This document shows positions 1-32,000 of a stretch of DNA of 32,000 nucleotides, one piece after another (position 1 is the first letter of the stretch; the number at the start of each line of letters is the position of its first letter). Source of the DNA: Desulfotalea psychrophila LSv54 (GTDB taxonomy: Bacteria; Desulfobacterota; Desulfobulbia; Desulfobulbales; Desulfocapsaceae). A program made the position numbers and the translations under genes. The notes beneath the pieces are model-generated. The model had not been told where the DNA came from and did not search any database. It saw only the letters and a list, made by a program, of their open reading frames with translations. The stretch lies in the NCBI RefSeq assembly GCF_000025945.1, contig NC_006138.1, forward strand, positions 2,250,001 to 2,282,000, read 5' to 3'.

Positions 1-350
1 AAAAGGTTGCCACCAAGACTGGTACAACCAGTGTTGACTTCTTGAAAAAGCACTCTGCCAAGACCAAACTTGTCCTTTTCCCCAACGATAATGCGATGTT
101 TATGGAACTTATGACCGGTGGAGTGGATGCCGTTATGTTTGATAGACCTGTTATTGAATCTTTTGCCAGTAAGCGTGGTCAGGGTCAGGTTACTATTGTA
201 GATACCCTCTATGCCGGTCAGCCCTATGGCATTGGCTTTCCCAAAGGATCTCAATTGGTAGAGAAGGTAAATATAGCTCTCAGAACCCTCAAAGATAGTG
301 GTGAGTATACCAAGATCTATCAGAAGTGGTTTGGTGTAGCTCCCCGCTAA
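1..350 (+). CDS. Polar amino-acid ABC transporter periplasmic substrate-binding protein, C-terminal part (5' end lies upstream of the window)
   Basis: The frame is open from base 3 (KVATKTGTTSVDFLKKH...) to the stop at 348-350. The sequence GGVDAVMFDRPV...GQPYGIGFPKGS...LKDSGEYTKIYQKWFG is typical of GlnH/HisJ-type binding proteins. Cognate permease and ATPase genes follow directly. Confidence 0.8.
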   Translation, partial: KVATKTGTTSVDFLKKHSAKTKLVLFPNDNAMFMELMTGGVDAVMFDRPVIESFASKRGQGQVTIVDTLYAGQPYGIGFPKGSQLVEKVNIALRTLKDSGEYTKIYQKWFGVAPR

Positions 351-433
351 ACATTTTTTAAACCGACAAGACAAGGGACAGGGTGTGAAAAGCATTATGC
401 CCCTTTTTTTTATCTTTTTACAAATGGTTAATT

Positions 434-1102
434 ATGGCCTTTAATTTTGAACCAGCAGTAATTGTCGAATCGATCCCGCTACTACTAGGGGGTGCCAAGC
501 TTACCGTTTATCTCACGGTAGGTGGACTTGTTTTTGGTTTTGTCCTGGGTGTTGTTTTTGGCCTTATGAAGCTCTCCACCTTATGGCCTGTGCGTAAGAT
601 TGCAGGTTTTTATATTGAGACAATACGGGGCACGCCCATGTTGGTGCAGGCCATGTTTTTATACTTTGGTCTGCCCATGGCCTTTGGCTTCCGCCTACCG
701 GCTTTGGCGGCAGGAGTTATTGTTATTGCTATTAATTCCGGCGCCTATATTGCCGAAATAGTCCGCGGAGCAGTACAATCCATAGATTCAGGACAGATGG
801 AGGCGGGACGCTCTATTGGCCTGACCTCCTTGCAGGCCATGCGCTATGTTATTTGGCCGCAGGCCTTTAGAAGGATGATTCCGCCTCTGGGAAATCAGTT
901 TATAATCAGTCTTAAAGATACCTCTCTATTGATGATTATCGGAGTCGGAGAGCTCTTGCGCACGGCAGATGAAATTGTGGCGGTAAATTTCAGAGCCTTT
1001 GAGGTCTATCTCGCCTGCGGACTCATCTACCTGGCCATGACCATGAGCATTGCCAGGGTATTAAAAATTGTTGAAAAACGTCTACAGATACAGGGAAGAT
1101 AA
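434..1102 (+). CDS. Amino-acid ABC transporter permease (His/Glu/Gln/Arg/opine family)
   Basis: 222 aa with multiple hydrophobic helices. It carries an EAA-loop-like motif, EAGRSIGLTSLQAMRYVIWPQAFRRMIPPLGNQF. The next gene, an ABC ATPase, starts 4 nt after its stop. Confidence 0.9.
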   Translation: MAFNFEPAVIVESIPLLLGGAKLTVYLTVGGLVFGFVLGVVFGLMKLSTLWPVRKIAGFYIETIRGTPMLVQAMFLYFGLPMAFGFRLPALAAGVIVIAINSGAYIAEIVRGAVQSIDSGQMEAGRSIGLTSLQAMRYVIWPQAFRRMIPPLGNQFIISLKDTSLLMIIGVGELLRTADEIVAVNFRAFEVYLACGLIYLAMTMSIARVLKIVEKRLQIQGR

Positions 1103-1105
1103 GAT

Positions 1106-1837
1106 ATGATTAGTATTCGTAATCTCCATAAATCCTTTGGTGATACAGAGGTCCTAAAAGGTGTTAACATTGAGGTCGCGAAGGGGGAGGTAGTTGTTAT
1201 CATTGGTCCATCCGGCTCCGGGAAATCGACCGTTCTACGCTGTATAAATAAACTTGAAGAGCCCACTAGCGGCACCATTATCGTTGATAACTACGATATC
1301 ATGGATAAATCCACCGATATCAACATGGTTCGCACCGAAGCCACCATGGTATTTCAGCACTTTAATCTCTTCCCCCATATGACGGTATTGGACAATATCA
1401 CCCTTGGTCCCATAAAGGTGCGCGGCACCAGCAAAAAGGAGGCCAATGATCTTGGCCGTAATCTTCTGAAAAAGGTGAACCTTGCCGAGAAGGATAGTGA
1501 TTTTCCCAATCAGCTTTCTGGTGGACAAAAACAGCGGGTTGCCATTGCTAGAGCCCTGGCCCTGCAGCCCAAGGCCATTCTCTTTGACGAGCCCACCTCG
1601 GCTCTTGATCCGGAACTTGTTGGTGAGGTACTTGAGGTAATGAAGACGCTTGCCGCCGAGGGAATGACCATGGTTGTGGTTACCCACGAGATGGGTTTTG
1701 CCCAGGAGGTTGCCGATCGAGTACTCTTTATTGATGAGGGTGTGGTTCAGGTGGATAAACCACCCAAGGAATTTTTTTCTAATCCAGAGCATCCACGTCT
1801 TAAAGATTTTTTGGGCAAAGTTATTACCCACGGCTAG
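1106..1837 (+). CDS. Amino-acid ABC transporter ATP-binding protein (GlnQ-like)
   Basis: Walker A GPSGSGKST, ABC signature LSGGQKQRVAIARAL, Walker B ILFDEPTSALD, H-loop VVVTHEMGFA. The 243-aa length is typical. Confidence 0.95.
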   Translation: MISIRNLHKSFGDTEVLKGVNIEVAKGEVVVIIGPSGSGKSTVLRCINKLEEPTSGTIIVDNYDIMDKSTDINMVRTEATMVFQHFNLFPHMTVLDNITLGPIKVRGTSKKEANDLGRNLLKKVNLAEKDSDFPNQLSGGQKQRVAIARALALQPKAILFDEPTSALDPELVGEVLEVMKTLAAEGMTMVVVTHEMGFAQEVADRVLFIDEGVVQVDKPPKEFFSNPEHPRLKDFLGKVITHG

Positions 1838-1849
1838 ACAGCTGTTGAG

Positions 1850-1876
1850 CAAGAAGAGGTGTATCTCCTCTTCTTG
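1850..1876. terminator. Perfect 10-bp hairpin between convergent genes (possible bidirectional terminator)
   Basis: CAAGAAGAGG (1850-1859), loop tgtatct, CCTCTTCTTG (1867-1876). It lies between the ABC ATPase stop (1837) and the cytochrome gene stop (1926). There is no clear U-tract on either strand. Confidence 0.4.
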
Positions 1877-1925
1877 TCTGCCTCTCCTCCCCGCCTCGTT
1901 AAGATTCATCCGGCAATGAGCAAGC

Positions 1926-3581
1926 CTATAAAAGATCAAAAACACTGGTAATGATGAGCACCAGTAGGCTGAGGCCAATAAAAACAAAAGAGAGGCCCAT
2001 GATGCGAAGGAGAACCACCTGCCAGTGGGCGAGTGGTTCTGCCCGTAGAAGGTCAAGTTGACCCGATTGTAACAGACGTTCATATTCAAGCGGTCTCTCT
2101 TCCTGCAACTGTTCAACTGTTATGCGGCCCGTGAAAATAGCATCGTCGATAGGAAAGGTTCCTGGTCGCAGATGAGTATTAAAAAAGTGGACAATAAAAA
2201 TAAAAGCCGTGGCCAGCAGAGCCTCTTCTGAATGAAAGATATGGGCAAAATTAATCACCCAGCCAGGAAAGAAGACCGTCACCTGCATGGGAAGAAGCAG
2301 GACAAGGCCTGATATACCAATGACAAACATACCCCAAAAGACGGCAAAATAATCAAACCTTTCCCAGTATGTCCAACGGTCAAATTTGGGAGGTTCTGAT
2401 CTTAGAAAAAGAAAATATGCAATATGGCGGAAGAAATCTGCCACATCCTTTGGTTGGAGCATTAAACTGTCTACCCCCCACAGCATCCCCCGCTCACCTC
2501 GAATAATTAGTCGGTAAATAAGCAGATATAGGACATAAAAGATAAAGAGTACCAGCAAGACGACTCCCGCAATACGGTGTATCTGGGCCGCGACATCAAA
2601 TCCTATGAGATTCTTATAAATCCACTCTGAAAATGGCGAATTACTAAATTTAAGTGGTAAGCCCGTGGCAGCAAGTGTCAGAAAAGAGAGCACCATAATT
2701 AGATGCATCATCCTCTCTTGGAGGCGAAAACGTATGATAACATTTTCACTTTGGTAGGCGGCTGACGTTGCCTTACACCCCGTTGTTACCATGGTACGCA
2801 TAAACCACAAGAGGGTATGCAGACCAAAGACAATCATTGTGCCCCGGAAAAGCAGTTCCATAAAATGAGTCAGCTTATCGAGAACAGCAGATTCGTTATT
2901 ATCCAGAGAGTAATGATTGAGATAACCGGAAAAGTTTGTGTTTACGTCTGTATGACACTGGGAGCAGGTTTCAACAAGATTGTTTTGGTAAATGGTTGCA
3001 TCGGGATTATCACGGCCAAGGATCGCATGACTTCCATGACAGGATATACAGGTCGCAAACTCTTCACCATCGTGGCCAAGATTATACATCTGTCCATGAT
3101 AGGAGTGTTCAAAACCTTTCACTAGGGCTGGTTTTAATCCTGCCCGGATATTTTTATCTGGATCATTATGACATTGCCGACAGGCTTTTATGCCATTTTG
3201 ACCGTGAAAGGCCTCCTGTGGATCGAGTACCTGATGCTGACTATGGCAGCTGGTACAATCTGGAGCTTCCACATTTCCCGCTCGAAGGGCAAGGTAATGA
3301 CTCGAATTTTGATACTGCGCTAACGCTTCTTTGTGACACTCTCCACAGGATATGCGGCTATCAAATTTTTGATGGGGATAATCTTCATGCCCCTTATAGT
3401 GGCAATCAACGCAAGCAAATTTTGCATGCACACTCTCCATCAGGGTTGTGGGCGATACAGCAATATTCCGACAGCGATGCACAAAAGCACTCTCCTGATG
3501 ACAGGTCAAACAGGTCTCATCTGCCATTGTGGGCAAAACGGTCACAAAAAAAACAAATAGTATCAGCAAGACACGTTTCAT
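1926..3581 (-). CDS. Fusion of a periplasmic 7-haem c-type cytochrome domain with a membrane cytochrome-b (FdnI/HydC/NarI-like) domain; CbcL-like quinol oxidoreductase candidate
   Basis: The start was moved to the ATG at 3581 (MKRVLLILFVFFVTVLPTMA signal peptide), preceded by GGGGA 10 nt upstream. There are seven CxxCH motifs: CLTCH, CVDCH, CGECH, CTSCH, CRQCH, CISCH, CSQCH. At least 5 hydrophobic helices follow, with conserved His residues (HLIMV, IHRIAG, HIFHSEE, IVHFFNTHL). Confidence 0.8.
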   Translation of the reverse strand: MKRVLLILFVFFVTVLPTMADETCLTCHQESAFVHRCRNIAVSPTTLMESVHAKFACVDCHYKGHEDYPHQKFDSRISCGECHKEALAQYQNSSHYLALRAGNVEAPDCTSCHSQHQVLDPQEAFHGQNGIKACRQCHNDPDKNIRAGLKPALVKGFEHSYHGQMYNLGHDGEEFATCISCHGSHAILGRDNPDATIYQNNLVETCSQCHTDVNTNFSGYLNHYSLDNNESAVLDKLTHFMELLFRGTMIVFGLHTLLWFMRTMVTTGCKATSAAYQSENVIIRFRLQERMMHLIMVLSFLTLAATGLPLKFSNSPFSEWIYKNLIGFDVAAQIHRIAGVVLLVLFIFYVLYLLIYRLIIRGERGMLWGVDSLMLQPKDVADFFRHIAYFLFLRSEPPKFDRWTYWERFDYFAVFWGMFVIGISGLVLLLPMQVTVFFPGWVINFAHIFHSEEALLATAFIFIVHFFNTHLRPGTFPIDDAIFTGRITVEQLQEERPLEYERLLQSGQLDLLRAEPLAHWQVVLLRIMGLSFVFIGLSLLVLIITSVFDLL

Positions 3582-3591
3582 GGTAATCCCC

Positions 3592-5049
3592 CTATCGCTC
3601 TGTGATATCTTCACTATAACGTGTAACACCAGTCTTTACAGGATCGCCAGGATAGCCAAGTTTTTGCCAATCAAGCAGGGGCTTTTGCTCTGGATCTTTT
3701 GTGTGACATTCTATACAGCCTACAGCCTGACTTGCCGGAGAAACCATATGATCAATGGGCCAAAACATCCTGGTCTCAATGACGCCTGCCTCACCTGAAA
3801 AGGAGAGACCGGCGGCCTCCATACCCAGAGAGAAGCTCTTTTGCCAATTGAGGCTTTTCCAATAACCGTTCTTGCCAAACAGTTTGGGCACCAGGACAAT
3901 GTTCTGCTTTTTGTCATAAAACTGTTTGCCTCGCATCACTTTAAATGGTGAAATCAGGGCTGTCTTATCTGCAAAACTTCCCTCAAGGGGGTTGAAGACC
4001 AAAATCTTGGTGGTATCTATTTTTTCACCGAGTAAAACATAGTCAGTCTTGCCATTATACCAATAATATTCAGGACGTAATGCCTTGTCCCAACGAAAGT
4101 CACCCTTTTTCCAGCTATAATCTGGATTCTCGTAAGCATCTTTTTTAACTGTTCGTTTTTTGTCTCCTGCCGTTGACCAATCCCACCAAATTTTGGTGGG
4201 GTATTTTTTAGCGTAATAGGGGATATGGCAGGTCTGGCAGGCGACTGTGCTGGTATGCCTATTCAGGGTAGACTTCATACGTTTACTGTGTGCAGCTCTG
4301 CCGTGACAGTCTCGACAGGAGAAATGATTACTGCCTGTTGCCATAGATGCCTGAAGAGCCCCACGAATATCATGCTTATTGGGATCTGCGTGACAATCAA
4401 CACAGACGAGGCGTTTTTCCAGGTCAGGATTATTCATATGAATGTCAATAGCAGGATCGCCCTCAAGGACACTCCTGTCAAGGTCACCAGGTTTTACAGC
4501 ATGGCCGCCACCGCCATAAAAATGACAGGCTCCACAGTTTTGTGAAAGAGGTTTTGTGGCGCTCCGGGCTGATTTAAGTAGGACAACCTTCTTAAAAACT
4601 ACCTTGCCAGCAAAAACTTTCTGCTCTTTCTGGTAAACAGGGTAGCCCGCAGCTGTAGGGAATTTTTTATAGTTCCCCGTGCTGTCATGGCAGGCCAGGC
4701 AATCCATGTCCTCTTCTTTAAAGGCAAAGGAACCATCACTCCAACCATAACCTACGTGGCAACTTGTACAGCGAGGCTCATTAGAGATAATGTTGATACA
4801 AAAATTATTAAGTAGATTTTTCTTACCTAGTCTCTGTTTTTTCCCATGGAATTCTACCTCTTCGCCCTGCCACCTATAATGGCGAGAATGCCAGAGATCT
4901 GTTGCCTGTGTTTGATGACAGCCTATGCATACGCGGGTAACATCCTGAGGAGAGGCAAATGGGTCCATAATAGACTGATGTTCAGGGATTGCAGCCCAGC
5001 TTGGACAGGCAAGAAAGAGGAGAGAAAAACAAAATATAAATTTCTTCAT
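3592..5049 (-). CDS. Octahaem c-type cytochrome (octahaem tetrathionate reductase/OTR-like family candidate)
   Basis: The start was moved to the ATG at 5049 (MKKFIFCFSLLFLACPSWA signal peptide). There are eight CxxCH motifs: CIGCH, CTSCH, CLACH, CGACH, CVDCH, CRDCH, CQTCH, CIECH. Its stop lies 10 nt upstream of the next cytochrome gene, which indicates an operon. Confidence 0.8.
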   Translation of the reverse strand: MKKFIFCFSLLFLACPSWAAIPEHQSIMDPFASPQDVTRVCIGCHQTQATDLWHSRHYRWQGEEVEFHGKKQRLGKKNLLNNFCINIISNEPRCTSCHVGYGWSDGSFAFKEEDMDCLACHDSTGNYKKFPTAAGYPVYQKEQKVFAGKVVFKKVVLLKSARSATKPLSQNCGACHFYGGGGHAVKPGDLDRSVLEGDPAIDIHMNNPDLEKRLVCVDCHADPNKHDIRGALQASMATGSNHFSCRDCHGRAAHSKRMKSTLNRHTSTVACQTCHIPYYAKKYPTKIWWDWSTAGDKKRTVKKDAYENPDYSWKKGDFRWDKALRPEYYWYNGKTDYVLLGEKIDTTKILVFNPLEGSFADKTALISPFKVMRGKQFYDKKQNIVLVPKLFGKNGYWKSLNWQKSFSLGMEAAGLSFSGEAGVIETRMFWPIDHMVSPASQAVGCIECHTKDPEQKPLLDWQKLGYPGDPVKTGVTRYSEDITER

Positions 5050-5441
5050 GTGATAGTTCTCAACGGCGAAATTTAATGAGAGTGGAAGAGGCAATAAGGA
5101 GAACGAATCTCATCTGCCATGATTTTAACGTCATAAAACACCTGAGATAAGCCTAGCATATCAAAAAGAGTTCTGTCTACTTTCTGTCAATATTATCCTC
5201 TGCTTAGGCTTCTGATACCCCCTTAAATGTGAATCTCTCCTAAGCACCGGCCCCAATGCCTCCTGCTCATCCAGAGGTGGCCGGAGAGAGGACAAAGACC
5301 TTGCTCTTGTTGTCAATTCGGATAAAATTTTCGAGAAGTTGCCTGAGCAATATGGTATTGACACTTTAAGGTCTCATTTTAAAGAAGAGGCCAGCCTTTT
5401 CCCATAAAGAGATTGATTTTTAAAACGGAGCACCGCCCTGC

Positions 5442-7904
5442 ATGAGCAAGAAAAACCCCCAACTAGAACTTGCCAATGAGTTTGTTGAATATACAGATTG
5501 TACCATCTTCCTTACTGGTCGAGCAGGCACTGGAAAGACTACCTTCTTAAAAAATTTGGCAAAAACATCCGCAAAACGGCTCATTATTGTCGCTCCCACC
5601 GGGGTTGCGGCAATCAACGCCGGCGGGGTAACCATGCACTCCTTCTTCCAACTCTCCTTTGCCCCCTTTGTTCCGGGCGGCTCTGCTCAGAGTCAGAATA
5701 TGAAATATCGTTTCAGTAAAGAAAAGATCAATATTATCAAAAGCCTTGACCTACTTATCATCGATGAGATCAGTATGGTTCGGGCCGACGTGCTCGACGC
5801 CATTGACGCGGTTCTGAGAAGATACAGGCAAAGCGAGGCCCCCTTTGGTGGTGTCCAACTGCTTATGATAGGTGATCTGCAACAGCTCTCCCCTGTTATC
5901 ACCAAGAATGATCAGAGCATCTTGGGAGAGCATTATAAAACGCCCTATTTCTTTGGCAGCTACGCCCTGCAGAAAACCAAACTTGCCTACATAGAGTTGC
6001 AACAGATCTATCGTCAGTCAGATATCTCCTTTATCAATCTGCTTAATAAGATACGTGAAAACTCAATTACAGAGGCCGAGCTGGCCGAACTCAATAAACG
6101 CTATAATCCTGAAATACTGGAAGAAGGCCATGAGGACTATATCACCCTCTGTACCCATAATTATCGAGCCGATGCAATAAACAGTAATAAACTTGTGGGA
6201 CTCTCGGCTAAGACATACTCATTTGCAGCAGAGATAAAAGATGATTTCCCGGAACAGGCCTACCCTGCCTCTCTCTCTCTGGAGCTTAAACCCGGTGCTC
6301 AGGTAATGTTTCTTCGTAATGACATCTCTGTTGACAGGCTCTTCTTTAACGGGAAGATAGGTAGGGTTATCGATATTGATGAGGACGGTATTAATGTCCT
6401 CTGCCCGGGAGAGAGGACACCCGTCACCGTTAAACCTGTCGTTTGGGAACATATGGAGTATAAATTGGATGCTGAAAGTGGGGAGATCGAGGAAAAAAAA
6501 CTCGGTACCTTCTCTCAATATCCACTCAAACTTGCCTGGGCAATTACCATCCATAAGAGTCAAGGACTCTCCTTTGATCGAGTCATCGTTGATGGAGAGG
6601 CTGCCTTTGCCCCCGGACAGATCTATGTGGCCCTTAGTCGATGTCGTAGCCTGGAGGGACTTGTCCTCTGCTCTACCCTGCGCAGATCAGCCATGCAAAC
6701 CGATAGAACCGTGTTACAATTTATTGAGCAGAGCGAAAAATCATTTGACCCTCTTATAAGGCTCAAACAGGAAAAAATCCTCTATCAACAAAAATTGATC
6801 CTCGTCTGCTATCACTTTGAACAGCTGGCCGGAAAATTAAGAAGAGTTACCTTTCTTCTCACCAGTAATCGCTATATCGTCCAGATTTCAGGAATGAAAG
6901 ATGTGGAAGCCTTTGAGACAGGGGTGACGGATGAAATATGCGCTGTTGGTGGCAACTTTCAACGGCAGTTAATAGATATATTTAAAGAGGATATCCTGCC
7001 CACAGACAATGATCATATCATGGAGAGATGCTGTAAGGCTGCAGGCTATTTTTGTAAGAAAATAGATGAGCTGTTGATCAAGCCGCTTGAACTACTACGG
7101 ATAGAAAGCGATAACAGTGAGATAAACAAAAAAATTGCAATTGCGCAGACAGCTCTGCTCACCGAGGCCCTGGTTAAAAAAGCGGGTATTGCCTCAGGGA
7201 AAACAGGCTTTTCTCCTCGAGCATACCTTCGCGCCATCTCCCAAGTAGAAATTGAACAGAAGGGAAGAGGTAAAAAAAGAGAGGCGAAGATACCGGCATA
7301 CTCCGAGGAGGATATTGCCCATCCAAAACTCTTTGCCAGCCTACGAAAATGGCGGACAGTCAAGGCCAAAGAGGAAAAAATACCGGCATTCCAGGTGCTG
7401 CATCAGAGTGCAATGGTACAGATAACGGTGTCACTGCCAAAGAGTGATAAGGAGCTTCTCAAACTCAAGGGCGTCGGTCCTCGCACGGTAGAAAAGTATG
7501 GTGAAGAACTTTTAAGCCTTGTCCGGGAATACTGCGGCATAAATGATATACAGCAGATGTCATTGCCTGAGCCCAAACGGGAGGTTGCGAGTAAGGTAAA
7601 GGCCAGTCGGGGCAATACCAAGGAGATAAGCCTTAACCTCTTCAACGAGGGGAAAGCTATTGTGGAAATTGCCCAACTCAGGGATCTCTCAGCGGCCACC
7701 ATCGAGACCCATCTTGCCTTTTGGGTTAAAGAGGGAAAGATGAGTATCGCCAGACTTGTCAGTAAAGAGAGGCAGCAAGAGATAGAGGTTGTCCTTCTTA
7801 AATCGGCCGATTTGCAACTGGGAGAGATTAAGGAGCAGCTTGGTAAGGCCTGTAGTTATGGAGACATAAAATTCACCCAGGCCCATTTGCAAAGAGAGAA
7901 ATAA
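5442..7904 (+). CDS. Pif1/RecD-family (SF1) DNA helicase with C-terminal HRDC-like and helix-turn-helix domains
   Basis: Walker A GRAGTGKTT, Walker B LLIIDEISMV, SF1 motif ITIHKSQGLSFD, YVALSRCRSLEGL. The C-terminal segment PKLFASLRKWRTVKAKEEKIPAFQVLHQSAM is HRDC-like. The terminal IAQLRDLSAATIETHLAFWVKEG is HTH-like. GGAG lies upstream of the ATG. Confidence 0.85.
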   Translation: MSKKNPQLELANEFVEYTDCTIFLTGRAGTGKTTFLKNLAKTSAKRLIIVAPTGVAAINAGGVTMHSFFQLSFAPFVPGGSAQSQNMKYRFSKEKINIIKSLDLLIIDEISMVRADVLDAIDAVLRRYRQSEAPFGGVQLLMIGDLQQLSPVITKNDQSILGEHYKTPYFFGSYALQKTKLAYIELQQIYRQSDISFINLLNKIRENSITEAELAELNKRYNPEILEEGHEDYITLCTHNYRADAINSNKLVGLSAKTYSFAAEIKDDFPEQAYPASLSLELKPGAQVMFLRNDISVDRLFFNGKIGRVIDIDEDGINVLCPGERTPVTVKPVVWEHMEYKLDAESGEIEEKKLGTFSQYPLKLAWAITIHKSQGLSFDRVIVDGEAAFAPGQIYVALSRCRSLEGLVLCSTLRRSAMQTDRTVLQFIEQSEKSFDPLIRLKQEKILYQQKLILVCYHFEQLAGKLRRVTFLLTSNRYIVQISGMKDVEAFETGVTDEICAVGGNFQRQLIDIFKEDILPTDNDHIMERCCKAAGYFCKKIDELLIKPLELLRIESDNSEINKKIAIAQTALLTEALVKKAGIASGKTGFSPRAYLRAISQVEIEQKGRGKKREAKIPAYSEEDIAHPKLFASLRKWRTVKAKEEKIPAFQVLHQSAMVQITVSLPKSDKELLKLKGVGPRTVEKYGEELLSLVREYCGINDIQQMSLPEPKREVASKVKASRGNTKEISLNLFNEGKAIVEIAQLRDLSAATIETHLAFWVKEGKMSIARLVSKERQQEIEVVLLKSADLQLGEIKEQLGKACSYGDIKFTQAHLQREK

Positions 7905-8155
7905 AAGAAGGTGTCCCCAGTCCCCTTCCCTTTTGCTGAGTTTTCCTTGAAAAAAACGTAAAAAAAAGATGTTAGCAGAGTTAAATTCTAATTGTGTCAA
8001 TGATATTTAAAAGTGTTATGCTTTTAAACTAATAATAAGTCAGGATTTACCCCTTCGGTATGCTTATTTCTTTCAGAGATTTTTTATCTGAAGAAGAGAA
8101 GGCTTCATAGACCTGGCATCAGCGTTTGAGTTATTTATCGACAGGTGAGCAAACA

Positions 8156-8812
8156 ATGTATGAAAAAGAACTTTTTAAAAAAGAGATCTTAAATTTTCTC
8201 AAAGAAAACAGTACAGCCTATCTAAAAAATCAACTTCAACTGAAAGAGCGGGTTTTTTTAACCTCCACGATCGGGGTAACAGAGGGTGGATCTTCTGAAC
8301 CAGATGGGTATGCGGTGAATGAAGATATTTTTCAGAAAAAAACAGCTATCCTTGCCGACAAGATATTCTTCTATGAAGATTTATTTAAGGATTTTATTAC
8401 GGCATATCGGTTATTTCAAGATCTTCCCCAAGAGGTACGCATATCTCTCCAGCCTCTTTTGAACGATAGCTCCCTCAACACATTTATTATGAGCAGTGCC
8501 CAGATGCCGACCATCGAAAACATCTGGAATTATATTAAGTATGAGATAATTGAAGAACAGCATAGAGAGGAGAAAAATTTGCATCTTGAACAGATAAAAA
8601 ATATTTTTGATCTGTTATTTTCTCAATATGTTTGTTATGACTCAAATTATTCTCGCCTTACCACTAAAAAGGGTGAAGTGTTTGACCCGGATATTCATAT
8701 ACGAGTCTTATCTGGGCGGGTGAGTGGCAGGGTTGACCGGGTTTTGTTTCAAGGTTATGAAAACAAAAAAACCGGTCTTATCATAAAAAAAAGCATTGTT
8801 GAGAATATTTAA
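8156..8812 (+). CDS. GrpE-like nucleotide-exchange-factor homologue (divergent)
   Basis: The ORF is open from TTG 8126. ATG 8156 (MYEKELF) is the more likely start. The C-terminus GEVFDPDIHIRV...VDRVLFQGYENKKTGLIIKKSIV matches the GrpE beta-domain pattern (E. coli: LDPNVHQAI...[20 protein letters not shown]). The N-terminal two thirds look helical and charged. An Hsp70-fold gene starts 45 nt downstream. Confidence 0.6.
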   Translation: MYEKELFKKEILNFLKENSTAYLKNQLQLKERVFLTSTIGVTEGGSSEPDGYAVNEDIFQKKTAILADKIFFYEDLFKDFITAYRLFQDLPQEVRISLQPLLNDSSLNTFIMSSAQMPTIENIWNYIKYEIIEEQHREEKNLHLEQIKNIFDLLFSQYVCYDSNYSRLTTKKGEVFDPDIHIRVLSGRVSGRVDRVLFQGYENKKTGLIIKKSIVENI

Positions 8813-8857
8813 TATTTTTGCCTTGGAACTCCGGACAAGAAAACACCTACGAATAAA

Positions 8858-11692
8858 TTGATTGTAGAGAGACCTATTTTGAGTACAGAGAGCATAAAAA
8901 GATTAGCACTTCGTTTTGGTATGCGTGCCCGATTATCGGATAATTTTTCTAAGGTCATAGCAGAAGTTAGGCAAATGTTGGAAAAGAGTCCCTGGCTTAT
9001 AATTAAAAATCAAAAAATTTACTATGATTCCCGAATAAATGGTCTCCTTCCTCTTTTTCATCTGCATAAAAATTTTGTTTGTAGCGCAGATGATAAGGCA
9101 CAGGCCATCAGGGAAAAGCTTAAGAAAAACTATGGGCAACAGCTTGACTGGCAGCTTATTAACAGGGATGAAATTCAACAGGCCATTATAACCAGTAGCA
9201 CAGTCCCCTATAAGAGGGGGAAAAATTACTCTATTTTCATGGGAAATAAGGAGGTGGTCTTTGTTCTCTGTGAAAACAAGGGACAGGTTGTCTGTCTTGG
9301 ACTTAACCATATTCTCAAGGAGAAGATGGTTAATATCATAGAGATTAGAGAGATACTGAGCCTTGAGGAATTTGCATCCTTTGCTGCTCTTATCCCCATT
9401 GTTCGCTTTAGTCGTCTTTCAAGGGAGGGCGTTCAGCCCGAAGAGGTTCTTCTTCACTTTTTAAAGCTTGGCCTTGTACCTGAAAATTTGAAATTAGAAA
9501 AAGAGTATTTTTTTCTGATGGAGTATGTTCTTAAGGGTCTGAAAGAAATAGGCCCAACAAATAGGCATGTGACTCTGCAAGAGGCCATTAAGGCAGGAGA
9601 GAGACTTGTTCTTTCAACAACTCTGGTTGATTCTCTACTCAGAGACGATACTCGCCGGGCAGACATAAAACAGTACCCTAGAAAAATAATTGAAGATGTT
9701 AATGAGGGGCACTGGGAGCTTTGGCCCAGCAAAGGTGCTGAGCTGACTGATATTGAACTAAAGATCCCCCTTATTGCCAGAGACCCTGCCAGTAGTATTA
9801 TAGACGGGGTGGTGGGAATCGATTTTGGCACTAAGAGCACCGTTGTCGTCGCTCAAAAAGAGTCTCTGCACTCCCTGCCTCTGCGAATTGGTACCGGTGA
9901 TCTTGCAAAAAAAATCAGTAAAACGCACTACGAAAACCCTACTATTATTGAGTTTAACGATCTACAGTCTTTTTATAGGGACTATTGTCTGGAAGAGGGG
10001 CGCCCTTTCACCTCTTGGCAGGATGTCACCGTCTCTCATACTGCCCTTAACTCCCTGCAGGAATCTTCCAGTAGCTGTGACTACTACTCTTATCTGCGTG
10101 ACCTGAAGCAGTGGGCAGGACAGAAACAGCAAAAAATAAATATTATTGATAAGAAAAATTATCTTGAAGCCCTGCCCCCATATTTTGAGATAGAACCAGG
10201 GACACTTGATCCTCTGGAAATTTATGCCTACTATCTGGGGCTTTATATCAACAATCAGCATGATGGTATCTATCTTAACTACTATCTCTCCTTTCCCATA
10301 ACCTACGAACTGGCCATACGAAAAAAAATTACCGCAAGTTTTAGGGCGGGTATCCGTAAATCTCTTCCTCCTGCCCTGCTTGAAAATGAGGAAGAGATGA
10401 CAAAGTTTCGGGTAAGAATGGGGGCAAGTGAACCGGCTGCCTATGCCATCACGGCCCTGCACAGTTATAAATTTGAGCCAGAAGGTGAGCAACGGATACT
10501 CTACGGCATCTTTGATTTTGGTGGGGGGACCACCGATTTTGACTTTGGTATGTGGCGGGAGGCAAAGGGCATAAAGGAGAAACGATATGACTACGCAATT
10601 GAGCATTTTGGCGCAGGTGGAGATCGTTTCTTAGGAGGCGAGCATCTCCTGGAATTGTTGGCCTTTGATATATTTAAGAACAACTACGAACAACTGCAAA
10701 AGGATAGTATATCTTTCCCTCGTCCACCCGAATGTTTTGAGTTTGCCGGTTCAGAGCTACTTCTGGCTAACTCCCGGGAGGCTCAGATGAATATGACCCA
10801 TCTTGCCGAAAAGCTCCGCCCCTTTTGGGAACAGCATGAGGGAAATGAGCAACTCTTTCAGGAGTGCATTCATCTCAACCTATGGGACAACCAGGGTAAA
10901 CAGAAGGTTAACTATCAGCTCTTCTGTAACAGAGAGAAGATGGCAGAGATCATAAGAGCCAGAATTGCCCGAGGAGTTGAGAGTTTTTTAGAGGCCATTT
11001 ATCGCGTTTTTTCTCAAAAGACAGAGCAACTACAACTCCGGGAGAAGATTCATATCTTCCTGGCAGGAAATTCCAGTCAATCTCATTGGGTTGAGGAGAT
11101 ATTTAAGGCCTATATTGCAGAAAAAAGTCCGGAGATATTTCCTCAGGATGGAGGAGGCGAGGCAGGTTTTGAGCTCTTTCCACCCTTGGGTACAGAGAGG
11201 AGCTATGCCATCATGGATCTACGGGGTAGTTCCTACGATAAATATTCCATGGAGGCGCCTACAGGTAAGACGGGTGTAGCTTTTGGTCTGGTCCGTAGCA
11301 GAAAGGGATCACGCATCAAGGTTATTGATCATAATTTATCTGATCGGGAGATTAGCTGTCCCTATTATATAGGTAGCGAGAAGAAGGGACGTTTTATTGT
11401 TGATATTGATAGAGAGGATCCCTACGGTAAGTGGTATTGCTTTATTGATGCCAGTGAGGAGGAGTTCGAGTTTTACTATACCGATCAGCTTATGGCCCTG
11501 GCCAGCAGCATCGACATTGCCGATCAGACTATTCGGGTAAAACGATTGATAATAGATAGGGTTGATGAGGATGCATGGGTTTACCTACGCAAAAAAACAC
11601 CGACAACCCTTGAGTATGTGGTGGCTTACGAAGGTGGTATCGAAGAGGAAAAATATCTCGGTGATATTCAATCCGTTGAGCTTACCGTCTAA
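8858..11692 (+). CDS. Atypical Hsp70/actin-fold ATPase (944 aa) with unrecognised N-terminal (~315 aa) and C-terminal (~150 aa) extensions
   Basis: Three nucleotide-binding signatures occur in canonical order: GIDFGTKST (aa 320-328), FDFGGGTTDFDF (aa 552-563), IFLAGNSSQS (aa 734-743). The start is uncertain: TTG 8858 opens the ORF, the first ATG is at 8921, and neither has a good SD. Confidence 0.75.
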   Translation: MIVERPILSTESIKRLALRFGMRARLSDNFSKVIAEVRQMLEKSPWLIIKNQKIYYDSRINGLLPLFHLHKNFVCSADDKAQAIREKLKKNYGQQLDWQLINRDEIQQAIITSSTVPYKRGKNYSIFMGNKEVVFVLCENKGQVVCLGLNHILKEKMVNIIEIREILSLEEFASFAALIPIVRFSRLSREGVQPEEVLLHFLKLGLVPENLKLEKEYFFLMEYVLKGLKEIGPTNRHVTLQEAIKAGERLVLSTTLVDSLLRDDTRRADIKQYPRKIIEDVNEGHWELWPSKGAELTDIELKIPLIARDPASSIIDGVVGIDFGTKSTVVVAQKESLHSLPLRIGTGDLAKKISKTHYENPTIIEFNDLQSFYRDYCLEEGRPFTSWQDVTVSHTALNSLQESSSSCDYYSYLRDLKQWAGQKQQKINIIDKKNYLEALPPYFEIEPGTLDPLEIYAYYLGLYINNQHDGIYLNYYLSFPITYELAIRKKITASFRAGIRKSLPPALLENEEEMTKFRVRMGASEPAAYAITALHSYKFEPEGEQRILYGIFDFGGGTTDFDFGMWREAKGIKEKRYDYAIEHFGAGGDRFLGGEHLLELLAFDIFKNNYEQLQKDSISFPRPPECFEFAGSELLLANSREAQMNMTHLAEKLRPFWEQHEGNEQLFQECIHLNLWDNQGKQKVNYQLFCNREKMAEIIRARIARGVESFLEAIYRVFSQKTEQLQLREKIHIFLAGNSSQSHWVEEIFKAYIAEKSPEIFPQDGGGEAGFELFPPLGTERSYAIMDLRGSSYDKYSMEAPTGKTGVAFGLVRSRKGSRIKVIDHNLSDREISCPYYIGSEKKGRFIVDIDREDPYGKWYCFIDASEEEFEFYYTDQLMALASSIDIADQTIRVKRLIIDRVDEDAWVYLRKKTPTTLEYVVAYEGGIEEEKYLGDIQSVELTV

Positions 11693-12407
11693 GAGAGAGG
11701 GCGCCTCGCTGGGTGACAACCGCTGCATCGGGGTAGCCTGCGGCAAGAAGCGCCTTTTTAAAGCCCTTGGCCTTTACCCGAGAGTAACCGGCAAAAATTT
11801 GTACCAGATAAAGGGTCTTGCCGTCCCTTCTGGCTTTTTGAATTTTTGTCCTATGCCCTCCCCTGCTAAAACGTTTTTCCAGGGCTAAGGCCTTCTCTTT
11901 GTTGGCCAAGGCCGCTATCTGCACAGAAAAATTCTCCCTCTCTATCCCAGGGCGGGGATAGTTGCCATGGTTGTCCGGCTGGGCAGCTTGGATGAGGACA
12001 TTGGCTATTCCGTCTTCAGACATCCCCAGACGTCTGGATGCCTCGTAACTGAGGTCAATGATCCTTCCCCTGATGAAGGGCCCCCGGTCATTAACCCTTA
12101 CCAATACCCGCCTGCTATTCTTTAAATTGGTCACCACCAGAACAGTTTGCATGGGCAGGGTCTTATGGGCAGCTGTCATGGAAAACATGTCATATCTCTC
12201 TCCGTTTGAGGTTAGCCGTCCCTGAAACTTGCCGCCATACCAAGAGGCCACTCCCCATTGGGAGAAACCCGCACTGGTGGGCAGAGGATAGTATTTGACA
12301 TGCTTAACGATATAGGGCCGCTGAGTTGCCTTAACCTTGGCAAAAACAGGGCTGGGCAGAAGAGAGGCGAGAATGGTGGCTAAAAAAAAGATAATTGCTT
12401 TTTTCAT
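11682..12407 (-). CDS. rlpA: Septal-ring lytic transglycosylase RlpA family protein (DPBB domain + C-terminal SPOR domain)
   Basis: Signal peptide MKKAIIFFLATILASLLPSPVFA. The DPBB core is GVASWYGGKFQGRLTSNGERYDMFSMTAAHKTLPMQTVLVVTNL...VRVNDRGPF..GRIIDLS. The SPOR-like tail is FSVQIAALANKEKALALEKRF...LYLVQIFAGYSRVKAKGFKKALLAAGYPDAAVV. Confidence 0.9.
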   Translation of the reverse strand: MKKAIIFFLATILASLLPSPVFAKVKATQRPYIVKHVKYYPLPTSAGFSQWGVASWYGGKFQGRLTSNGERYDMFSMTAAHKTLPMQTVLVVTNLKNSRRVLVRVNDRGPFIRGRIIDLSYEASRRLGMSEDGIANVLIQAAQPDNHGNYPRPGIERENFSVQIAALANKEKALALEKRFSRGGHRTKIQKARRDGKTLYLVQIFAGYSRVKAKGFKKALLAAGYPDAAVVTQRGALSLRR

Positions 12408-12474
12408 ATTGAGTTGTTTTTACGACATAGTCTGGTTTTGACTCAGGTATTTTTAAATTTACATTTCATATCTA

Positions 12475-12503
12475 TTGAACTTTAAAGAATTACCTGCTAT
12501 AAA
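12475..12503 (+). promoter_or_regulatory. Sigma70-type promoter for tRNA-Thr
   Basis: TTGAAC (12475-12480), a 17-nt spacer, then TATAAA (12498-12503). The -10 hexamer ends 14 nt upstream of the mature tRNA 5' end. Confidence 0.5.
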
Positions 12504-12517
12504 GTTGAAAGCTGTGA

Positions 12518-12593
12518 GCCAACATAGCTCAGTTGGTAGAGCGACGCTCTCGTAAAGCGTAGGCCAGCGGTTCGATCCCGCTTGTTGGCTCCA
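12518..12593 (+). tRNA. tRNA-Thr (anticodon CGU), CCA encoded
   Basis: Hand-folded cloverleaf. Acceptor GCCAACA/TGTTGGC, D arm GCTC-AGTTGGTA-GAGC, anticodon arm ACGCT-CTCGTAA-AGCGT (anticodon CGT), variable AGGCC, T arm AGCGG-TTCGATC-CCGCT, discriminator T, CCA. Total 76 nt. Confidence 0.9.
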
Positions 12594-12601
12594 AGAAATT
12601 C

Positions 12602-12645
12602 AAGGGTTTAGAGGATAATTTCTCTAAACCCTTTTTTGTTTTAAA
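12602..12645 (+). terminator. Rho-independent terminator after tRNA-Thr
   Basis: Perfect 12-bp stem AAGGGTTTAGAG (12602-12613) / CTCTAAACCCTT (12622-12633) with an 8-nt loop, followed by TTTTGTTTT. Confidence 0.8.
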
Positions 12646-12650
12646 AACGG

Positions 12651-12670
12651 TGGGACGGTGATGGGACGGT
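12651..12670. repeat. Direct repeat TGGGACGGT x2 with 11-nt periodicity
   Basis: TGGGACGGT occurs at 12651-12659 and 12662-12670. The repeats sit in the 152-nt gap between the tRNA terminator and the stop of the giant phage gene. Confidence 0.6.
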
Positions 12671-12797
12671 AAATAAGATGACTTTTTGTTCTTTGCCGTG
12701 AAATTATGTGAAGAGAATTTTTTCATTTTATTTTTCCCTTTATCGTTTTTGAAGTGCCCTACTTCTTTTTCACCTGTCAAATTTACCGCACGATCAT

Positions 12798-15700
12798 CTA
12801 CTCATTAGACCGAGACCGTTCAAGCTTGGTTGCCCTCTGGGCTCTTTTCAAAACTAATCTAATCTGACGACCAGGATTTATCGGTCGAATGTCAACCCGA
12901 CCAATACCGTGGGCAAGTTCGTTGTATCGACTTATCTCTTTAAAAAGTTCTGCAGGAGTACCCTTTTGGTACAGGTAGATCTTTTTGATAAGGCTGTTTA
13001 TCTCAGTTCGTCGCTCTTGCATTCGTTTTGCTACTTTCTTTTCGTGCCACTGCTTTTCTCGGATTCCAGAAATGCGGGCAGGGTTAAAAGAAAAAAAGCG
13101 AACCGTCGCATCAAATCCATCGGCTTTTAAAGGTTCTGTACCATAGTAGACGGGACTGTAGGAGCCGGTTGTCACCCCTTCAGCCGCTTCACGAACAGCT
13201 TTTGACATAGAGCCAAAGGCAGTGGGCAACATAGCCTCTGCACCCTTTGAGAGTTCCCCTCTGCCAAGGTGTTTGATGCCTCGGGCTGTATCTGTAAAAA
13301 TAGCCCCGGGAGCGCCGAAGACTTCGGCAAGAGTTCTCGGCATAGGATTGTTTAACTGCAAAGAACCCTTAAGATTCACACCAGCAAGGCCTGCAAGTCC
13401 ATGGCGTAAGAATCTTTCACCACCAAAGGTTCTTTCGGCCCAGGTGTAGAACCTTTCTTCGGGATCATCTCCATCGGCAAACCCAAGGGCCCCGGCAAAG
13501 GCTGCAAGTACGGGAGTTGCAAGTGAAGCACCAGCTCCGGCAAGTACTGCAGGAGATAAAAGCATATACGCGGACTCTTTTATATTCCCTTTAAGACCTA
13601 AGTCTATCATATTAAGTGCATAATTATGAGAGAATTTCTGAAAAGTGTATAAAAGCTTTGCAGGATTGTAGGATCCTCTCGTCCAGGCAGGCATGGTTGC
13701 TTTACCGTAAATCCCATGAGCGCTATCACTTATACTCTTTGCCTTATGCATTGCCTCTTCTCGGGAGAGACTTGTCTGCTCTAATAATTTTTTGTAGGCA
13801 GCATAGATACTTACCGCCCGATTGGTTTTTTCCACAGCGCCAAAAAGTTTCATGGCATACTCGTTAAAAATTTGCCATCGTCGCCCTACTTTGGATTGCA
13901 ATACCGAGGCGTTTTCTTGATTAAACTGGGCTTCATCCCAGCCTCTTGCAGAGATATCTAAAAAGATTTGCCTCTCTTTATCGCTTAATAATCTCTTTTC
14001 CCCGGGCGCTTTTCTGCTATCTCGCAAATATTTACCATAGTCCACGGGCGCTCGGCGGATAACCGACAATGCTTTTGATAACCCGCAACCCGTTTCAGCA
14101 GAGATAATTGCAGGCACAGCCTGAACCATGTTTGTGGCGTTAACGGCGGCTGAACTCACCCTAAAGCCAAGAAACTTAATAACGGCAAGTCCCTTCAAGG
14201 TTCCCATGACTCGATCTACTTGCTCTTCGTTTCGCAGAACTTCCCTCATCCAGGAGATGGCCTCCCCATAAAGATTTTTCTGCCTGGTAGGATTCAAACG
14301 CCTTTTCTCCACAAATTTGCTATAGGCCTCCCAACTTTTATCAGCACTTCTTCCATTCTTGAATTCAGTAAAAGAGATATCGCGACCAGCGAGGGCCTCT
14401 ATCATTTTTCTGGCGGCATTTTTCTTGGCAAATCCTGCTGACAAGCCTCGAGCATATTGGGTACCAGCCAAAAGCATATCCTCTTCAAAACCTTTTACAT
14501 ATTTTGTTGAACGAGCGATACGGCTGGACAAATAACCTCGACCCTTGAAAATTTCTGCAAGATTCATACTGAGAAGTTTATTTATCTCTTGGGAGATTGC
14601 GGGAGTATCGTTGATACCGCCTTTGGTAACCGCCTCTTGAAGTAGAGCGTCAAGGGAAGAGACAAGTTGCATGGCATCAAAAACAGATTCTGGGGTGGAT
14701 TGATCTTTTTTTGCCTCAACGTGGTACCCGCGCTTTTTCAAATTCCGTCCATCTTTCTCCAACGTTTCGACGAAGGGAAGAAATCCTGTTGCAGTATTAA
14801 AAAGTTTTTTGATAAACCAGGAGGCGGATCGCCCCTGCTTAATTTCACCCGTTTCATTGTTGAGGGCATAGGAGTCCACTGCATAAAAATCATACTTCTT
14901 CATAATTGAGGGCTGTCCCTCTTTGGTTGCCCAAAGAATTACGCCACCAGACTGTCTCTGTCTTGGGAAATATGCTCCACGCAGATCACCCATTTCAGCA
15001 ATCAGCTCGGCTAGCGACATCTCTTTACGAATTTCATTATCCCTTTGTCTCTTGAGTTGGTGATGTCGAGTGCCGGCAGCTTGAGCTACCACTTTGTCGC
15101 CGAATTCGGCAACTCTCTTACCATTCTTATAGAGGGCCCAGCGACGTGACTCATCCACCAACGCTACCGTTGGTTCATCAAGGCCAGCCTCATTGGCTCG
15201 GGAAAGTATTTTTCTTAGATCTGCAACCATCCAATCAAAGGCGCGGTTGGTCATCTTGCGAAAGGAACTAATCAGTAATCGAGAATTTTCTGATAATTTC
15301 TGCACTCTTGGTGATTTCTGTTCAAATTCTATTATTGCGGCATTGGCACTTGCCTCCTCTGTAAAAACTTCCAAGAGAACGCCTTTAGGATCCATAACAT
15401 GAAATCGTTCGGATTTTTCCGTGTTATAATTAGGACGAACCTTGTCCTTATATTTACCACGAGCCTGCTGCTCTTTTAGATGTTTTGCGGAGAGTTCATA
15501 CGCCTGCAGCTGGGTATCAGTATACCCTAAAACCGTATCATCGGGAGTCTTCACTAGCCAGGCCATCTGTCTCTTCACCTTGAAAGAGTTACCACTTTGA
15601 TCAACATCGAGCAGATAGTTATTTGCCTGTTCATAGGTAGCGTTATCTTCTTTTTTCGCTTTTTGAAAGGTGGTGACAAAATCCTGTAGAATATCCTCTT

Positions 15701-18700
15701 CCATGGAAAATTTTTCATCCCGGCGTTCCAACTGAGCCATAAACATTCGGCTCGTCGCCCCTGACTTTTTAAAAAACTTCTCAGGAGCCGAAAGTATCTT
15801 TTCCATGAAGTTCATATCAGCAGGAGATGGCTTGTTCTTTATCTGATCAATCTTCTCGAGATAACCTTTGCCGGTCTCAGTCACGCTGTCATGGAAGTAT
15901 TTTTCACCAGGTTCCTGCTCTTTATCTATTTTGGCATGGGAATATCTGATGGCGTCATTATTGTTTTTCTTCTGATTAGTTCGCAATGCGGCCCCGGCCA
16001 TGGCTTTGAGGTCGGCAGCGGTTAATGAATTAACAAATTCAGCACCTAAAAATCTTATGAGAAGTGCTTTTACCCTGGCCAGGAAACGACGTACTAGGCC
16101 AATTTGCGCTGTATCTTCAACAAGATAGGCAATGACTTCCTCGGCATAATGTTCAAGCGGAGTATCCTTAGGTACCCTGTTTATCGCCTTGCGAATAGCT
16201 GCACCCGTTGGGGTGTTGCTGTTTTTACGTCGTAATACGGATCTCTTGAGGGTTTGAAACTCTTTGTCCGCAAGAAGGAGATGGTTAAGGTGCACCCCCA
16301 CCTCATGGTGCAGCACATCCTGTCCTTTACCTTGAGCAATGCTGTCAGCTACCAAGTATGTTTTGTTGGCAACGGTAAAGCCCTGGATAAAGCCATTTTG
16401 GGAATAGAAGATATCAATCTTTGTCTTTAGGGGGGTGGGATTCGTTCGAACAGAATAATACGGTTCACCTTGCAGACCGGCGATAATTTCTTGAGCTTCT
16501 TTTTGAGTGCTAAGAATAGAAAGGGTGCCGGTACGGATCATCCGGGAAATGGTGCTCCGGCCAACGGCTTTGTTGAGTTCTGCTTGAAGGGTAGCGGGGG
16601 TTAACCCACTATTTTGATATTCGGATTCCGCTCTTGTAGACGTTTTTTGGCGTAAATCGCTTTCTCCTTTAATAAGCGCATTTCTGAGGGATTCAACAGA
16701 ACCGTATTTGAGGACATAGTTGCCTTCTGAGTTGGTGAGGGCTTCGATGGTTCCTGAGATATCGAATTGTTGGAGGACGGTTTCGAGTTTTTCACGACCG
16801 AATTTCCTTATAAGTTGGTTAATGGTAGTTTCTTTTATCCCTACTATAGTGCCTCCTTGCACCGAAGCAAGGGAAGAGATGGCCACAACCTCACCACCGT
16901 TGTTCGCTATATAGTGCCGCAGTTCATGAATTGTACCTCCTTGGGTAAGCATATCATCCAGGATAATATATTTGCCACCCTTAACCACTGGCCCCTTAAA
17001 TAGCTTCCTGGCGAGGATACGGCTAGAACCTTTTAACCGCCTCCTTTTGGTCTTGCTTATCTGGTGAATAGAAAGTTGCGCTGAAAGCCCTGCCTTACCA
17101 AACTGATCCGCCATTGCGACGGGAATAAAGTTAACCCCCTCTTCCTCTAGTTCATGCACCGGCACCACTATGGCATCGGGATATTTTGCCGCCAACTCCT
17201 TAATTTTAGCCGGTTTCATTAGGCTCTCTACCAATCGAACCGCCGCGTCAAAATCACCAGCCTTGGCCGCCTTAAAATCGGGGTGACTTCGCAGGGTGCT
17301 CGGATTGGTATGAACCGTGGCTTTTTCAAGGGTTTGTGGCCACGGGGTAACACTTGACCTGGAATAGAGAAGGGTGCCCTTCTCAGTCTCTTTGCTCTTG
17401 AGAGTCTTAAAGAGATCGGTGAAGGCAGGGCCGACCGTCTTCAACTCATCTTCCTTCAGGTAGGGATAGGAATCAGGCTCCTTGCTGTCCCCCTCCCTGA
17501 TTGAGTTGGCCAGCTTTGCCAACAGATTTTCCATATAAACATCGGAGGTTACAATATTGGCCAGATAGTCATTGAGATAGCCCTTGGCTCTGTTCTGTTC
17601 GATGATATAGCTCTCAAAACTCCGGGCACTCATCTCTATCTCAGTACCCCAATATTTTTTCGTCCTCTTCTTATCCAGTTCAGCGGATCTTTCATAAAGC
17701 TTTGTCCCATTAATCTTTGCCATTAGATTATTGAAGGCGGCAACAACCTCCGTCCTGACCTTCTCGCCTCCATTGTTCTTCCCGGCAAAGACTTCGGCTG
17801 TCATATAGTACCCCCCCCTCTCAGCACCGGCATCCCTGGCCCCAAAATGGTTATCCAGGGCGTGCCACCACTCATGGGCCAAACTCCCGGCCCCGCTTTT
17901 TCGGGTCAGGTTAATAACAACCTTGCCGGGCTCATAGTGGGCCATAGCAGCATTTTTGCCGCCAGATCCCCGGGCACCAAAGGCCAGACTAAGTTCACCA
18001 TTAAGAGAGATCGCCCTGGGCGGGATACCAAGCAGGTTGGCCAAATCGTATAAACCATCAAAGGCATTGTTCAGGGCCATCTGTCTTTCACCGCTGGCCT
18101 TAACCCAATTGCCAAACTCCACTCCCTTGAAATTAAAGGCCTCCTGAAACATCTCTGGGCTAACATCCTTACCCTGCCGGTGATTCTCCCCTATCCGTTC
18201 CTCATTTGATTTACGGCGATGGTCAGGGGTATATTTACGAAGCTCCAACTCTTTAACCAACTCGTCGTAGTGTTCCTTTAAATATGTCCGGGCCTCGGCA
18301 GCATTGGGAAAACTCTTGAGGTCGAGATGTGACCCACCAACCTTCTTTCCAATCCAGATATTTTTCGGATCGGTTCGATAGTTATAGACGGTGAACTTAA
18401 CCTTTTTATCCACTGCCTTTTTCTCTCCCAAGGCTTTATAAACCGGCACAAAGTTGGCCAGTGCTTTTTCTTTTGTCTCACCGTCAGCAAGAGTCTTGAA
18501 ATTGGAATATACGTTGGCAGGGGCTTTTTGCTGAATCATCCACATATCAACGTTTTCCCGGCCCTTATAGAGACTCCAATGGATTTTGCTGAAGGTGATA
18601 CCCTTAAGAGATCTTTCATGGCCGTGAATCTCATAAAGCTCTGCCCGGCCAGCTATCTCCTGTGGCATGGCATCCCAAAAATCTTCTGTTATAAGCCCCT

Positions 18701-21700
18701 GGCCTGCCTCTGTTCTGAGAAGTTCAATCGCCAACTGGCGCAAAGACTCAACAGCCTTAACATACTCCTCCATCTTGTATTTCGAGCGACCGCCAGGTTT
18801 AGCAGGCACTTCATCACGGATAGACCGTACCGTGGCCACAATTTTAGGGCTGAACCCATCGGCCAGAAGCTTTTTATAATTGGGTGCGGGGAAGGCTTTG
18901 GAAAGAGGGACGGTGGCAGTATCAAGATGTTCTGCATCGGTCAGACTTCTTGTATAGAGATCTTTCTTGGCCCCGCCGATCTTCTCCCCAAAATCCTCTA
19001 TCTTCTCCTCTTTACCCTTCGGTGTGGATTTTGCAGCAGGCTTTGCAGACTCTTTTTTCTTGGCTTTTGCCTTTGCAGGGGATGTATCTTTACCTCCTTC
19101 AAGGGGAATAGGGTGCAAGCTGCCATCTCTGGCAGAAAGTTCCAGGCCTGATACCATAGAGGTTTTTCCCGAAAGAGAGATATCCCCCACATATTTTTCC
19201 CCTTCACCTTTTTGTAGATAGGCGATGGTTGCATGGGGCTGATAATCAGGAAAAGTTTCTCCTGGGAAAGAGGCCAGTTTACCCGCCTTCTCATTTGCAC
19301 CCACAAGACCGGCACTCTTTATCTCCACCTTCAATACATCGTATTTATCCGTTTCAAAAATAGAGACACGGCCAAGCTCAACGGAGAATGGCCCCAGGGT
19401 AGATAGCTCTTGCAACTCTTTTGTATCGTCGGCTTTAAGCCCATATCTTACCGTGATATGTGGGGCTGTCTCCCGCCCATAGCTAGGGTCTTTGGGATCT
19501 GTATAAAGCTCCTCCTCCGGGATTTTTTCACCGAAGGCAATAATATCCTTTGCTATAGGGCCGGGTAGAGAGGTCTGGATACTGGCGTAGCTGCTTTTAT
19601 GGGTCGGATCCTCCTTCTGTGGTTCCACCTGTGGAACCATTTCTGGGGTAGTAACCCGACCGGGAAACTCCTCTCGTTCATGTTTGGCCGGGTCGATGGT
19701 CGCCATTTCAGGCTTCTCTATAACTTGCTGGAATCCTTGTCGATCATACTTAATTGGATCAACCCTTGCCTGTTCAGGTTTCTCTACAGCCTGGGGAAAC
19801 TCTTTTCGCTCATGTGGGGCAGGTTTGACGTTTACCTTACCATTGGTCTTTACGGCCACTGCCGGGACGGTATCAAATTCATCAACTTCCAGAACCGAAC
19901 CCATGGCATTTCTGCCCTCGATAAGAAGTCTGTTTGTCTCGGGATCTCGGCCCCGGTGGACAAAAACTTCAGGGACACCATTTTGCATAGAGACAAATTG
20001 GTCGCCCTCCTTCAAATCACCGACAACAAGATCCCTTTCATCGGTAAGCTGAAACCCCTCCTGTTCTAACCTGTCAAACTGCACCGATTGAGCGACCATA
20101 GGATTTTTTGCATTGTATTCCTCGGCCACCGTCTTCAGGTATTCCCACCGTTCAAGCTGGGCATGGGTAAGGGGCTTGCCGCTACGAATCTTGCTCAAAA
20201 CCCTGTTAAATGTTTCCTGGCCCAATCTTACTTTTGTGCCATTTTTCTTATTGTACTCACCAACAATCTGCTGCTTAAACCATGGTGGGTAGGAAGATCC
20301 TGCTTCAACATCAGTACCGTCCTGAAGGCTCTTGTTTCTGCTAACATGCCCCCCTTTAACCTCCTGTTCCATCTCGTCAAGGGCGCGAAGATACTGTTGG
20401 TTTTCTATTTCTACCAGGGGATAATCGTTCCCCTCCCTCGTCGCTGAAATCATTTGAGGATTAGAAGCTCTCCCAGGAAAATCTTTCCGCTCCCATCCCT
20501 TCTCTCCACTAAAGGCCACCGCCATATCTACGGCCCTACGCGCATGCTGTTCGGGAGGGTTACGGGCCACACTCTTCTCAGGAGAAAGATGATTCTCTAA
20601 CTCAGCGGAGAAGGCAGCAATTGAATCCTGGCGAGGATGGGACGCAACACCCTCTGTCTGATAACGGGTATCCAGCCCAACGGCTCCCCGGTCAGAAAGA
20701 GAGGTGACATATTCCAATGCCCTCTGCTGTCTCCGGGTAAGACTCTGCCCATTTTTTACCTTACTGATAACAATATCCAGAAGAGGGCCGTTACCGGCAA
20801 GAGTACCGAGCTTTTTGCCGGTTTCCTGCTCATATTTTTTGATATTGTTTTTATCAAGGGCAGCAGAGCGCAGAGATTCAAGCTCCACACTGAATGGTTC
20901 GTTTGGCATCGGGAAGGCTACCTGCTCCCCGGGGGCCACCGGCTCTTTTTCCTCACCGGCAGCCAGGGTCTTACCAATCATGCCACTTGCCCCAATTTTT
21001 TCGGTTACCTCACCGGCGTAGCCGATTCCGGCAAACTTGGCATCAATATCAATGGGTAAACCCTGTGTTACCATCTCCTGGGCATGGTCAAGCCATGCAG
21101 CCGCCGCCGCCCGATCCTTCTCTTCCAGGGCGTTATAAATGGCATTAGCAGCCCCGGCCCTCTCAGCGGGGTCGGTCCCCGGATCTGCCAGGGCATCTTT
21201 TATCTTCTTATTTTGTCTGTCAGAATATTTTTCCGGGAGAACAGCATTAACCGAGCCAAACAGCCCACCACCTACCGCCCCTGCCGCCGCGCTGTTGATA
21301 TACTCCTTGATTGCCTCCTTATCAGTAAGCGAGACAGAGGGGTCATTATATTTTTCATTGAGTTTAGAGAGAAACGCCTGCAAAGTCTCCTGCACAGCTT
21401 CACCGGCCATCGACGCGGGGGTATGAGTAAGCAACCTGCCCTTAACCGTTTTCTGCAAACCGCCAAGAAAATTATCAGCAACTTCCCGGATCGCCTTACT
21501 ACCAGCACCCGTGGCCCCGGTAAGTCGTTTTAACAGAAATGCGCCGGGAGAAAGTAGTTCAGAGGCACCGGAGAGAAGACCGAAACCACCGGCTGAGAAG
21601 GGATTGGCCTTATCAATACCGTGTTTATTGGCCTCCTGGCCATACATTCCACCGCCCTCTAAAGCACCCATACCCATGGTCGTACCAAGGTTAAAACCAA

Positions 21701-22388
21701 TCTTCTTACCACGGGCGATAATGGCCTTTTCCGCCGCCTCCTCTGCAACCTCCCTAACCACCCCATTTTTTACCTGGGCCTCAATCGCCTCACGGATAAT
21801 TTTTTTACCAAGGGCAGGGGCAATTGCAGCACCGGCACCAACACCAGTGAGAGTACCGGCGATTGCCGTGGCCATGGTAGGAAAAAGTCTGCCCAATTGA
21901 CCTGTCACATAATCAAAGGTATCTTCTGCCACCCCGTGATTCTTGCCGATATCAAGAAAATTCTCGGTATCAAGAGGGTTTTCCGCAGCCTCTTCTTCAT
22001 TACGCTGAAACCCTTCATAGCCCCAATTACGAACATCTTTTAAAAATCCATCATTCCCGCCATTAAAAGTTTTGTTGATCGCGTCGGCAGCTAAAGCCGT
22101 GGCACCATAAATAGACCCCTGGGTTTGATCTACCCCCGACAGAAGACCACGCTCGAGGTTTGACCCTTCGGGAGCCTGTTGCTCAAGGGGAAGTTGTTCA
22201 ACAAGTTCAGGTTCCGGGGGAGCTTCCCAATCAGGATCATTAAACGAAAATTTCTCTGCTCTTTCCGGAGAGAGAAGGGTATTAACCTGCTCTTTTTTCC
22301 GGGCTTGCAACTCTTCTGCGCTAGGAACATTAAAATCAAGCTCTGCTTCAAGTAAATCTTCTGGGAATCCGATATTATTATCTGCCAT
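12798..22388 (-). CDS. Giant polyvalent protein (3196 aa): 2H phosphoesterase + zincin + PRTase + second zincin + hydrophobic C-terminal region; probable virion-packaged/injected protein
   Basis: A single uninterrupted 9.6-kb ORF. AAGGA lies 8 nt upstream of the ATG at 22388. Domain motifs are listed as separate features. The KIEDFGEKIGGAKKD linker motif and the multi-enzyme architecture match what I recall of polyvalent proteins of phages/ICEs. Confidence 0.85.
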   Translation of the reverse strand: MADNNIGFPEDLLEAELDFNVPSAEELQARKKEQVNTLLSPERAEKFSFNDPDWEAPPEPELVEQLPLEQQAPEGSNLERGLLSGVDQTQGSIYGATALAADAINKTFNGGNDGFLKDVRNWGYEGFQRNEEEAAENPLDTENFLDIGKNHGVAEDTFDYVTGQLGRLFPTMATAIAGTLTGVGAGAAIAPALGKKIIREAIEAQVKNGVVREVAEEAAEKAIIARGKKIGFNLGTTMGMGALEGGGMYGQEANKHGIDKANPFSAGGFGLLSGASELLSPGAFLLKRLTGATGAGSKAIREVADNFLGGLQKTVKGRLLTHTPASMAGEAVQETLQAFLSKLNEKYNDPSVSLTDKEAIKEYINSAAAGAVGGGLFGSVNAVLPEKYSDRQNKKIKDALADPGTDPAERAGAANAIYNALEEKDRAAAAAWLDHAQEMVTQGLPIDIDAKFAGIGYAGEVTEKIGASGMIGKTLAAGEEKEPVAPGEQVAFPMPNEPFSVELESLRSAALDKNNIKKYEQETGKKLGTLAGNGPLLDIVISKVKNGQSLTRRQQRALEYVTSLSDRGAVGLDTRYQTEGVASHPRQDSIAAFSAELENHLSPEKSVARNPPEQHARRAVDMAVAFSGEKGWERKDFPGRASNPQMISATREGNDYPLVEIENQQYLRALDEMEQEVKGGHVSRNKSLQDGTDVEAGSSYPPWFKQQIVGEYNKKNGTKVRLGQETFNRVLSKIRSGKPLTHAQLERWEYLKTVAEEYNAKNPMVAQSVQFDRLEQEGFQLTDERDLVVGDLKEGDQFVSMQNGVPEVFVHRGRDPETNRLLIEGRNAMGSVLEVDEFDTVPAVAVKTNGKVNVKPAPHERKEFPQAVEKPEQARVDPIKYDRQGFQQVIEKPEMATIDPAKHEREEFPGRVTTPEMVPQVEPQKEDPTHKSSYASIQTSLPGPIAKDIIAFGEKIPEEELYTDPKDPSYGRETAPHITVRYGLKADDTKELQELSTLGPFSVELGRVSIFETDKYDVLKVEIKSAGLVGANEKAGKLASFPGETFPDYQPHATIAYLQKGEGEKYVGDISLSGKTSMVSGLELSARDGSLHPIPLEGGKDTSPAKAKAKKKESAKPAAKSTPKGKEEKIEDFGEKIGGAKKDLYTRSLTDAEHLDTATVPLSKAFPAPNYKKLLADGFSPKIVATVRSIRDEVPAKPGGRSKYKMEEYVKAVESLRQLAIELLRTEAGQGLITEDFWDAMPQEIAGRAELYEIHGHERSLKGITFSKIHWSLYKGRENVDMWMIQQKAPANVYSNFKTLADGETKEKALANFVPVYKALGEKKAVDKKVKFTVYNYRTDPKNIWIGKKVGGSHLDLKSFPNAAEARTYLKEHYDELVKELELRKYTPDHRRKSNEERIGENHRQGKDVSPEMFQEAFNFKGVEFGNWVKASGERQMALNNAFDGLYDLANLLGIPPRAISLNGELSLAFGARGSGGKNAAMAHYEPGKVVINLTRKSGAGSLAHEWWHALDNHFGARDAGAERGGYYMTAEVFAGKNNGGEKVRTEVVAAFNNLMAKINGTKLYERSAELDKKRTKKYWGTEIEMSARSFESYIIEQNRAKGYLNDYLANIVTSDVYMENLLAKLANSIREGDSKEPDSYPYLKEDELKTVGPAFTDLFKTLKSKETEKGTLLYSRSSVTPWPQTLEKATVHTNPSTLRSHPDFKAAKAGDFDAAVRLVESLMKPAKIKELAAKYPDAIVVPVHELEEEGVNFIPVAMADQFGKAGLSAQLSIHQISKTKRRRLKGSSRILARKLFKGPVVKGGKYIILDDMLTQGGTIHELRHYIANNGGEVVAISSLASVQGGTIVGIKETTINQLIRKFGREKLETVLQQFDISGTIEALTNSEGNYVLKYGSVESLRNALIKGESDLRQKTSTRAESEYQNSGLTPATLQAELNKAVGRSTISRMIRTGTLSILSTQKEAQEIIAGLQGEPYYSVRTNPTPLKTKIDIFYSQNGFIQGFTVANKTYLVADSIAQGKGQDVLHHEVGVHLNHLLLADKEFQTLKRSVLRRKNSNTPTGAAIRKAINRVPKDTPLEHYAEEVIAYLVEDTAQIGLVRRFLARVKALLIRFLGAEFVNSLTAADLKAMAGAALRTNQKKNNNDAIRYSHAKIDKEQEPGEKYFHDSVTETGKGYLEKIDQIKNKPSPADMNFMEKILSAPEKFFKKSGATSRMFMAQLERRDEKFSMEEDILQDFVTTFQKAKKEDNATYEQANNYLLDVDQSGNSFKVKRQMAWLVKTPDDTVLGYTDTQLQAYELSAKHLKEQQARGKYKDKVRPNYNTEKSERFHVMDPKGVLLEVFTEEASANAAIIEFEQKSPRVQKLSENSRLLISSFRKMTNRAFDWMVADLRKILSRANEAGLDEPTVALVDESRRWALYKNGKRVAEFGDKVVAQAAGTRHHQLKRQRDNEIRKEMSLAELIAEMGDLRGAYFPRQRQSGGVILWATKEGQPSIMKKYDFYAVDSYALNNETGEIKQGRSASWFIKKLFNTATGFLPFVETLEKDGRNLKKRGYHVEAKKDQSTPESVFDAMQLVSSLDALLQEAVTKGGINDTPAISQEINKLLSMNLAEIFKGRGYLSSRIARSTKYVKGFEEDMLLAGTQYARGLSAGFAKKNAARKMIEALAGRDISFTEFKNGRSADKSWEAYSKFVEKRRLNPTRQKNLYGEAISWMREVLRNEEQVDRVMGTLKGLAVIKFLGFRVSSAAVNATNMVQAVPAIISAETGCGLSKALSVIRRAPVDYGKYLRDSRKAPGEKRLLSDKERQIFLDISARGWDEAQFNQENASVLQSKVGRRWQIFNEYAMKLFGAVEKTNRAVSIYAAYKKLLEQTSLSREEAMHKAKSISDSAHGIYGKATMPAWTRGSYNPAKLLYTFQKFSHNYALNMIDLGLKGNIKESAYMLLSPAVLAGAGASLATPVLAAFAGALGFADGDDPEERFYTWAERTFGGERFLRHGLAGLAGVNLKGSLQLNNPMPRTLAEVFGAPGAIFTDTARGIKHLGRGELSKGAEAMLPTAFGSMSKAVREAAEGVTTGSYSPVYYGTEPLKADGFDATVRFFSFNPARISGIREKQWHEKKVAKRMQERRTEINSLIKKIYLYQKGTPAELFKEISRYNELAHGIGRVDIRPINPGRQIRLVLKRAQRATKLERSRSNE
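16060..16436 (-). other. Zincin-like module 2 of the giant protein (HEVGVH)
   Basis: DVLHHEVGVHLNHLL (HExxH at aa 2028-2032, first His codon at 16307-16305) with downstream EHYAEEVIAYLVED. Only the motif is seen. The fold is not verified. Confidence 0.45.
16780..17290 (-). other. Type-I phosphoribosyltransferase (ComF-like) module of the giant protein
   Basis: PRPP-binding loop signature GGKYIILDDMLTQGGTIHEL (Asp1811-Asp1812, nt 16958-16953), preceded by RRLKGSSRILARKLFKGPV as in ComF/GntX-type PRTases. Confidence 0.7.
17604..18125 (-). other. Zincin-like metallopeptidase module 1 of the giant protein (HEWWH)
   Basis: GVEFGNWV...LAFGARGSGGKNAAMAHYEPGKVVINLTRKSGAGSLAHEWWHALDNH (HExxH at aa 1505-1509, nt 17876-17862), with a downstream acidic helix TEIEMSARSFESYI as a possible third ligand. 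Confidence 0.65.
19100..19570 (-). other. 2H phosphoesterase (LigT/cyclic-nucleotide phosphodiesterase-like) domain of the giant protein
   Basis: Two HxT motifs lie 75 aa apart: APHITVRYGL (His977, codon at 19460-19458) and QPHATIAYL (His1052, codon at 19235-19233). Confidence 0.75.
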
Positions 22389-22531
22389 TATTTTTTCCTT
22401 AAAAAAAATAAAAGTTTGCCGGTCTGGACAATGCTTCTGCCCAAGTCAGGCCGCAGATAGTCTCTGAAAGAGGTTCTTTGGAGCCAACCTAAGAGATAGG
22501 AAGGGAGTATACAACAATTTATATAATACTA

Positions 22532-22561
22532 AGAATACACTATATCTAAGCACTCTTGCAA
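22532..22561 (-). promoter_or_regulatory. Possible sigma70-like promoter for the giant gene
   Basis: On the minus strand: TTGCAA (22561-22556), an 18-nt spacer, then TATTCT (22537-22532). It lies in the AT-rich 178-nt gap upstream of the giant ORF. Confidence 0.25.
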
Positions 22562-22566
22562 ATCGG

Positions 22567-23844
22567 CTATTTCTGTGGTCGCTTCAACCCTGCTATCGGA
22601 ATTTCTTCTGCCATACCGTTTTTTACTCCGATAAGACGCTCTCCCGGCTGTCCATTTGCATCTGTATACTCCTGCATCGTAATTTTTTCATAATTTGCAG
22701 AGTTATCAGTACCTAAAAGAAAACTGAGCTTTTTCTGAATTGCTTTCTTTTTGCCCGCATTTTTCTCTTCAAGAAATTGTTTTTGCAGAAGCATCGCAGT
22801 AGATAACTGCTCATTTGATAAACCTCTTGAAGTAGCTAAAGCATCGTTGGCAGCAAAAGAACCCTGTGCGGTAAGGGCCCTTGTTCTGTTCAGGCCAACC
22901 CCATTTTGCCGATTGACTAGATTTGTTCGCATATTGTTCTCAGATAAAGTTTGATTTGTTCTCATATTATTCTTGCCAGTAACCCCGGTAGTCCTCACGT
23001 TATTACGCTCTGCACTAGCCAAGCTTTCCCGATTGGCCTTGTTCTGGTACAAAAGACCGTTGAGCATTTGTCGCTCTTTCCATGGCATATTAGGATGAGT
23101 TTTACGGGTAAAAAGTTTTTCCTTCTCTTTTTGGTTCCTCTTCAACCATGAATAATTGGGAGTAATAATTTTTCCGGGGGATTGTGCTCTCTGTCTCTGC
23201 GCGGGAGCATAACCCGTTGGTCGCATAAACCTTGCCACGGTAGGGCTCATCTCGCTCCTGTTGTGCATGGTAGCTTGTCCATAGCCACCATCTTGCTGGT
23301 TAATAGTAAAAGTACGCTCTCCCTGCGCATTAACTCCACGTTGGATACTTGGCTGTCCCTCTCCTCTGCCCACTACCCCGGCAGGATTGGAGGGATTGGC
23401 GAGGTTAGCGTTCGCGGCAAGGGTCGCCTCTTGGTTCGCAGTAGTCGATGGGCCTAACTCAGCTGGTCGCTGGTTCACTACCCCGGCCACGCCTTGAGGC
23501 AATTGACCAAAATTCCGTAACCGTTGCTGCGGAGCCACCGTTGCCATGCTTGAAGGGAGAGGTGTTTGTACCCCCATCTCGTTAGCAATGCCCCTGCCCT
23601 TACTATTTATCCGGTTGAGGTTAATGTCATAGCTTTCCGCACCACGGCTATAGGCTTTGCTTATCCCGTCAACCCCCGACTGTAACGCAGTACCCCCGGT
23701 AGACATTACCGCTGGATCTATAATATCTTTCTTGATAGCACCACCCATTCGACGCGCCCCGTTGACAATACGGGCCTCGGCCCCTGTCTGCATAGCGTTT
23801 AAAGGCCGTTTTTTTCGAACATCTTCAATCGTTGCTAGAGCCAT
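22567..23844 (-). CDS. Hypothetical phage protein, Asn/Gln/Gly/Arg-rich low-complexity (possible internal virion/ejection protein)
   Basis: The start was moved to ATG 23844 (MALATIEDV), with AGGAGG 7 nt upstream. The composition is low-complexity, with repeated NN[VM]RT motifs. No enzymatic motif was recognised. Confidence 0.6.
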   Translation of the reverse strand: MALATIEDVRKKRPLNAMQTGAEARIVNGARRMGGAIKKDIIDPAVMSTGGTALQSGVDGISKAYSRGAESYDINLNRINSKGRGIANEMGVQTPLPSSMATVAPQQRLRNFGQLPQGVAGVVNQRPAELGPSTTANQEATLAANANLANPSNPAGVVGRGEGQPSIQRGVNAQGERTFTINQQDGGYGQATMHNRSEMSPTVARFMRPTGYAPAQRQRAQSPGKIITPNYSWLKRNQKEKEKLFTRKTHPNMPWKERQMLNGLLYQNKANRESLASAERNNVRTTGVTGKNNMRTNQTLSENNMRTNLVNRQNGVGLNRTRALTAQGSFAANDALATSRGLSNEQLSTAMLLQKQFLEEKNAGKKKAIQKKLSFLLGTDNSANYEKITMQEYTDANGQPGERLIGVKNGMAEEIPIAGLKRPQK

Positions 23845-23878
23845 TGTGCCCCTCCTTATTGTTTCATAATTACGCAAT

Positions 23879-25438
23879 TTACGTTGGTGACTGATTAAAT
23901 TTTGAATTATATGCACCAATGCTTATATCAGAAACATGCTTGCCAGGATAAAGCGCAGGTATCTCTGTTTCTATAATAGCAAGCAATTTTGCTTGAAATC
24001 CTGGCACATCGTTGTGCGAAATCAAATCTTCACAAGCTGAACGAGTAGCTAAAAATTCATATGGATAAACCAAACCGCCAGTAGGAGAGACATTCAGCCA
24101 CACCTTGTCAGGATCTCTTATATACCTGTTCGATATACGAGCCTCTACCTGTAGATCGCCCCTTATAATTGTAACTTCTGACGTTTTAGTTTGTTCATCT
24201 TTTGTAATAAATTCCGTGTAGCTACTCGGTGCCCAAATAATTTTACAGATAAAACCAACACCCACCGCCAATGCACCAGAAACATAAGAATCAGGTACTT
24301 CAGTCCTGATATAATAACCAATATCATCATTATATTCAGTATAGTGAGGAATCCCATTATCAAGATTGGTTTTCTCAAAGGTGGTTTCGTAACGAGAAGA
24401 AAAAGACCTTTCTGACATATAGCTATTAACGCTTATTGTTCTAATCGTCTTTGTAGTCCAACGAGTATAATCATCGCTGTACCAACCATCTCGCGTTGTT
24501 ATTAGTGTATTCCCGGGCACAACCGTTAAAACATCGGCTGGCGCGTTGTTATATGTCACAACACTATCTTTTGTAACAGTGTAATCAAGTCGTGAATATT
24601 CAAAATGCCAATGATCCCGTGGAAACCAAATACAATCACCCGCTGGAATAAATTTGTTTTGATTTAAGGTTGTTATAGAAGAATTGTAGGCATAACCGGC
24701 AGGGTCAATTGAAACACTTGTTCCAGAGAAGATCACACGCTCCTGAAGACTATCAGTACCATAATTATTATCTAATTCTATCTGTTTAGAGAATAACCTT
24801 TTGTTAGAACCAGCTATATAATAGTCTTCCCATACAATTTCATCTACAGAGAGAAACATATCATTTGTAGGGTCGTAATAATAATTAACCCTAATAGGGA
24901 AGTTGTCTTTTTGGCTCAGATCAAATATGATTATAAAAATCTCAATCGCAGGTTTTAAGCATGTCTTCGTTTTTATGGGTAACGTTTCCTCTTGGTCTGT
25001 ACCGGGAGATACCACATAATAAAAGCTACTAATTCCATCGTCATAATAAACACATTGAGCGTAAACCTTATCTTCAAAAGCCATCTTTCCTGTCTCGTTA
25101 AGCAACTCAAGACGGTTAAGATATCTTTGCCCTTCCCCTGTCTTTGTTTGAAGCCACAACACAAAAAATTCACAATGATAAAGAACAGGCATCTGTTGAA
25201 GGTTAACACCCACCATCTGTTCTACAGTTAAACCAAACTGCTCCAAAGCCCTTATGGTGCCACTCTTCTCCGGGTCAGAACTTCTGTCTACCAGAACAGT
25301 AAAAAGGGTGAGCTTGTTCACATCAAAGCTTTCCGGAGCAACGGTAAATCCTTGATCTTCGGCAAGTTCAGGATCAAGAATAGAAAAATATGTATTGGTA
25401 TCTATTATCATCTGCAAGGCCTGTTTTTGAAAACCCAT
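23879..25438 (-). CDS. Hypothetical phage protein, Tyr/Asn/Thr/Asp-rich, AT-rich gene (tail fibre/receptor-binding candidate)
   Basis: 519-aa ORF. An alternative start at ATG 25411 forms an ATGA overlap with the upstream stop. The composition is beta-rich and no motif was recognised. Confidence 0.55.
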   Translation of the reverse strand: MGFQKQALQMIIDTNTYFSILDPELAEDQGFTVAPESFDVNKLTLFTVLVDRSSDPEKSGTIRALEQFGLTVEQMVGVNLQQMPVLYHCEFFVLWLQTKTGEGQRYLNRLELLNETGKMAFEDKVYAQCVYYDDGISSFYYVVSPGTDQEETLPIKTKTCLKPAIEIFIIIFDLSQKDNFPIRVNYYYDPTNDMFLSVDEIVWEDYYIAGSNKRLFSKQIELDNNYGTDSLQERVIFSGTSVSIDPAGYAYNSSITTLNQNKFIPAGDCIWFPRDHWHFEYSRLDYTVTKDSVVTYNNAPADVLTVVPGNTLITTRDGWYSDDYTRWTTKTIRTISVNSYMSERSFSSRYETTFEKTNLDNGIPHYTEYNDDIGYYIRTEVPDSYVSGALAVGVGFICKIIWAPSSYTEFITKDEQTKTSEVTIIRGDLQVEARISNRYIRDPDKVWLNVSPTGGLVYPYEFLATRSACEDLISHNDVPGFQAKLLAIIETEIPALYPGKHVSDISIGAYNSKFNQSPT

Positions 25439-26109
25439 TCAGGAATTTTTTCAAATAAGGGAAGCACCTTATACAGAGGTGCTATTCTCGAAGACATATA
25501 GTCCTTATCCCGCTTAGGCTTATCGGCACTATCGGGCGCAGCCACGGGCTCGGTGCCCATCTGTTCCGGGTCAAAGCCAAAAAGAAGAACCAACCCACAT
25601 TTTATATATCCAGGGTTTTCCTCCGATCCCGCCCCCGCCTCTTCATCTGAAATTATATTAATAAAATCCGTAATCATACATTTTTCGTAGGAAACATATT
25701 TATATCCGACACAAGGGACGCTGCTTTTATTGCAGACTTCCAAGTTATAGCGCACGTTATCCCCCTCGTAACCCATCGGGGTGTCCAGGGAATAATCGTA
25801 TTTTGAAACAATGCGACATACAGCAAAATTGACATTGGCAAAACATTCATCGCAGAGACATGGTTTACCTCCCCCCACGCCTTTCATTGGCACCCATATA
25901 TCCGCATAGGACAGCCCATATCTGATATAAGTACGGATATGAGTCCCGTCAGCAAAATGAAAATTACGTTCTCCCGTGGGAAGTTTCTGGAAAGACATGC
26001 TGGTGTTGAGCATATCCAACTGCCTCCGGGCAAAACCCATAAGTGATTTTCCCGCAGCAATATTACCGCTAACTTGAAACCGCGTTGGAATGGGAGGTAG
26101 ATAAAACAC
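25408..26109 (-). CDS. Hypothetical phage protein (Cys-rich, 233 aa)
   Basis: GTG start 2 nt after the upstream stop. Cys cluster KPCLCDECFANVNFAVC...VCNKSSVPC...EKC. Coding is supported by operon packing only. Confidence 0.5.
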   Translation of the reverse strand: MFYLPPIPTRFQVSGNIAAGKSLMGFARRQLDMLNTSMSFQKLPTGERNFHFADGTHIRTYIRYGLSYADIWVPMKGVGGGKPCLCDECFANVNFAVCRIVSKYDYSLDTPMGYEGDNVRYNLEVCNKSSVPCVGYKYVSYEKCMITDFINIISDEEAGAGSEENPGYIKCGLVLLFGFDPEQMGTEPVAAPDSADKPKRDKDYMSSRIAPLYKVLPLFEKIPEWVFKNRPCR

Positions 26110-26111
26110 GA

Positions 26112-27467
26112 TTAAGTCACCGGTTCTTCGTAAGAATGGGATTCACTCAGACTTCCACCATAGCTCCATGTTTCACCTTTACGCTCAGAACCCTGATATC
26201 CATGAGAGATAGAGGTGTTCACCGCGCCAAGGGCAGAGGCCAGAGATTGAGCTGAAACACTGGCAACAGCCTCACCAATCCTCTCTGCTAAAGACTCTTT
26301 ATTCATATAGGCCTGTAGATTAATTTTTTCATTCTCAATGGCCTGAGTTACTTTCAGTTTAGAAGCCTCTAACCCCATTTTGGCCTCTTCAATAAGCATT
26401 TGATACTGTTTTGATACTGCATCAATCTCAGCAGTATAAATAGTTATTTCTGATTGGCGAACATCAACGAGCCCCCTGTTCTTGCTAGTGATAGACTCAA
26501 TTTTAGATTTGTAAACTTCGGCCTGTCCTAAATATATCCTTACAAGACCATCGTTATATTCGGTAATTCCCTTGATCTTAGAGACAAGTGCCTCCAAACT
26601 AATTTTTATCCCCTCCCACTGAGCCAGATATAATTTTACATTCTGCTCATAGGCTCGGAGAAGGTAGTCCGTTGTCGCTTTCTGGATCTCGACATTGCGT
26701 CCCTCCCTGTTTTCAAAAGCTTCTCGTAAAAGCTGTTCAAGCTGTGTTCCCGTAGTGATTGCAAACTTCTTATAATCAAAAGCCATCTCAAAATCTTTAA
26801 TGGTGATGGTGTTGAGCGCATCTTGATCGCGTTTCATTATCTCGGCAGAGAAATTAATTTGCATAGCAGCAACTTGCCCGGAGGGGAGTTCAAAACCCCT
26901 ACTTCCCACTGCGTCCAGGGTTTTTCTGTACTCCCTGTCTTGGCTTAATCTTCTGCTCTCCTGCTCACGTTGAACCATGGCAAGATGGGTAGCATCGGAA
27001 AGGCCTGGCCCCTCCTCTAAAATAGCCGCATGTACCTTAGAAAAAAGAGCTTGCCACATTTCTGAGGTATATTCATGCTGGGTATAATCAAAACTTACAT
27101 CCACCTTGCTGGGAGGAACAGGAGCAATAAAAGAAAAATCTATATCACCCAATTCTTCAAAAACTGGTGGGTCGCCTATGTCAGCAGGAAAGCTATCGTC
27201 CAAAACCAAAGCCGGAAAATTTGGCATGGGGGGATATTCAGGGGCATCTATGCCGGGAATATTCACATTCACAATACTGGTTGCCGGGTCATATTCTCCT
27301 AATGCAGTTTCCAAATTGAGCAGAGCCGTATCCACCTTTGTCTTCATTGCATCAGCATAGGCGGTGGTACTGTCTATAATGTCGGTGATCTCTGTATACA
27401 TGCTTGTCGGGTTCACACTAGCCGCAGGCAGATTTATTTTCTCCGCCCCTGAAATTGCAAGAGTCAT
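26112..27467 (-). CDS. Hypothetical phage protein with long coiled-coil-like C-terminal half (451 aa)
   Basis: ATG with GGAGA 9 nt upstream, starting 2 nt after the upstream stop. The C-terminal half has heptad-like, Glu/Lys/Ala/Ile-rich sequence. Confidence 0.6.
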   Translation of the reverse strand: MTLAISGAEKINLPAASVNPTSMYTEITDIIDSTTAYADAMKTKVDTALLNLETALGEYDPATSIVNVNIPGIDAPEYPPMPNFPALVLDDSFPADIGDPPVFEELGDIDFSFIAPVPPSKVDVSFDYTQHEYTSEMWQALFSKVHAAILEEGPGLSDATHLAMVQREQESRRLSQDREYRKTLDAVGSRGFELPSGQVAAMQINFSAEIMKRDQDALNTITIKDFEMAFDYKKFAITTGTQLEQLLREAFENREGRNVEIQKATTDYLLRAYEQNVKLYLAQWEGIKISLEALVSKIKGITEYNDGLVRIYLGQAEVYKSKIESITSKNRGLVDVRQSEITIYTAEIDAVSKQYQMLIEEAKMGLEASKLKVTQAIENEKINLQAYMNKESLAERIGEAVASVSAQSLASALGAVNTSISHGYQGSERKGETWSYGGSLSESHSYEEPVT

Positions 27468-27469
27468 AG

Positions 27470-28702
27470 CTATTGTCTCCTTCTGCTAAACTTTGATATC
27501 ATTATACTTAAATCAATTTGCTCTATCTCGAAACACGCACAAGAAACAACTTTTAGAGTCATATATCTACCTACAAGACCTTTGCCTACCTTGACACGAA
27601 CCTCACACATTCCCTCATTTTTCACCTCAAAAGGATAACTATGCCATTGTCCATTTCTATCTGCCATAACCAACAATTCATAATCACCGATACCCTGTAA
27701 TCTCAGATATGCGCTGTTTATAGATTTCTGGTTTTTGTTTCCAAAATCGGTTGTTGCAAAAGCAAAACATTTTTCCTTGCCTGATTTTATGGATTTTTCC
27801 AAATTATACAGTCCGTCAAAACCGGCAATATATGTCTGGTCAGCAACGGCAAGTATACTGCGAGTCTGTAATGAGTTCTCGCTAACAGCCTTACTCCCCA
27901 CCTCACCAACAGCTCCTTGAACATGCATACCACCTTCCGCTCCACCAAGAATAATCTCGGTCTTTCCACGGACGGTTAGTGAGTTGTACTCTTTTTTAAG
28001 CTCATATCTTTTATTGGTAAGATTAAAAACAGAACCACTTGGAAGCCCTAGAAACACTCCTTCAGGAGTAGCAAACAGCAACGACATTTGAGATGTTTCA
28101 AAACCAAAAAGCATAGGGTCTACAAGGTGAGAGCTATTTGCCCATTCAAAAGCAGGGAAATTAAGAATTTTTCGATGGCTCCATGTATCCGGATTTGTAC
28201 CGCCCACGAAATAAACGGCTGTCTCATCTGAAACAAAAAAACCTTCGCCTACAGAGCGAACCATCCGCACCCTAGAACCATAGCGAAGACGATTTTTTAC
28301 CATATCGACCACACCGGGAAGACCATGTTCAGAGAAGATAACTTCTTGCCCTACAGCAAAAAGAATACGCCCTGCAATACTATCTATATGAGTTGCAATA
28401 GGCGCAGGGTAAAAGCTAGATTTAGCATCTGGCCCAGGCCAAGTTTGGGATACCCAAGGGGAACTGGTAAAGACTATTTCTGCAGGAATCTCAGCACGGG
28501 CCACAGAAAAAGACTCGAAAATTAAAATACAATCGGACACGCCTTTAATTACTACAGGAGTATCTACTTTCACCGCACAGTTAAAGCCAAGGCCTATGGT
28601 GGCCTCTGCTAGTGCATGGGTGACAGCTGGCAACACCCGTACCTCTGTGTTAAAACTGAGGCCAAACATTGTAGCAGATTTTATATACTGACTATTTGCC
28701 AT
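27470..28702 (-). CDS. Hypothetical phage structural protein (410 aa)
   Basis: ATG with AAGGG about 10 nt upstream. Beta-rich sequence with no motif recognised. Confidence 0.6.
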   Translation of the reverse strand: MANSQYIKSATMFGLSFNTEVRVLPAVTHALAEATIGLGFNCAVKVDTPVVIKGVSDCILIFESFSVARAEIPAEIVFTSSPWVSQTWPGPDAKSSFYPAPIATHIDSIAGRILFAVGQEVIFSEHGLPGVVDMVKNRLRYGSRVRMVRSVGEGFFVSDETAVYFVGGTNPDTWSHRKILNFPAFEWANSSHLVDPMLFGFETSQMSLLFATPEGVFLGLPSGSVFNLTNKRYELKKEYNSLTVRGKTEIILGGAEGGMHVQGAVGEVGSKAVSENSLQTRSILAVADQTYIAGFDGLYNLEKSIKSGKEKCFAFATTDFGNKNQKSINSAYLRLQGIGDYELLVMADRNGQWHSYPFEVKNEGMCEVRVKVGKGLVGRYMTLKVVSCACFEIEQIDLSIMISKFSRRRQ

Positions 28703-28740
28703 TTTATGTGCCCTTAACGTAAGGCCTACAGCCTGTTTTG

Positions 28741-30573
28741 TTATACTACGGGAACTTCTGGCACAATGTTAATATTAAAAGAGTCCACATTGAAATCAGC
28801 ACCAACCACCACATTGCCACTGGTCAAAACCATTGGGGCGAGGCTAGTATCGCCTCCGGCATCAACCACGATACCACCATCAAAACGCTCAGAGGCAGTA
28901 GAGGCTCCGGTAATTACCTCCACATCGTAACAACGGAAATAGAGAGGTGTTCCCGTGGTTAACCACTTACCACTCCATGAATTTGCCGCAGCGAGTTGTA
29001 GCGCACCCACTGACCCGCCTGTTGGTTCAAGAACCAAACCATTCTCCGCATTACCCGCAACATGAGCAAGACCATCTTTGGAAACGACAGCCAGGAGAAC
29101 ACCTGTCTCAGCCGCATCTGAATTAGCAGGGACACCTGCAGAATCATCATAGATATGAATAACTCCACCGCTTTGTTGGGTGATAAAATTGTTCACAACC
29201 TTCTGCATGATACCAGTTGATACTTTGACGATTGGCATGTCTGGAAATCCTCCAATTAATTTTTTAGTGATAGTACCCGATACAGTGGTTGCAGGGAAAG
29301 TGACCTCACCCGCAAGAGAAGAGAGAACAATAGGGCTCGCAACACTCTCTGTAGAAAAGCCTAGCCCCATGATAGTGCTAGAACTTATCTCAATAGGGAG
29401 AGGTGGAGCGGCCTCTGCAACCAAAGATAACTTGGTTGTATAAACATCTCCATCATCCCATGTCTGATCGCAGATAAGCGTATAGGGCGTTCTACCATCA
29501 CCATAAGCCCCACGATGAAATTGGTGATAATCAACGAGCTGTTGAATTCCGATAGAAACCACACCGCTTGCGACAGTAATGGGATGGGCACTGACACAAT
29601 AGTTACTTTTACAAAAGAGGACAAAGCTGTCAGGCTCGTCTGTTTCTTGCAGATACGTTTCCCCGATAGAGGCAGCTTCTCCCTCTGGGTTTGTTTGAAG
29701 AAATTGCACCCCGGTATCCGTGGCTACCCCACCACTTTGATTTGCCGGGAAGGTAAAGAAGTTGCCGTTTACTTTCTCTTCCGATATCAGAAACAAATCT
29801 TCCGATGCACAGTAAACGATAGAATCCTCGCGGCCAGAAGCCTTCGTCCCATCAAACGGACAAATCTCGGCGGAATCTGGATGAATCATATCTGTCAATT
29901 CATCCCATGAACCTGTAACAACAGGATGCGTGGCGTAATTCCAAATAGCAAACCTGCTGCCACTTACAGCAACATGGTTGCCGAAAAGAGAAAACGCAAA
30001 AGAATATTCCGCACCCGCTACGGCAACGCTTTCACCAACGACCAAACTACGAAGAAAAACATTTGGGGAAACATTGTCTACCCAAGCAGTGTTGTATAGC
30101 ATTAAAAGCGGAGCAGGGGCGGTAGGAGCCGCTGGATTGTAGTGCGACGCAAGTGAAAACTTACCATAGCCAACAGTTACACCAGCTTTAAGCACGGAAG
30201 GGGCACCTATTGTAATTGCGTAGGTGCTTTTGTCGTAACTTATTTTGCAAGCTTCTAACCTGCCGTCGGTTGAATACGCCAGAACAAAGCTACCACTATT
30301 TGAGTCCCATTCTAGGGCAACGAAATCAATATCTTCAAACGGTGTGGGGATTTCAAACATTACCTCCCCACGGGCAACTGCGCTAAACACGCCATCTGCC
30401 TCTGTCATTTCTACTAAGCTCAGTCGCCCCTTAGCTCCATCCAGATTCCAATAAGATGACTCGTCAGCAAAGTTTAAAATGAAGTTGTTCGCTCTGTCGG
30501 TAGCCGTATGGAGTTGTGCTGGAAATATGGCCGAAGGCGATTCTAGCCCCGGATTAACTATTTCTATTGTCAT
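28741..30573 (-). CDS. Hypothetical phage structural protein (610 aa); its C-terminal ~150 aa is paralogous to the upstream 149-aa protein
   Basis: ATG with AAGG upstream. Gly/Ala/Val/Thr/Ser-rich beta-type sequence. The C-terminus GGVIHIY...DAAETGVLLAVVSKDGLAH...NGL...WSGKW...YFRCYD aligns with ORF 30633-31082. Confidence 0.65.
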   Translation of the reverse strand: MTIEIVNPGLESPSAIFPAQLHTATDRANNFILNFADESSYWNLDGAKGRLSLVEMTEADGVFSAVARGEVMFEIPTPFEDIDFVALEWDSNSGSFVLAYSTDGRLEACKISYDKSTYAITIGAPSVLKAGVTVGYGKFSLASHYNPAAPTAPAPLLMLYNTAWVDNVSPNVFLRSLVVGESVAVAGAEYSFAFSLFGNHVAVSGSRFAIWNYATHPVVTGSWDELTDMIHPDSAEICPFDGTKASGREDSIVYCASEDLFLISEEKVNGNFFTFPANQSGGVATDTGVQFLQTNPEGEAASIGETYLQETDEPDSFVLFCKSNYCVSAHPITVASGVVSIGIQQLVDYHQFHRGAYGDGRTPYTLICDQTWDDGDVYTTKLSLVAEAAPPLPIEISSSTIMGLGFSTESVASPIVLSSLAGEVTFPATTVSGTITKKLIGGFPDMPIVKVSTGIMQKVVNNFITQQSGGVIHIYDDSAGVPANSDAAETGVLLAVVSKDGLAHVAGNAENGLVLEPTGGSVGALQLAAANSWSGKWLTTGTPLYFRCYDVEVITGASTASERFDGGIVVDAGGDTSLAPMVLTSGNVVVGADFNVDSFNINIVPEVPVV

Positions 30574-30632
30574 GATATTTACCTTTTAAAATTATCGTAA
30601 AACATATTAATCTATCCCTAACCCCTCGCTAC

Positions 30633-31082
30633 CTATGCTGGTGGATTATTGACATTCAGAGTCACGATAATACTCTGGCCCATATCAACAGTTACATTTT
30701 CAAGCAACAGATCGGCATCGGCCACACCGACAGAACCATCCCATCGAACAGCAACATCGGACGCATCGGTGATTTCGTCTTTATCGTAAAAACGGAACCA
30801 AGTTGCCTCACCCGTAGCAACCCAAGTGCCCTTCCATTCTTCTCCTTCGGCAGGGCTAATTACGCCATCTACCGGAGAACCAAAATTGAGACCATTTGTC
30901 ACCTCCCCAGGAGTATGCGCCAAACCATCTACTGTGATAATTCCGAGCAGCGTTCCCGCCTCTGCATCATCTGCTGAGGCAGGTTGCGTTCCGCTGTAGA
31001 TATGAAGAACGCCACCGGCAAACCGAGCGGCAAAGGCAATAAGCTCAGCCAAGATCATTCCTTTTGCTTTTTTCACACTCAT
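30633..31082 (-). CDS. Hypothetical small phage protein (149 aa), paralogue of the C-terminal domain of the 610-aa protein
   Basis: ATG with GAGGG about 10 nt upstream. GGVLHIY...DAEAGTLLGIITVDGLAH...NGL...WKGTW...WFRFYD. Confidence 0.65.
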   Translation of the reverse strand: MSVKKAKGMILAELIAFAARFAGGVLHIYSGTQPASADDAEAGTLLGIITVDGLAHTPGEVTNGLNFGSPVDGVISPAEGEEWKGTWVATGEATWFRFYDKDEITDASDVAVRWDGSVGVADADLLLENVTVDMGQSIIVTLNVNNPPA

Positions 31083-31100
31083 TATATAATCCCTCTGTTG

Positions 31101-31502
31101 TTACTGGCCTTCATTAAGGGCCAAAATCCCGTTTTCAAAACCGTTACAGTAGAAAACGTTGCTCCCCAGGAGCGTATAGGAAATTCGTGCGCCTTGTGTT
31201 AAAGCAGAACGAATACCCTGTTTAGTTATCCCGTTAGCATTTGTTTGTATGAAAAATAAAGCCGTATCTGCTTCTCTATCTTCTGCAATAAAAAAATTAT
31301 CCCCCAAGGGAAACATCGAATGATAAGCACCCTCAGCCAACTTCTTTACATCTAGGGCAGAAACAATAGCCCCGGTATGGTCTATCTCAATATCACGGCA
31401 ATCTTCTAGTGTTGATTGCCCTTTCGCAATGACTAATCTTGCCGGATCATCGACGTTATTCAGGCCTAAACAATTATTGTATAAAACGATATCATGGGCC
31501 AT
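31101..31502 (-). CDS. Hypothetical phage protein (133 aa)
   Basis: ATG with GGGGAAAG upstream, 18 nt after the upstream stop. No motif recognised. Confidence 0.5.
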   Translation of the reverse strand: MAHDIVLYNNCLGLNNVDDPARLVIAKGQSTLEDCRDIEIDHTGAIVSALDVKKLAEGAYHSMFPLGDNFFIAEDREADTALFFIQTNANGITKQGIRSALTQGARISYTLLGSNVFYCNGFENGILALNEGQ

Positions 31503-31520
31503 ATTCTTTCCCCATAACGA

Positions 31521-32000
31521 TTACCATAAGTGATTACGATGTGGGCGATTCTGGCTATTAAGTCTCTGCCTGTTGGCCCTGAGCATATCGCCAAAATAAT
31601 CCTCAAATTTTTCCAGATGAACTGCGGCAACTTGTGGTGCATAGGAATCCAAATCAACATCGGAAAGAGCTAAATAAACAGCCCAATGATGCAACCTGCT
31701 ATGGTGTCTTTCAGAAATAACCGGCTCGCTATCCACATCATTCAGGGACAGCTTTTCGCTTGCAAGTGGCGTTCTGTACCCCTCCAATTCGATAATACCG
31801 CCACCAAAGGGGGGGGGCGGTAGAATAAATATTTTCTTATCGTCTGTGATAAGGAAAGCCGGGTCGCCCACAGCTTGAAGGTCGGGTAAGTTGTTGCGGA
31901 AAGAGAGGTCGCCACGGGAACGAATTTCCAAGTCAGTTCGTTGCCCGGAAGAATTAAGGAAATGGGCGATATCAATTTTATAAAGACTTCCGCTAATGTC
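31521..32000 (-). CDS. Hypothetical phage protein, 3' part (open frame continues past the window end; possibly a head-tail adaptor-type protein, a weak guess)
   Basis: The track starts it at TTG 31931, but I translated the same frame back to base 32000 without meeting a stop (DISGSLYKIDIAHFLNSSGQRTDLEIRSRG...). It contains a C9 homopolymer encoding PPPP. Confidence 0.55.
   Translation of the reverse strand, partial: DISGSLYKIDIAHFLNSSGQRTDLEIRSRGDLSFRNNLPDLQAVGDPAFLITDDKKIFILPPPPFGGGIIELEGYRTPLASEKLSLNDVDSEPVISERHHSRLHHWAVYLALSDVDLDSYAPQVAAVHLEKFEDYFGDMLRANRQRLNSQNRPHRNHLW
31809..31817. repeat. G9/C9 homopolymer tract inside a coding region
   Basis: Nine consecutive G on the + strand (ccaccaaaGGGGGGGGGcgg), which is C9 on the coding strand, encoding the PPPP of ..ILPPPPFGGG.. 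Confidence 0.9.

What the first reader, a model, noticed from the sequence alone, without database searches (positions are those of the whole stretch)
8126..11692. Orphan GrpE-like + atypical 944-aa Hsp70-fold ATPase cassette without a J-protein, in a partly AT-rich insert
Two co-directional genes lie 45 nt apart. The first protein ends in a GrpE beta-domain signature: FDPDIHIRV...VLFQGYENKKTGLIIKKSIV, against E. coli GrpE LDPNVHQAI...[19 protein letters not shown]. The second carries the three Hsp70/actin nucleotide-binding signatures in the right order: GIDFGTKST at aa 320, FDFGGGTTDFDF at aa 552, IFLAGNSSQS at aa 734. The spacings are larger than I remember for DnaK. The core sits between a ~315-aa N-terminal extension and a ~150-aa beta-rich C-terminal region. 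Neither extension resembles the DnaK substrate-binding domain or lid, or any motif I recognise. No HPD/J-domain ORF is present in the neighbourhood. This is clearly not a housekeeping dnaK-grpE-dnaJ locus. Spot GC counts on single 60-nt lines give 25-40% at 8161-8280 and 27% at 9001-9060, but 52% at 10501-10560, versus 47% at 601-660. So the 5' part of the cassette is AT-rich and the composition is mixed overall. The cassette sits between a Pif1-like helicase and rlpA/tRNA/prophage. A dedicated NTPase switch with a private exchange factor and unknown sensor/effector-like extensions is the kind of architecture seen in conflict (anti-phage/anti-plasmid) systems. It could equally be a specialised remodelling machine. 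I know of no assigned function for it.
Basis: partly seen in the sequence, partly recalled or inferred. Interest (0 to 1): 0.8.

Follow-up and report, generated by a model that had tools for sequence, protein, structure and literature searches.

The report
Orphan Hsp70-like ATPase with private GrpE
Two adjacent genes in Desulfotalea psychrophila encode a very divergent Hsp70-type ATPase and its own GrpE-like nucleotide-exchange factor, with no J-protein; the pair is the core of an uncharacterised, horizontally spread gene cassette whose larger versions look like conflict (defence) systems.

Summary
ORF A (8156-8812, 218 aa) models as a GrpE fold. Its 11 best PDB fold matches are all GrpE, and its C-terminal beta-domain aligns in register with E. 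coli GrpE (hhalign E 1e-5). ORF B (8921-11692, 923 aa) is an Hsp70-type nucleotide-binding domain with insertions (Foldseek E 5e-17 to DnaK; hhalign E 8e-6). A fast-evolving N-terminal region of about 290 aa precedes it. A lidless beta-domain of about 125 aa follows it, and fold search aligns that domain with the Hsp70 substrate-binding beta-domain. Neither protein hits Pfam, PADLOC or PHROGs.

The A-B pair recurs in at least six phyla: A was found in 66 of 83 loci, usually 60 nt or less from B. The two proteins co-diverge. No J-protein and no CIRCE element accompany them. No family member occurs in phage or viral collections.

About a third of loci add a HerA/FtsK-like ATPase, a glycine-zipper membrane protein and a small protein. 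These larger loci often follow a WYL regulator or sit next to BREX, toxin-antitoxin or integrase genes. Stand-alone pairs, as here, mostly lie in ordinary contexts.

Verdict: a real, uncharacterised, J-independent Hsp70-exchange-factor machine. It is a new variant of a known kind. A defence role is plausible but unproven.

The parts
7905..8155 (+). AT-rich spacer (35% GC) upstream of gene A. It is the presumed promoter and 5'UTR region, with a weak sigma-70-like match at 8007-8036 and an AGGTGAG ribosome-binding site at 8142-8148.
   Evidence: The promoter assignment is a consensus match only. No CIRCE element and no Rfam element lie here.
8156..8812 (+). Gene A: GrpE-like nucleotide-exchange factor, 218 aa. 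The longest ORF starts at TTG 8126 and gives 228 aa. Architecture: long N-terminal helices (a coiled coil of variable length across the family), a helical bundle, and a C-terminal beta-domain carrying the motif G..FD...H.R...SG.I..V.L.GY.N..T.K.IKKS.V.
   Evidence: AF2 model, pLDDT 84. The 11 best Foldseek PDB hits are all GrpE. hhalign against GrpE: probability 81%, E 1.3e-5, A residues 181-228 aligned to EcGrpE 144-194. 11 of 28 family members hit Pfam GrpE weakly, and GrpE is the family matched by most members. The window protein itself has no Pfam, PADLOC or PHROGs hit.
8921..9790 (+). Gene B, N-terminal region (aa 1-290 of the 923-aa form; alternative starts at TTG 8858 and 8879). It is a family-specific alpha/beta plus helical domain that evolves fast. 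It ends in an almost invariant pre-NBD segment (R246...Y252...D259...GHW265..W268...R287.P289). In relatives this region is swapped for, or extended by, WD40 repeats, multi-pass membrane segments or a lipoyl-like domain.
   Evidence: Model confidence is mixed, and residues 98-155 are below pLDDT 50. Mean column identity is 18%. No PDB profile hit. No hit among 1.84 billion representative proteins. Variants.
9791..11305 (+). Gene B, Hsp70-type nucleotide-binding domain (aa ~291-795, about 500 aa against about 380 in DnaK, because of insertions). Motifs in the numbering of the 944-aa ORF that starts at TTG 8858: GIDFGTKST (phosphate 1) at 320, ASEPAAYA (equivalent to DnaK E171) at 523, FDFGGGTTD (phosphate 2) at 552, GGDRFLGGE at 587, IFLAGNSSQS (adenosine) at 733, and TGKTGVAFGL (last NBD helix) at 802, followed by IKVID, a candidate interdomain linker.
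   Evidence: Foldseek PDB E 5.5e-17 to DnaK; NBD-only targets give TM 0.61-0.66. hhalign against EcDnaK E 7.9e-6. More than 130 invariant columns in 26 homologues. Weak NCBIfam DnaK hit, E 0.022. No Pfam HSP70 hit. The correspondence of TGKTGVAFGL and IKVID to the DnaK helix and linker is my reading of the sequence and was not tested.
11306..11692 (+). Gene B, C-terminal beta-rich domain (aa ~796-923, about nine strands and no helical lid). It is conserved in length (116-127 aa) across the family. At fold level it is probably equivalent to the Hsp70 substrate-binding beta-domain. The stop codon region overlaps the 3' end of the convergent rlpA gene by 11 nt.
   Evidence: Secondary structure. 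Length conservation. Foldseek alignments lengthen and E-values improve when targets include SBD-beta. There is no sequence-level support.

Best explanation
Genes A and B encode a self-contained, J-protein-independent machine of the Hsp70 type. B is a divergent Hsp70. It has an actin-fold nucleotide-binding domain with insertions, a short linker and a lidless beta-sandwich. A modular N-terminal domain precedes these and most likely selects the client or the cellular location. A is a private, fast-evolving GrpE-type exchange factor.

Proposed cycle:
- ATP-bound B samples a specific client through its N-terminal and/or C-terminal domain.
- Hydrolysis locks or remodels the client. With no J-domain available, hydrolysis is presumably triggered by the client itself or by the invariant pre-NBD segment acting in cis.
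- An A dimer opens the nucleotide cleft, releases ADP and resets B.

The pair is a horizontally transferred accessory module, not part of general proteostasis. It is the invariant core of a wider cassette family. In about a third of cases the cassette adds a HerA/FtsK-like ATPase, a glycine-zipper membrane protein and a small protein, and those versions have the genomic hallmarks of conflict systems. The Desulfotalea copy is an intact minimal (core-only) version.

Shown: the folds, the motif conservation, the obligate pairing and co-divergence, the absence of a J-protein, the patchy distribution and the absence from viruses. Inferred: the A-B physical interaction, the exchange activity, the client clamp, and any role in defence. 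I put the defence role at about 0.35-0.4 for the family and lower for stand-alone pairs.
For: - Fold and profile evidence for A as GrpE-like and for B as Hsp70-like.
- B is intact. It shares every one of more than 130 columns that are invariant across 26 homologues.
- An A-family ORF was found in 66 of 83 loci, with a median gap of 36 nt to B and a gap of 60 nt or less in 49 of 66.
- A and B distances correlate: r = 0.92 overall and 0.59 among divergent pairs. A evolves faster, at 29% against 47% mean identity.
- No conserved J-domain ORF in 94 loci.
- No CIRCE element.
- At least 453 of 185,579 species genomes carry a relative, spread over Bacillota, Fusobacteriota, Campylobacterota, Gamma- and Zetaproteobacteria, Desulfobacterota and Spirochaetota. 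The closest relatives of the window protein (46-50% identity) are in other phyla.
- Flanks are not conserved between lineages.
- Modular N-termini: WD40, transmembrane segments, lipoyl-like domain.
- Five-gene versions sit next to a WYL regulator, BREX, RES-Xre, a STAND kinase, JetD, HEPN, an integrase, or on plasmids.
- Gene A and the 5' part of B have atypically low GC.
Against: - No experiment exists, and no A-B complex model could be run.
- The window proteins do not reach any curated family threshold.
- The equivalence of the C-terminal domain to SBD-beta rests on Foldseek alignment lengths only. Sequence profiles are negative.
- Conservation of the catalytic lysine (DnaK K70) could not be established.
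- Stand-alone A-B loci, the class seen here, lie mostly among housekeeping genes. In Ruminococcus and Oscillospiraceae the pair holds a stable chromosomal position behind a DUF4250 gene. This fits a specialised cellular chaperone as well as a conflict role.
- PADLOC has no model for A, B, D or E.
Confidence: 0.6

Rival explanations
1. Anti-phage or anti-plasmid immune module in the strict sense. B is a sensor-switch that clamps a foreign protein. In five-gene versions it then licenses a HerA-like ATPase and a membrane-disrupting glycine-zipper effector. The two-gene version would neutralise its target by sequestration or unfolding.
For: - WYL is the most recurrent flanking family around five-gene loci (5 of 115 ORFs). 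It also lies directly upstream in Photobacterium and upstream of the cassette on an Acinetobacter plasmid, where HEPN, integrase, HipA and IS982 follow.
- A BREX system and an IS21 element adjoin the Cetobacterium operon.
- A STAND kinase and JetD_C lie nearby in Clostridium.
- The N-terminal 'sensor' is modular.
- D has an N-terminal glycine-rich hydrophobic segment in 27 of 35 members.
- C matches PADLOC HerA and mad8 models.
- The window cassette lies about 1 kb from a prophage and tRNA-Thr.
Against: - No PADLOC model matches A, B, D or E, and no literature report was found.
- No enrichment statistic against a background was computed.
- Stand-alone pairs show no defence neighbourhood.
- The window copy has no effector gene.
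Confidence: 0.3
2. A specialised cellular chaperone for one endogenous client or process, such as envelope, sporulation or a metabolic complex. It would be comparable to HscA-HscB for Fe-S assembly, but would use a private NEF instead of a private J-protein.
For: - Stable, housekeeping-like context in the Ruminococcus/Oscillospiraceae clade: the same flanks on 12 contigs, and a cluster of 153 sequences.
- No defence neighbours in Bacillaceae loci.
- Flanks of AB-type loci are dominated by transporters, chemotaxis and two-component genes.
- Reviews note many uncharacterised 'DnaK derivates' in complex bacteria (PMC13580251).
Against: - No conserved client gene lies next to the pair across lineages.
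- The distribution is very patchy and phylogenetically incongruent.
- The N-terminal domain and A evolve fast.
- Relatives occur on plasmids.
Confidence: 0.25
3. A stranded remnant of a five-gene system that lost its HerA-like ATPase, D and E genes and is now functionless in Desulfotalea.
For: - The closest relative of the window B (50% identity over well-aligned columns) is in a five-gene operon.
- B ends abutting the convergent rlpA gene, with no room for downstream partners.
Against: - Both ORFs are full length, and every family-invariant residue is retained.
- 30 of the loci surveyed have the same AB-only layout in independent lineages, so the pair is viable alone.
- The window B is roughly equidistant (45-50%) from all clades.
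Confidence: 0.08
4. A cargo gene (moron) of the adjacent prophage, or a cytomotive actin-like (ParM/MreB-type) filament system with an adaptor, rather than an Hsp70 machine.
For: - A prophage with a 3196-aa polyvalent protein begins beyond tRNA-Thr, about 1.1 kb away.
- Hsp70 and actin share one fold.
Against: - The host genes rlpA and tRNA-Thr separate the cassette from the prophage.
- There is no family member in 50,697 phage genomes or 2.9 million viral contigs, and no PHROG hit.
- All top structural matches are Hsp70 proteins and none is actin, ParM or MreB.
- The partner has a GrpE fold.
Confidence: 0.03

Closest known systems
DnaK-GrpE(-DnaJ) chaperone system (Hsp70, PF00012; GrpE, PF01025)
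   Same: - An actin-fold NBD with the Hsp70 phosphate-1, phosphate-2 and adenosine motifs.
- A probable linker plus beta-sandwich after the NBD.
- A partner with GrpE architecture: long helix, helical bundle and C-terminal beta-domain with the G..FDP..H...G(Y) motif in register.
- The two genes are adjacent and co-directional.
   Different: - Neither window protein reaches a Pfam threshold.
- The NBD carries about 120 aa of insertions.
- There is a modular N-terminal region of about 290 aa.
- There is no alpha-helical lid.
- There is no J-protein and no CIRCE or heat-shock signature.
- The distribution is patchy and horizontally transferred.
- In a third of loci the pair is operonic with a HerA-like ATPase and a small membrane protein.
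Specialised bacterial Hsp70 paralogues (HscA-HscB, HscC-DjlC, YegD) and the 'DnaK derivates' reviewed in PMC13580251
   Same: These are Hsp70-derived ATPases with shortened or missing lids and extra domains, dedicated to narrow tasks. Many are uncharacterised.
   Different: Those systems are specified by a private J-protein or have no cochaperone at all. None is described with a private GrpE-like exchange factor. HscA and HscC are readily recognised by Hsp70 profiles, whereas this family is not.
GAP1-N2 DO-GTPase conflict systems with HSP70 + GrpE + DnaJ-fused FNIII protein (Kaur et al. 2020, PMC7159879)
   Same: An Hsp70 and a GrpE are recruited together into a predicted NTP-dependent conflict system.
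   Different: Those systems are defined by DO-GTPases and GAP1 and include a J-domain. None of these is present here, and Pfam finds no GTPase next to the cassette. Those systems occur mainly in Actinobacteria and Firmicutes. Homology between the two Hsp70 clades was not tested.
[quoted passage not shown] 2024, PMC11090510)
   Same: An Hsp70-like NBD/SBD protein sits in predicted defence operons. Some of those operons also carry a HerA/VirB4-like ATPase with a beta-rich insertion and a small helical protein, and a glycine-zipper protein in another subtype. This recalls genes C, D and E of the five-gene relatives.
   Different: CoCoNuTs are McrBC derivatives with degenerate Walker motifs in the Hsp70-like domain, HEAT repeats and no GrpE. 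Here there is no McrB/McrC, the ATPase motifs are intact and a GrpE-like partner is obligate. Direct homology of C to EccE3-HerA was not tested.
Eukaryotic atypical Hsp70s (HSPA12A/B, Hsp110/Grp170)
   Same: Enlarged or insertion-bearing NBDs, altered or missing lids, and non-canonical cochaperone use.
   Different: They are eukaryotic, and no GrpE-type partner is encoded alongside them. The relationship rests on my background knowledge and was not tested here.

Membership tests
Hsp70 (DnaK-type) | Actin-fold nucleotide-binding domain with the Hsp70 phosphate-1, phosphate-2 and adenosine motifs | tested here: met
   Foldseek: the top 50 PDB hits are all Hsp70-family proteins, with E down to 5.5e-17. 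hhalign against EcDnaK 156-357: E 7.9e-6, with NEPTAAA, DLGGGTFD, GD.HLGGED and GG.T in register.
Hsp70 (DnaK-type) | Reaches the curated family threshold (Pfam PF00012 or NCBIfam DnaK) | tested here: not met
   No Pfam hit. NCBIfam DnaK scores 13 bits against a cut-off of 648.
Hsp70 (DnaK-type) | Substrate-binding beta-sandwich after a hydrophobic linker | tested here: inconclusive
   Foldseek alignments extend from about 500 to about 670 columns, with better E-values, when targets include SBD-beta. Profile searches are negative.
Hsp70 (DnaK-type) | C-terminal alpha-helical lid | tested here: not met
   The model shows only beta-strands and one 5-residue helix after residue 795, and the protein ends at residue 923.
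Hsp70 (DnaK-type) | J-domain cochaperone | tested here: not met
   No HPD motif in A or B. A J-domain HMM finds one unrelated ORF in 94 loci and none in the window. A J-protein encoded elsewhere in the genome cannot be excluded.
GrpE | Fold: long N-terminal helix, helical bundle, C-terminal beta-domain | tested here: met
   AF2 model, pLDDT 84. The 11 best Foldseek hits are GrpE from five species, followed by a gap to E 0.5. TM-scores are low (0.23-0.38), probably because the model is a monomer whose long helices differ in orientation (not checked against coordinates).
GrpE | C-terminal beta-domain sequence signature in register | tested here: met
   hhalign of the family profile against a three-sequence GrpE alignment: probability 81%, E 1.3e-5, A residues 181-228 aligned to EcGrpE 144-194.
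GrpE | Reaches the Pfam PF01025 threshold | tested here: not met
   The window protein has no GrpE hit. 11 of 28 relatives match at E of 1 or better (best 1.5e-4), and GrpE is the family matched by most members.
GrpE | Dimer that binds the Hsp70 NBD and accelerates ADP release | not testable with these tools
The only indirect evidence is adjacency and co-divergence.
Housekeeping dnaK/grpE/dnaJ heat-shock operon | dnaJ in the operon, a CIRCE or heat-shock control element, and vertical inheritance | tested here: not met
   No J-protein. No CIRCE element with up to 3 mismatches. The nearest relatives are in other phyla at 50% identity or less.
Known or candidate anti-phage systems (PADLOC-DB v2) | Proteins match a system model | tested here: not met
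   No hit for A or B, and none for A, B, D or E of relatives. Only C matches the generic HerA and mad8 models.
DO-GTPase/GAP1-N2 HSP70-GrpE systems (Kaur 2020) | DO-GTPase and GAP1 genes in the neighbourhood | tested here: not met
   The window neighbours are a Pif1-like helicase and RlpA. No conserved GTPase cluster appears in 83 loci. GAP1 has no model in the libraries used, so this test is indirect.
CoCoNuT (CnuD Hsp70-like) | McrB-like GTPase and McrC/DUF2357 partner | tested here: not met
   No such ORFs lie next to the cassette in the window or among the conserved clusters.

The most novel reading that the evidence does not exclude
A previously unrecognised class of chaperone-based immunity. 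In this reading a J-independent Hsp70 clamp uses a swappable N-terminal sensor to recognise a foreign (phage or plasmid) protein. Its own GrpE-like factor resets it. The clamp either neutralises the target directly (two-gene form, as here) or licenses a HerA-type ATPase and a glycine-zipper membrane effector (five-gene form).
Probability: 0.3. Interest if true: 0.85.

Novelty: new variant of a known kind. Interest (0 to 1): 0.62.

Why it matters
Hsp70 machines are thought to need a J-protein to start hydrolysis and to choose clients. This family is large: at least 2,899 protein clusters and at least 453 species. In it an Hsp70-type ATPase is inherited together with a private exchange factor but without any J-protein, and it has a modular N-terminal domain in the position where targeting might reside.

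If the pair works as inferred, it would show a second way of specifying Hsp70 function. It would also give a compact two-protein system for studying J-independent cycling. If the conflict reading is right, it would add a chaperone-based sensing principle to bacterial immunity. It would also echo the dependence of phage lambda on host DnaK and GrpE (background knowledge). Either way, it gives names and testable roles to proteins now annotated as 'hypothetical' or mis-annotated as 'DnaK'.

Tried and rejected
- Single-sequence searches of both proteins against PDB sequences gave only noise.
- Pfam, NCBIfam, PADLOC and PHROGs gave no significant family for A or B.
- The word-indexed homologue search with A alone found only A itself. 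A profile built from neighbouring ORFs was needed.
- The B N-terminal profile and the B C-terminal profile found nothing in PDB.
- The B N-terminal 240 aa searched against 1.84 billion representatives gave 0 hits.
- hhalign of the C-terminal domain against DnaK SBD was negative.
- The Pif1-like helicase was tested as a possible partner and rejected. Only one other locus has even a related HRDC-HTH_40 tail.
- Histidine-kinase and ABC-transporter clusters recurring in the flanks were rejected as generic families.
- A CIRCE search found 0 sites.
- A repeat search found no att-like direct repeats around the cassette.
- An Rfam scan found only tRNA-Thr.
- The phage genome collection, the viral contig collection and BFVD contained no family members, only generic viral Hsp70 proteins.
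- Literature searches for Hsp70 or GrpE in defence contexts found only the DO-GTPase and CoCoNuT systems, which differ from this cassette, and bNACHT25/DnaJ, judged unrelated from its title and abstract only.
- Exact-sequence context look-ups for P0096 and P0001 were not on record.
- I considered whether the window copy derives from a five-gene clade. The distance ranking is uninformative, because the window B is about 45-50% identical to all clades.

Full report
**Source and anatomy.** The window comes from Desulfotalea psychrophila LSv54: the large protein is 100% identical to an annotated 'conserved hypothetical protein' of that genome. Both ORFs named in the finding exist on the + strand: 8126-8812 (228 aa) and 8858-11692 (944 aa), 45 nt apart. 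The likely real start of gene A is ATG 8156, behind an AGGTGAG ribosome-binding site. This gives the 218 aa of the public annotation. The start of gene B is ambiguous between TTG 8858, TTG 8879 and ATG 8921; the public annotation gives 923 aa, which corresponds to ATG 8921.

**Curated libraries do not recognise either protein.** Pfam, PADLOC and PHROGs give nothing for A or B. NCBIfam gives only a 13-bit DnaK match for B. Single-sequence searches of PDB give noise.

**Gene B is an Hsp70-type ATPase.** B has at least 2,899 homologous protein clusters. They are 40-53% identical to it and mostly unnamed, though some carry the names 'molecular chaperone DnaK' or 'Hsp70 family protein'.
- An AlphaFold2 model built from 26 homologues has mean pLDDT 74.5.
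- Its 50 best Foldseek matches in PDB are all Hsp70-family structures (DnaK, BiP, mortalin, Ssb, Hsp110), with E-values down to 5.5e-17.
- A profile-sequence comparison with E. coli DnaK aligns B residues 489-732 with DnaK 156-357 at E 7.9e-6. It puts ASEPAAYA on NEPTAAA, FDFGGGTTD on DLGGGTFD, GGDRFLGGE on GDTHLGGED and FLAGNSS on LVGGQTR.

**The C-terminal domain of B.** NBD-only PDB targets align over about 500 columns. Targets that also contain the substrate-binding beta-domain align over about 670 columns with better E-values, and the same pattern appears against viral Hsp70 models. The family's last roughly 125 residues are all-beta and very constant in length (116-127 aa). I therefore read them as the probable counterpart of SBD-beta, without a helical lid. 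Sequence profiles do not confirm this, so I leave it as probable.

**The N-terminal region of B.** The first roughly 290 residues are poorly conserved, with 18% mean column identity, except for an almost invariant stretch just before the NBD. This region has no detectable relatives in PDB or among 1.84 billion representative proteins. In relatives it is replaced or extended by WD40 repeats, multi-pass membrane segments or a lipoyl-like domain; by eye, the Bacillaceae sequences lack a lysine at the expected modification site.

**Gene A is GrpE-like.**
- Alone it finds only itself in the word-indexed database.
- A profile built from the ORFs next to B homologues defines a family with a variable coiled coil, a helical bundle and a conserved C-terminal motif.
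- GrpE is the Pfam family matched by the most members, 11 of 28, though weakly.
- An AlphaFold2 model has pLDDT 84.
- Its 11 best PDB matches are all GrpE, from Thermus, Geobacillus, E. coli, Mycobacterium and human mitochondria. The E-values run from 2e-4 to 9e-3, and the list then drops to E 0.5.

**The pair is a conserved unit.** A scan of one genome per species found at least 453 relatives of B, and I kept 80 loci. My ORF and HMM survey of 83 loci gave the following.
- An A-family gene is present in 66 loci. The median gap to the nearest B gene is 36 nt, and the gap is 60 nt or less in 49 of the 66.
- Pairwise divergence of A tracks that of B: r = 0.92 overall and 0.59 among divergent pairs.
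- A evolves faster than B: 29% against 47% mean identity.
- Beyond A and B, the only other conserved genes are C, D and E. C is a protein of about 1,010 aa whose C-terminal half is a HerA/FtsK/CedD-like ATPase. D is about 220 aa and has an N-terminal glycine-rich hydrophobic segment in 27 of 35 members. E is about 150-190 aa.
- Layouts: AB alone in 30 loci, ABCDE or a permutation of it in about 29, and A-B'-B with two paralogues in 7.
- Everything else in the flanks is lineage-specific.
- A J-domain HMM finds no conserved J-protein in 94 loci.
- The window has no CIRCE element and no structured RNA apart from tRNA-Thr.

**Distribution.** Carriers span Bacillota, Fusobacteriota, Campylobacterota, Gamma- and Zetaproteobacteria, Desulfobacterota and Spirochaetota. 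The closest relatives of the window protein are in Cetobacterium and Campylobacterota, at about 50% identity over well-aligned columns. They are not in Desulfobacterota. Two plasmids carry relatives. There is no family member among 50,697 phage genomes or 2.9 million viral contigs. In the window, gene A (35.6% GC, GC3 36%), the upstream spacer (35%) and the 5' third of B (41%) are AT-rich against 45-51% for the neighbours. The B core is at the window mean. No flanking repeats mark an insertion. This is the pattern of a horizontally moving accessory module that belongs to cells rather than viruses.

**Context and biological role.**
- Five-gene loci have conflict-type neighbours. BREX genes and an IS21 element flank the Cetobacterium operon. 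A WYL regulator lies directly upstream in Photobacterium, with a RES-Xre pair nearby. On an Acinetobacter plasmid the order is WYL, C, an unnamed gene, D, an unnamed gene, A, B, B, HEPN, followed by an integrase, HipA and IS982. In Clostridium the neighbours include a STAND kinase, PP2C and JetD_C.
- Among 115 flanking ORFs of 27 non-redundant five-gene loci, WYL is the most recurrent Pfam family, with 5 members.
- The flanks of 14 AB-type loci are dominated by transporters, chemotaxis and two-component genes.
- In Ruminococcus and Oscillospiraceae the pair sits in a fixed housekeeping context behind a small DUF4250 gene. Bacillaceae loci show no defence genes.
- In the window, upstream of the cassette lie ABC-transporter and multihaem cytochrome genes and then a Pif1-like helicase. 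Downstream lie rlpA, tRNA-Thr and a prophage. The helicase is not a conserved partner.
- No background-corrected enrichment was computed.
- I conclude that the conflict reading is reasonable for the five-gene form and open for the stand-alone pair.

**Mechanism.** Shown: B retains the Hsp70 ATP-binding motifs and all family-invariant residues. A has the GrpE fold and signature. The two are inherited together, and no J-protein accompanies them. Inferred from established Hsp70/GrpE biochemistry: an A dimer binds the B NBD and drives ADP release. B cycles between low- and high-affinity states for a client. The modular N-terminal region and/or the beta-domain select that client. Hydrolysis is triggered by the client or by the invariant pre-NBD segment rather than by a J-domain. 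In the five-gene form the output would be the HerA-type ATPase and the glycine-zipper membrane protein. In the two-gene form the output would be sequestration or remodelling of the client itself.

**Comparison with known systems.**
- The closest known system is DnaK-GrpE. This family fails the curated thresholds, lacks the lid and the J-protein, and carries extra domains, so I file it as a new variant of that kind and not as a member.
- HscA, HscC and YegD, and the 'DnaK derivates' reviewed in PMC13580251, are analogous specialisations, but none is described with a private GrpE.
- Kaur et al. 2020 describe HSP70 + GrpE + DnaJ inside DO-GTPase/GAP1-N2 systems.
- Bell et al. 2024 describe Hsp70-like CnuD proteins and an 'EccE3-HerA' extension in CoCoNuTs.
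- Both sets are defined by components absent here: GTPases and GAP1 in the first, McrBC in the second.
- I found no paper that describes this cassette.

**Verdict.** The finding is real and the molecular identification is right. The interpretation as a dedicated NTPase with a private exchange factor is supported. The defence role remains a hypothesis, better supported for the larger relatives than for this minimal copy. Interest is moderately high: a large, unnamed, J-less Hsp70-NEF family with a modular N-terminus. Novelty: a new variant of a known kind.

Noticed in passing
window 12798-22388 (-): A single 3196-aa ORF with LPD5 and LPD1 domains (large polyvalent protein-associated domains), a 2'-5' RNA ligase-like region and a weak phosphoribosyltransferase match. 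It looks like a phage or conjugative-element 'polyvalent protein' of the kind thought to be injected to counter host defences.
   Followed up: partly
window 22567-31931 (-): A run of nine co-directional ORFs (133-610 aa). None has a Pfam match except an SU10-type head-tail adaptor at 31521-31931. This is a prophage made almost entirely of unannotated proteins, apparently integrated beside tRNA-Thr (12518-12593). Several of these genes have GC3 of only 31-33%.
   Followed up: partly
window 5442-7904 (+): An 820-aa Pif1-like SF1 helicase with C-terminal HRDC and HTH_40 domains lies directly upstream of the cassette. It matches the PADLOC candidate-system helicases PDC-S68 and PDC-M16A, and DpdF through its HRDC part. 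It is not a conserved neighbour of the cassette.
   Followed up: partly
window 11682-11692: The 3' ends of gene B (+) and rlpA (-) overlap convergently by 11 nt, so no terminator can lie between them. A terminator-like hairpin lies only after tRNA-Thr, at 12602-12633.
   Followed up: no
L089-L091 9805-9981; L047, L050, L054 and others: In Ruminococcus and Oscillospiraceae genomes a 58-aa DUF4250 gene sits about 20 nt upstream of A in 17 loci, forming a three-gene unit DUF4250-A-B. It is absent from the window and from other clades.
   Followed up: partly
L085 1424-7153 (Ureibacillus xyleni); also L003, L043, L080: Upstream of A-B lie an HSP70-VWA fusion protein (699 aa), a 1084-aa protein of unknown function and a DUF4280 (PAAR-like) protein. 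This may be a second Hsp70-based module linked to the first. Relatives of the fusion occur in three loci.
   Followed up: no
L048 7533-10007; L057 10031-12730: In Sulfurovum and Helicobacter loci a second B paralogue replaces the soluble N-terminal region with five or six predicted membrane-spanning segments, which suggests a membrane-anchored Hsp70-like ATPase.
   Followed up: no
L014 7476-7710; L020 7089-7320 (Bacillaceae B proteins): The 1061-aa variants carry an N-terminal biotin/lipoyl-type domain. By eye, the sequences show no lysine at the expected modification site (KHEDIEF instead of the usual DKA context), so it is probably an interaction module and not a cofactor carrier.
   Followed up: partly
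L001 8779-11820 (protein C), residues ~205-320: The HerA-like ATPase has a long Ser/Thr/Gly/Asn-rich low-complexity stretch before the ATPase domain and partially matches NCBIfam 'ser_rich_anae_1' and CedD. This recalls the beta-strand insertion described for 'EccE3-HerA' in CoCoNuT extensions.
   Followed up: partly
L093 (Helicobacter sp. plasmid pNHP190012_1): A fragmented B homologue lies in a run of co-directional genes that also includes an HNH endonuclease, an SMI1/KNR4 immunity-type protein and an FtsK/SpoIIIE ATPase. PemK/MazF and UPF0175/DUF3368 modules flank them. The arrangement looks like a toxin-immunity or secretion context.
   Followed up: no
window 1926-5094 (-): Two multihaem cytochrome c genes, one fused to a cytochrome b561-like membrane domain. 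These are ordinary respiratory genes that mark the upstream side as core chromosome.
   Followed up: no

Follow-up and report, generated by a model that had tools for sequence, protein, structure and literature searches.

The 32,000-nucleotide stretch of the Desulfotalea psychrophila LSv54 chromosome analysed here, called the window below, is dominated by a single gene. DP1991 (CAG36720.1, WP_011189232.1, Q6ALQ5) runs on the minus strand from 12798 to 22388 and encodes a giant phage-type polyvalent protein of 3196 aa, followed by a stop codon. The reading frame begins with an ATG, carries an AAGGA ribosome-binding site 8 nt 5' of it, and continues without an internal stop over 9.6 kb, or 30% of the window, as the initial annotation had described. 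That annotation had also raised the possibility of an assembly artefact joining several genes. This is rejected, as the gene lies on the finished 3.52-Mb chromosome of an isolate, and co-linear giants that share its end modules are found in many independent assemblies.

Upstream of DP1991, in the same operon direction, lie virion genes (22567..31931, minus strand) with PHROG virion-structural matches, among them phrog_3758 virion proteins and a head-closure-like protein. They include an SU10-type adaptor (31521-31931, minus strand) and a gene for a 451-aa structural protein common to giant-carrying phages (26112-27467, minus strand), which is syntenic with its counterparts in the USP_25-like, Dartukuta and Y3 phages, all three carrying giants, and in L022. 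Beyond the stop codon of DP1991 are tRNA-Thr(CGU) (12518..12593, plus strand) and, to its left, host genes; a hairpin at 12602-12633 adjoins the tRNA gene, and the two together are the probable prophage boundary. DP1991 is the last gene of the virion operon of a podovirus-like prophage and abuts tRNA-Thr, which agrees with the initial view that the giant closes a phage virion module. One prophage end lies in the window, where no integrase gene is found next to the tRNA. Several prophages are predicted in D. psychrophila LSv54.

Enzyme modules and polyvalent signatures

Two Pfam signatures, LPD5 at aa 1279-1417 (E=7e-43, 146.9 bits) and LPD1 at aa 1571-1666 (E=1e-15, 57.5 bits), score far over their 27-bit cut-offs. 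Phage-type polyvalent proteins are characterised by several unrelated effector or enzyme domains, LPD signatures among them, on one chain, by a gene among phage late or virion genes, and by packaging in the virion with delivery into the host alongside the DNA. DP1991 has the first two properties, joining LPD5 and LPD1 to a probable 2H phosphoesterase, a probable phosphoribosyltransferase (PRTase) and two zincins at the end of a virion cluster, and RefSeq and UniProt already label it LPD5 or large polyvalent protein. The polyvalent theme proposed from the initial reading is borne out by these scores, names and surroundings, and the four enzyme modules it listed are all present at the motif and profile level, with catalytic residues kept across relatives. 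Their combination, which it could not place, has precedents: 2H, ComFC-like PRTase, HEXXH+D zincin and HEXXXH zincin domains have each been described in phage-type polyvalent proteins (Iyer et al. 2017, PMC5512222), and near-identical architectures are found in P0039, P0043 and L023. DP1991 genuinely belongs to a class of giant multi-enzyme phage proteins that has been described before, and does not represent a new kind.

The conserved central block (17391..19043, minus strand; aa 1116-1666) comprises a pre-LPD5 region, LPD5, zincin 1 and LPD1. It matches phrog_616 (E=2e-98) and is 36-45% identical to the giants of Stx phages, Dartukuta and Y3; a PDB profile search with the central-block alignment returned no match. 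Zincin 1 has the hallmarks of a zincin-like metallopeptidase (MPTase), namely HEXXH, an Asp at +3 and a downstream Glu-bearing helix. HEWWHALD is located at aa 1505, the helix reads E-M-S-A-R-S-F-E (E-M-x-A-R-x-F-E), and the H/E/H/D residues are invariant in a four-sequence alignment. NCBIfam CLCA_X aligns with this region (aa 1398-1605) at E=1e-42, yet remains below its full-length cut-off. Zincin 2 (15984..16436, minus strand; aa 1985-2135) had been listed as an HEVGVH zincin at aa ~2028. The zincin assignment stands, but the motif is not a classical HEXXH; it is the HEXXXH variant, conserved in relatives together with the downstream Glu pair E2083/E2084. Residues H2028, E2029, H2033, E2083 and E2084 are kept at a level of at least 85% in 23 relatives, and the domain is 40% identical to L001, which has HELGVH, and 28% identical to Stx P27 gp51.

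The probable 2H phosphoesterase domain (19059..19571, minus strand; aa ~940-1110) carries HITV at 977 and HATI at 1052. It matches phrog_755 and scores just under the 27-bit cut-off of Pfam 2_5_RNA_ligase2 (E=2e-5, 25.3 bits). Genes of the 2'-5' RNA ligase family in Maribacter phages and huge uncultured phages are 32-38% identical to it (tblastn E=1e-10 to 2e-21). The best PDB match is Acb1 7T26 at E=0.21, in an alignment spanning the second motif. Assignment to the Acb1 anti-CBASS family (PF23474) was considered and rejected at 15.5 bits and E=0.014 against a 27-bit cut-off, and annotated Acb1 genes give no tblastn match to the domain even at E<=1.

The type I PRTase-like domain (16653..17339, minus strand; aa 1684-1912) contains the PRPP loop DDMLTQGGT at aa 1811, where the motif scan places IILDDMLTQGGT. 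Residues D1811, D1812, G1817, G1818, T1819, R1782 and R1790 are conserved in 8 relatives, and the domain matches phrog_22413 at E=5e-40. Pfam Pribosyltran reaches 19.4 bits, under its 26.3-bit cut-off, all NCBIfam PRTase matches are below cut-off, and comparison with APRT structures gives E=0.017. PADLOC reports weak ShosT (PRTase) matches and nothing else. No experimental function for the polyvalent-type PRTase, nor for the PLxRFG domain described below, emerged from literature searches.

Conserved ends around a variable cargo

About 2000 aa had initially been set aside as lacking a recognisable motif. These regions are mostly conserved family modules at both ends of the protein, not linkers, and the Gly/Ala-rich hydrophobic stretches predicted near both termini lie within them. 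The N-terminal 930 aa have 286 relatives at E<=1e-3 in an exhaustive HMMER search, and most of the best 150 are giants of 2000-5400 aa. Word-indexed searches returned 2 matches for the C-terminus and 4 for the M1 alignment; the productive approaches were an alignment-based search with the C-terminus and exhaustive HMMER.

The N-terminal end module M1 (21129..22211, minus strand; aa ~60-420) is all-alpha, with long helices and conserved Gly, Glu and Gln. A hydropathy scan locates a Gly/Ala-rich hydrophobic segment with conserved Gly columns inside it (21810..21875, minus strand; aa 172-193). No Pfam model matches M1, which is N-terminal in 77 of the 91 relatives that reach 2000 aa or more, with a median start at residue 48. 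Its AlphaFold2 model is an all-helical bundle of long helices of moderate confidence (pLDDT 65, pTM 0.58); neither a profile search of the PDB with the M1 alignment nor Foldseek of the model gave a significant relative there. A further conserved module, M2 (19779..20471, minus strand; aa ~640-870), is found at about residue 450-670 in 25 relatives with a length of 2000 aa or more. The linker just before the 2H domain is formed by three tandem 22-aa repeats (19614..19814, minus strand; aa 859-925) of the pattern H/Y-E/D-R-x-x-F-P/Q ... P-E, with a fourth copy at aa 633. The repeated ER(K/E)(D/E)FP was considered as a family-wide protease cleavage site and rejected, the motif being essentially unique to DP1991: four copies here compare with a single one in 386,000 residues of relatives.

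The C-terminal end module (12801..15830, minus strand; aa 2187-3196) spans ~1000 aa. At aa 2629-3187 it contains the PLxRFG 'tail-700' domain (NCBIfam NF032893), which scores 107.8 bits over profile positions 115-670, above the curated cut-off of 100, and has the expected C-terminal location. The N-terminal part of the profile is unaligned in DP1991. To judge from the USP_25 sequence, this part probably contains the motif that gave the domain its name; by eye, YFPRQRQSGG is the likely DP1991 equivalent. The second Gly/Ala-rich hydrophobic segment from the hydropathy scan lies further towards the C-terminus (13479-13562, minus strand; aa 2943-2970). The AlphaFold2 model of the module is of moderate confidence (pLDDT 65, pTM 0.45). 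An alignment profile search and Foldseek of the model found no significant PDB relative, and in BFVD Foldseek finds the C-terminal parts of giant polyvalent proteins from phages, at E down to 2e-16. Relatives of the module bear other N-terminal domains. In IMG/VR it ends ORFs of ~1,300 to >4,300 aa on 29 viral contigs, with 28 of the 29 above 2,400 aa.

Of the 77 long relatives with M1 at the N-terminus, 27 end in a PLxRFG-type module, 32 in an Stx/LPD38-type module and none in both, and the C2 module always ends at most 47 residues from the C-terminus. The cargo, in contrast to these constant ends, varies freely: across 13 such giants it covers the polyvalent repertoire, with ART, InPase, a DarB-like methylase-helicase, ddrB-ParB, PBECR, MuF_C, RadC and GGDEF. 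In relatives of 2000-5400 aa, then, the end modules stay terminal and the enzymes between them differ. In some relatives the end modules are split off into genes of their own, much as other podoviruses have ejection proteins encoded one by one. The comparison provides a usable map of conserved N- and C-terminal modules around an exchangeable enzyme cassette.

Proposed role and alternatives

DP1991 is probably an encapsidated, ejected carrier of counter-defence enzymes for a podovirus-like prophage. A few copies would be packed in the capsid via the end modules. Each would leave by way of the tail, before the DNA or together with it, in the loose beads-on-a-string fold shown for the virion RNA polymerase (vRNAP) of N4. 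The hydrophobic end modules may help to cross or bridge the envelope, and the zincins may release the individual enzymes by cutting the chain. The 2H domain could destroy 2'-5' or cyclic oligonucleotide immune signals, or process RNA ends with 2',3'-cyclic phosphates, while the PRTase could act on the nucleotide or PRPP pool or handle incoming DNA in the manner of ComFC. The net effect would be to have enzymes on site at DNA entry, ahead of any phage gene expression. Both autoproteolysis by MPTases and signal degradation by 2H domains have been predicted for polyvalent proteins (PMC5512222).

A role as mainly a structural part of the ejectosome is possible, if on the doubtful side. DP1991 would then build or extend a trans-envelope conduit, its zincins would cut peptidoglycan, and its other enzyme domains would play a minor part or have no activity. 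Such an ejectosome function has already been proposed for the homologue phi24B gp47, and it would suit the hydrophobic Gly/Ala segments in both conserved end modules, the bundle of long helices modelled at the N-terminus and the split of the end modules into separate genes in some relatives, as with ejection proteins of other podoviruses. The BFVD Foldseek matches also include entries annotated 'Internal virion protein D', from Roseobacter phages CRP-4 and CRP-5, at E ~1e-3; these entries superpose at TM 0.15-0.21, however, and TM-scores of the BFVD matches span only 0.15-0.27. Sequence and fold searches of the PDB return no match to the solved ejection proteins of T7, P22 or N4. The 2H, PRTase and both zincin domains keep intact, conserved catalytic motifs, and free variation of cargo between constant ends agrees better with exchangeable effectors than with a protein of fixed structural function. 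The structural role is also compatible with an ejected enzyme carrier, in which the end modules may do exactly that.

Two further explanations concern the origin of the gene. That DP1991 is an unused relic of a cryptic or defective prophage, still intact through recent acquisition, is improbable: half of the prophage is visible in the window, the tRNA end lacks a neighbouring integrase and LSv54 bears several predicted prophages, but the stop-free 9.6-kb frame, the good ribosome-binding site, the conservation of catalytic and family residues and the equally intact upstream virion genes speak against decay. Conjugative elements encode polyvalent proteins too, and zincin domains are likewise found in toxins (PMC5512222), so that a conjugative-element protein or a secreted polymorphic toxin might be considered in place of a phage protein. 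This origin is highly improbable, given that the neighbours are virion genes, T4SS and relaxase genes are absent, and the relatives sit in isolated phages and IMG/VR viral contigs; the conjugative-element reading is rejected on the virion-gene neighbourhood.

A more specific form of the ejected-carrier proposal is advanced tentatively and is unlikely to hold in full. M1 and the C-terminal module, the latter in two mutually exclusive types, would constitute a self-translocating podovirus delivery scaffold whose enzymes are swapped as cassettes, delivering in this case an injected 2H nuclease against cyclic or 2'-5' signals. If true, the domain would be the injected counterpart of Acb1-type enzymes, acting at the moment of DNA entry. 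To our knowledge, Acb1-type enzymes are made only once infection starts. Polyvalent proteins are common and very large, and almost none is known to have been tested. DP1991 alone adds little; it is already annotated as polyvalent and its host is hard to work with. More tractable relatives are found in Stx phages, Pseudomonas USP_25/F116-like phages and Klebsiella Lastavirus.

Comparison with known systems

The giants of Stx phages (Sepvirinae), such as phi24B gp47 (2811 aa) and Stx phage P27 gp51 (2867 aa), share with DP1991 the pre-LPD5/LPD5/zincin/LPD1 block (36% identity over ~560 aa, E ~1e-80) and the HEXXXH zincin. Their gene likewise closes the late operon and lies next to the end of the prophage, and like DP1991 they are giants whose C-terminal module contains a hydrophobic Gly-rich segment. 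Unlike DP1991, the Stx giant has MuF_C and LPD38 domains and another N-terminus, and it is devoid of M1 and M2, of the 2H and PRTase domains and of any recognisable PLxRFG domain. Between the PLxRFG-type and Stx-type C-termini the relationship is marginal, with an hhalign probability of 79% over 139 columns. The Pfam domain set of the Stx-phage giant compared here is identical to that of phi24B gp47, which proteomics detected in purified virions, which could not be seen in the cryo-EM maps and for which a function as an encapsidated ejection protein was proposed. Because the C-termini are weakly linked and the Stx giant is without M1, this virion evidence transfers to DP1991 mainly via the cargo block and gene position that the two have in common. 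For the metallopeptidase, the phi24B authors prefer cutting of peptidoglycan or a part in the conduit over autoprocessing.

The PLxRFG giants of temperate podoviruses, namely gp31 of Pseudomonas phage vB_PaeM_USP_25 (4899 aa) and the 495-kDa protein of Lastavirus, resemble DP1991 in the C-terminal PLxRFG domain and in a gene that closes the virion module. The USP_25 and DP1991 prophage genomes also have a structural-protein gene in common a few genes upstream of the giant. The USP_25 cargo differs, consisting of helicase, LPD23 and ART domains; M1 was not detected in its giant, and identity to DP1991 is only 27% over ~290 aa.

The 2H domain compares with phosphodiesterases of the Acb1 and LigT type, which also have two HxT motifs ~75 residues apart. 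It falls below the cut-offs of these families, however, and its nearest phage relatives bear the annotation 2'-5' RNA ligase family rather than Acb1. The contexts differ too, as the DP1991 domain forms part of a giant virion protein whereas Acb1 is a free early protein.

DarB and DdrB of P1 are multi-domain counter-defence proteins that are packed in the capsid and enter the cell along with the DNA, and the C-terminal zincin of DdrB is thought to autoprocess (PMC5512222). P1 is a myovirus, its proteins carry methylase-helicase or ParB cargo and use other packaging partners than DP1991, and no homology between DarB or DdrB and DP1991 was detected beyond the zincin theme. For internal virion protein D of the T7 gp16 type, PDB searches by sequence and by fold gave no match of DP1991 to solved gp16 or to its transglycosylase domain.

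The N4 virion RNA polymerase gp50 (~3500 aa) offers a functional analogy. Giant, encapsidated and ejected, it is the seed of the polyvalent-protein concept and combines a zincin-like MPTase with terminal regions that serve ejection and encapsidation. DP1991 has no RNA polymerase family in Pfam or NCBIfam searches and no sequence or fold match to N4 vRNAP in the PDB. The N4 protein nevertheless sets the precedent for delivery on this scale, a 383-kDa chain of beads-on-a-string architecture that is ejected through a ~35 A channel.

The DP1991 gene and its prophage setting

DP1991 is a single unbroken ORF on the minus strand (12798..22388) that starts with ATG, carries a ribosome-binding site (AAGGA) 8 nt 5' of this codon, and encodes 3196 aa. 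All sequence features listed in the initial annotation were located at their positions: the 2H motifs HITV (aa 977) and HATI (aa 1052), the zincin motifs HEWWHALD (aa 1505) and HEVGVH (aa 2028), the PRPP loop IILDDMLTQGGT of a PRTase-like domain (aa 1811), and two hydrophobic stretches rich in Gly/Ala (aa 172-193 and 2943-2970). An identical protein is on record (CAG36720.1, WP_011189232.1, UniProt Q6ALQ5) for Desulfotalea psychrophila LSv54, whose 3.52-Mb chromosome is finished. An error of assembly is therefore excluded. The protein is named 'LPD5 domain-containing protein' in RefSeq and, in UniProt, 'Large polyvalent protein-associated domain-containing protein', so its class is already public. 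The proposed polyvalent-protein reading is supported. The class was described in 2017 (Iyer et al., PMC5512222), and DP1991 is annotated accordingly.

Virion genes lie upstream on the same strand (22567-31931, −), among them those for an SU10-type adaptor (Pfam PF24175, E=3e-10), a head-closure-like protein, a phrog_10969 protein and two proteins sharing the phrog_3758 virion-structural domain. This domain occurs in a 149-aa ORF and at the C-terminus of a 610-aa ORF (28741-31082, −) and is thus duplicated inside the virion module. Just upstream of DP1991, a Gln/Asn-rich 450-aa ORF and a 519-aa ORF (22567-25438, −) have no family match and may encode additional ejection or tail proteins. Pseudomonas USP_25-like phages, Bacillus phage Dartukuta and Pseudoalteromonas phage Y3 have a structural protein related to a 451-aa neighbor of DP1991 (26112-27467), and in all three a giant gene follows a few genes further downstream within that module; this order also appears in one IMG/VR contig.

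Directly past the DP1991 stop codon is tRNA-Thr(CGU) (12518-12593) with a bidirectional hairpin after it, together spanning 12518-12633, and past these are host genes for RlpA, a PIF1-type helicase, multihaem cytochromes and an ABC transporter. DP1991 therefore closes the late operon at the prophage edge. Within the window, no integrase is found on the tRNA-Thr side, in contrast to Stx phage P27, where an integrase follows the giant gene. Several prophages have been reported in LSv54.

Two genes (228 aa and 944 aa; 8126-11692, +) form a cassette of low GC (0.36) with no relative in Pfam, PADLOC or PDB. The 944-aa product shares 34-36% identity with plasmid genes of Acinetobacter and Helicobacter, and this cassette adjoining the prophage may be mobile or serve in defence. 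The 820-aa PIF1-type helicase (5442-7904, +) has HRDC and HTH_40 domains and matches the PADLOC candidate-defence models PDC-S68, PDC-M16A and the DpdF C-terminus. Two large multihaem cytochrome-like ORFs (1926-5094, −), recognized by eye from CxxCH motifs, are host genes unrelated to DP1991.

Enzyme domains and exchangeable cargo

At the center of DP1991, aa ~1116-1690 form a single conserved block (phrog_616, E=2e-98) that is 36-45% identical to portions of the Stx-phage, Dartukuta and Y3 giants. Within it, LPD5 (aa 1279-1417, E=7e-43) and LPD1 (aa 1571-1666, E=1e-15), both far over the Pfam cut-off, enclose the HEWWH zincin (NCBIfam CLCA_X, aa 1398-1605, E=1e-42). The H, E and H of this zincin, along with an Asp three residues past the motif, are invariant in an alignment of four sequences, in agreement with the zincin clade given for phage-type polyvalent proteins (Iyer et al. 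2017, PMC5512222). The second zincin, HEVGVH, is present as initially noted, but it represents the HEXXXH variant reported by Iyer et al. (PMC5512222) and not the classical motif, with H2028, E2029, H2033 and E2083/E2084 conserved in 23 relatives. In the 2H domain both HxT motifs are present, and its score falls just below the Pfam cut-off (25.3 versus 27 bits); by sequence it appears to belong to the 2H superfamily. Its best PDB sequence match is Acb1 (E=0.21). Clear relatives of the domain occur in Maribacter phages and huge uncultured phages, as genes of the 2'-5' RNA ligase family. An identity as Acb1 is not demonstrable. The PRTase-like domain strongly matches a PHROG family (E=5e-40), scores under the Pfam and NCBIfam cut-offs, and has its PRPP loop and arginines conserved in relatives.

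The initial annotation could not place this combination, yet every enzyme domain is already in the polyvalent vocabulary (Iyer et al. 2017, PMC5512222). Across 13 giants, the cargo between constant ends varies, including ART, InPase, methylase-helicase, ddrB-ParB, PBECR, MuF_C, RadC, GGDEF and LPD3. Among the nearest architectures, P0039 has M2 (aa ~640-870 in DP1991), the central block, the PRTase and the C-terminal module; P0043 has the N-terminal module M1 (aa ~60-420), M2, the PRTase, the HEXXXH zincin and the C-terminal module; and the IMG/VR contig L023 has M2, 2H, the HEXXXH zincin and the C-terminal module. The exact DP1991 order was not seen in any other relative examined, as is to be expected in a family that shuffles modules. 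In the metagenomic relative L001, zincin and PRTase are reversed; this relative, two overlapping ORFs (897 and 1159 aa; 3037-9178) beside a HigB-like toxin gene and a host aconitase, may be a remnant or carry a frameshift. On contigs L007/L008 (2935-15355), M1 has its own gene (806 aa), and genes of 1208 aa and >1965 aa come after it, an arrangement that resembles a giant split into pieces. DP1991 also carries 22-aa repeats, three in tandem (19614-19814, −) and a fourth at aa 633, whose motif ER(K/E)(D/E)FP is essentially unique to it among relatives.

Conserved N- and C-terminal modules

What is added here is that most of the unexplained sequence consists of conserved N- and C-terminal modules flanking exchangeable cargo; the two thirds initially described as motif-less are mostly these modules. 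With aa 1-930 as the query, exhaustive HMMER searching returned 286 relatives (E<=1e-3), and the 150 best-scoring ones listed are mostly giants of 2000-5400 aa. M1, which includes the N-terminal hydrophobic stretch, is N-terminal in 77 of the 91 relatives that reach 2000 aa, and M2 is found in 25 of them. The last ~1000 aa form the C-terminal module, which ends in the NCBIfam PLxRFG 'tail-700' domain (107.8 bits against a curated cut-off of 100) and always terminates within 47 residues of the protein C-terminus. It closes ORFs in 29 IMG/VR viral contigs (~1,300 to >4,300 aa, all but one >2,400 aa) and is also present in Desulfobulbaceae and Desulfurivibrionaceae MAGs. Of the giants with M1, 27 terminate in this PLxRFG-type module and 32 in the Stx-type module containing Pfam LPD38, and no giant carries the two together. 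A profile-profile match between the two types (probability 79%, E=1.5e-5) hints at a common core just ahead of the hydrophobic segment.

AlphaFold2 modelled M1 as a bundle of long helices (pLDDT 65) and the C-terminal module with the same moderate confidence (pLDDT 65). No solved structure matches either model significantly, and profiles of M1, the C-terminal module and the central block found no relative in the PDB. Among predicted viral structures, the C-terminal model matches the C-terminal parts of further giant phage proteins, with E as low as 2e-16; many of these proteins carry a polyvalent annotation. It also weakly matches proteins of Roseobacter podophages annotated 'Internal virion protein D'. 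The end modules are thus conserved but uncharacterised.

A putative ejected carrier and its precedents

DP1991 is best explained as a putative carrier of counter-defence enzymes, encapsidated and ejected. Family knowledge suggests that its zincins could process the protein itself, that the 2H domain could hydrolyze signals or RNA ends, and that the PRTase could handle nucleotides or DNA. A serious rival, compatible with such a carrier, is that DP1991 is mainly a structural conduit whose zincins cut peptidoglycan. A decayed relic, an origin outside phages and an artefactual ORF are each unlikely.

Known systems offer precedents for an ejected carrier. N4 vRNAP, a 383-kDa beads-on-a-string protein, can be ejected via the tail channel, and P1 DarB and DdrB are counter-defence proteins packed in the capsid. 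The strongest outside evidence is the DP1991 homologue gp47 of phi24B (LPD5, LPD1, LPD38, MuF_C), which was abundant in purified virions, not visible in the ordered density, and proposed to be an ejection protein. In Stx phage P27, the equivalent giant shares its domain set with gp47 and, like DP1991, is located at the prophage end.

Follow-up and report, generated by a model that had tools for sequence, protein, structure and literature searches.

The window, meaning the whole 32,000-nucleotide stretch of DNA that was analysed, carries on its minus strand a giant open reading frame (ORF) with a predicted phosphoribosyltransferase (PRTase) domain, together with a phage gene upstream, as follows.

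31521..31931, minus strand: SU10-type adaptor protein gene, upstream of the giant gene (Pfam PF24175, 41.2 bits vs 27)
12798..22388, minus strand: giant ORF of 3196 aa, one uninterrupted reading frame with LPD5, LPD1, 2H, PRTase and PLxRFG matches
18138..18554, minus strand: LPD5 domain, aa 1279–1417 (Pfam PF18799, E = 6.7e-43)
17391..17678, minus strand: LPD1 domain, aa 1571–1666, immediately N-terminal of the PRTase domain (Pfam PF18796, E = 1.4e-15)
16638..17366, minus strand: predicted PRTase domain of the mobile-element clade, aa 1675–1917, about 240 residues (family HMM envelope, PHROG 22413, AF2, Foldseek)
12828..14504, minus strand: PLxRFG ('tail-700') C-terminal domain, aa 2629–3187 (NCBIfam NF032893, 107.8 bits vs cutoff 100)

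The genes at 27470–31931 have PHROG structural-protein matches, and the adaptor gene can be taken to mark a podovirus-like virion/tail module, the giant gene being the last of the block; this position agrees with the earlier proposal, made from the sequence alone, of a module inside a giant phage protein. From the N-terminal region onward, the 3196-aa protein contains a 2H phosphoesterase module (pLDDT 34.5 in a single-sequence AF2 model), LPD5, an HEWWH zincin-like region, LPD1, the PRTase, modules of unknown identity, and PLxRFG, within which a hydropathy scan revealed a hydrophobic segment at aa 2943–2971. Several unrelated enzymatic and LPD domains in one ORF adjoining tail and virion genes are the hallmark of polyvalent proteins, and since LPD5 and LPD1 are combined here with a C-terminal PLxRFG domain, the protein can be classed as one of them. 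The LPD1–PRTase block recurs in a 4534-aa ORF on an IMG/VR contig (L014; 37% identity), and each of the other modules is present in just 1–11 of 154 PRTase-bearing relatives. None of 50,697 phage genomes matched the giant gene in a megablast search, and the PLxRFG C-terminus had just two weak tblastn matches among phages, both in Pseudomonas phages. The combination of 2H, LPD5, zincin-like, LPD1, PRTase and PLxRFG modules thus appears to be without a close match among sequenced phages.

The PRTase domain was modelled by AF2 with a pLDDT of 83.8 and a pTM of 0.81. In a Foldseek search of the PDB, all 36 matches at E <= 1e-3 were type I PRTases or regulatory derivatives, 34 of them with a probability of 1.00 and the remaining two with 0.99, and the structure matches in BFVD were likewise PRTases; the TM-scores were modest (0.3–0.5) because of extra helices at both ends of the domain. 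The type I PRTase assignment of the sequence-only reading is borne out by this fold check. The family profile scored 348.6 bits on aa 1675–1917, and positions 8–237 of the 242 in PHROG 22413 cover aa 1684–1912 (E = 5e-40), including the N- and C-terminal helical parts. The interval assigned earlier (16780–17290, aa 1700–1870) accordingly lies inside the domain and misses both of its ends (16638–17366). Pfam PF00156 gave 24.1 bits on the PRPP-loop region of the excised segment and 19.4 bits in the whole protein, below its gathering score of 26.3, which two relatives clear (P0011, 34.9; P0014, 29.8), and a sequence search against the PDB ranked APRTs best (E = 8.6e-7), with ShosT and ComF next. 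Sequence and model together make it very probable that a complete type I PRTase domain of the mobile-element clade is housed here in a polyvalent protein, and that the segment forms the PRPP-binding core of this domain.

Within the domain, the following elements were located by conservation, position and model.

17184..17291, minus strand: N-terminal helical part, aa 1700–1735, with an A-K-x-G-D motif (A1708, K1709, G1711, D1712; conservation and model helices)
17121..17171, minus strand: first core strand (AIVVPV) and the next loop (E1748, G1751, N1753, P1756), candidate PPi loop (position and conservation)
16986..17069, minus strand: flexible-loop region, aa 1774–1801, with conserved R1790, R1794, F1797 and G1799 (alignment; arginine of Iyer et al.)
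16932..16973, minus strand: PRPP loop KYIILDDMLTQGGT, aa 1806–1819, with the acidic dyad D1811/D1812 and the 5'-phosphate loop T1815–T1819 (TQGGT; conservation)
16653..16811, minus strand: C-terminal helical part, aa 1860–1912, with an L-T-x-x-E motif (L1884, T1885, E1888; conservation and model helices 184–224)

The PRPP-loop signature and the D1811/D1812 numbering given in the sequence-only reading are correct for the 3196-aa ORF, as is the arginine-rich basic segment preceding the loop, KTKRRRLKGSSRILARK (aa 1779–1795), which falls inside the flexible-loop region. The stretch YIILDDMLTQGGT (aa 1807–1819) shows the hydrophobic strand, the two acidic residues and, four residues on, the G-G/x-T loop of a PRPP site, and it aligns with the PRPP loops of APRT, ComF and ShosT. 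In counts drawn from the 150 best-scoring relatives, a sample that favours motif-bearing sequences, the PRPP loop retains D1811 in 153/156, D1812 in 155/156, G1817 in 156/156 and T1819 in 132/156 of the aligned sequences; the flexible loop retains R1790 and F1797 each in 153/157 and G1799 in 157/157; and the loop after strand 1 retains E1748 in 151/157, N1753 in 157/157 and P1756 in 155/157 non-gap sequences. Because a PRTase fold is predicted and the acidic loop is conserved in homologues, neither the missing fold nor the unconserved loop that would have spoken against the original proposal was encountered. The helical ends are also conserved, the family-specific A-K-x-G-D motif at 81–96% among 161 aligned domains and the L-T-x-x-E motif at 87–96% of aligned domains, so that the residues conserved across the family comprise D1811, D1812, G1817, N1753, R1790, F1797, G1799, K1709 and T1885. 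The sequence appears to have every element of a PRPP site, namely the dyad, TQGGT, the conserved post-strand-1 loop and the arginine-bearing flexible loop. PurR retains a PRPP site and is yet only a sensor, and a conserved site alone cannot tell catalysis from binding. The patterns E1748-x2-G-x-N-x2-P and R/H1782...R1790...F1797-x-G lie where the PPi and flexible loops are expected and are assigned by position alone, the former because its location after strand 1 is that of the PPi loop of ComFC (PMC9005727). The flexible loop reads RRR in the window protein, the family consensus being [RH]-T-G, and this replacement might alter the closure of the loop. The N-terminal helical part (aa 1700–1735) probably belongs to the hood.

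PRTase domains in phage polyvalent proteins, in MuF fusions and as solo genes have already been described (Iyer et al. 2017, J Bacteriol 199:e00245-17; PMC5512222), and the module is consequently not as unexpected as it had first been considered. The window domain has the traits given there for the clade, which is equivalent to PHROG 22413: the D1811/D1812 dyad with R1790, a polyvalent setting, and phage structural genes upstream. It shows no essential difference from the clade, its own traits being the module combination and the RRR loop. An exhaustive family profile search yielded 2615 cluster representatives at E <= 1e-3, 1895 at E <= 1e-10 and 1047 at E <= 1e-30. About half of the best 150 of the 2615 representatives are proteins of 1000–7000 aa (79/155 sequences in the best-scoring subset of the family have at least 1000 aa), at odds with the view that such domains are normally small cellular proteins. 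Some relatives stand alone as solo genes; others are found in polyvalent, MuF or RadC settings, with partner domains including ddrB-ParB plus SNF2 plus methylase, ART-PolyVal plus LPD3, MuF, RadC, topoisomerase IB and LPD38; a MuF–PRTase fusion in Moraxella phage Mcat8 directly follows the portal gene. Tblastn of the module against phage genomes found just three distant phage matches, and a scan of genome contigs with the single PRTase sequence found none; with an alignment of the family (A2), the same scan found seven loci, all in metagenome-assembled genomes. The clade, reported mainly from Proteobacteria-type elements (PMC5512222), appears from these sequences to be specific to phages and conjugative elements and to be distributed in a modular manner. 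In our literature searches, no experimental report of PRPP binding, catalysis or virion packaging was found for clade members.

Among PDB structures, the model superposes best on H. pylori ComFC (7p0h_A; TMq 0.48, rmsd 3.7 A, 157 columns), with which it shares a type I PRT core, a PRPP loop of the form DD-x4-G-x-T and a long basic flexible loop. T1819 is the counterpart of ComFC T165, since the spacing is identical to that of ComFC 157-DDIITTGTT-165, and an arginine in the loop after strand 2 is common to the clade and ComFC (Iyer, Burroughs, Anand, de Souza & Aravind 2017; PMC5512222). A basic segment before the PRPP loop is found also in E. coli GntX (SARLRKRNLKNAF). These likenesses would favour capture of a host ComF/GntX gene, the domain being a true orthologue that hands over incoming single-stranded DNA as in competence, a reading that we hold to be very improbable. 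ComFC has an N-terminal four-cysteine zinc finger that is needed in vivo (Damke et al. 2022; PMC9005727), whereas aa 1670–1920 contain no cysteine (the whole 3196-aa protein contains one); the module is therefore without a zinc finger, in place of which it has helical N- and C-terminal extensions. The ComF model TIGR00201 reached 19.3 bits against a cutoff of 233.55, below the scores of the APRT models, and the GntX model NF008616 reached 17.9 bits against 304. Alignment by hhalign to E. coli YhgH (GntX) and Apt was limited to the 37–39 columns of the PRPP loop (probability 91% and 87%), and since the 39 columns to GntX are no better than the alignment to Apt, ComF-like and APRT-like are not separated by it. 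Moreover, the nearest relatives of the domain are all mobile-element proteins, the DNA injected by phages is double-stranded, and ComFC is a cellular protein of ~200 aa, unlike a domain embedded in a giant phage protein. Of the kinship with ComF/GntX originally proposed, the superposition on ComFC and the shared arginine thus stand, whereas by sequence comparison the domain is not a member of that family. An ordinary salvage enzyme, present as an auxiliary metabolic gene, would be favoured by the best matches among named families, which are the APRT/OPRT models and the APRT structures (T. thermophilus APRT 6FSP/5ZGO; E. coli Apt at the sequence level). The spacing of the PRPP loop (VDDvltTGGT) and of the subsequent helix and strand is identical to that in APRT. 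However, the match is limited to ~40 residues around the PRPP loop, the hood and base-binding parts being unrelated; the best NCBIfam APRT/OPRT equivalog scored 27.9 bits against 188 (NF009211) and the others 16–25 bits against 107–243; and the helical ends carry invariant residues of their own that are absent from salvage enzymes. The salvage reading is effectively refuted by these loop-limited low scores and clade-specific ends, and chance occurrence of the motif outside any domain is ruled out by the PHROG 22413 match (E = 5e-40) and the 1047 relatives at E <= 1e-30, so that either has next to no probability.

With good confidence, the whole is best explained by a PRTase of the mobile-element clade that serves as a shuffled module of a polyvalent protein, with injection and a PRPP-related role inferred. 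By analogy to the literature model of phage polyvalent proteins and from the position of its gene, the 3196-aa protein is presumably packed in the capsid and would enter the cell together with the DNA; the PRTase module, being ejected with the DNA, would then act within the first few minutes after infection starts, at or close to the DNA as it enters. It would thereby resemble ComFC, likewise linked to DNA entering a cell, whose PRPP site (T165A) is required for DNA translocation (PMC9005727). The delivered module would bind Mg-PRPP or a 5'-phosphoribosyl nucleotide, most likely turning it over. For the clade, a part in producing or sensing nucleotides as the DNA enters has been proposed, and targeting of rival elements has also been suggested (PMC5512222). 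We tentatively favour, at less than even odds, a nucleotide-handling enzyme coupled to DNA entry. Instead of turning over its ligand, the module may be a non-catalytic sensor or sponge for nucleotides or PRPP that regulates a neighbouring module or sequesters a nucleotide, like PurR, PyrR and one proposal for ComFC; the significant fold matches include PurR bound to cPRPP and ppGpp, the ComFC domain binds PRPP, NMPs and NDPs, with its authors undecided between catalysis and regulation (PMC9005727), and sensing is allowed by Iyer et al. (PMC5512222). This reading is rather unlikely, as the dyad, the post-strand-1 loop and the flexible-loop arginine are near-invariant in more than 150 diverged relatives, as a working active site predicts, and a sponge would be poorly served by the stoichiometry of one copy in each injected protein. 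A different use of the same site would be a weapon, the injected PRTase draining host PRPP and thereby blocking nucleotide synthesis or excluding rival elements, in line with the suggested targeting of such elements. Precedents are the PRTase effector of the type III-A3 retron (Eco11), which once activated depletes PRPP (PMC12746101), and ShosT, whose toxicity needs PRPP binding (PMC12961424) and which is the sole PADLOC match and also among the PDB matches. These are, like the window domain, non-canonical PRTase domains, and theirs serve phage–host conflict; yet ShosT (8ZVB/9W2Q) and the Eco11 PRTase are host-encoded abortive-infection toxins with partners (ShosA; reverse transcriptase and ncRNA), whereas the window PRTase is encoded by a phage as part of a virion-associated polyvalent protein and is similar at the level of the loop only, the ShosT matches being confined to the PRPP loop (~55 residues, 19–21 bits). 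No match to a DprA-like ShosA partner was found among the scanned window ORFs. PRPP depletion would furthermore starve the replication of the phage itself, a seemingly temperate one, and the few molecules injected could drain the pool only by outpacing PRPP synthesis; we therefore consider such a weapon improbable. We give a similarly low probability to a clade PRTase with an activity new for PRTases, acting from the injected protein either as a ComFC-like factor where the DNA-ejection channel opens into the cytoplasm, there coupling the binding of PRPP or a nucleotide to DNA entry or end protection, or as a counter-defence enzyme that would pre-empt PRPP-dependent abortive-infection effectors (the retron III-A3 PRTase, ShosT) or make an unusual nucleotide. 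On this reading, the near-invariant hood residues K1709, D1712, T1885 and E1888 would point to one conserved second substrate throughout the clade. For the degradation of immune signals, the 2H/Acb1-like module nearby would be a better fit than the PRTase.

The window domain is one more example of a clade catalogued in 2017 with more than 1000 diverged representatives, and matters little by itself; cultured cases such as the MuF–PRTase of Moraxella phage Mcat8 are more tractable than the uncultured prophage of the window. As a family, the clade is large, well conserved and enzyme-like, and phages and plasmids presumably bring it into the cell as their DNA enters. Recent studies have found that competence (ComFC) as well as abortive-infection defence (ShosT, retron Eco11) is driven by PRTase domains that bind PRPP, and a PRTase on the phage side is accordingly a reasonable candidate for a factor in DNA entry or counter-defence.

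The PRPP-loop motif picked out in the sequence-only reading lies in a giant reverse-strand gene, and the numbers proposed for its aspartate pair, D1811 and D1812, agree with the ORF (residue numbers refer to the giant protein).

PRTase signature elements in the giant protein
Window 12798–22388, (−) strand: giant ORF, 3196 aa, a single uninterrupted reading frame
aa 1806–1819, window 16932–16973, (−) strand: PRPP-loop peptide KYIILDDMLTQGGT, with D1811 and D1812
aa 1779–1795: basic stretch KTKRRRLKGSSRILARK, N-terminal to the PRPP loop

The segment aa 1675–1917 is a real domain; the interval initially assigned to the phosphoribosyltransferase (PRTase), 16780–17290 (aa 1700–1870), lies inside it and is shorter. 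Pfam PF00156 (Pribosyltran) matches the PRPP-loop region just below its gathering score of 26.3 bits (whole protein, 19.4 bits; excised segment, 24.1 bits), and PHROG 22413, a phage family without annotated function, aligns its 242-position profile nearly end to end with aa 1684–1912 (E = 5e-40). A profile (A1) built from ten relatives found by word-indexed search, mostly proteins of 230–290 aa, was searched against 1.84 billion cluster representatives and gave 2615 matches at E ≤ 1e-3, of which 1895 reach E ≤ 1e-10 and 1047 reach E ≤ 1e-30. In this search, the giant protein itself scored 348.6 bits over aa 1675–1917. The AlphaFold2 model of the module predicted from the A1 alignment (pLDDT 83.8, pTM 0.81) bears out the expected fold, in that all 36 PDB matches found by Foldseek at E ≤ 1e-3 are type I PRTases or regulatory proteins derived from them (APRT, OPRT, XPRT, HGPRT, PurR, ShosT, and ComF), with the best superposition on H. 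pylori ComFC (7p0h_A; TMq 0.48, rmsd 3.7 Å, 157 columns); the viral structure library returned PRTases and PRPP synthetases only. In the PDB-sequence profile search, APRTs ranked top (E = 8.6e-7) and ShosT and ComF lower, every alignment spanning the PRPP loop, the next helix, and the next strand.

As judged from 161 domain copies (155 retrieved proteins) aligned to the family HMM, the architecture of the predicted PRPP site is complete and conserved; all counts rest on the 150 best-scoring relatives and are hence biased toward motif-bearing sequences. The two findings that the sequence-only reading named as refuting, absence of a PRTase fold and loss of the acidic loop in homologues, are thus both contradicted. 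In the PRPP loop, the acidic pair is retained in at least 153 of 156 non-gap relatives (D1811, 153/156; D1812, 155/156), G1817 in 156/156, and T1819 as Thr in 132/156, with Ser in 19. Also conserved are E1748, G1751, N1753 (157/157), and P1756 in the loop that follows core strand 1, and R1790 (153/157), R1794, F1797, and G1799 ahead of the PRPP strand, while A1708-K1709-x-G-D1712 and L1884-T1885-x-x-E1888, in the N- and C-terminal flanking helices, respectively, are invariant and particular to the mobile-element family. At aa 1782–1784 (window 17037–17045), the window protein has RRR versus the family consensus [RH]-T-G (first position R/H in 94% of relatives, middle T in 81%); the nearest relatives, proteins P0002 and P0004, likewise depart from it, and the three may form a subclade whose flexible loop is altered.

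The assignment to the ComF/GntX kind holds only loosely. Besides the superposition on ComFC, the DD-x4-G-G-T spacing of the PRPP loop is the same as in ComFC (157-DDIITTGTT-165), so that T1819 corresponds to ComFC T165, mutation of which abolishes nucleotide binding (PMC9005727); in E. coli GntX, too, the PRPP strand is preceded by a basic segment, SARLRKRNLKNAF, and an arginine is common to the mobile-element clade and ComFC according to Iyer et al. (PMC5512222). The module may work like ComFC, yet it does not belong to that family. It contains no cysteine at all and thus lacks the 4-Cys zinc finger that is defining for ComFC and required in vivo (PMC9005727), and it scores only 19.3 bits with TIGR00201 (ComF; cutoff 233.55) and 17.9 bits with the GntX model (cutoff 304), both below its APRT scores; a captured true ComF orthologue is effectively excluded. 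The hhalign matches to E. coli GntX (39 columns, probability 91%) and E. coli Apt (37 columns, 87%) span the PRPP loop alone and do not discriminate between the two.

A PRTase inside a giant phage protein had been regarded as unexpected, but the arrangement is common: among the 155 retrieved members, the best-scoring of the 2615, 79 are at least 1000 aa and 49 at least 2000 aa long, the longest having 7022 aa. It was already described in 2017 by Iyer et al. (PMC5512222), who devoted a section to this PRTase domain. In their account it occurs mostly in polyvalent proteins of phages and prophages, in its simplest form as MuF fusions but also as solo genes, and it forms a group of its own, marked by the DD motif and an arginine like that of ComFC.

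Domain partners of the PRTase in sampled relatives (P, proteins; L, contig)
P0021: ddrB-ParB, SNF2 helicase, and methylase
P0013: LPD3 and ART-PolyVal
P0060: MuF
P0071, P0069: RadC
P0030: topoisomerase IB
L015: LPD38
P0011 (637 aa), P0014 (817 aa): second, tandem PRTase copy inferred from two family-profile stretches each

Type I PRTases are usually dimeric, a state that the putative tandem copies would fit. In Moraxella phage Mcat8, a MuF–PRTase fusion is encoded directly after the portal gene, and a solo homologue adjoins GGDEF+ddrB-ParB and RadC genes. A 4534-aa ORF on an IMG/VR contig has the LPD5, zincin-like, LPD1, and PRTase block in common with the window protein (37–52% identity). Of 154 PRTase-bearing relatives, just 1–11 share any one of the window protein's remaining modules, so the PRTase is a freely shuffled module.

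Other modules of the giant protein, all (−) strand
aa 966–1062, window 19203–19493: 2H phosphoesterase-like segment with two HxT motifs (HITVRYG at aa 977, HATIAY at aa 1052)
aa 1279–1417: LPD5 (E = 6.7e-43)
aa 1398–1605, window 17574–18197: CLCA_X-like region (146 bits, below the subfamily cutoff of 260)
aa 1505, window 17862–17876: HEWWH (HExxH motif) in the CLCA_X-like region
aa 1571–1666: LPD1 (E = 1.4e-15)
aa 1918–2100, window 16089–16637: module right after the PRTase, HHEVGVH at 16290–16310
aa 2629–3187: PLxRFG 'tail-700' C-terminal domain (107.8 bits, cutoff 100)

LPD stands for 'large polyvalent protein-associated domain', and its presence identifies the giant protein as polyvalent. 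The CLCA_X-like/HEWWH region may be a self-processing metallopeptidase, as proposed for polyvalent proteins by Iyer et al. (PMC5512222), who also list 2H domains among those of phage polyvalent proteins. The 2H-like segment matches Pfam 2_5_RNA_ligase2 (25.3 bits, cutoff 27) and Acb1 (E = 0.014) weakly and PHROG 755 'RNA ligase' at E = 1.9e-5, and among PDB sequences it matches only Acb1, an anti-CBASS nuclease (7t26, E = 0.13). The segment is a candidate for breaking down cyclic-nucleotide signals as part of the same, presumably injected protein, and the idea of an action on immune nucleotide signals, first attached to the PRTase, would fit this neighbor better. The aa 1918–2100 segment has no Pfam match and recurs in 11 other PRTase-bearing proteins upstream of, downstream of, or overlapping the PRTase, a variability marking it as an independent shuffled module. 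The protein has a single cysteine in 3196 residues and two hydrophobic Gly/Ala-rich segments (aa 175–193 and 2943–2971), which could insert into the membrane during ejection.

Same-strand genes upstream match PHROGs of virion structural proteins as well as the SU10 adaptor family, suggesting a podovirus-like tail module in which the giant gene comes last.

Features beyond the giant gene
Window 12518–12593, (+) strand: tRNA-Thr (CGU), 205 bp downstream of the giant gene's stop codon
Within window 12518–12637, (+) strand: terminator-like hairpin aagggtttagag...ctctaaaccctttttt after tRNA-Thr
Window 12529–12780, (−) strand: 83-aa ORF overlapping tRNA-Thr, probably spurious

The phage region is most likely a prophage, because ordinary bacterial genes lie to the left of tRNA-Thr (RlpA-like protein, PIF1/HRDC helicase, multihaem cytochromes, ABC transporter); the tRNA-Thr region may mark its attachment site or its boundary, and its far end lies beyond the window. 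Two adjacent ORFs of 228 and 944 aa (8126–11692, (+) strand), without a match in Pfam, PHROGs, or PADLOC, sit between the RlpA-like gene and the PIF1/HRDC/HTH_40 helicase gene, whose product matches PADLOC candidates PDC-S68, PDC-M16A, and DpdF; GC content dips to 36% at 8001–9000 versus ~45% elsewhere, and the pair may be a small island or a candidate defence pair. At 1926–5094, (−) strand, lie two genes for large multihaem c-type cytochromes, one of which carries a fused cytochrome b561-like membrane domain; together with the overall GC of 45%, they hint at a metal-respiring host.

From the gene position and the general model of polyvalent proteins, we infer that the giant protein would be packaged and ejected. 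Once inside the cell together with the phage DNA, its PRTase module would bind Mg-PRPP or a 5'-phosphoribosyl nucleotide and probably turn it over. We tentatively favor a role in nucleotide handling that is coupled to DNA entry, because the frequent partners of the clade (ParB-type nucleases, SNF2-methylases, RadC, topoisomerase IB, and MuF) act on DNA or restriction and the PRPP site of ComFC is needed for DNA translocation (PMC9005727). Iyer et al. called the role 'enigmatic' and proposed nucleotide production or sensing during DNA entry (PMC5512222). That the module is a non-catalytic sensor or sponge seems rather unlikely, and a PRPP-depleting weapon, by analogy with the retron-Eco11 effector (PMC12746101) or ShosT (PMC12961424), would be more doubtful still; both the salvage-enzyme and the chance-motif reading are effectively excluded. 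Our literature search found no experimental study of the mobile-element PRTase clade, and a novel activity within the clade is improbable. Altogether, the module is real, was correctly located from the sequence, and adds one member to an already described clade.

Follow-up and report, generated by a model that had tools for sequence, protein, structure and literature searches.

The 32,000-nucleotide stretch of Desulfotalea psychrophila LSv54 DNA analysed here (GCF_000025945.1, NC_006138.1:2250001-2282000; called the window below and numbered from its first letter) contains the structural module of a podovirus-like prophage, the final gene of which is the giant gene DP1991 (12798-22388, minus strand). 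A tRNA-Thr (CGT) gene found by ARAGORN (12518-12593, plus strand) adjoins DP1991 and is probably the integration site and end of the prophage; below it lie cellular-type genes (RlpA-like DPBB+SPOR, multihaem cytochromes and an ABC transporter). Directly upstream of DP1991 and co-oriented with it, phage structural genes recognised by Pfam and PHROG occupy 22567-31931 (minus strand), among them a Pfam SU10_adaptor match at 31521-31931 and genes whose PHROG matches are named 'head closure Hc3', 'virion structural protein' and 'structural protein'. On translation DP1991 is a single open reading frame of 3196 amino acids, and its product is identical to the database protein of this strain (CAG36720.1, WP_011189232.1; our P0005), listed in NCBI and UniRef as 'LPD5 domain-containing / Large polyvalent protein-associated domain-containing protein'. 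DP1991 was thus annotated as a polyvalent protein before the present analysis.

The build of the protein is that of the polyvalent class, a giant chain with several effector or LPD domains (here 2H, LPD5, LPD1, PRTase-like, a zincin-like HEWWH motif and a PLxRFG C-terminus) encoded among the late/virion genes of a (pro)phage. Its LPD5 plus CLCA_X-like region (aa 1279-1605; 17574-18554, minus strand) matches Pfam LPD5 with E 6.7e-43 and NCBIfam CLCA_X with 146 bits, under the 260-bit cut-off, and contains the zincin-type motif HEWWH (HE..H) at aa 1505. An LPD1 domain (aa 1571-1666; 17391-17678, minus strand; Pfam E 1.4e-15) follows, and then a phosphoribosyltransferase-like (PRTase-like) stretch (aa ~1769-1861; 16806-17084, minus strand) that is sub-threshold for Pfam Pribosyltran (19.4 bits against a 26.3 cut-off) and has several NCBIfam PRTase matches, all weak; PRTases are typical domains of phage polyvalent proteins (Iyer 2017, PMC5512222). 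The C-terminal 'tail-700' PLxRFG domain (aa 2629-3187; 12828-14504, minus strand; NCBIfam NF032893, 107.8 bits, over the 100-bit cut-off) includes a Gly/Ala-rich hydrophobic segment at aa 2943-2970 in a hydropathy scan, and this C-terminal region has only two matches among cultivated phages, both weak and both in Pseudomonas phage.

The initial annotation had placed a 2H phosphoesterase module within this protein on the strength of two HxT motifs, PHITVRYGL and PHATIAYL, 75 residues apart, and translation bears it out; the evidence goes well beyond what chance would produce. The protein reads ETAPHITVRYGL around H977 (codon 19458-19460) and YQPHATIAYL around H1052 (codon 19233-19235), so the first catalytic motif is H977-I-T979 (19452-19460, minus strand), the second is H1052-A-T1054 (19227-19235, minus strand), and the two histidines are exactly 75 residues apart. 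This spacing falls inside the normal 2H range (70 in the Acb1 of Erwinia phage FBB1, 73 in PDE-9 and 82 in Escherichia coli ThpR), and the pair has the superfamily's arrangement of two H-x-T/S motifs in hydrophobic context about 70-85 residues apart; seven H-x-[ST] triplets occur in all 3196 residues, and the hydrophobic H-x-T-hydrophobic-x-Y context surrounds only those at H977 and H1052. From the Pfam match, the AlphaFold2 model, Foldseek and BLAST coverage we delimit the domain as aa ~915-1100 (~180 aa; 19089-19645, minus strand), of which aa 925-1100 (19089-19616) were modelled; the 19100-19570 of the initial annotation corresponds to aa ~940-1097, which is the domain minus its first beta-strand (start aa ~935). 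Pfam PF13563 (2_5_RNA_ligase2; cut-off 27) scores 31.6 bits on the isolated domain, a pass, and 25.3 bits, just under the cut-off, on the full-length protein. The AlphaFold2 model (pLDDT 94.9, pTM 0.87) has the alpha+beta 2H fold of two lobes with one HxT each on a beta-strand, the best 33 Foldseek matches in the PDB are all 2H-superfamily structures (probability 0.93-1.00), and each of the top 50 among viral models (BFVD) is a 2H protein or has a 2H-type name.

Is the domain a working enzyme, and how widely is it found? Among 153 representatives, each less than 50% identical to every other, H977 is kept in 153/153 and T979, H1052 and T1054 in 152/153 each; given that each residue of the catalytic tetrad is kept in no fewer than 152 of the 153, we reject the idea that this is an inactive or structural 2H remnant, and we regard the fold and catalytic competence of the DP1991 domain as almost certain. 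Two aromatic sites are similarly well kept. F1011 in 'SIFET' (19356-19358, minus strand) is F in 153/153 representatives and aligns with F74 of FBB1 Acb1 and W74 of T4-type Acb1; in F1046-P-D-Y1049, a conserved aromatic pair just before the second HxT (19242-19253, minus strand), position 1046, six residues ahead of the second His and aligned with the F107 position of T4 Acb1, carries F, H or Y in 146/153, and Y1049 is kept in 152/153. The W74 and F107 positions are base-stacking residues in the Acb1-cGAMP structure (Hobbs 2022, PMC9117128).

An exhaustive profile search with five sequences found 5470 clusters at 50% identity with E<=1e-3 (1293 with E<=1e-30), where a word-indexed homologue search had returned four proteins only; a scan of genome contigs with the same five-sequence alignment gave five loci, the D. 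psychrophila genome not among them. PF13563 matches 49/49 family members. The family's 2H domains lie mostly within phage proteins of 1000-5600 aa, and stand-alone relatives of 175-300 aa exist. The BLAST coverage map shows that aa ~900-1100 of DP1991 alone are common to 152 other proteins, and the 2H region is therefore a discrete mobile module. Other domains in 15 giant homologues are of counter-defence and early-function types (ART-PolyVal, DarA_C, Sbno helicase, RadC, InPase, GGDEF, SLT and LPDs). A collection of 72,556 plasmids contains no match to the family, PADLOC gave no match on the 2H domain, and the family is almost absent from cultivated phages. The DP1991 domain belongs to a large phage-specific clade of mobile modules inserted in giant 'polyvalent' virion proteins, and the combination of 5470 clusters with near absence from cultivated phages marks it as an under-sampled reservoir of 2H phosphodiesterases, possibly with new specificities.

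The initial annotation also called the motif arrangement 'LigT-type', and this label does not survive: the LigT/ThpR equivalog model TIGR02258 gives DP1991 13.9 bits (E 0.038) against a cut-off of 65.7, hhalign against E. coli ThpR has a probability of 2.9% (E 0.016), and membership of LigT/ThpR is ruled out on these values. A profile search of PDB sequences instead has as its best match 9Q2G, the PDE-9 of Burkholderia phage BCSR5 (E 1.7e-7, spanning both motifs), followed by plant CPDase (1.4e-3), FBB1 Acb1 (2.9e-3) and YjcG (0.017), and it finds neither LigT nor Usb1 at E<10. Similarly, hhalign of the 2H family gives 96.5% with an Acb1 alignment (E 9.6e-10), 96.2% with PDE-9 and 88.9% with FBB1 Acb1, the Acb1 match covering just the ~80-residue core between the motifs. 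Both motifs align with the HxT/HxT tetrad of T4 Acb1 (H44, T46, H113, T115), the first also with H50 of PDE-9 and the second with the second HxT of PDE-9; the catalytic role of the tetrad in Acb1 was established by Hobbs 2022 (PMC9117128). Judged by sequence, then, Acb1 and PDE-9 are the nearest characterised relatives of the domain, and the initial annotation is right that Acb1 has a 2H fold (Hobbs 2022, PMC9117128). Pfam Acb1 (PF23474; cut-off 27) matches 46/49 family members at E<=0.01 and scores the DP1991 domain below threshold (23.5 bits isolated, 15.5 in the full protein), its best Pfam match being the generic PF13563 and not Acb1. In the sequence alignment Acb1 Y12, E141, W147 and the C-terminal lid have no identifiable equivalents in the DP1991 domain, and the family has hallmarks absent from the aligned Acb1 sequences (G971-R972-E973 before motif 1, Q938, and 'AY-KKGEG-KY' after motif 2). 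The structural comparison with Acb1 and LigT suggested in the initial annotation is informative about the fold and silent about the subfamily, since the 2H fold is adopted and Foldseek TM values of 0.5-0.64 for Usb1, CPDase, LigT, PDE-9, poxvirus PDE and Acb1 favour none of them.

The human and yeast Usb1 structures are nominally the top Foldseek PDB matches (E 3e-6, TM 0.58-0.64), and a Usb1-like RNase was one of two options offered for polyvalent 2H domains by Iyer 2017 (PMC5512222); the domain might accordingly be an injected offensive effector acting on host RNA, for example by trimming 3' ends to leave cyclic phosphates, comparable to the proposal for the PBECR RNase domains of similar architectures. 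Sequence identity to Usb1 is, however, just 10-12%, the sequence profile fails to detect it as described above, and the Foldseek ranking is uninformative because Usb1, CPDase, PDE-9 and Acb1 have E-values that differ by no more than about tenfold. We consider this reading very unlikely.

The generic matches could point instead to an RNA-end CPDase which, delivered with the virion, would open 2',3'-cyclic phosphates on tRNA or mRNA that metal-independent defence RNases of the host (anticodon nucleases, toxin RNases) have cut, as the first step of RNA repair, or would remove 2',3'-cNMPs. The best Pfam and PHROG matches are to the '2'-5' RNA ligase superfamily' PF13563 and to phrog_755 'RNA ligase', plant CPDase and YjcG rank next in the PDB sequence search, and the leading structural matches include drCPDase, LigT and Arabidopsis CPDase. 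In addition, one relative (P0004, 36-39% identity) has an N-terminal DxDGT HAD-like domain with non-significant similarity to Pnk phosphatase (PDB, E 0.16-0.46), and Doherty 2025 (bioRxiv 10.1101/2025.08.21.671373) also lists phage 2H proteins in fusion with HAD domains of Pnk type. Against this, RNA ligase, kinase and Tpt1 domains are absent from DP1991 and its 15 giant homologues, and none lies beside the standalone relatives examined, whose neighbours are capsid genes or small early-type genes and not repair genes; the polyvalent 2H version was never seen with RNA ligases by Iyer 2017 (PMC5512222), and the TIGR02258 and ThpR results that exclude LigT point the same way. RNA-end healing therefore seems to us unlikely, if less so than a Usb1-like activity.

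A further reading is that the substrate lies outside the panels assayed so far (an ADP-ribose-derived, Appr>p, gcADPR-related or other signal), or that the domain has a mainly binding or structural role in an ejection protein. In the assays of Doherty 2025, no messenger of the panel was cleaved by two of the structural groups of phage 2H PDEs, which suggests natural substrates beyond it, and both the family's own conserved features (GRE, Q938 and 'AY-KKGEG-KY') and the PRTase-like nucleotide-metabolism domain in the same protein would fit such a substrate. Retention of the tetrad in at least 152/153 divergent representatives makes a purely structural role unlikely, however, and no specific alternative substrate has positive support; taken together this reading is quite improbable, though not as remote as the Usb1-like one.

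The reading that we prefer is that the 2H domain of DP1991 is a phosphodiesterase of this phage clade that is delivered by the virion and has host immune nucleotide messengers as candidate substrates, and we judge this to be about evenly balanced between right and wrong. The LPD5-LPD1 core of DP1991 shares ~36% identity over ~570 aa with giant proteins from Stx-converting podophages of the 933W type, and phi24B gp47, which has the same LPD5/LPD1 domains, is in virions by proteomics and was proposed to be an encapsidated ejection protein (bioRxiv 10.64898/2026.04.10.717836). The 'tail-700' C-terminal domain of DP1991 is a further element of this virion context. By analogy, virion delivery of DP1991 is moderately probable. 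Its gene position and this homologue suggest that DP1991 would be made late, packaged in a podovirus-like capsid and ejected into the cell along with the DNA, where the 2H module may act tethered or be freed by DP1991's own HEWWH zincin-like peptidase, as in the scheme of Iyer 2017. Strict conservation of the H977-x-T979/H1052-x-T1054 tetrad points to metal-independent acid-base catalysis, in which a ribose 2'-OH would attack the adjacent phosphodiester to give a 2',3'-cyclic phosphate intermediate that is then hydrolysed. Such 2'-OH attack by way of a 2',3'-cyclic phosphate is the established chemistry of Acb1 and of 2H enzymes generally. The most likely substrates would be the cyclic di- and trinucleotides of CBASS, the cyclic oligoadenylates of type III CRISPR or 2'-5'-linked oligonucleotides, and if messengers are indeed the substrate, the enzyme would be in the cell ahead of any phage gene expression.

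Messenger degradation as the substrate class is a plausible assignment that in our estimation falls slightly short of an even chance. Counting for it are cGAMP cleavage by the closest characterised relatives, the aromatics at the Acb1 base-stacking positions (F1011 and position 1046), the lack of RNA-repair partners in DP1991 and its 15 homologues, and the precedent of PDE-16 (below), a head-module 2H protein that yields cGAMP products. Counting against it are the sub-threshold Pfam Acb1 score, the core-only alignment, in which the lid, W147, E141 and Y12 of Acb1 have no identifiable counterparts, the phage 2H groups inactive on the Doherty panel and the HAD-like fusion in P0004, which hints at RNA-end healing.

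If messenger degradation extends to the whole polyvalent 2H clade, with its thousands of clusters mostly within virion proteins of 2000-5600 aa, its members would be pre-packaged Acb1-type enzymes that start to destroy CBASS or type III CRISPR messengers as soon as infection begins, ahead of phage gene expression; we regard this generalisation as doubtful. Were it true, virion-delivered signal degradation, and not early-expressed Acb1, would be the commonest phage 2H anti-signalling, and the polyvalent 2H domain would be a natural trigger for decoy-sensing systems such as Panoptes. To our knowledge, the experimentally characterised phage enzymes and sponges directed against nucleotide signals (Acb1-4, Apyc1 and Tad1/2) are all made after infection starts. 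A virion-borne enzyme would act before the host alarm builds up, and the kinetics of evading CBASS and type III CRISPR would have to be modelled differently.

The idea is not new: in 2017 Iyer, Burroughs, Anand, de Souza and Aravind (J Bacteriol, PMC5512222) had already reported this domain type and its placement in polyvalent proteins, and besides the RNase option above they put forward the anti-signalling hypothesis, in which such domains degrade host nucleotide signals directed against invaders. The proteins of that study are of exactly the DP1991 kind, giant multidomain products of (pro)phage late virion genes with a 2H domain embedded in them, and with these DP1991 shares LPD5, LPD1 and PRTase-like domains, a zincin-like motif and solo 2H counterparts in phages. 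DP1991 is not named in the main text, and the study predates Acb1. Added here are the clade's affinity to Acb1/PDE-9 rather than LigT, the size of the family and its absence from plasmids; for the DP1991 locus itself the gain is modest, given the 2017 hypothesis and the existing polyvalent annotation.

How does DP1991 compare with the individual systems now known? The giant proteins of Stx podophages, phi24B gp47 included, are like it in being giant LPD5/LPD1 proteins of podovirus type, and the Stx phages are temperate; the homology is that of the central LPD5-LPD1 module, and unlike DP1991 these proteins show no sign of a 2H domain, the 2H-family matches including no Stx phage. LigT/ThpR (E. 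coli b0147) shares the superfamily, the two HxT motifs and the overall fold (Foldseek TM ~0.55-0.62), and differs in motif spacing (82 versus 75) and in the residues after the motifs (F and R versus Y). Acb1 (T4 gp57B and Erwinia phage FBB1; PDB 7T26/7T27) and PDE-9 (Burkholderia phage BCSR5; PDB 9Q2G/9Q2Y; Doherty 2025) have the same 2H fold and HxT/HxT tetrad as the DP1991 domain, each HxT is followed by hydrophobic-x-Tyr in all three with spacings of 70-73 versus 75, and DP1991 has aromatic residues at the Acb1 W74/F74 and F107 positions. Acb1 and PDE-9 are, however, stand-alone proteins of ~150-165 aa from large myoviruses that must be expressed after infection; the DP1991 2H domain, by contrast with the compact ~150-aa Acb1, is ~180 aa long, occupies aa 915-1100 within a structural-module protein of 3196 aa, and belongs to a family with GRE and KKGEGxKY motifs of its own. 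PDE-11 (Maribacter phage Colly_1 gp180, YP_010357429.1) is a true member of the DP1991 2H family (hhalign 99.5%, E 2.4e-23; 34% identity over 149 aa, KKG..KY extension included) that just passes Pfam Acb1 (27.6 bits, cut-off 27), and unlike the embedded DP1991 domain it is a stand-alone 161-aa protein amid a cluster of small genes; it was purified and run on the messenger panel, and it falls outside structural group 3, that of Acb1, in the available text of Doherty 2025. PDE-16 (Arthrobacter phage Kharcho gp87) combines 2H with a Peptidase_S78_2 prohead-protease-like domain in one head-module protein, its gene lying two genes after portal with a MuF-like gene adjoining, and its reaction with 3'3'-cGAMP yielded, by HPLC-MS, products and a GpA>p intermediate (Doherty 2025); it is remote from the DP1991 2H family (hhalign 43%) and, at 379 aa, is no giant polyvalent protein.

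The open reading frame of 3196 aa (9.6 kb) on the minus strand at 12798-22388 is identical to DP1991 (CAG36720.1 / WP_011189232.1) of Desulfotalea psychrophila LSv54, and it carries a real, folded and intact 2H domain. Its translation contains two HxT motifs, ETAPHITVRYGL with H977 (codon 19458-19460, minus strand) and YQPHATIAYL with H1052 (codon 19233-19235, minus strand), whose histidines are 75 residues apart; the initial annotation had described exactly this pair with correct residue numbers, and the coordinates it gave, 19100-19570, correspond to aa ~940-1097. When aa 925-1100 are scanned alone, the Pfam model PF13563 ('2'-5' RNA ligase superfamily') passes its 27-bit cut-off at 31.6 bits (25.3 bits when full-length DP1991 is scanned), and the Pfam Acb1 and LigT_PEase models remain sub-threshold at 23.5 and 18.2 bits. 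With a 49-sequence alignment as input, AlphaFold2 gives a very confident model (mean pLDDT 94.9, pTM 0.87) that adopts the 2H fold, the check that the initial annotation had set: the best 33 PDB structure matches are all 2H enzymes, including Usb1, Deinococcus CPDase, LigT, PDE-9, the penguinpox cGAMP PDE, Acb1, AKAP18, rotavirus VP3 and MHV ns2, and matches among viral structures bring back the same sorts of names. In a BLAST coverage map of DP1991 only aa ~900-1100 are common to 152 other proteins, so the domain is a discrete, shuffled module. Just N-terminal of it lies a two-copy repeat of ~21 aa, AVEKPEQARVDPIKYDRQGF / VIEKPEMATIDPAKHEREEF (aa ~872-914, window ~19646-19775, minus strand), and just C-terminal a Lys/Ala-rich linker, AKAKAKKKESAKPAAKSTPKGKEEK (aa ~1100-1130, minus strand); both resemble flexible linkers and might possibly serve as processing sites.

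The profile search with this family covered 1.84 billion representatives and recovered 5470 clusters at E<=1e-3, 1293 of them at E<=1e-30. Conservation was counted over the best 153 representatives, which are mutually divergent. The tetrad is intact, with H977 kept in 153/153 and T979, H1052 and T1054 each in 152/153; F1011 and Y1057 are kept in all 153, Y1049 in 152, G971 in 151, E973 in 146 and R972 in 143. This pattern fits a predicted active enzyme rather than a relic. Of these 153 proteins, 104 exceed 1000 aa (the longest has 5614 aa) and 28 have fewer than 350 aa. Closer relatives in IMG/VR (40-58% identity) are for the most part embedded in ORFs of 2000-4300 aa, at a depth of 600-1250 residues, and the more distant ones (29-39% identity) are often stand-alone genes of ~190 aa, many on contigs >100 kb. 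Matches in cultivated phages amount to a mere handful (Maribacter phages, a Tunturiibacter phage and huge uncultured phages), and a search of 72,556 plasmids gave no match.

The databases name DP1991 'LPD5 domain-containing' or 'Large polyvalent protein-associated domain-containing protein', and its architecture is polyvalent. LPD5 occupies aa 1279-1417 and, with a CLCA_X-like region, spans aa 1279-1605 (17574-18554, minus strand), which includes a HEWWH zincin-type motif at aa 1505; LPD1 follows at aa 1571-1666, and a 'tail-700' PLxRFG domain scoring above its cut-off forms the C-terminus (aa 2629-3187). By analogy with what has been proposed for polyvalent proteins, the HEWWH/LPD5 region is a candidate self-processing metallopeptidase; the same module shares 45% identity with a protein of Bacillus phage Dartukuta that carries a methyltransferase annotation. 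A PRTase-like domain with the PRPP-loop motif ILDDMLTQGGT (aa ~1769-1861, 16806-17084, minus strand) falls below Pfam and NCBIfam thresholds; with the 2H module it makes two nucleotide-directed domains in one protein, and the role of PRTases in phage polyvalent proteins has been called 'enigmatic' (Iyer 2017, PMC5512222). For the N-terminal ~870 aa (19646-22388, minus strand) no family match was found in Pfam, PHROG or NCBIfam. This part includes Gly/Ala-rich hydrophobic segments (e.g. aa 175-193), and a similar one lies within the PLxRFG domain (aa 2943-2970); both could insert into membranes as parts of an ejection protein. Fifteen giant homologues with the same 2H module carry ART-PolyVal, Sbno-type helicase, LPD1/5/38/39, RadC, InPase, SLT, DarA_C, Eco57I-type methylase and GGDEF domains, which is the classic polyvalent-protein repertoire.

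Upstream of the DP1991 gene are same-strand phage structural genes, one of which encodes an SU10-adaptor homologue, and 205 nt downstream of its stop codon is a tRNA-Thr gene (anticodon CGT, 12518-12593, plus strand), beyond which the genes are cellular; the DP1991 gene is thus the last of a podovirus-like prophage at tRNA-Thr, which is probably the attachment site and end of the prophage. An ORF overlapping this tRNA (12529-12780, minus strand) is probably spurious. The region 5442-11692 (plus strand), just outside the prophage, contains the gene of a PIF1-like helicase, which carries HRDC and HTH_40 domains and gives weak PADLOC matches to PDC-S68, PDC-M16A and DpdF, and two ORFs of 228 and 944 aa without a family match. 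GC content is low where the two ORFs lie (38.8% at 8-10 kb vs ~45% elsewhere), and the region may be a small defence or mobile island.

Location in the late structural module, together with the tail-associated C-terminal domain, suggests that DP1991 would be packaged and ejected with the virion. Giant proteins of Stx-converting podophages, 933W among them, share ~36% identity over ~570 aa with the central LPD5-LPD1 module of DP1991 (aa 1116-1739). One protein of this architecture, phi24B gp47 (2811 aa, LPD5/LPD1/LPD38), was found by proteomics in purified virions, and its authors proposed it to be an encapsidated ejection protein (2026 preprint, bioRxiv 10.64898/2026.04.10.717836). The 2H family search of cultivated phages found no 2H domain in the Stx-phage giant proteins.

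The 2H domain of polyvalent proteins has a section of its own in Iyer et al. 2017 (PMC5512222), where it is reported to occur also solo in phages, never associated with RNA ligases, and is proposed to be a Usb1-like RNase or a degrader of 2'-5' oligoadenylate, cyclic and related host counter-invader nucleotides. DP1991, already annotated as polyvalent, is a new, unstudied example of this kind, whose description and predicted function date from 2017. Structure comparison places every subfamily at TM 0.5-0.64 and so does not separate them, but sequence profiles do. Run against all PDB sequences, the family profile scores best on 9Q2G, an entry deposited under the name 'Anti-CBASS protein Acb1' (E 1.7e-7, with both motifs in the alignment), followed by a plant CPDase (1.4e-3), FBB1 Acb1 (2.9e-3) and YjcG (0.017); LigT and Usb1 were not detected in this search, and we regard a Usb1-like RNase as improbable. 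By hhalign the family scores 96.5% (E 9.6e-10) against a small Acb1 alignment, 96.2% against PDE-9 and 88.9% against FBB1 Acb1, vs 2.9% against E. coli ThpR/LigT. The LigT equivalog model TIGR02258 gives 13.9 bits on DP1991, far under its 65.7 cut-off, which rules out membership of LigT/ThpR. Thus the 'LigT-type' label of the initial annotation is wrong, while its identification of the domain and its connection to Acb1 stand; on its profile scores the domain may accurately be described as Acb1-like, yet outside the curated Acb1 family.

The stand-alone phage 2H enzyme Acb1 does degrade host counter-invader nucleotides (Hobbs et al. 2022, PMC9117128). The most likely reading, to which we give even chances, is that DP1991 carries a virion-delivered, metal-independent phosphodiesterase whose targets, cleaved by the Acb1 mechanism, are host immune nucleotide messengers. 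The module, possibly freed by the protein's own zincin-like peptidase, would promote attack by a 2'-OH to form a 2',3'-cyclic phosphate intermediate and then hydrolyze it, as Acb1 does, with host immune messengers the presumed substrate class. An RNA>p end-healing CPDase, for which the generic annotations of the domain and the HAD/Pnk-like fusions of some relatives speak, seems rather unlikely; no RNA ligase domain is present in any of the 15 giant homologues. The survey of Doherty et al. 2025 (bioRxiv 10.1101/2025.08.21.671373) comprised 75 phage 2H PDEs, including 13 multidomain ones, and 16 were assayed; some structural groups were inactive on the whole panel, so messenger activity is not to be assumed, and action on another, unrecognised substrate is only slightly less plausible than end healing. 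If messenger cleavage does hold, this very large clade may consist of pre-packaged anti-signalling enzymes, a testable reading on which the moderate importance of the locus rests.

A 287-aa relative of the 2H domain (P0004, L071:7001-7864; 36-39% identity) has an N-terminal DxDGT HAD-like domain weakly similar to polynucleotide-kinase 3'-phosphatase (E 0.16-0.46), and phage 2H proteins that carry Pnk-like HAD domains appear in the table of Doherty et al. as well; such fusions could heal RNA ends or remove 3'-phosphates from cleaved messengers. The closest stand-alone relative (P0001, 186 aa, L069:7001-7561; 46% identity) lies on a T4-like contig beside a Band_7 protein gene, within a few kb of Peptidase_S77 prohead protease, gp23 major capsid and gp13-like genes, and no RNA-repair genes were found near it.

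Among assayed enzymes, PDE-11 (Maribacter phage Colly_1 gp180) is a true family member (hhalign 99.5%, 34% identity), placed outside the Acb1 structural group by Doherty et al. PDE-16, the 2H domain of Arthrobacter phage Kharcho gp87, is only remotely related; incubated with 3'3'-cGAMP it gave products and the GpA>p intermediate by HPLC-MS. Kharcho gp87 (L073:4918-6057) joins its 2H domain to a Peptidase_S78_2 (XkdF-like prohead protease) domain, and its gene is two genes past the portal gene and adjoins a MuF-like protein gene, so it looks head-associated, a point absent from the preprint's available text. The best PDB match, 9Q2G, is PDE-9 of Burkholderia phage BCSR5, which falls into the T4 Acb1 structural group and shows robust 3'3'-cGAMP cleavage (Doherty et al. 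2025). Sequence alignment matched no counterpart in DP1991 to the Acb1 Y12, E141 and W147 lid; the lid varies inside the Acb1 group, as PDE-9 has it at the N-terminus and Acb1 at the C-terminus (Doherty et al. 2025). For two of the four aromatics that stack on the cGAMP bases in Acb1 (Hobbs 2022) the alignment does give a counterpart: the invariant F1011 for W74/F74, and for F107 position 1046, occupied by F in DP1991 and by F, H or Y in 146 of the 153 representatives.
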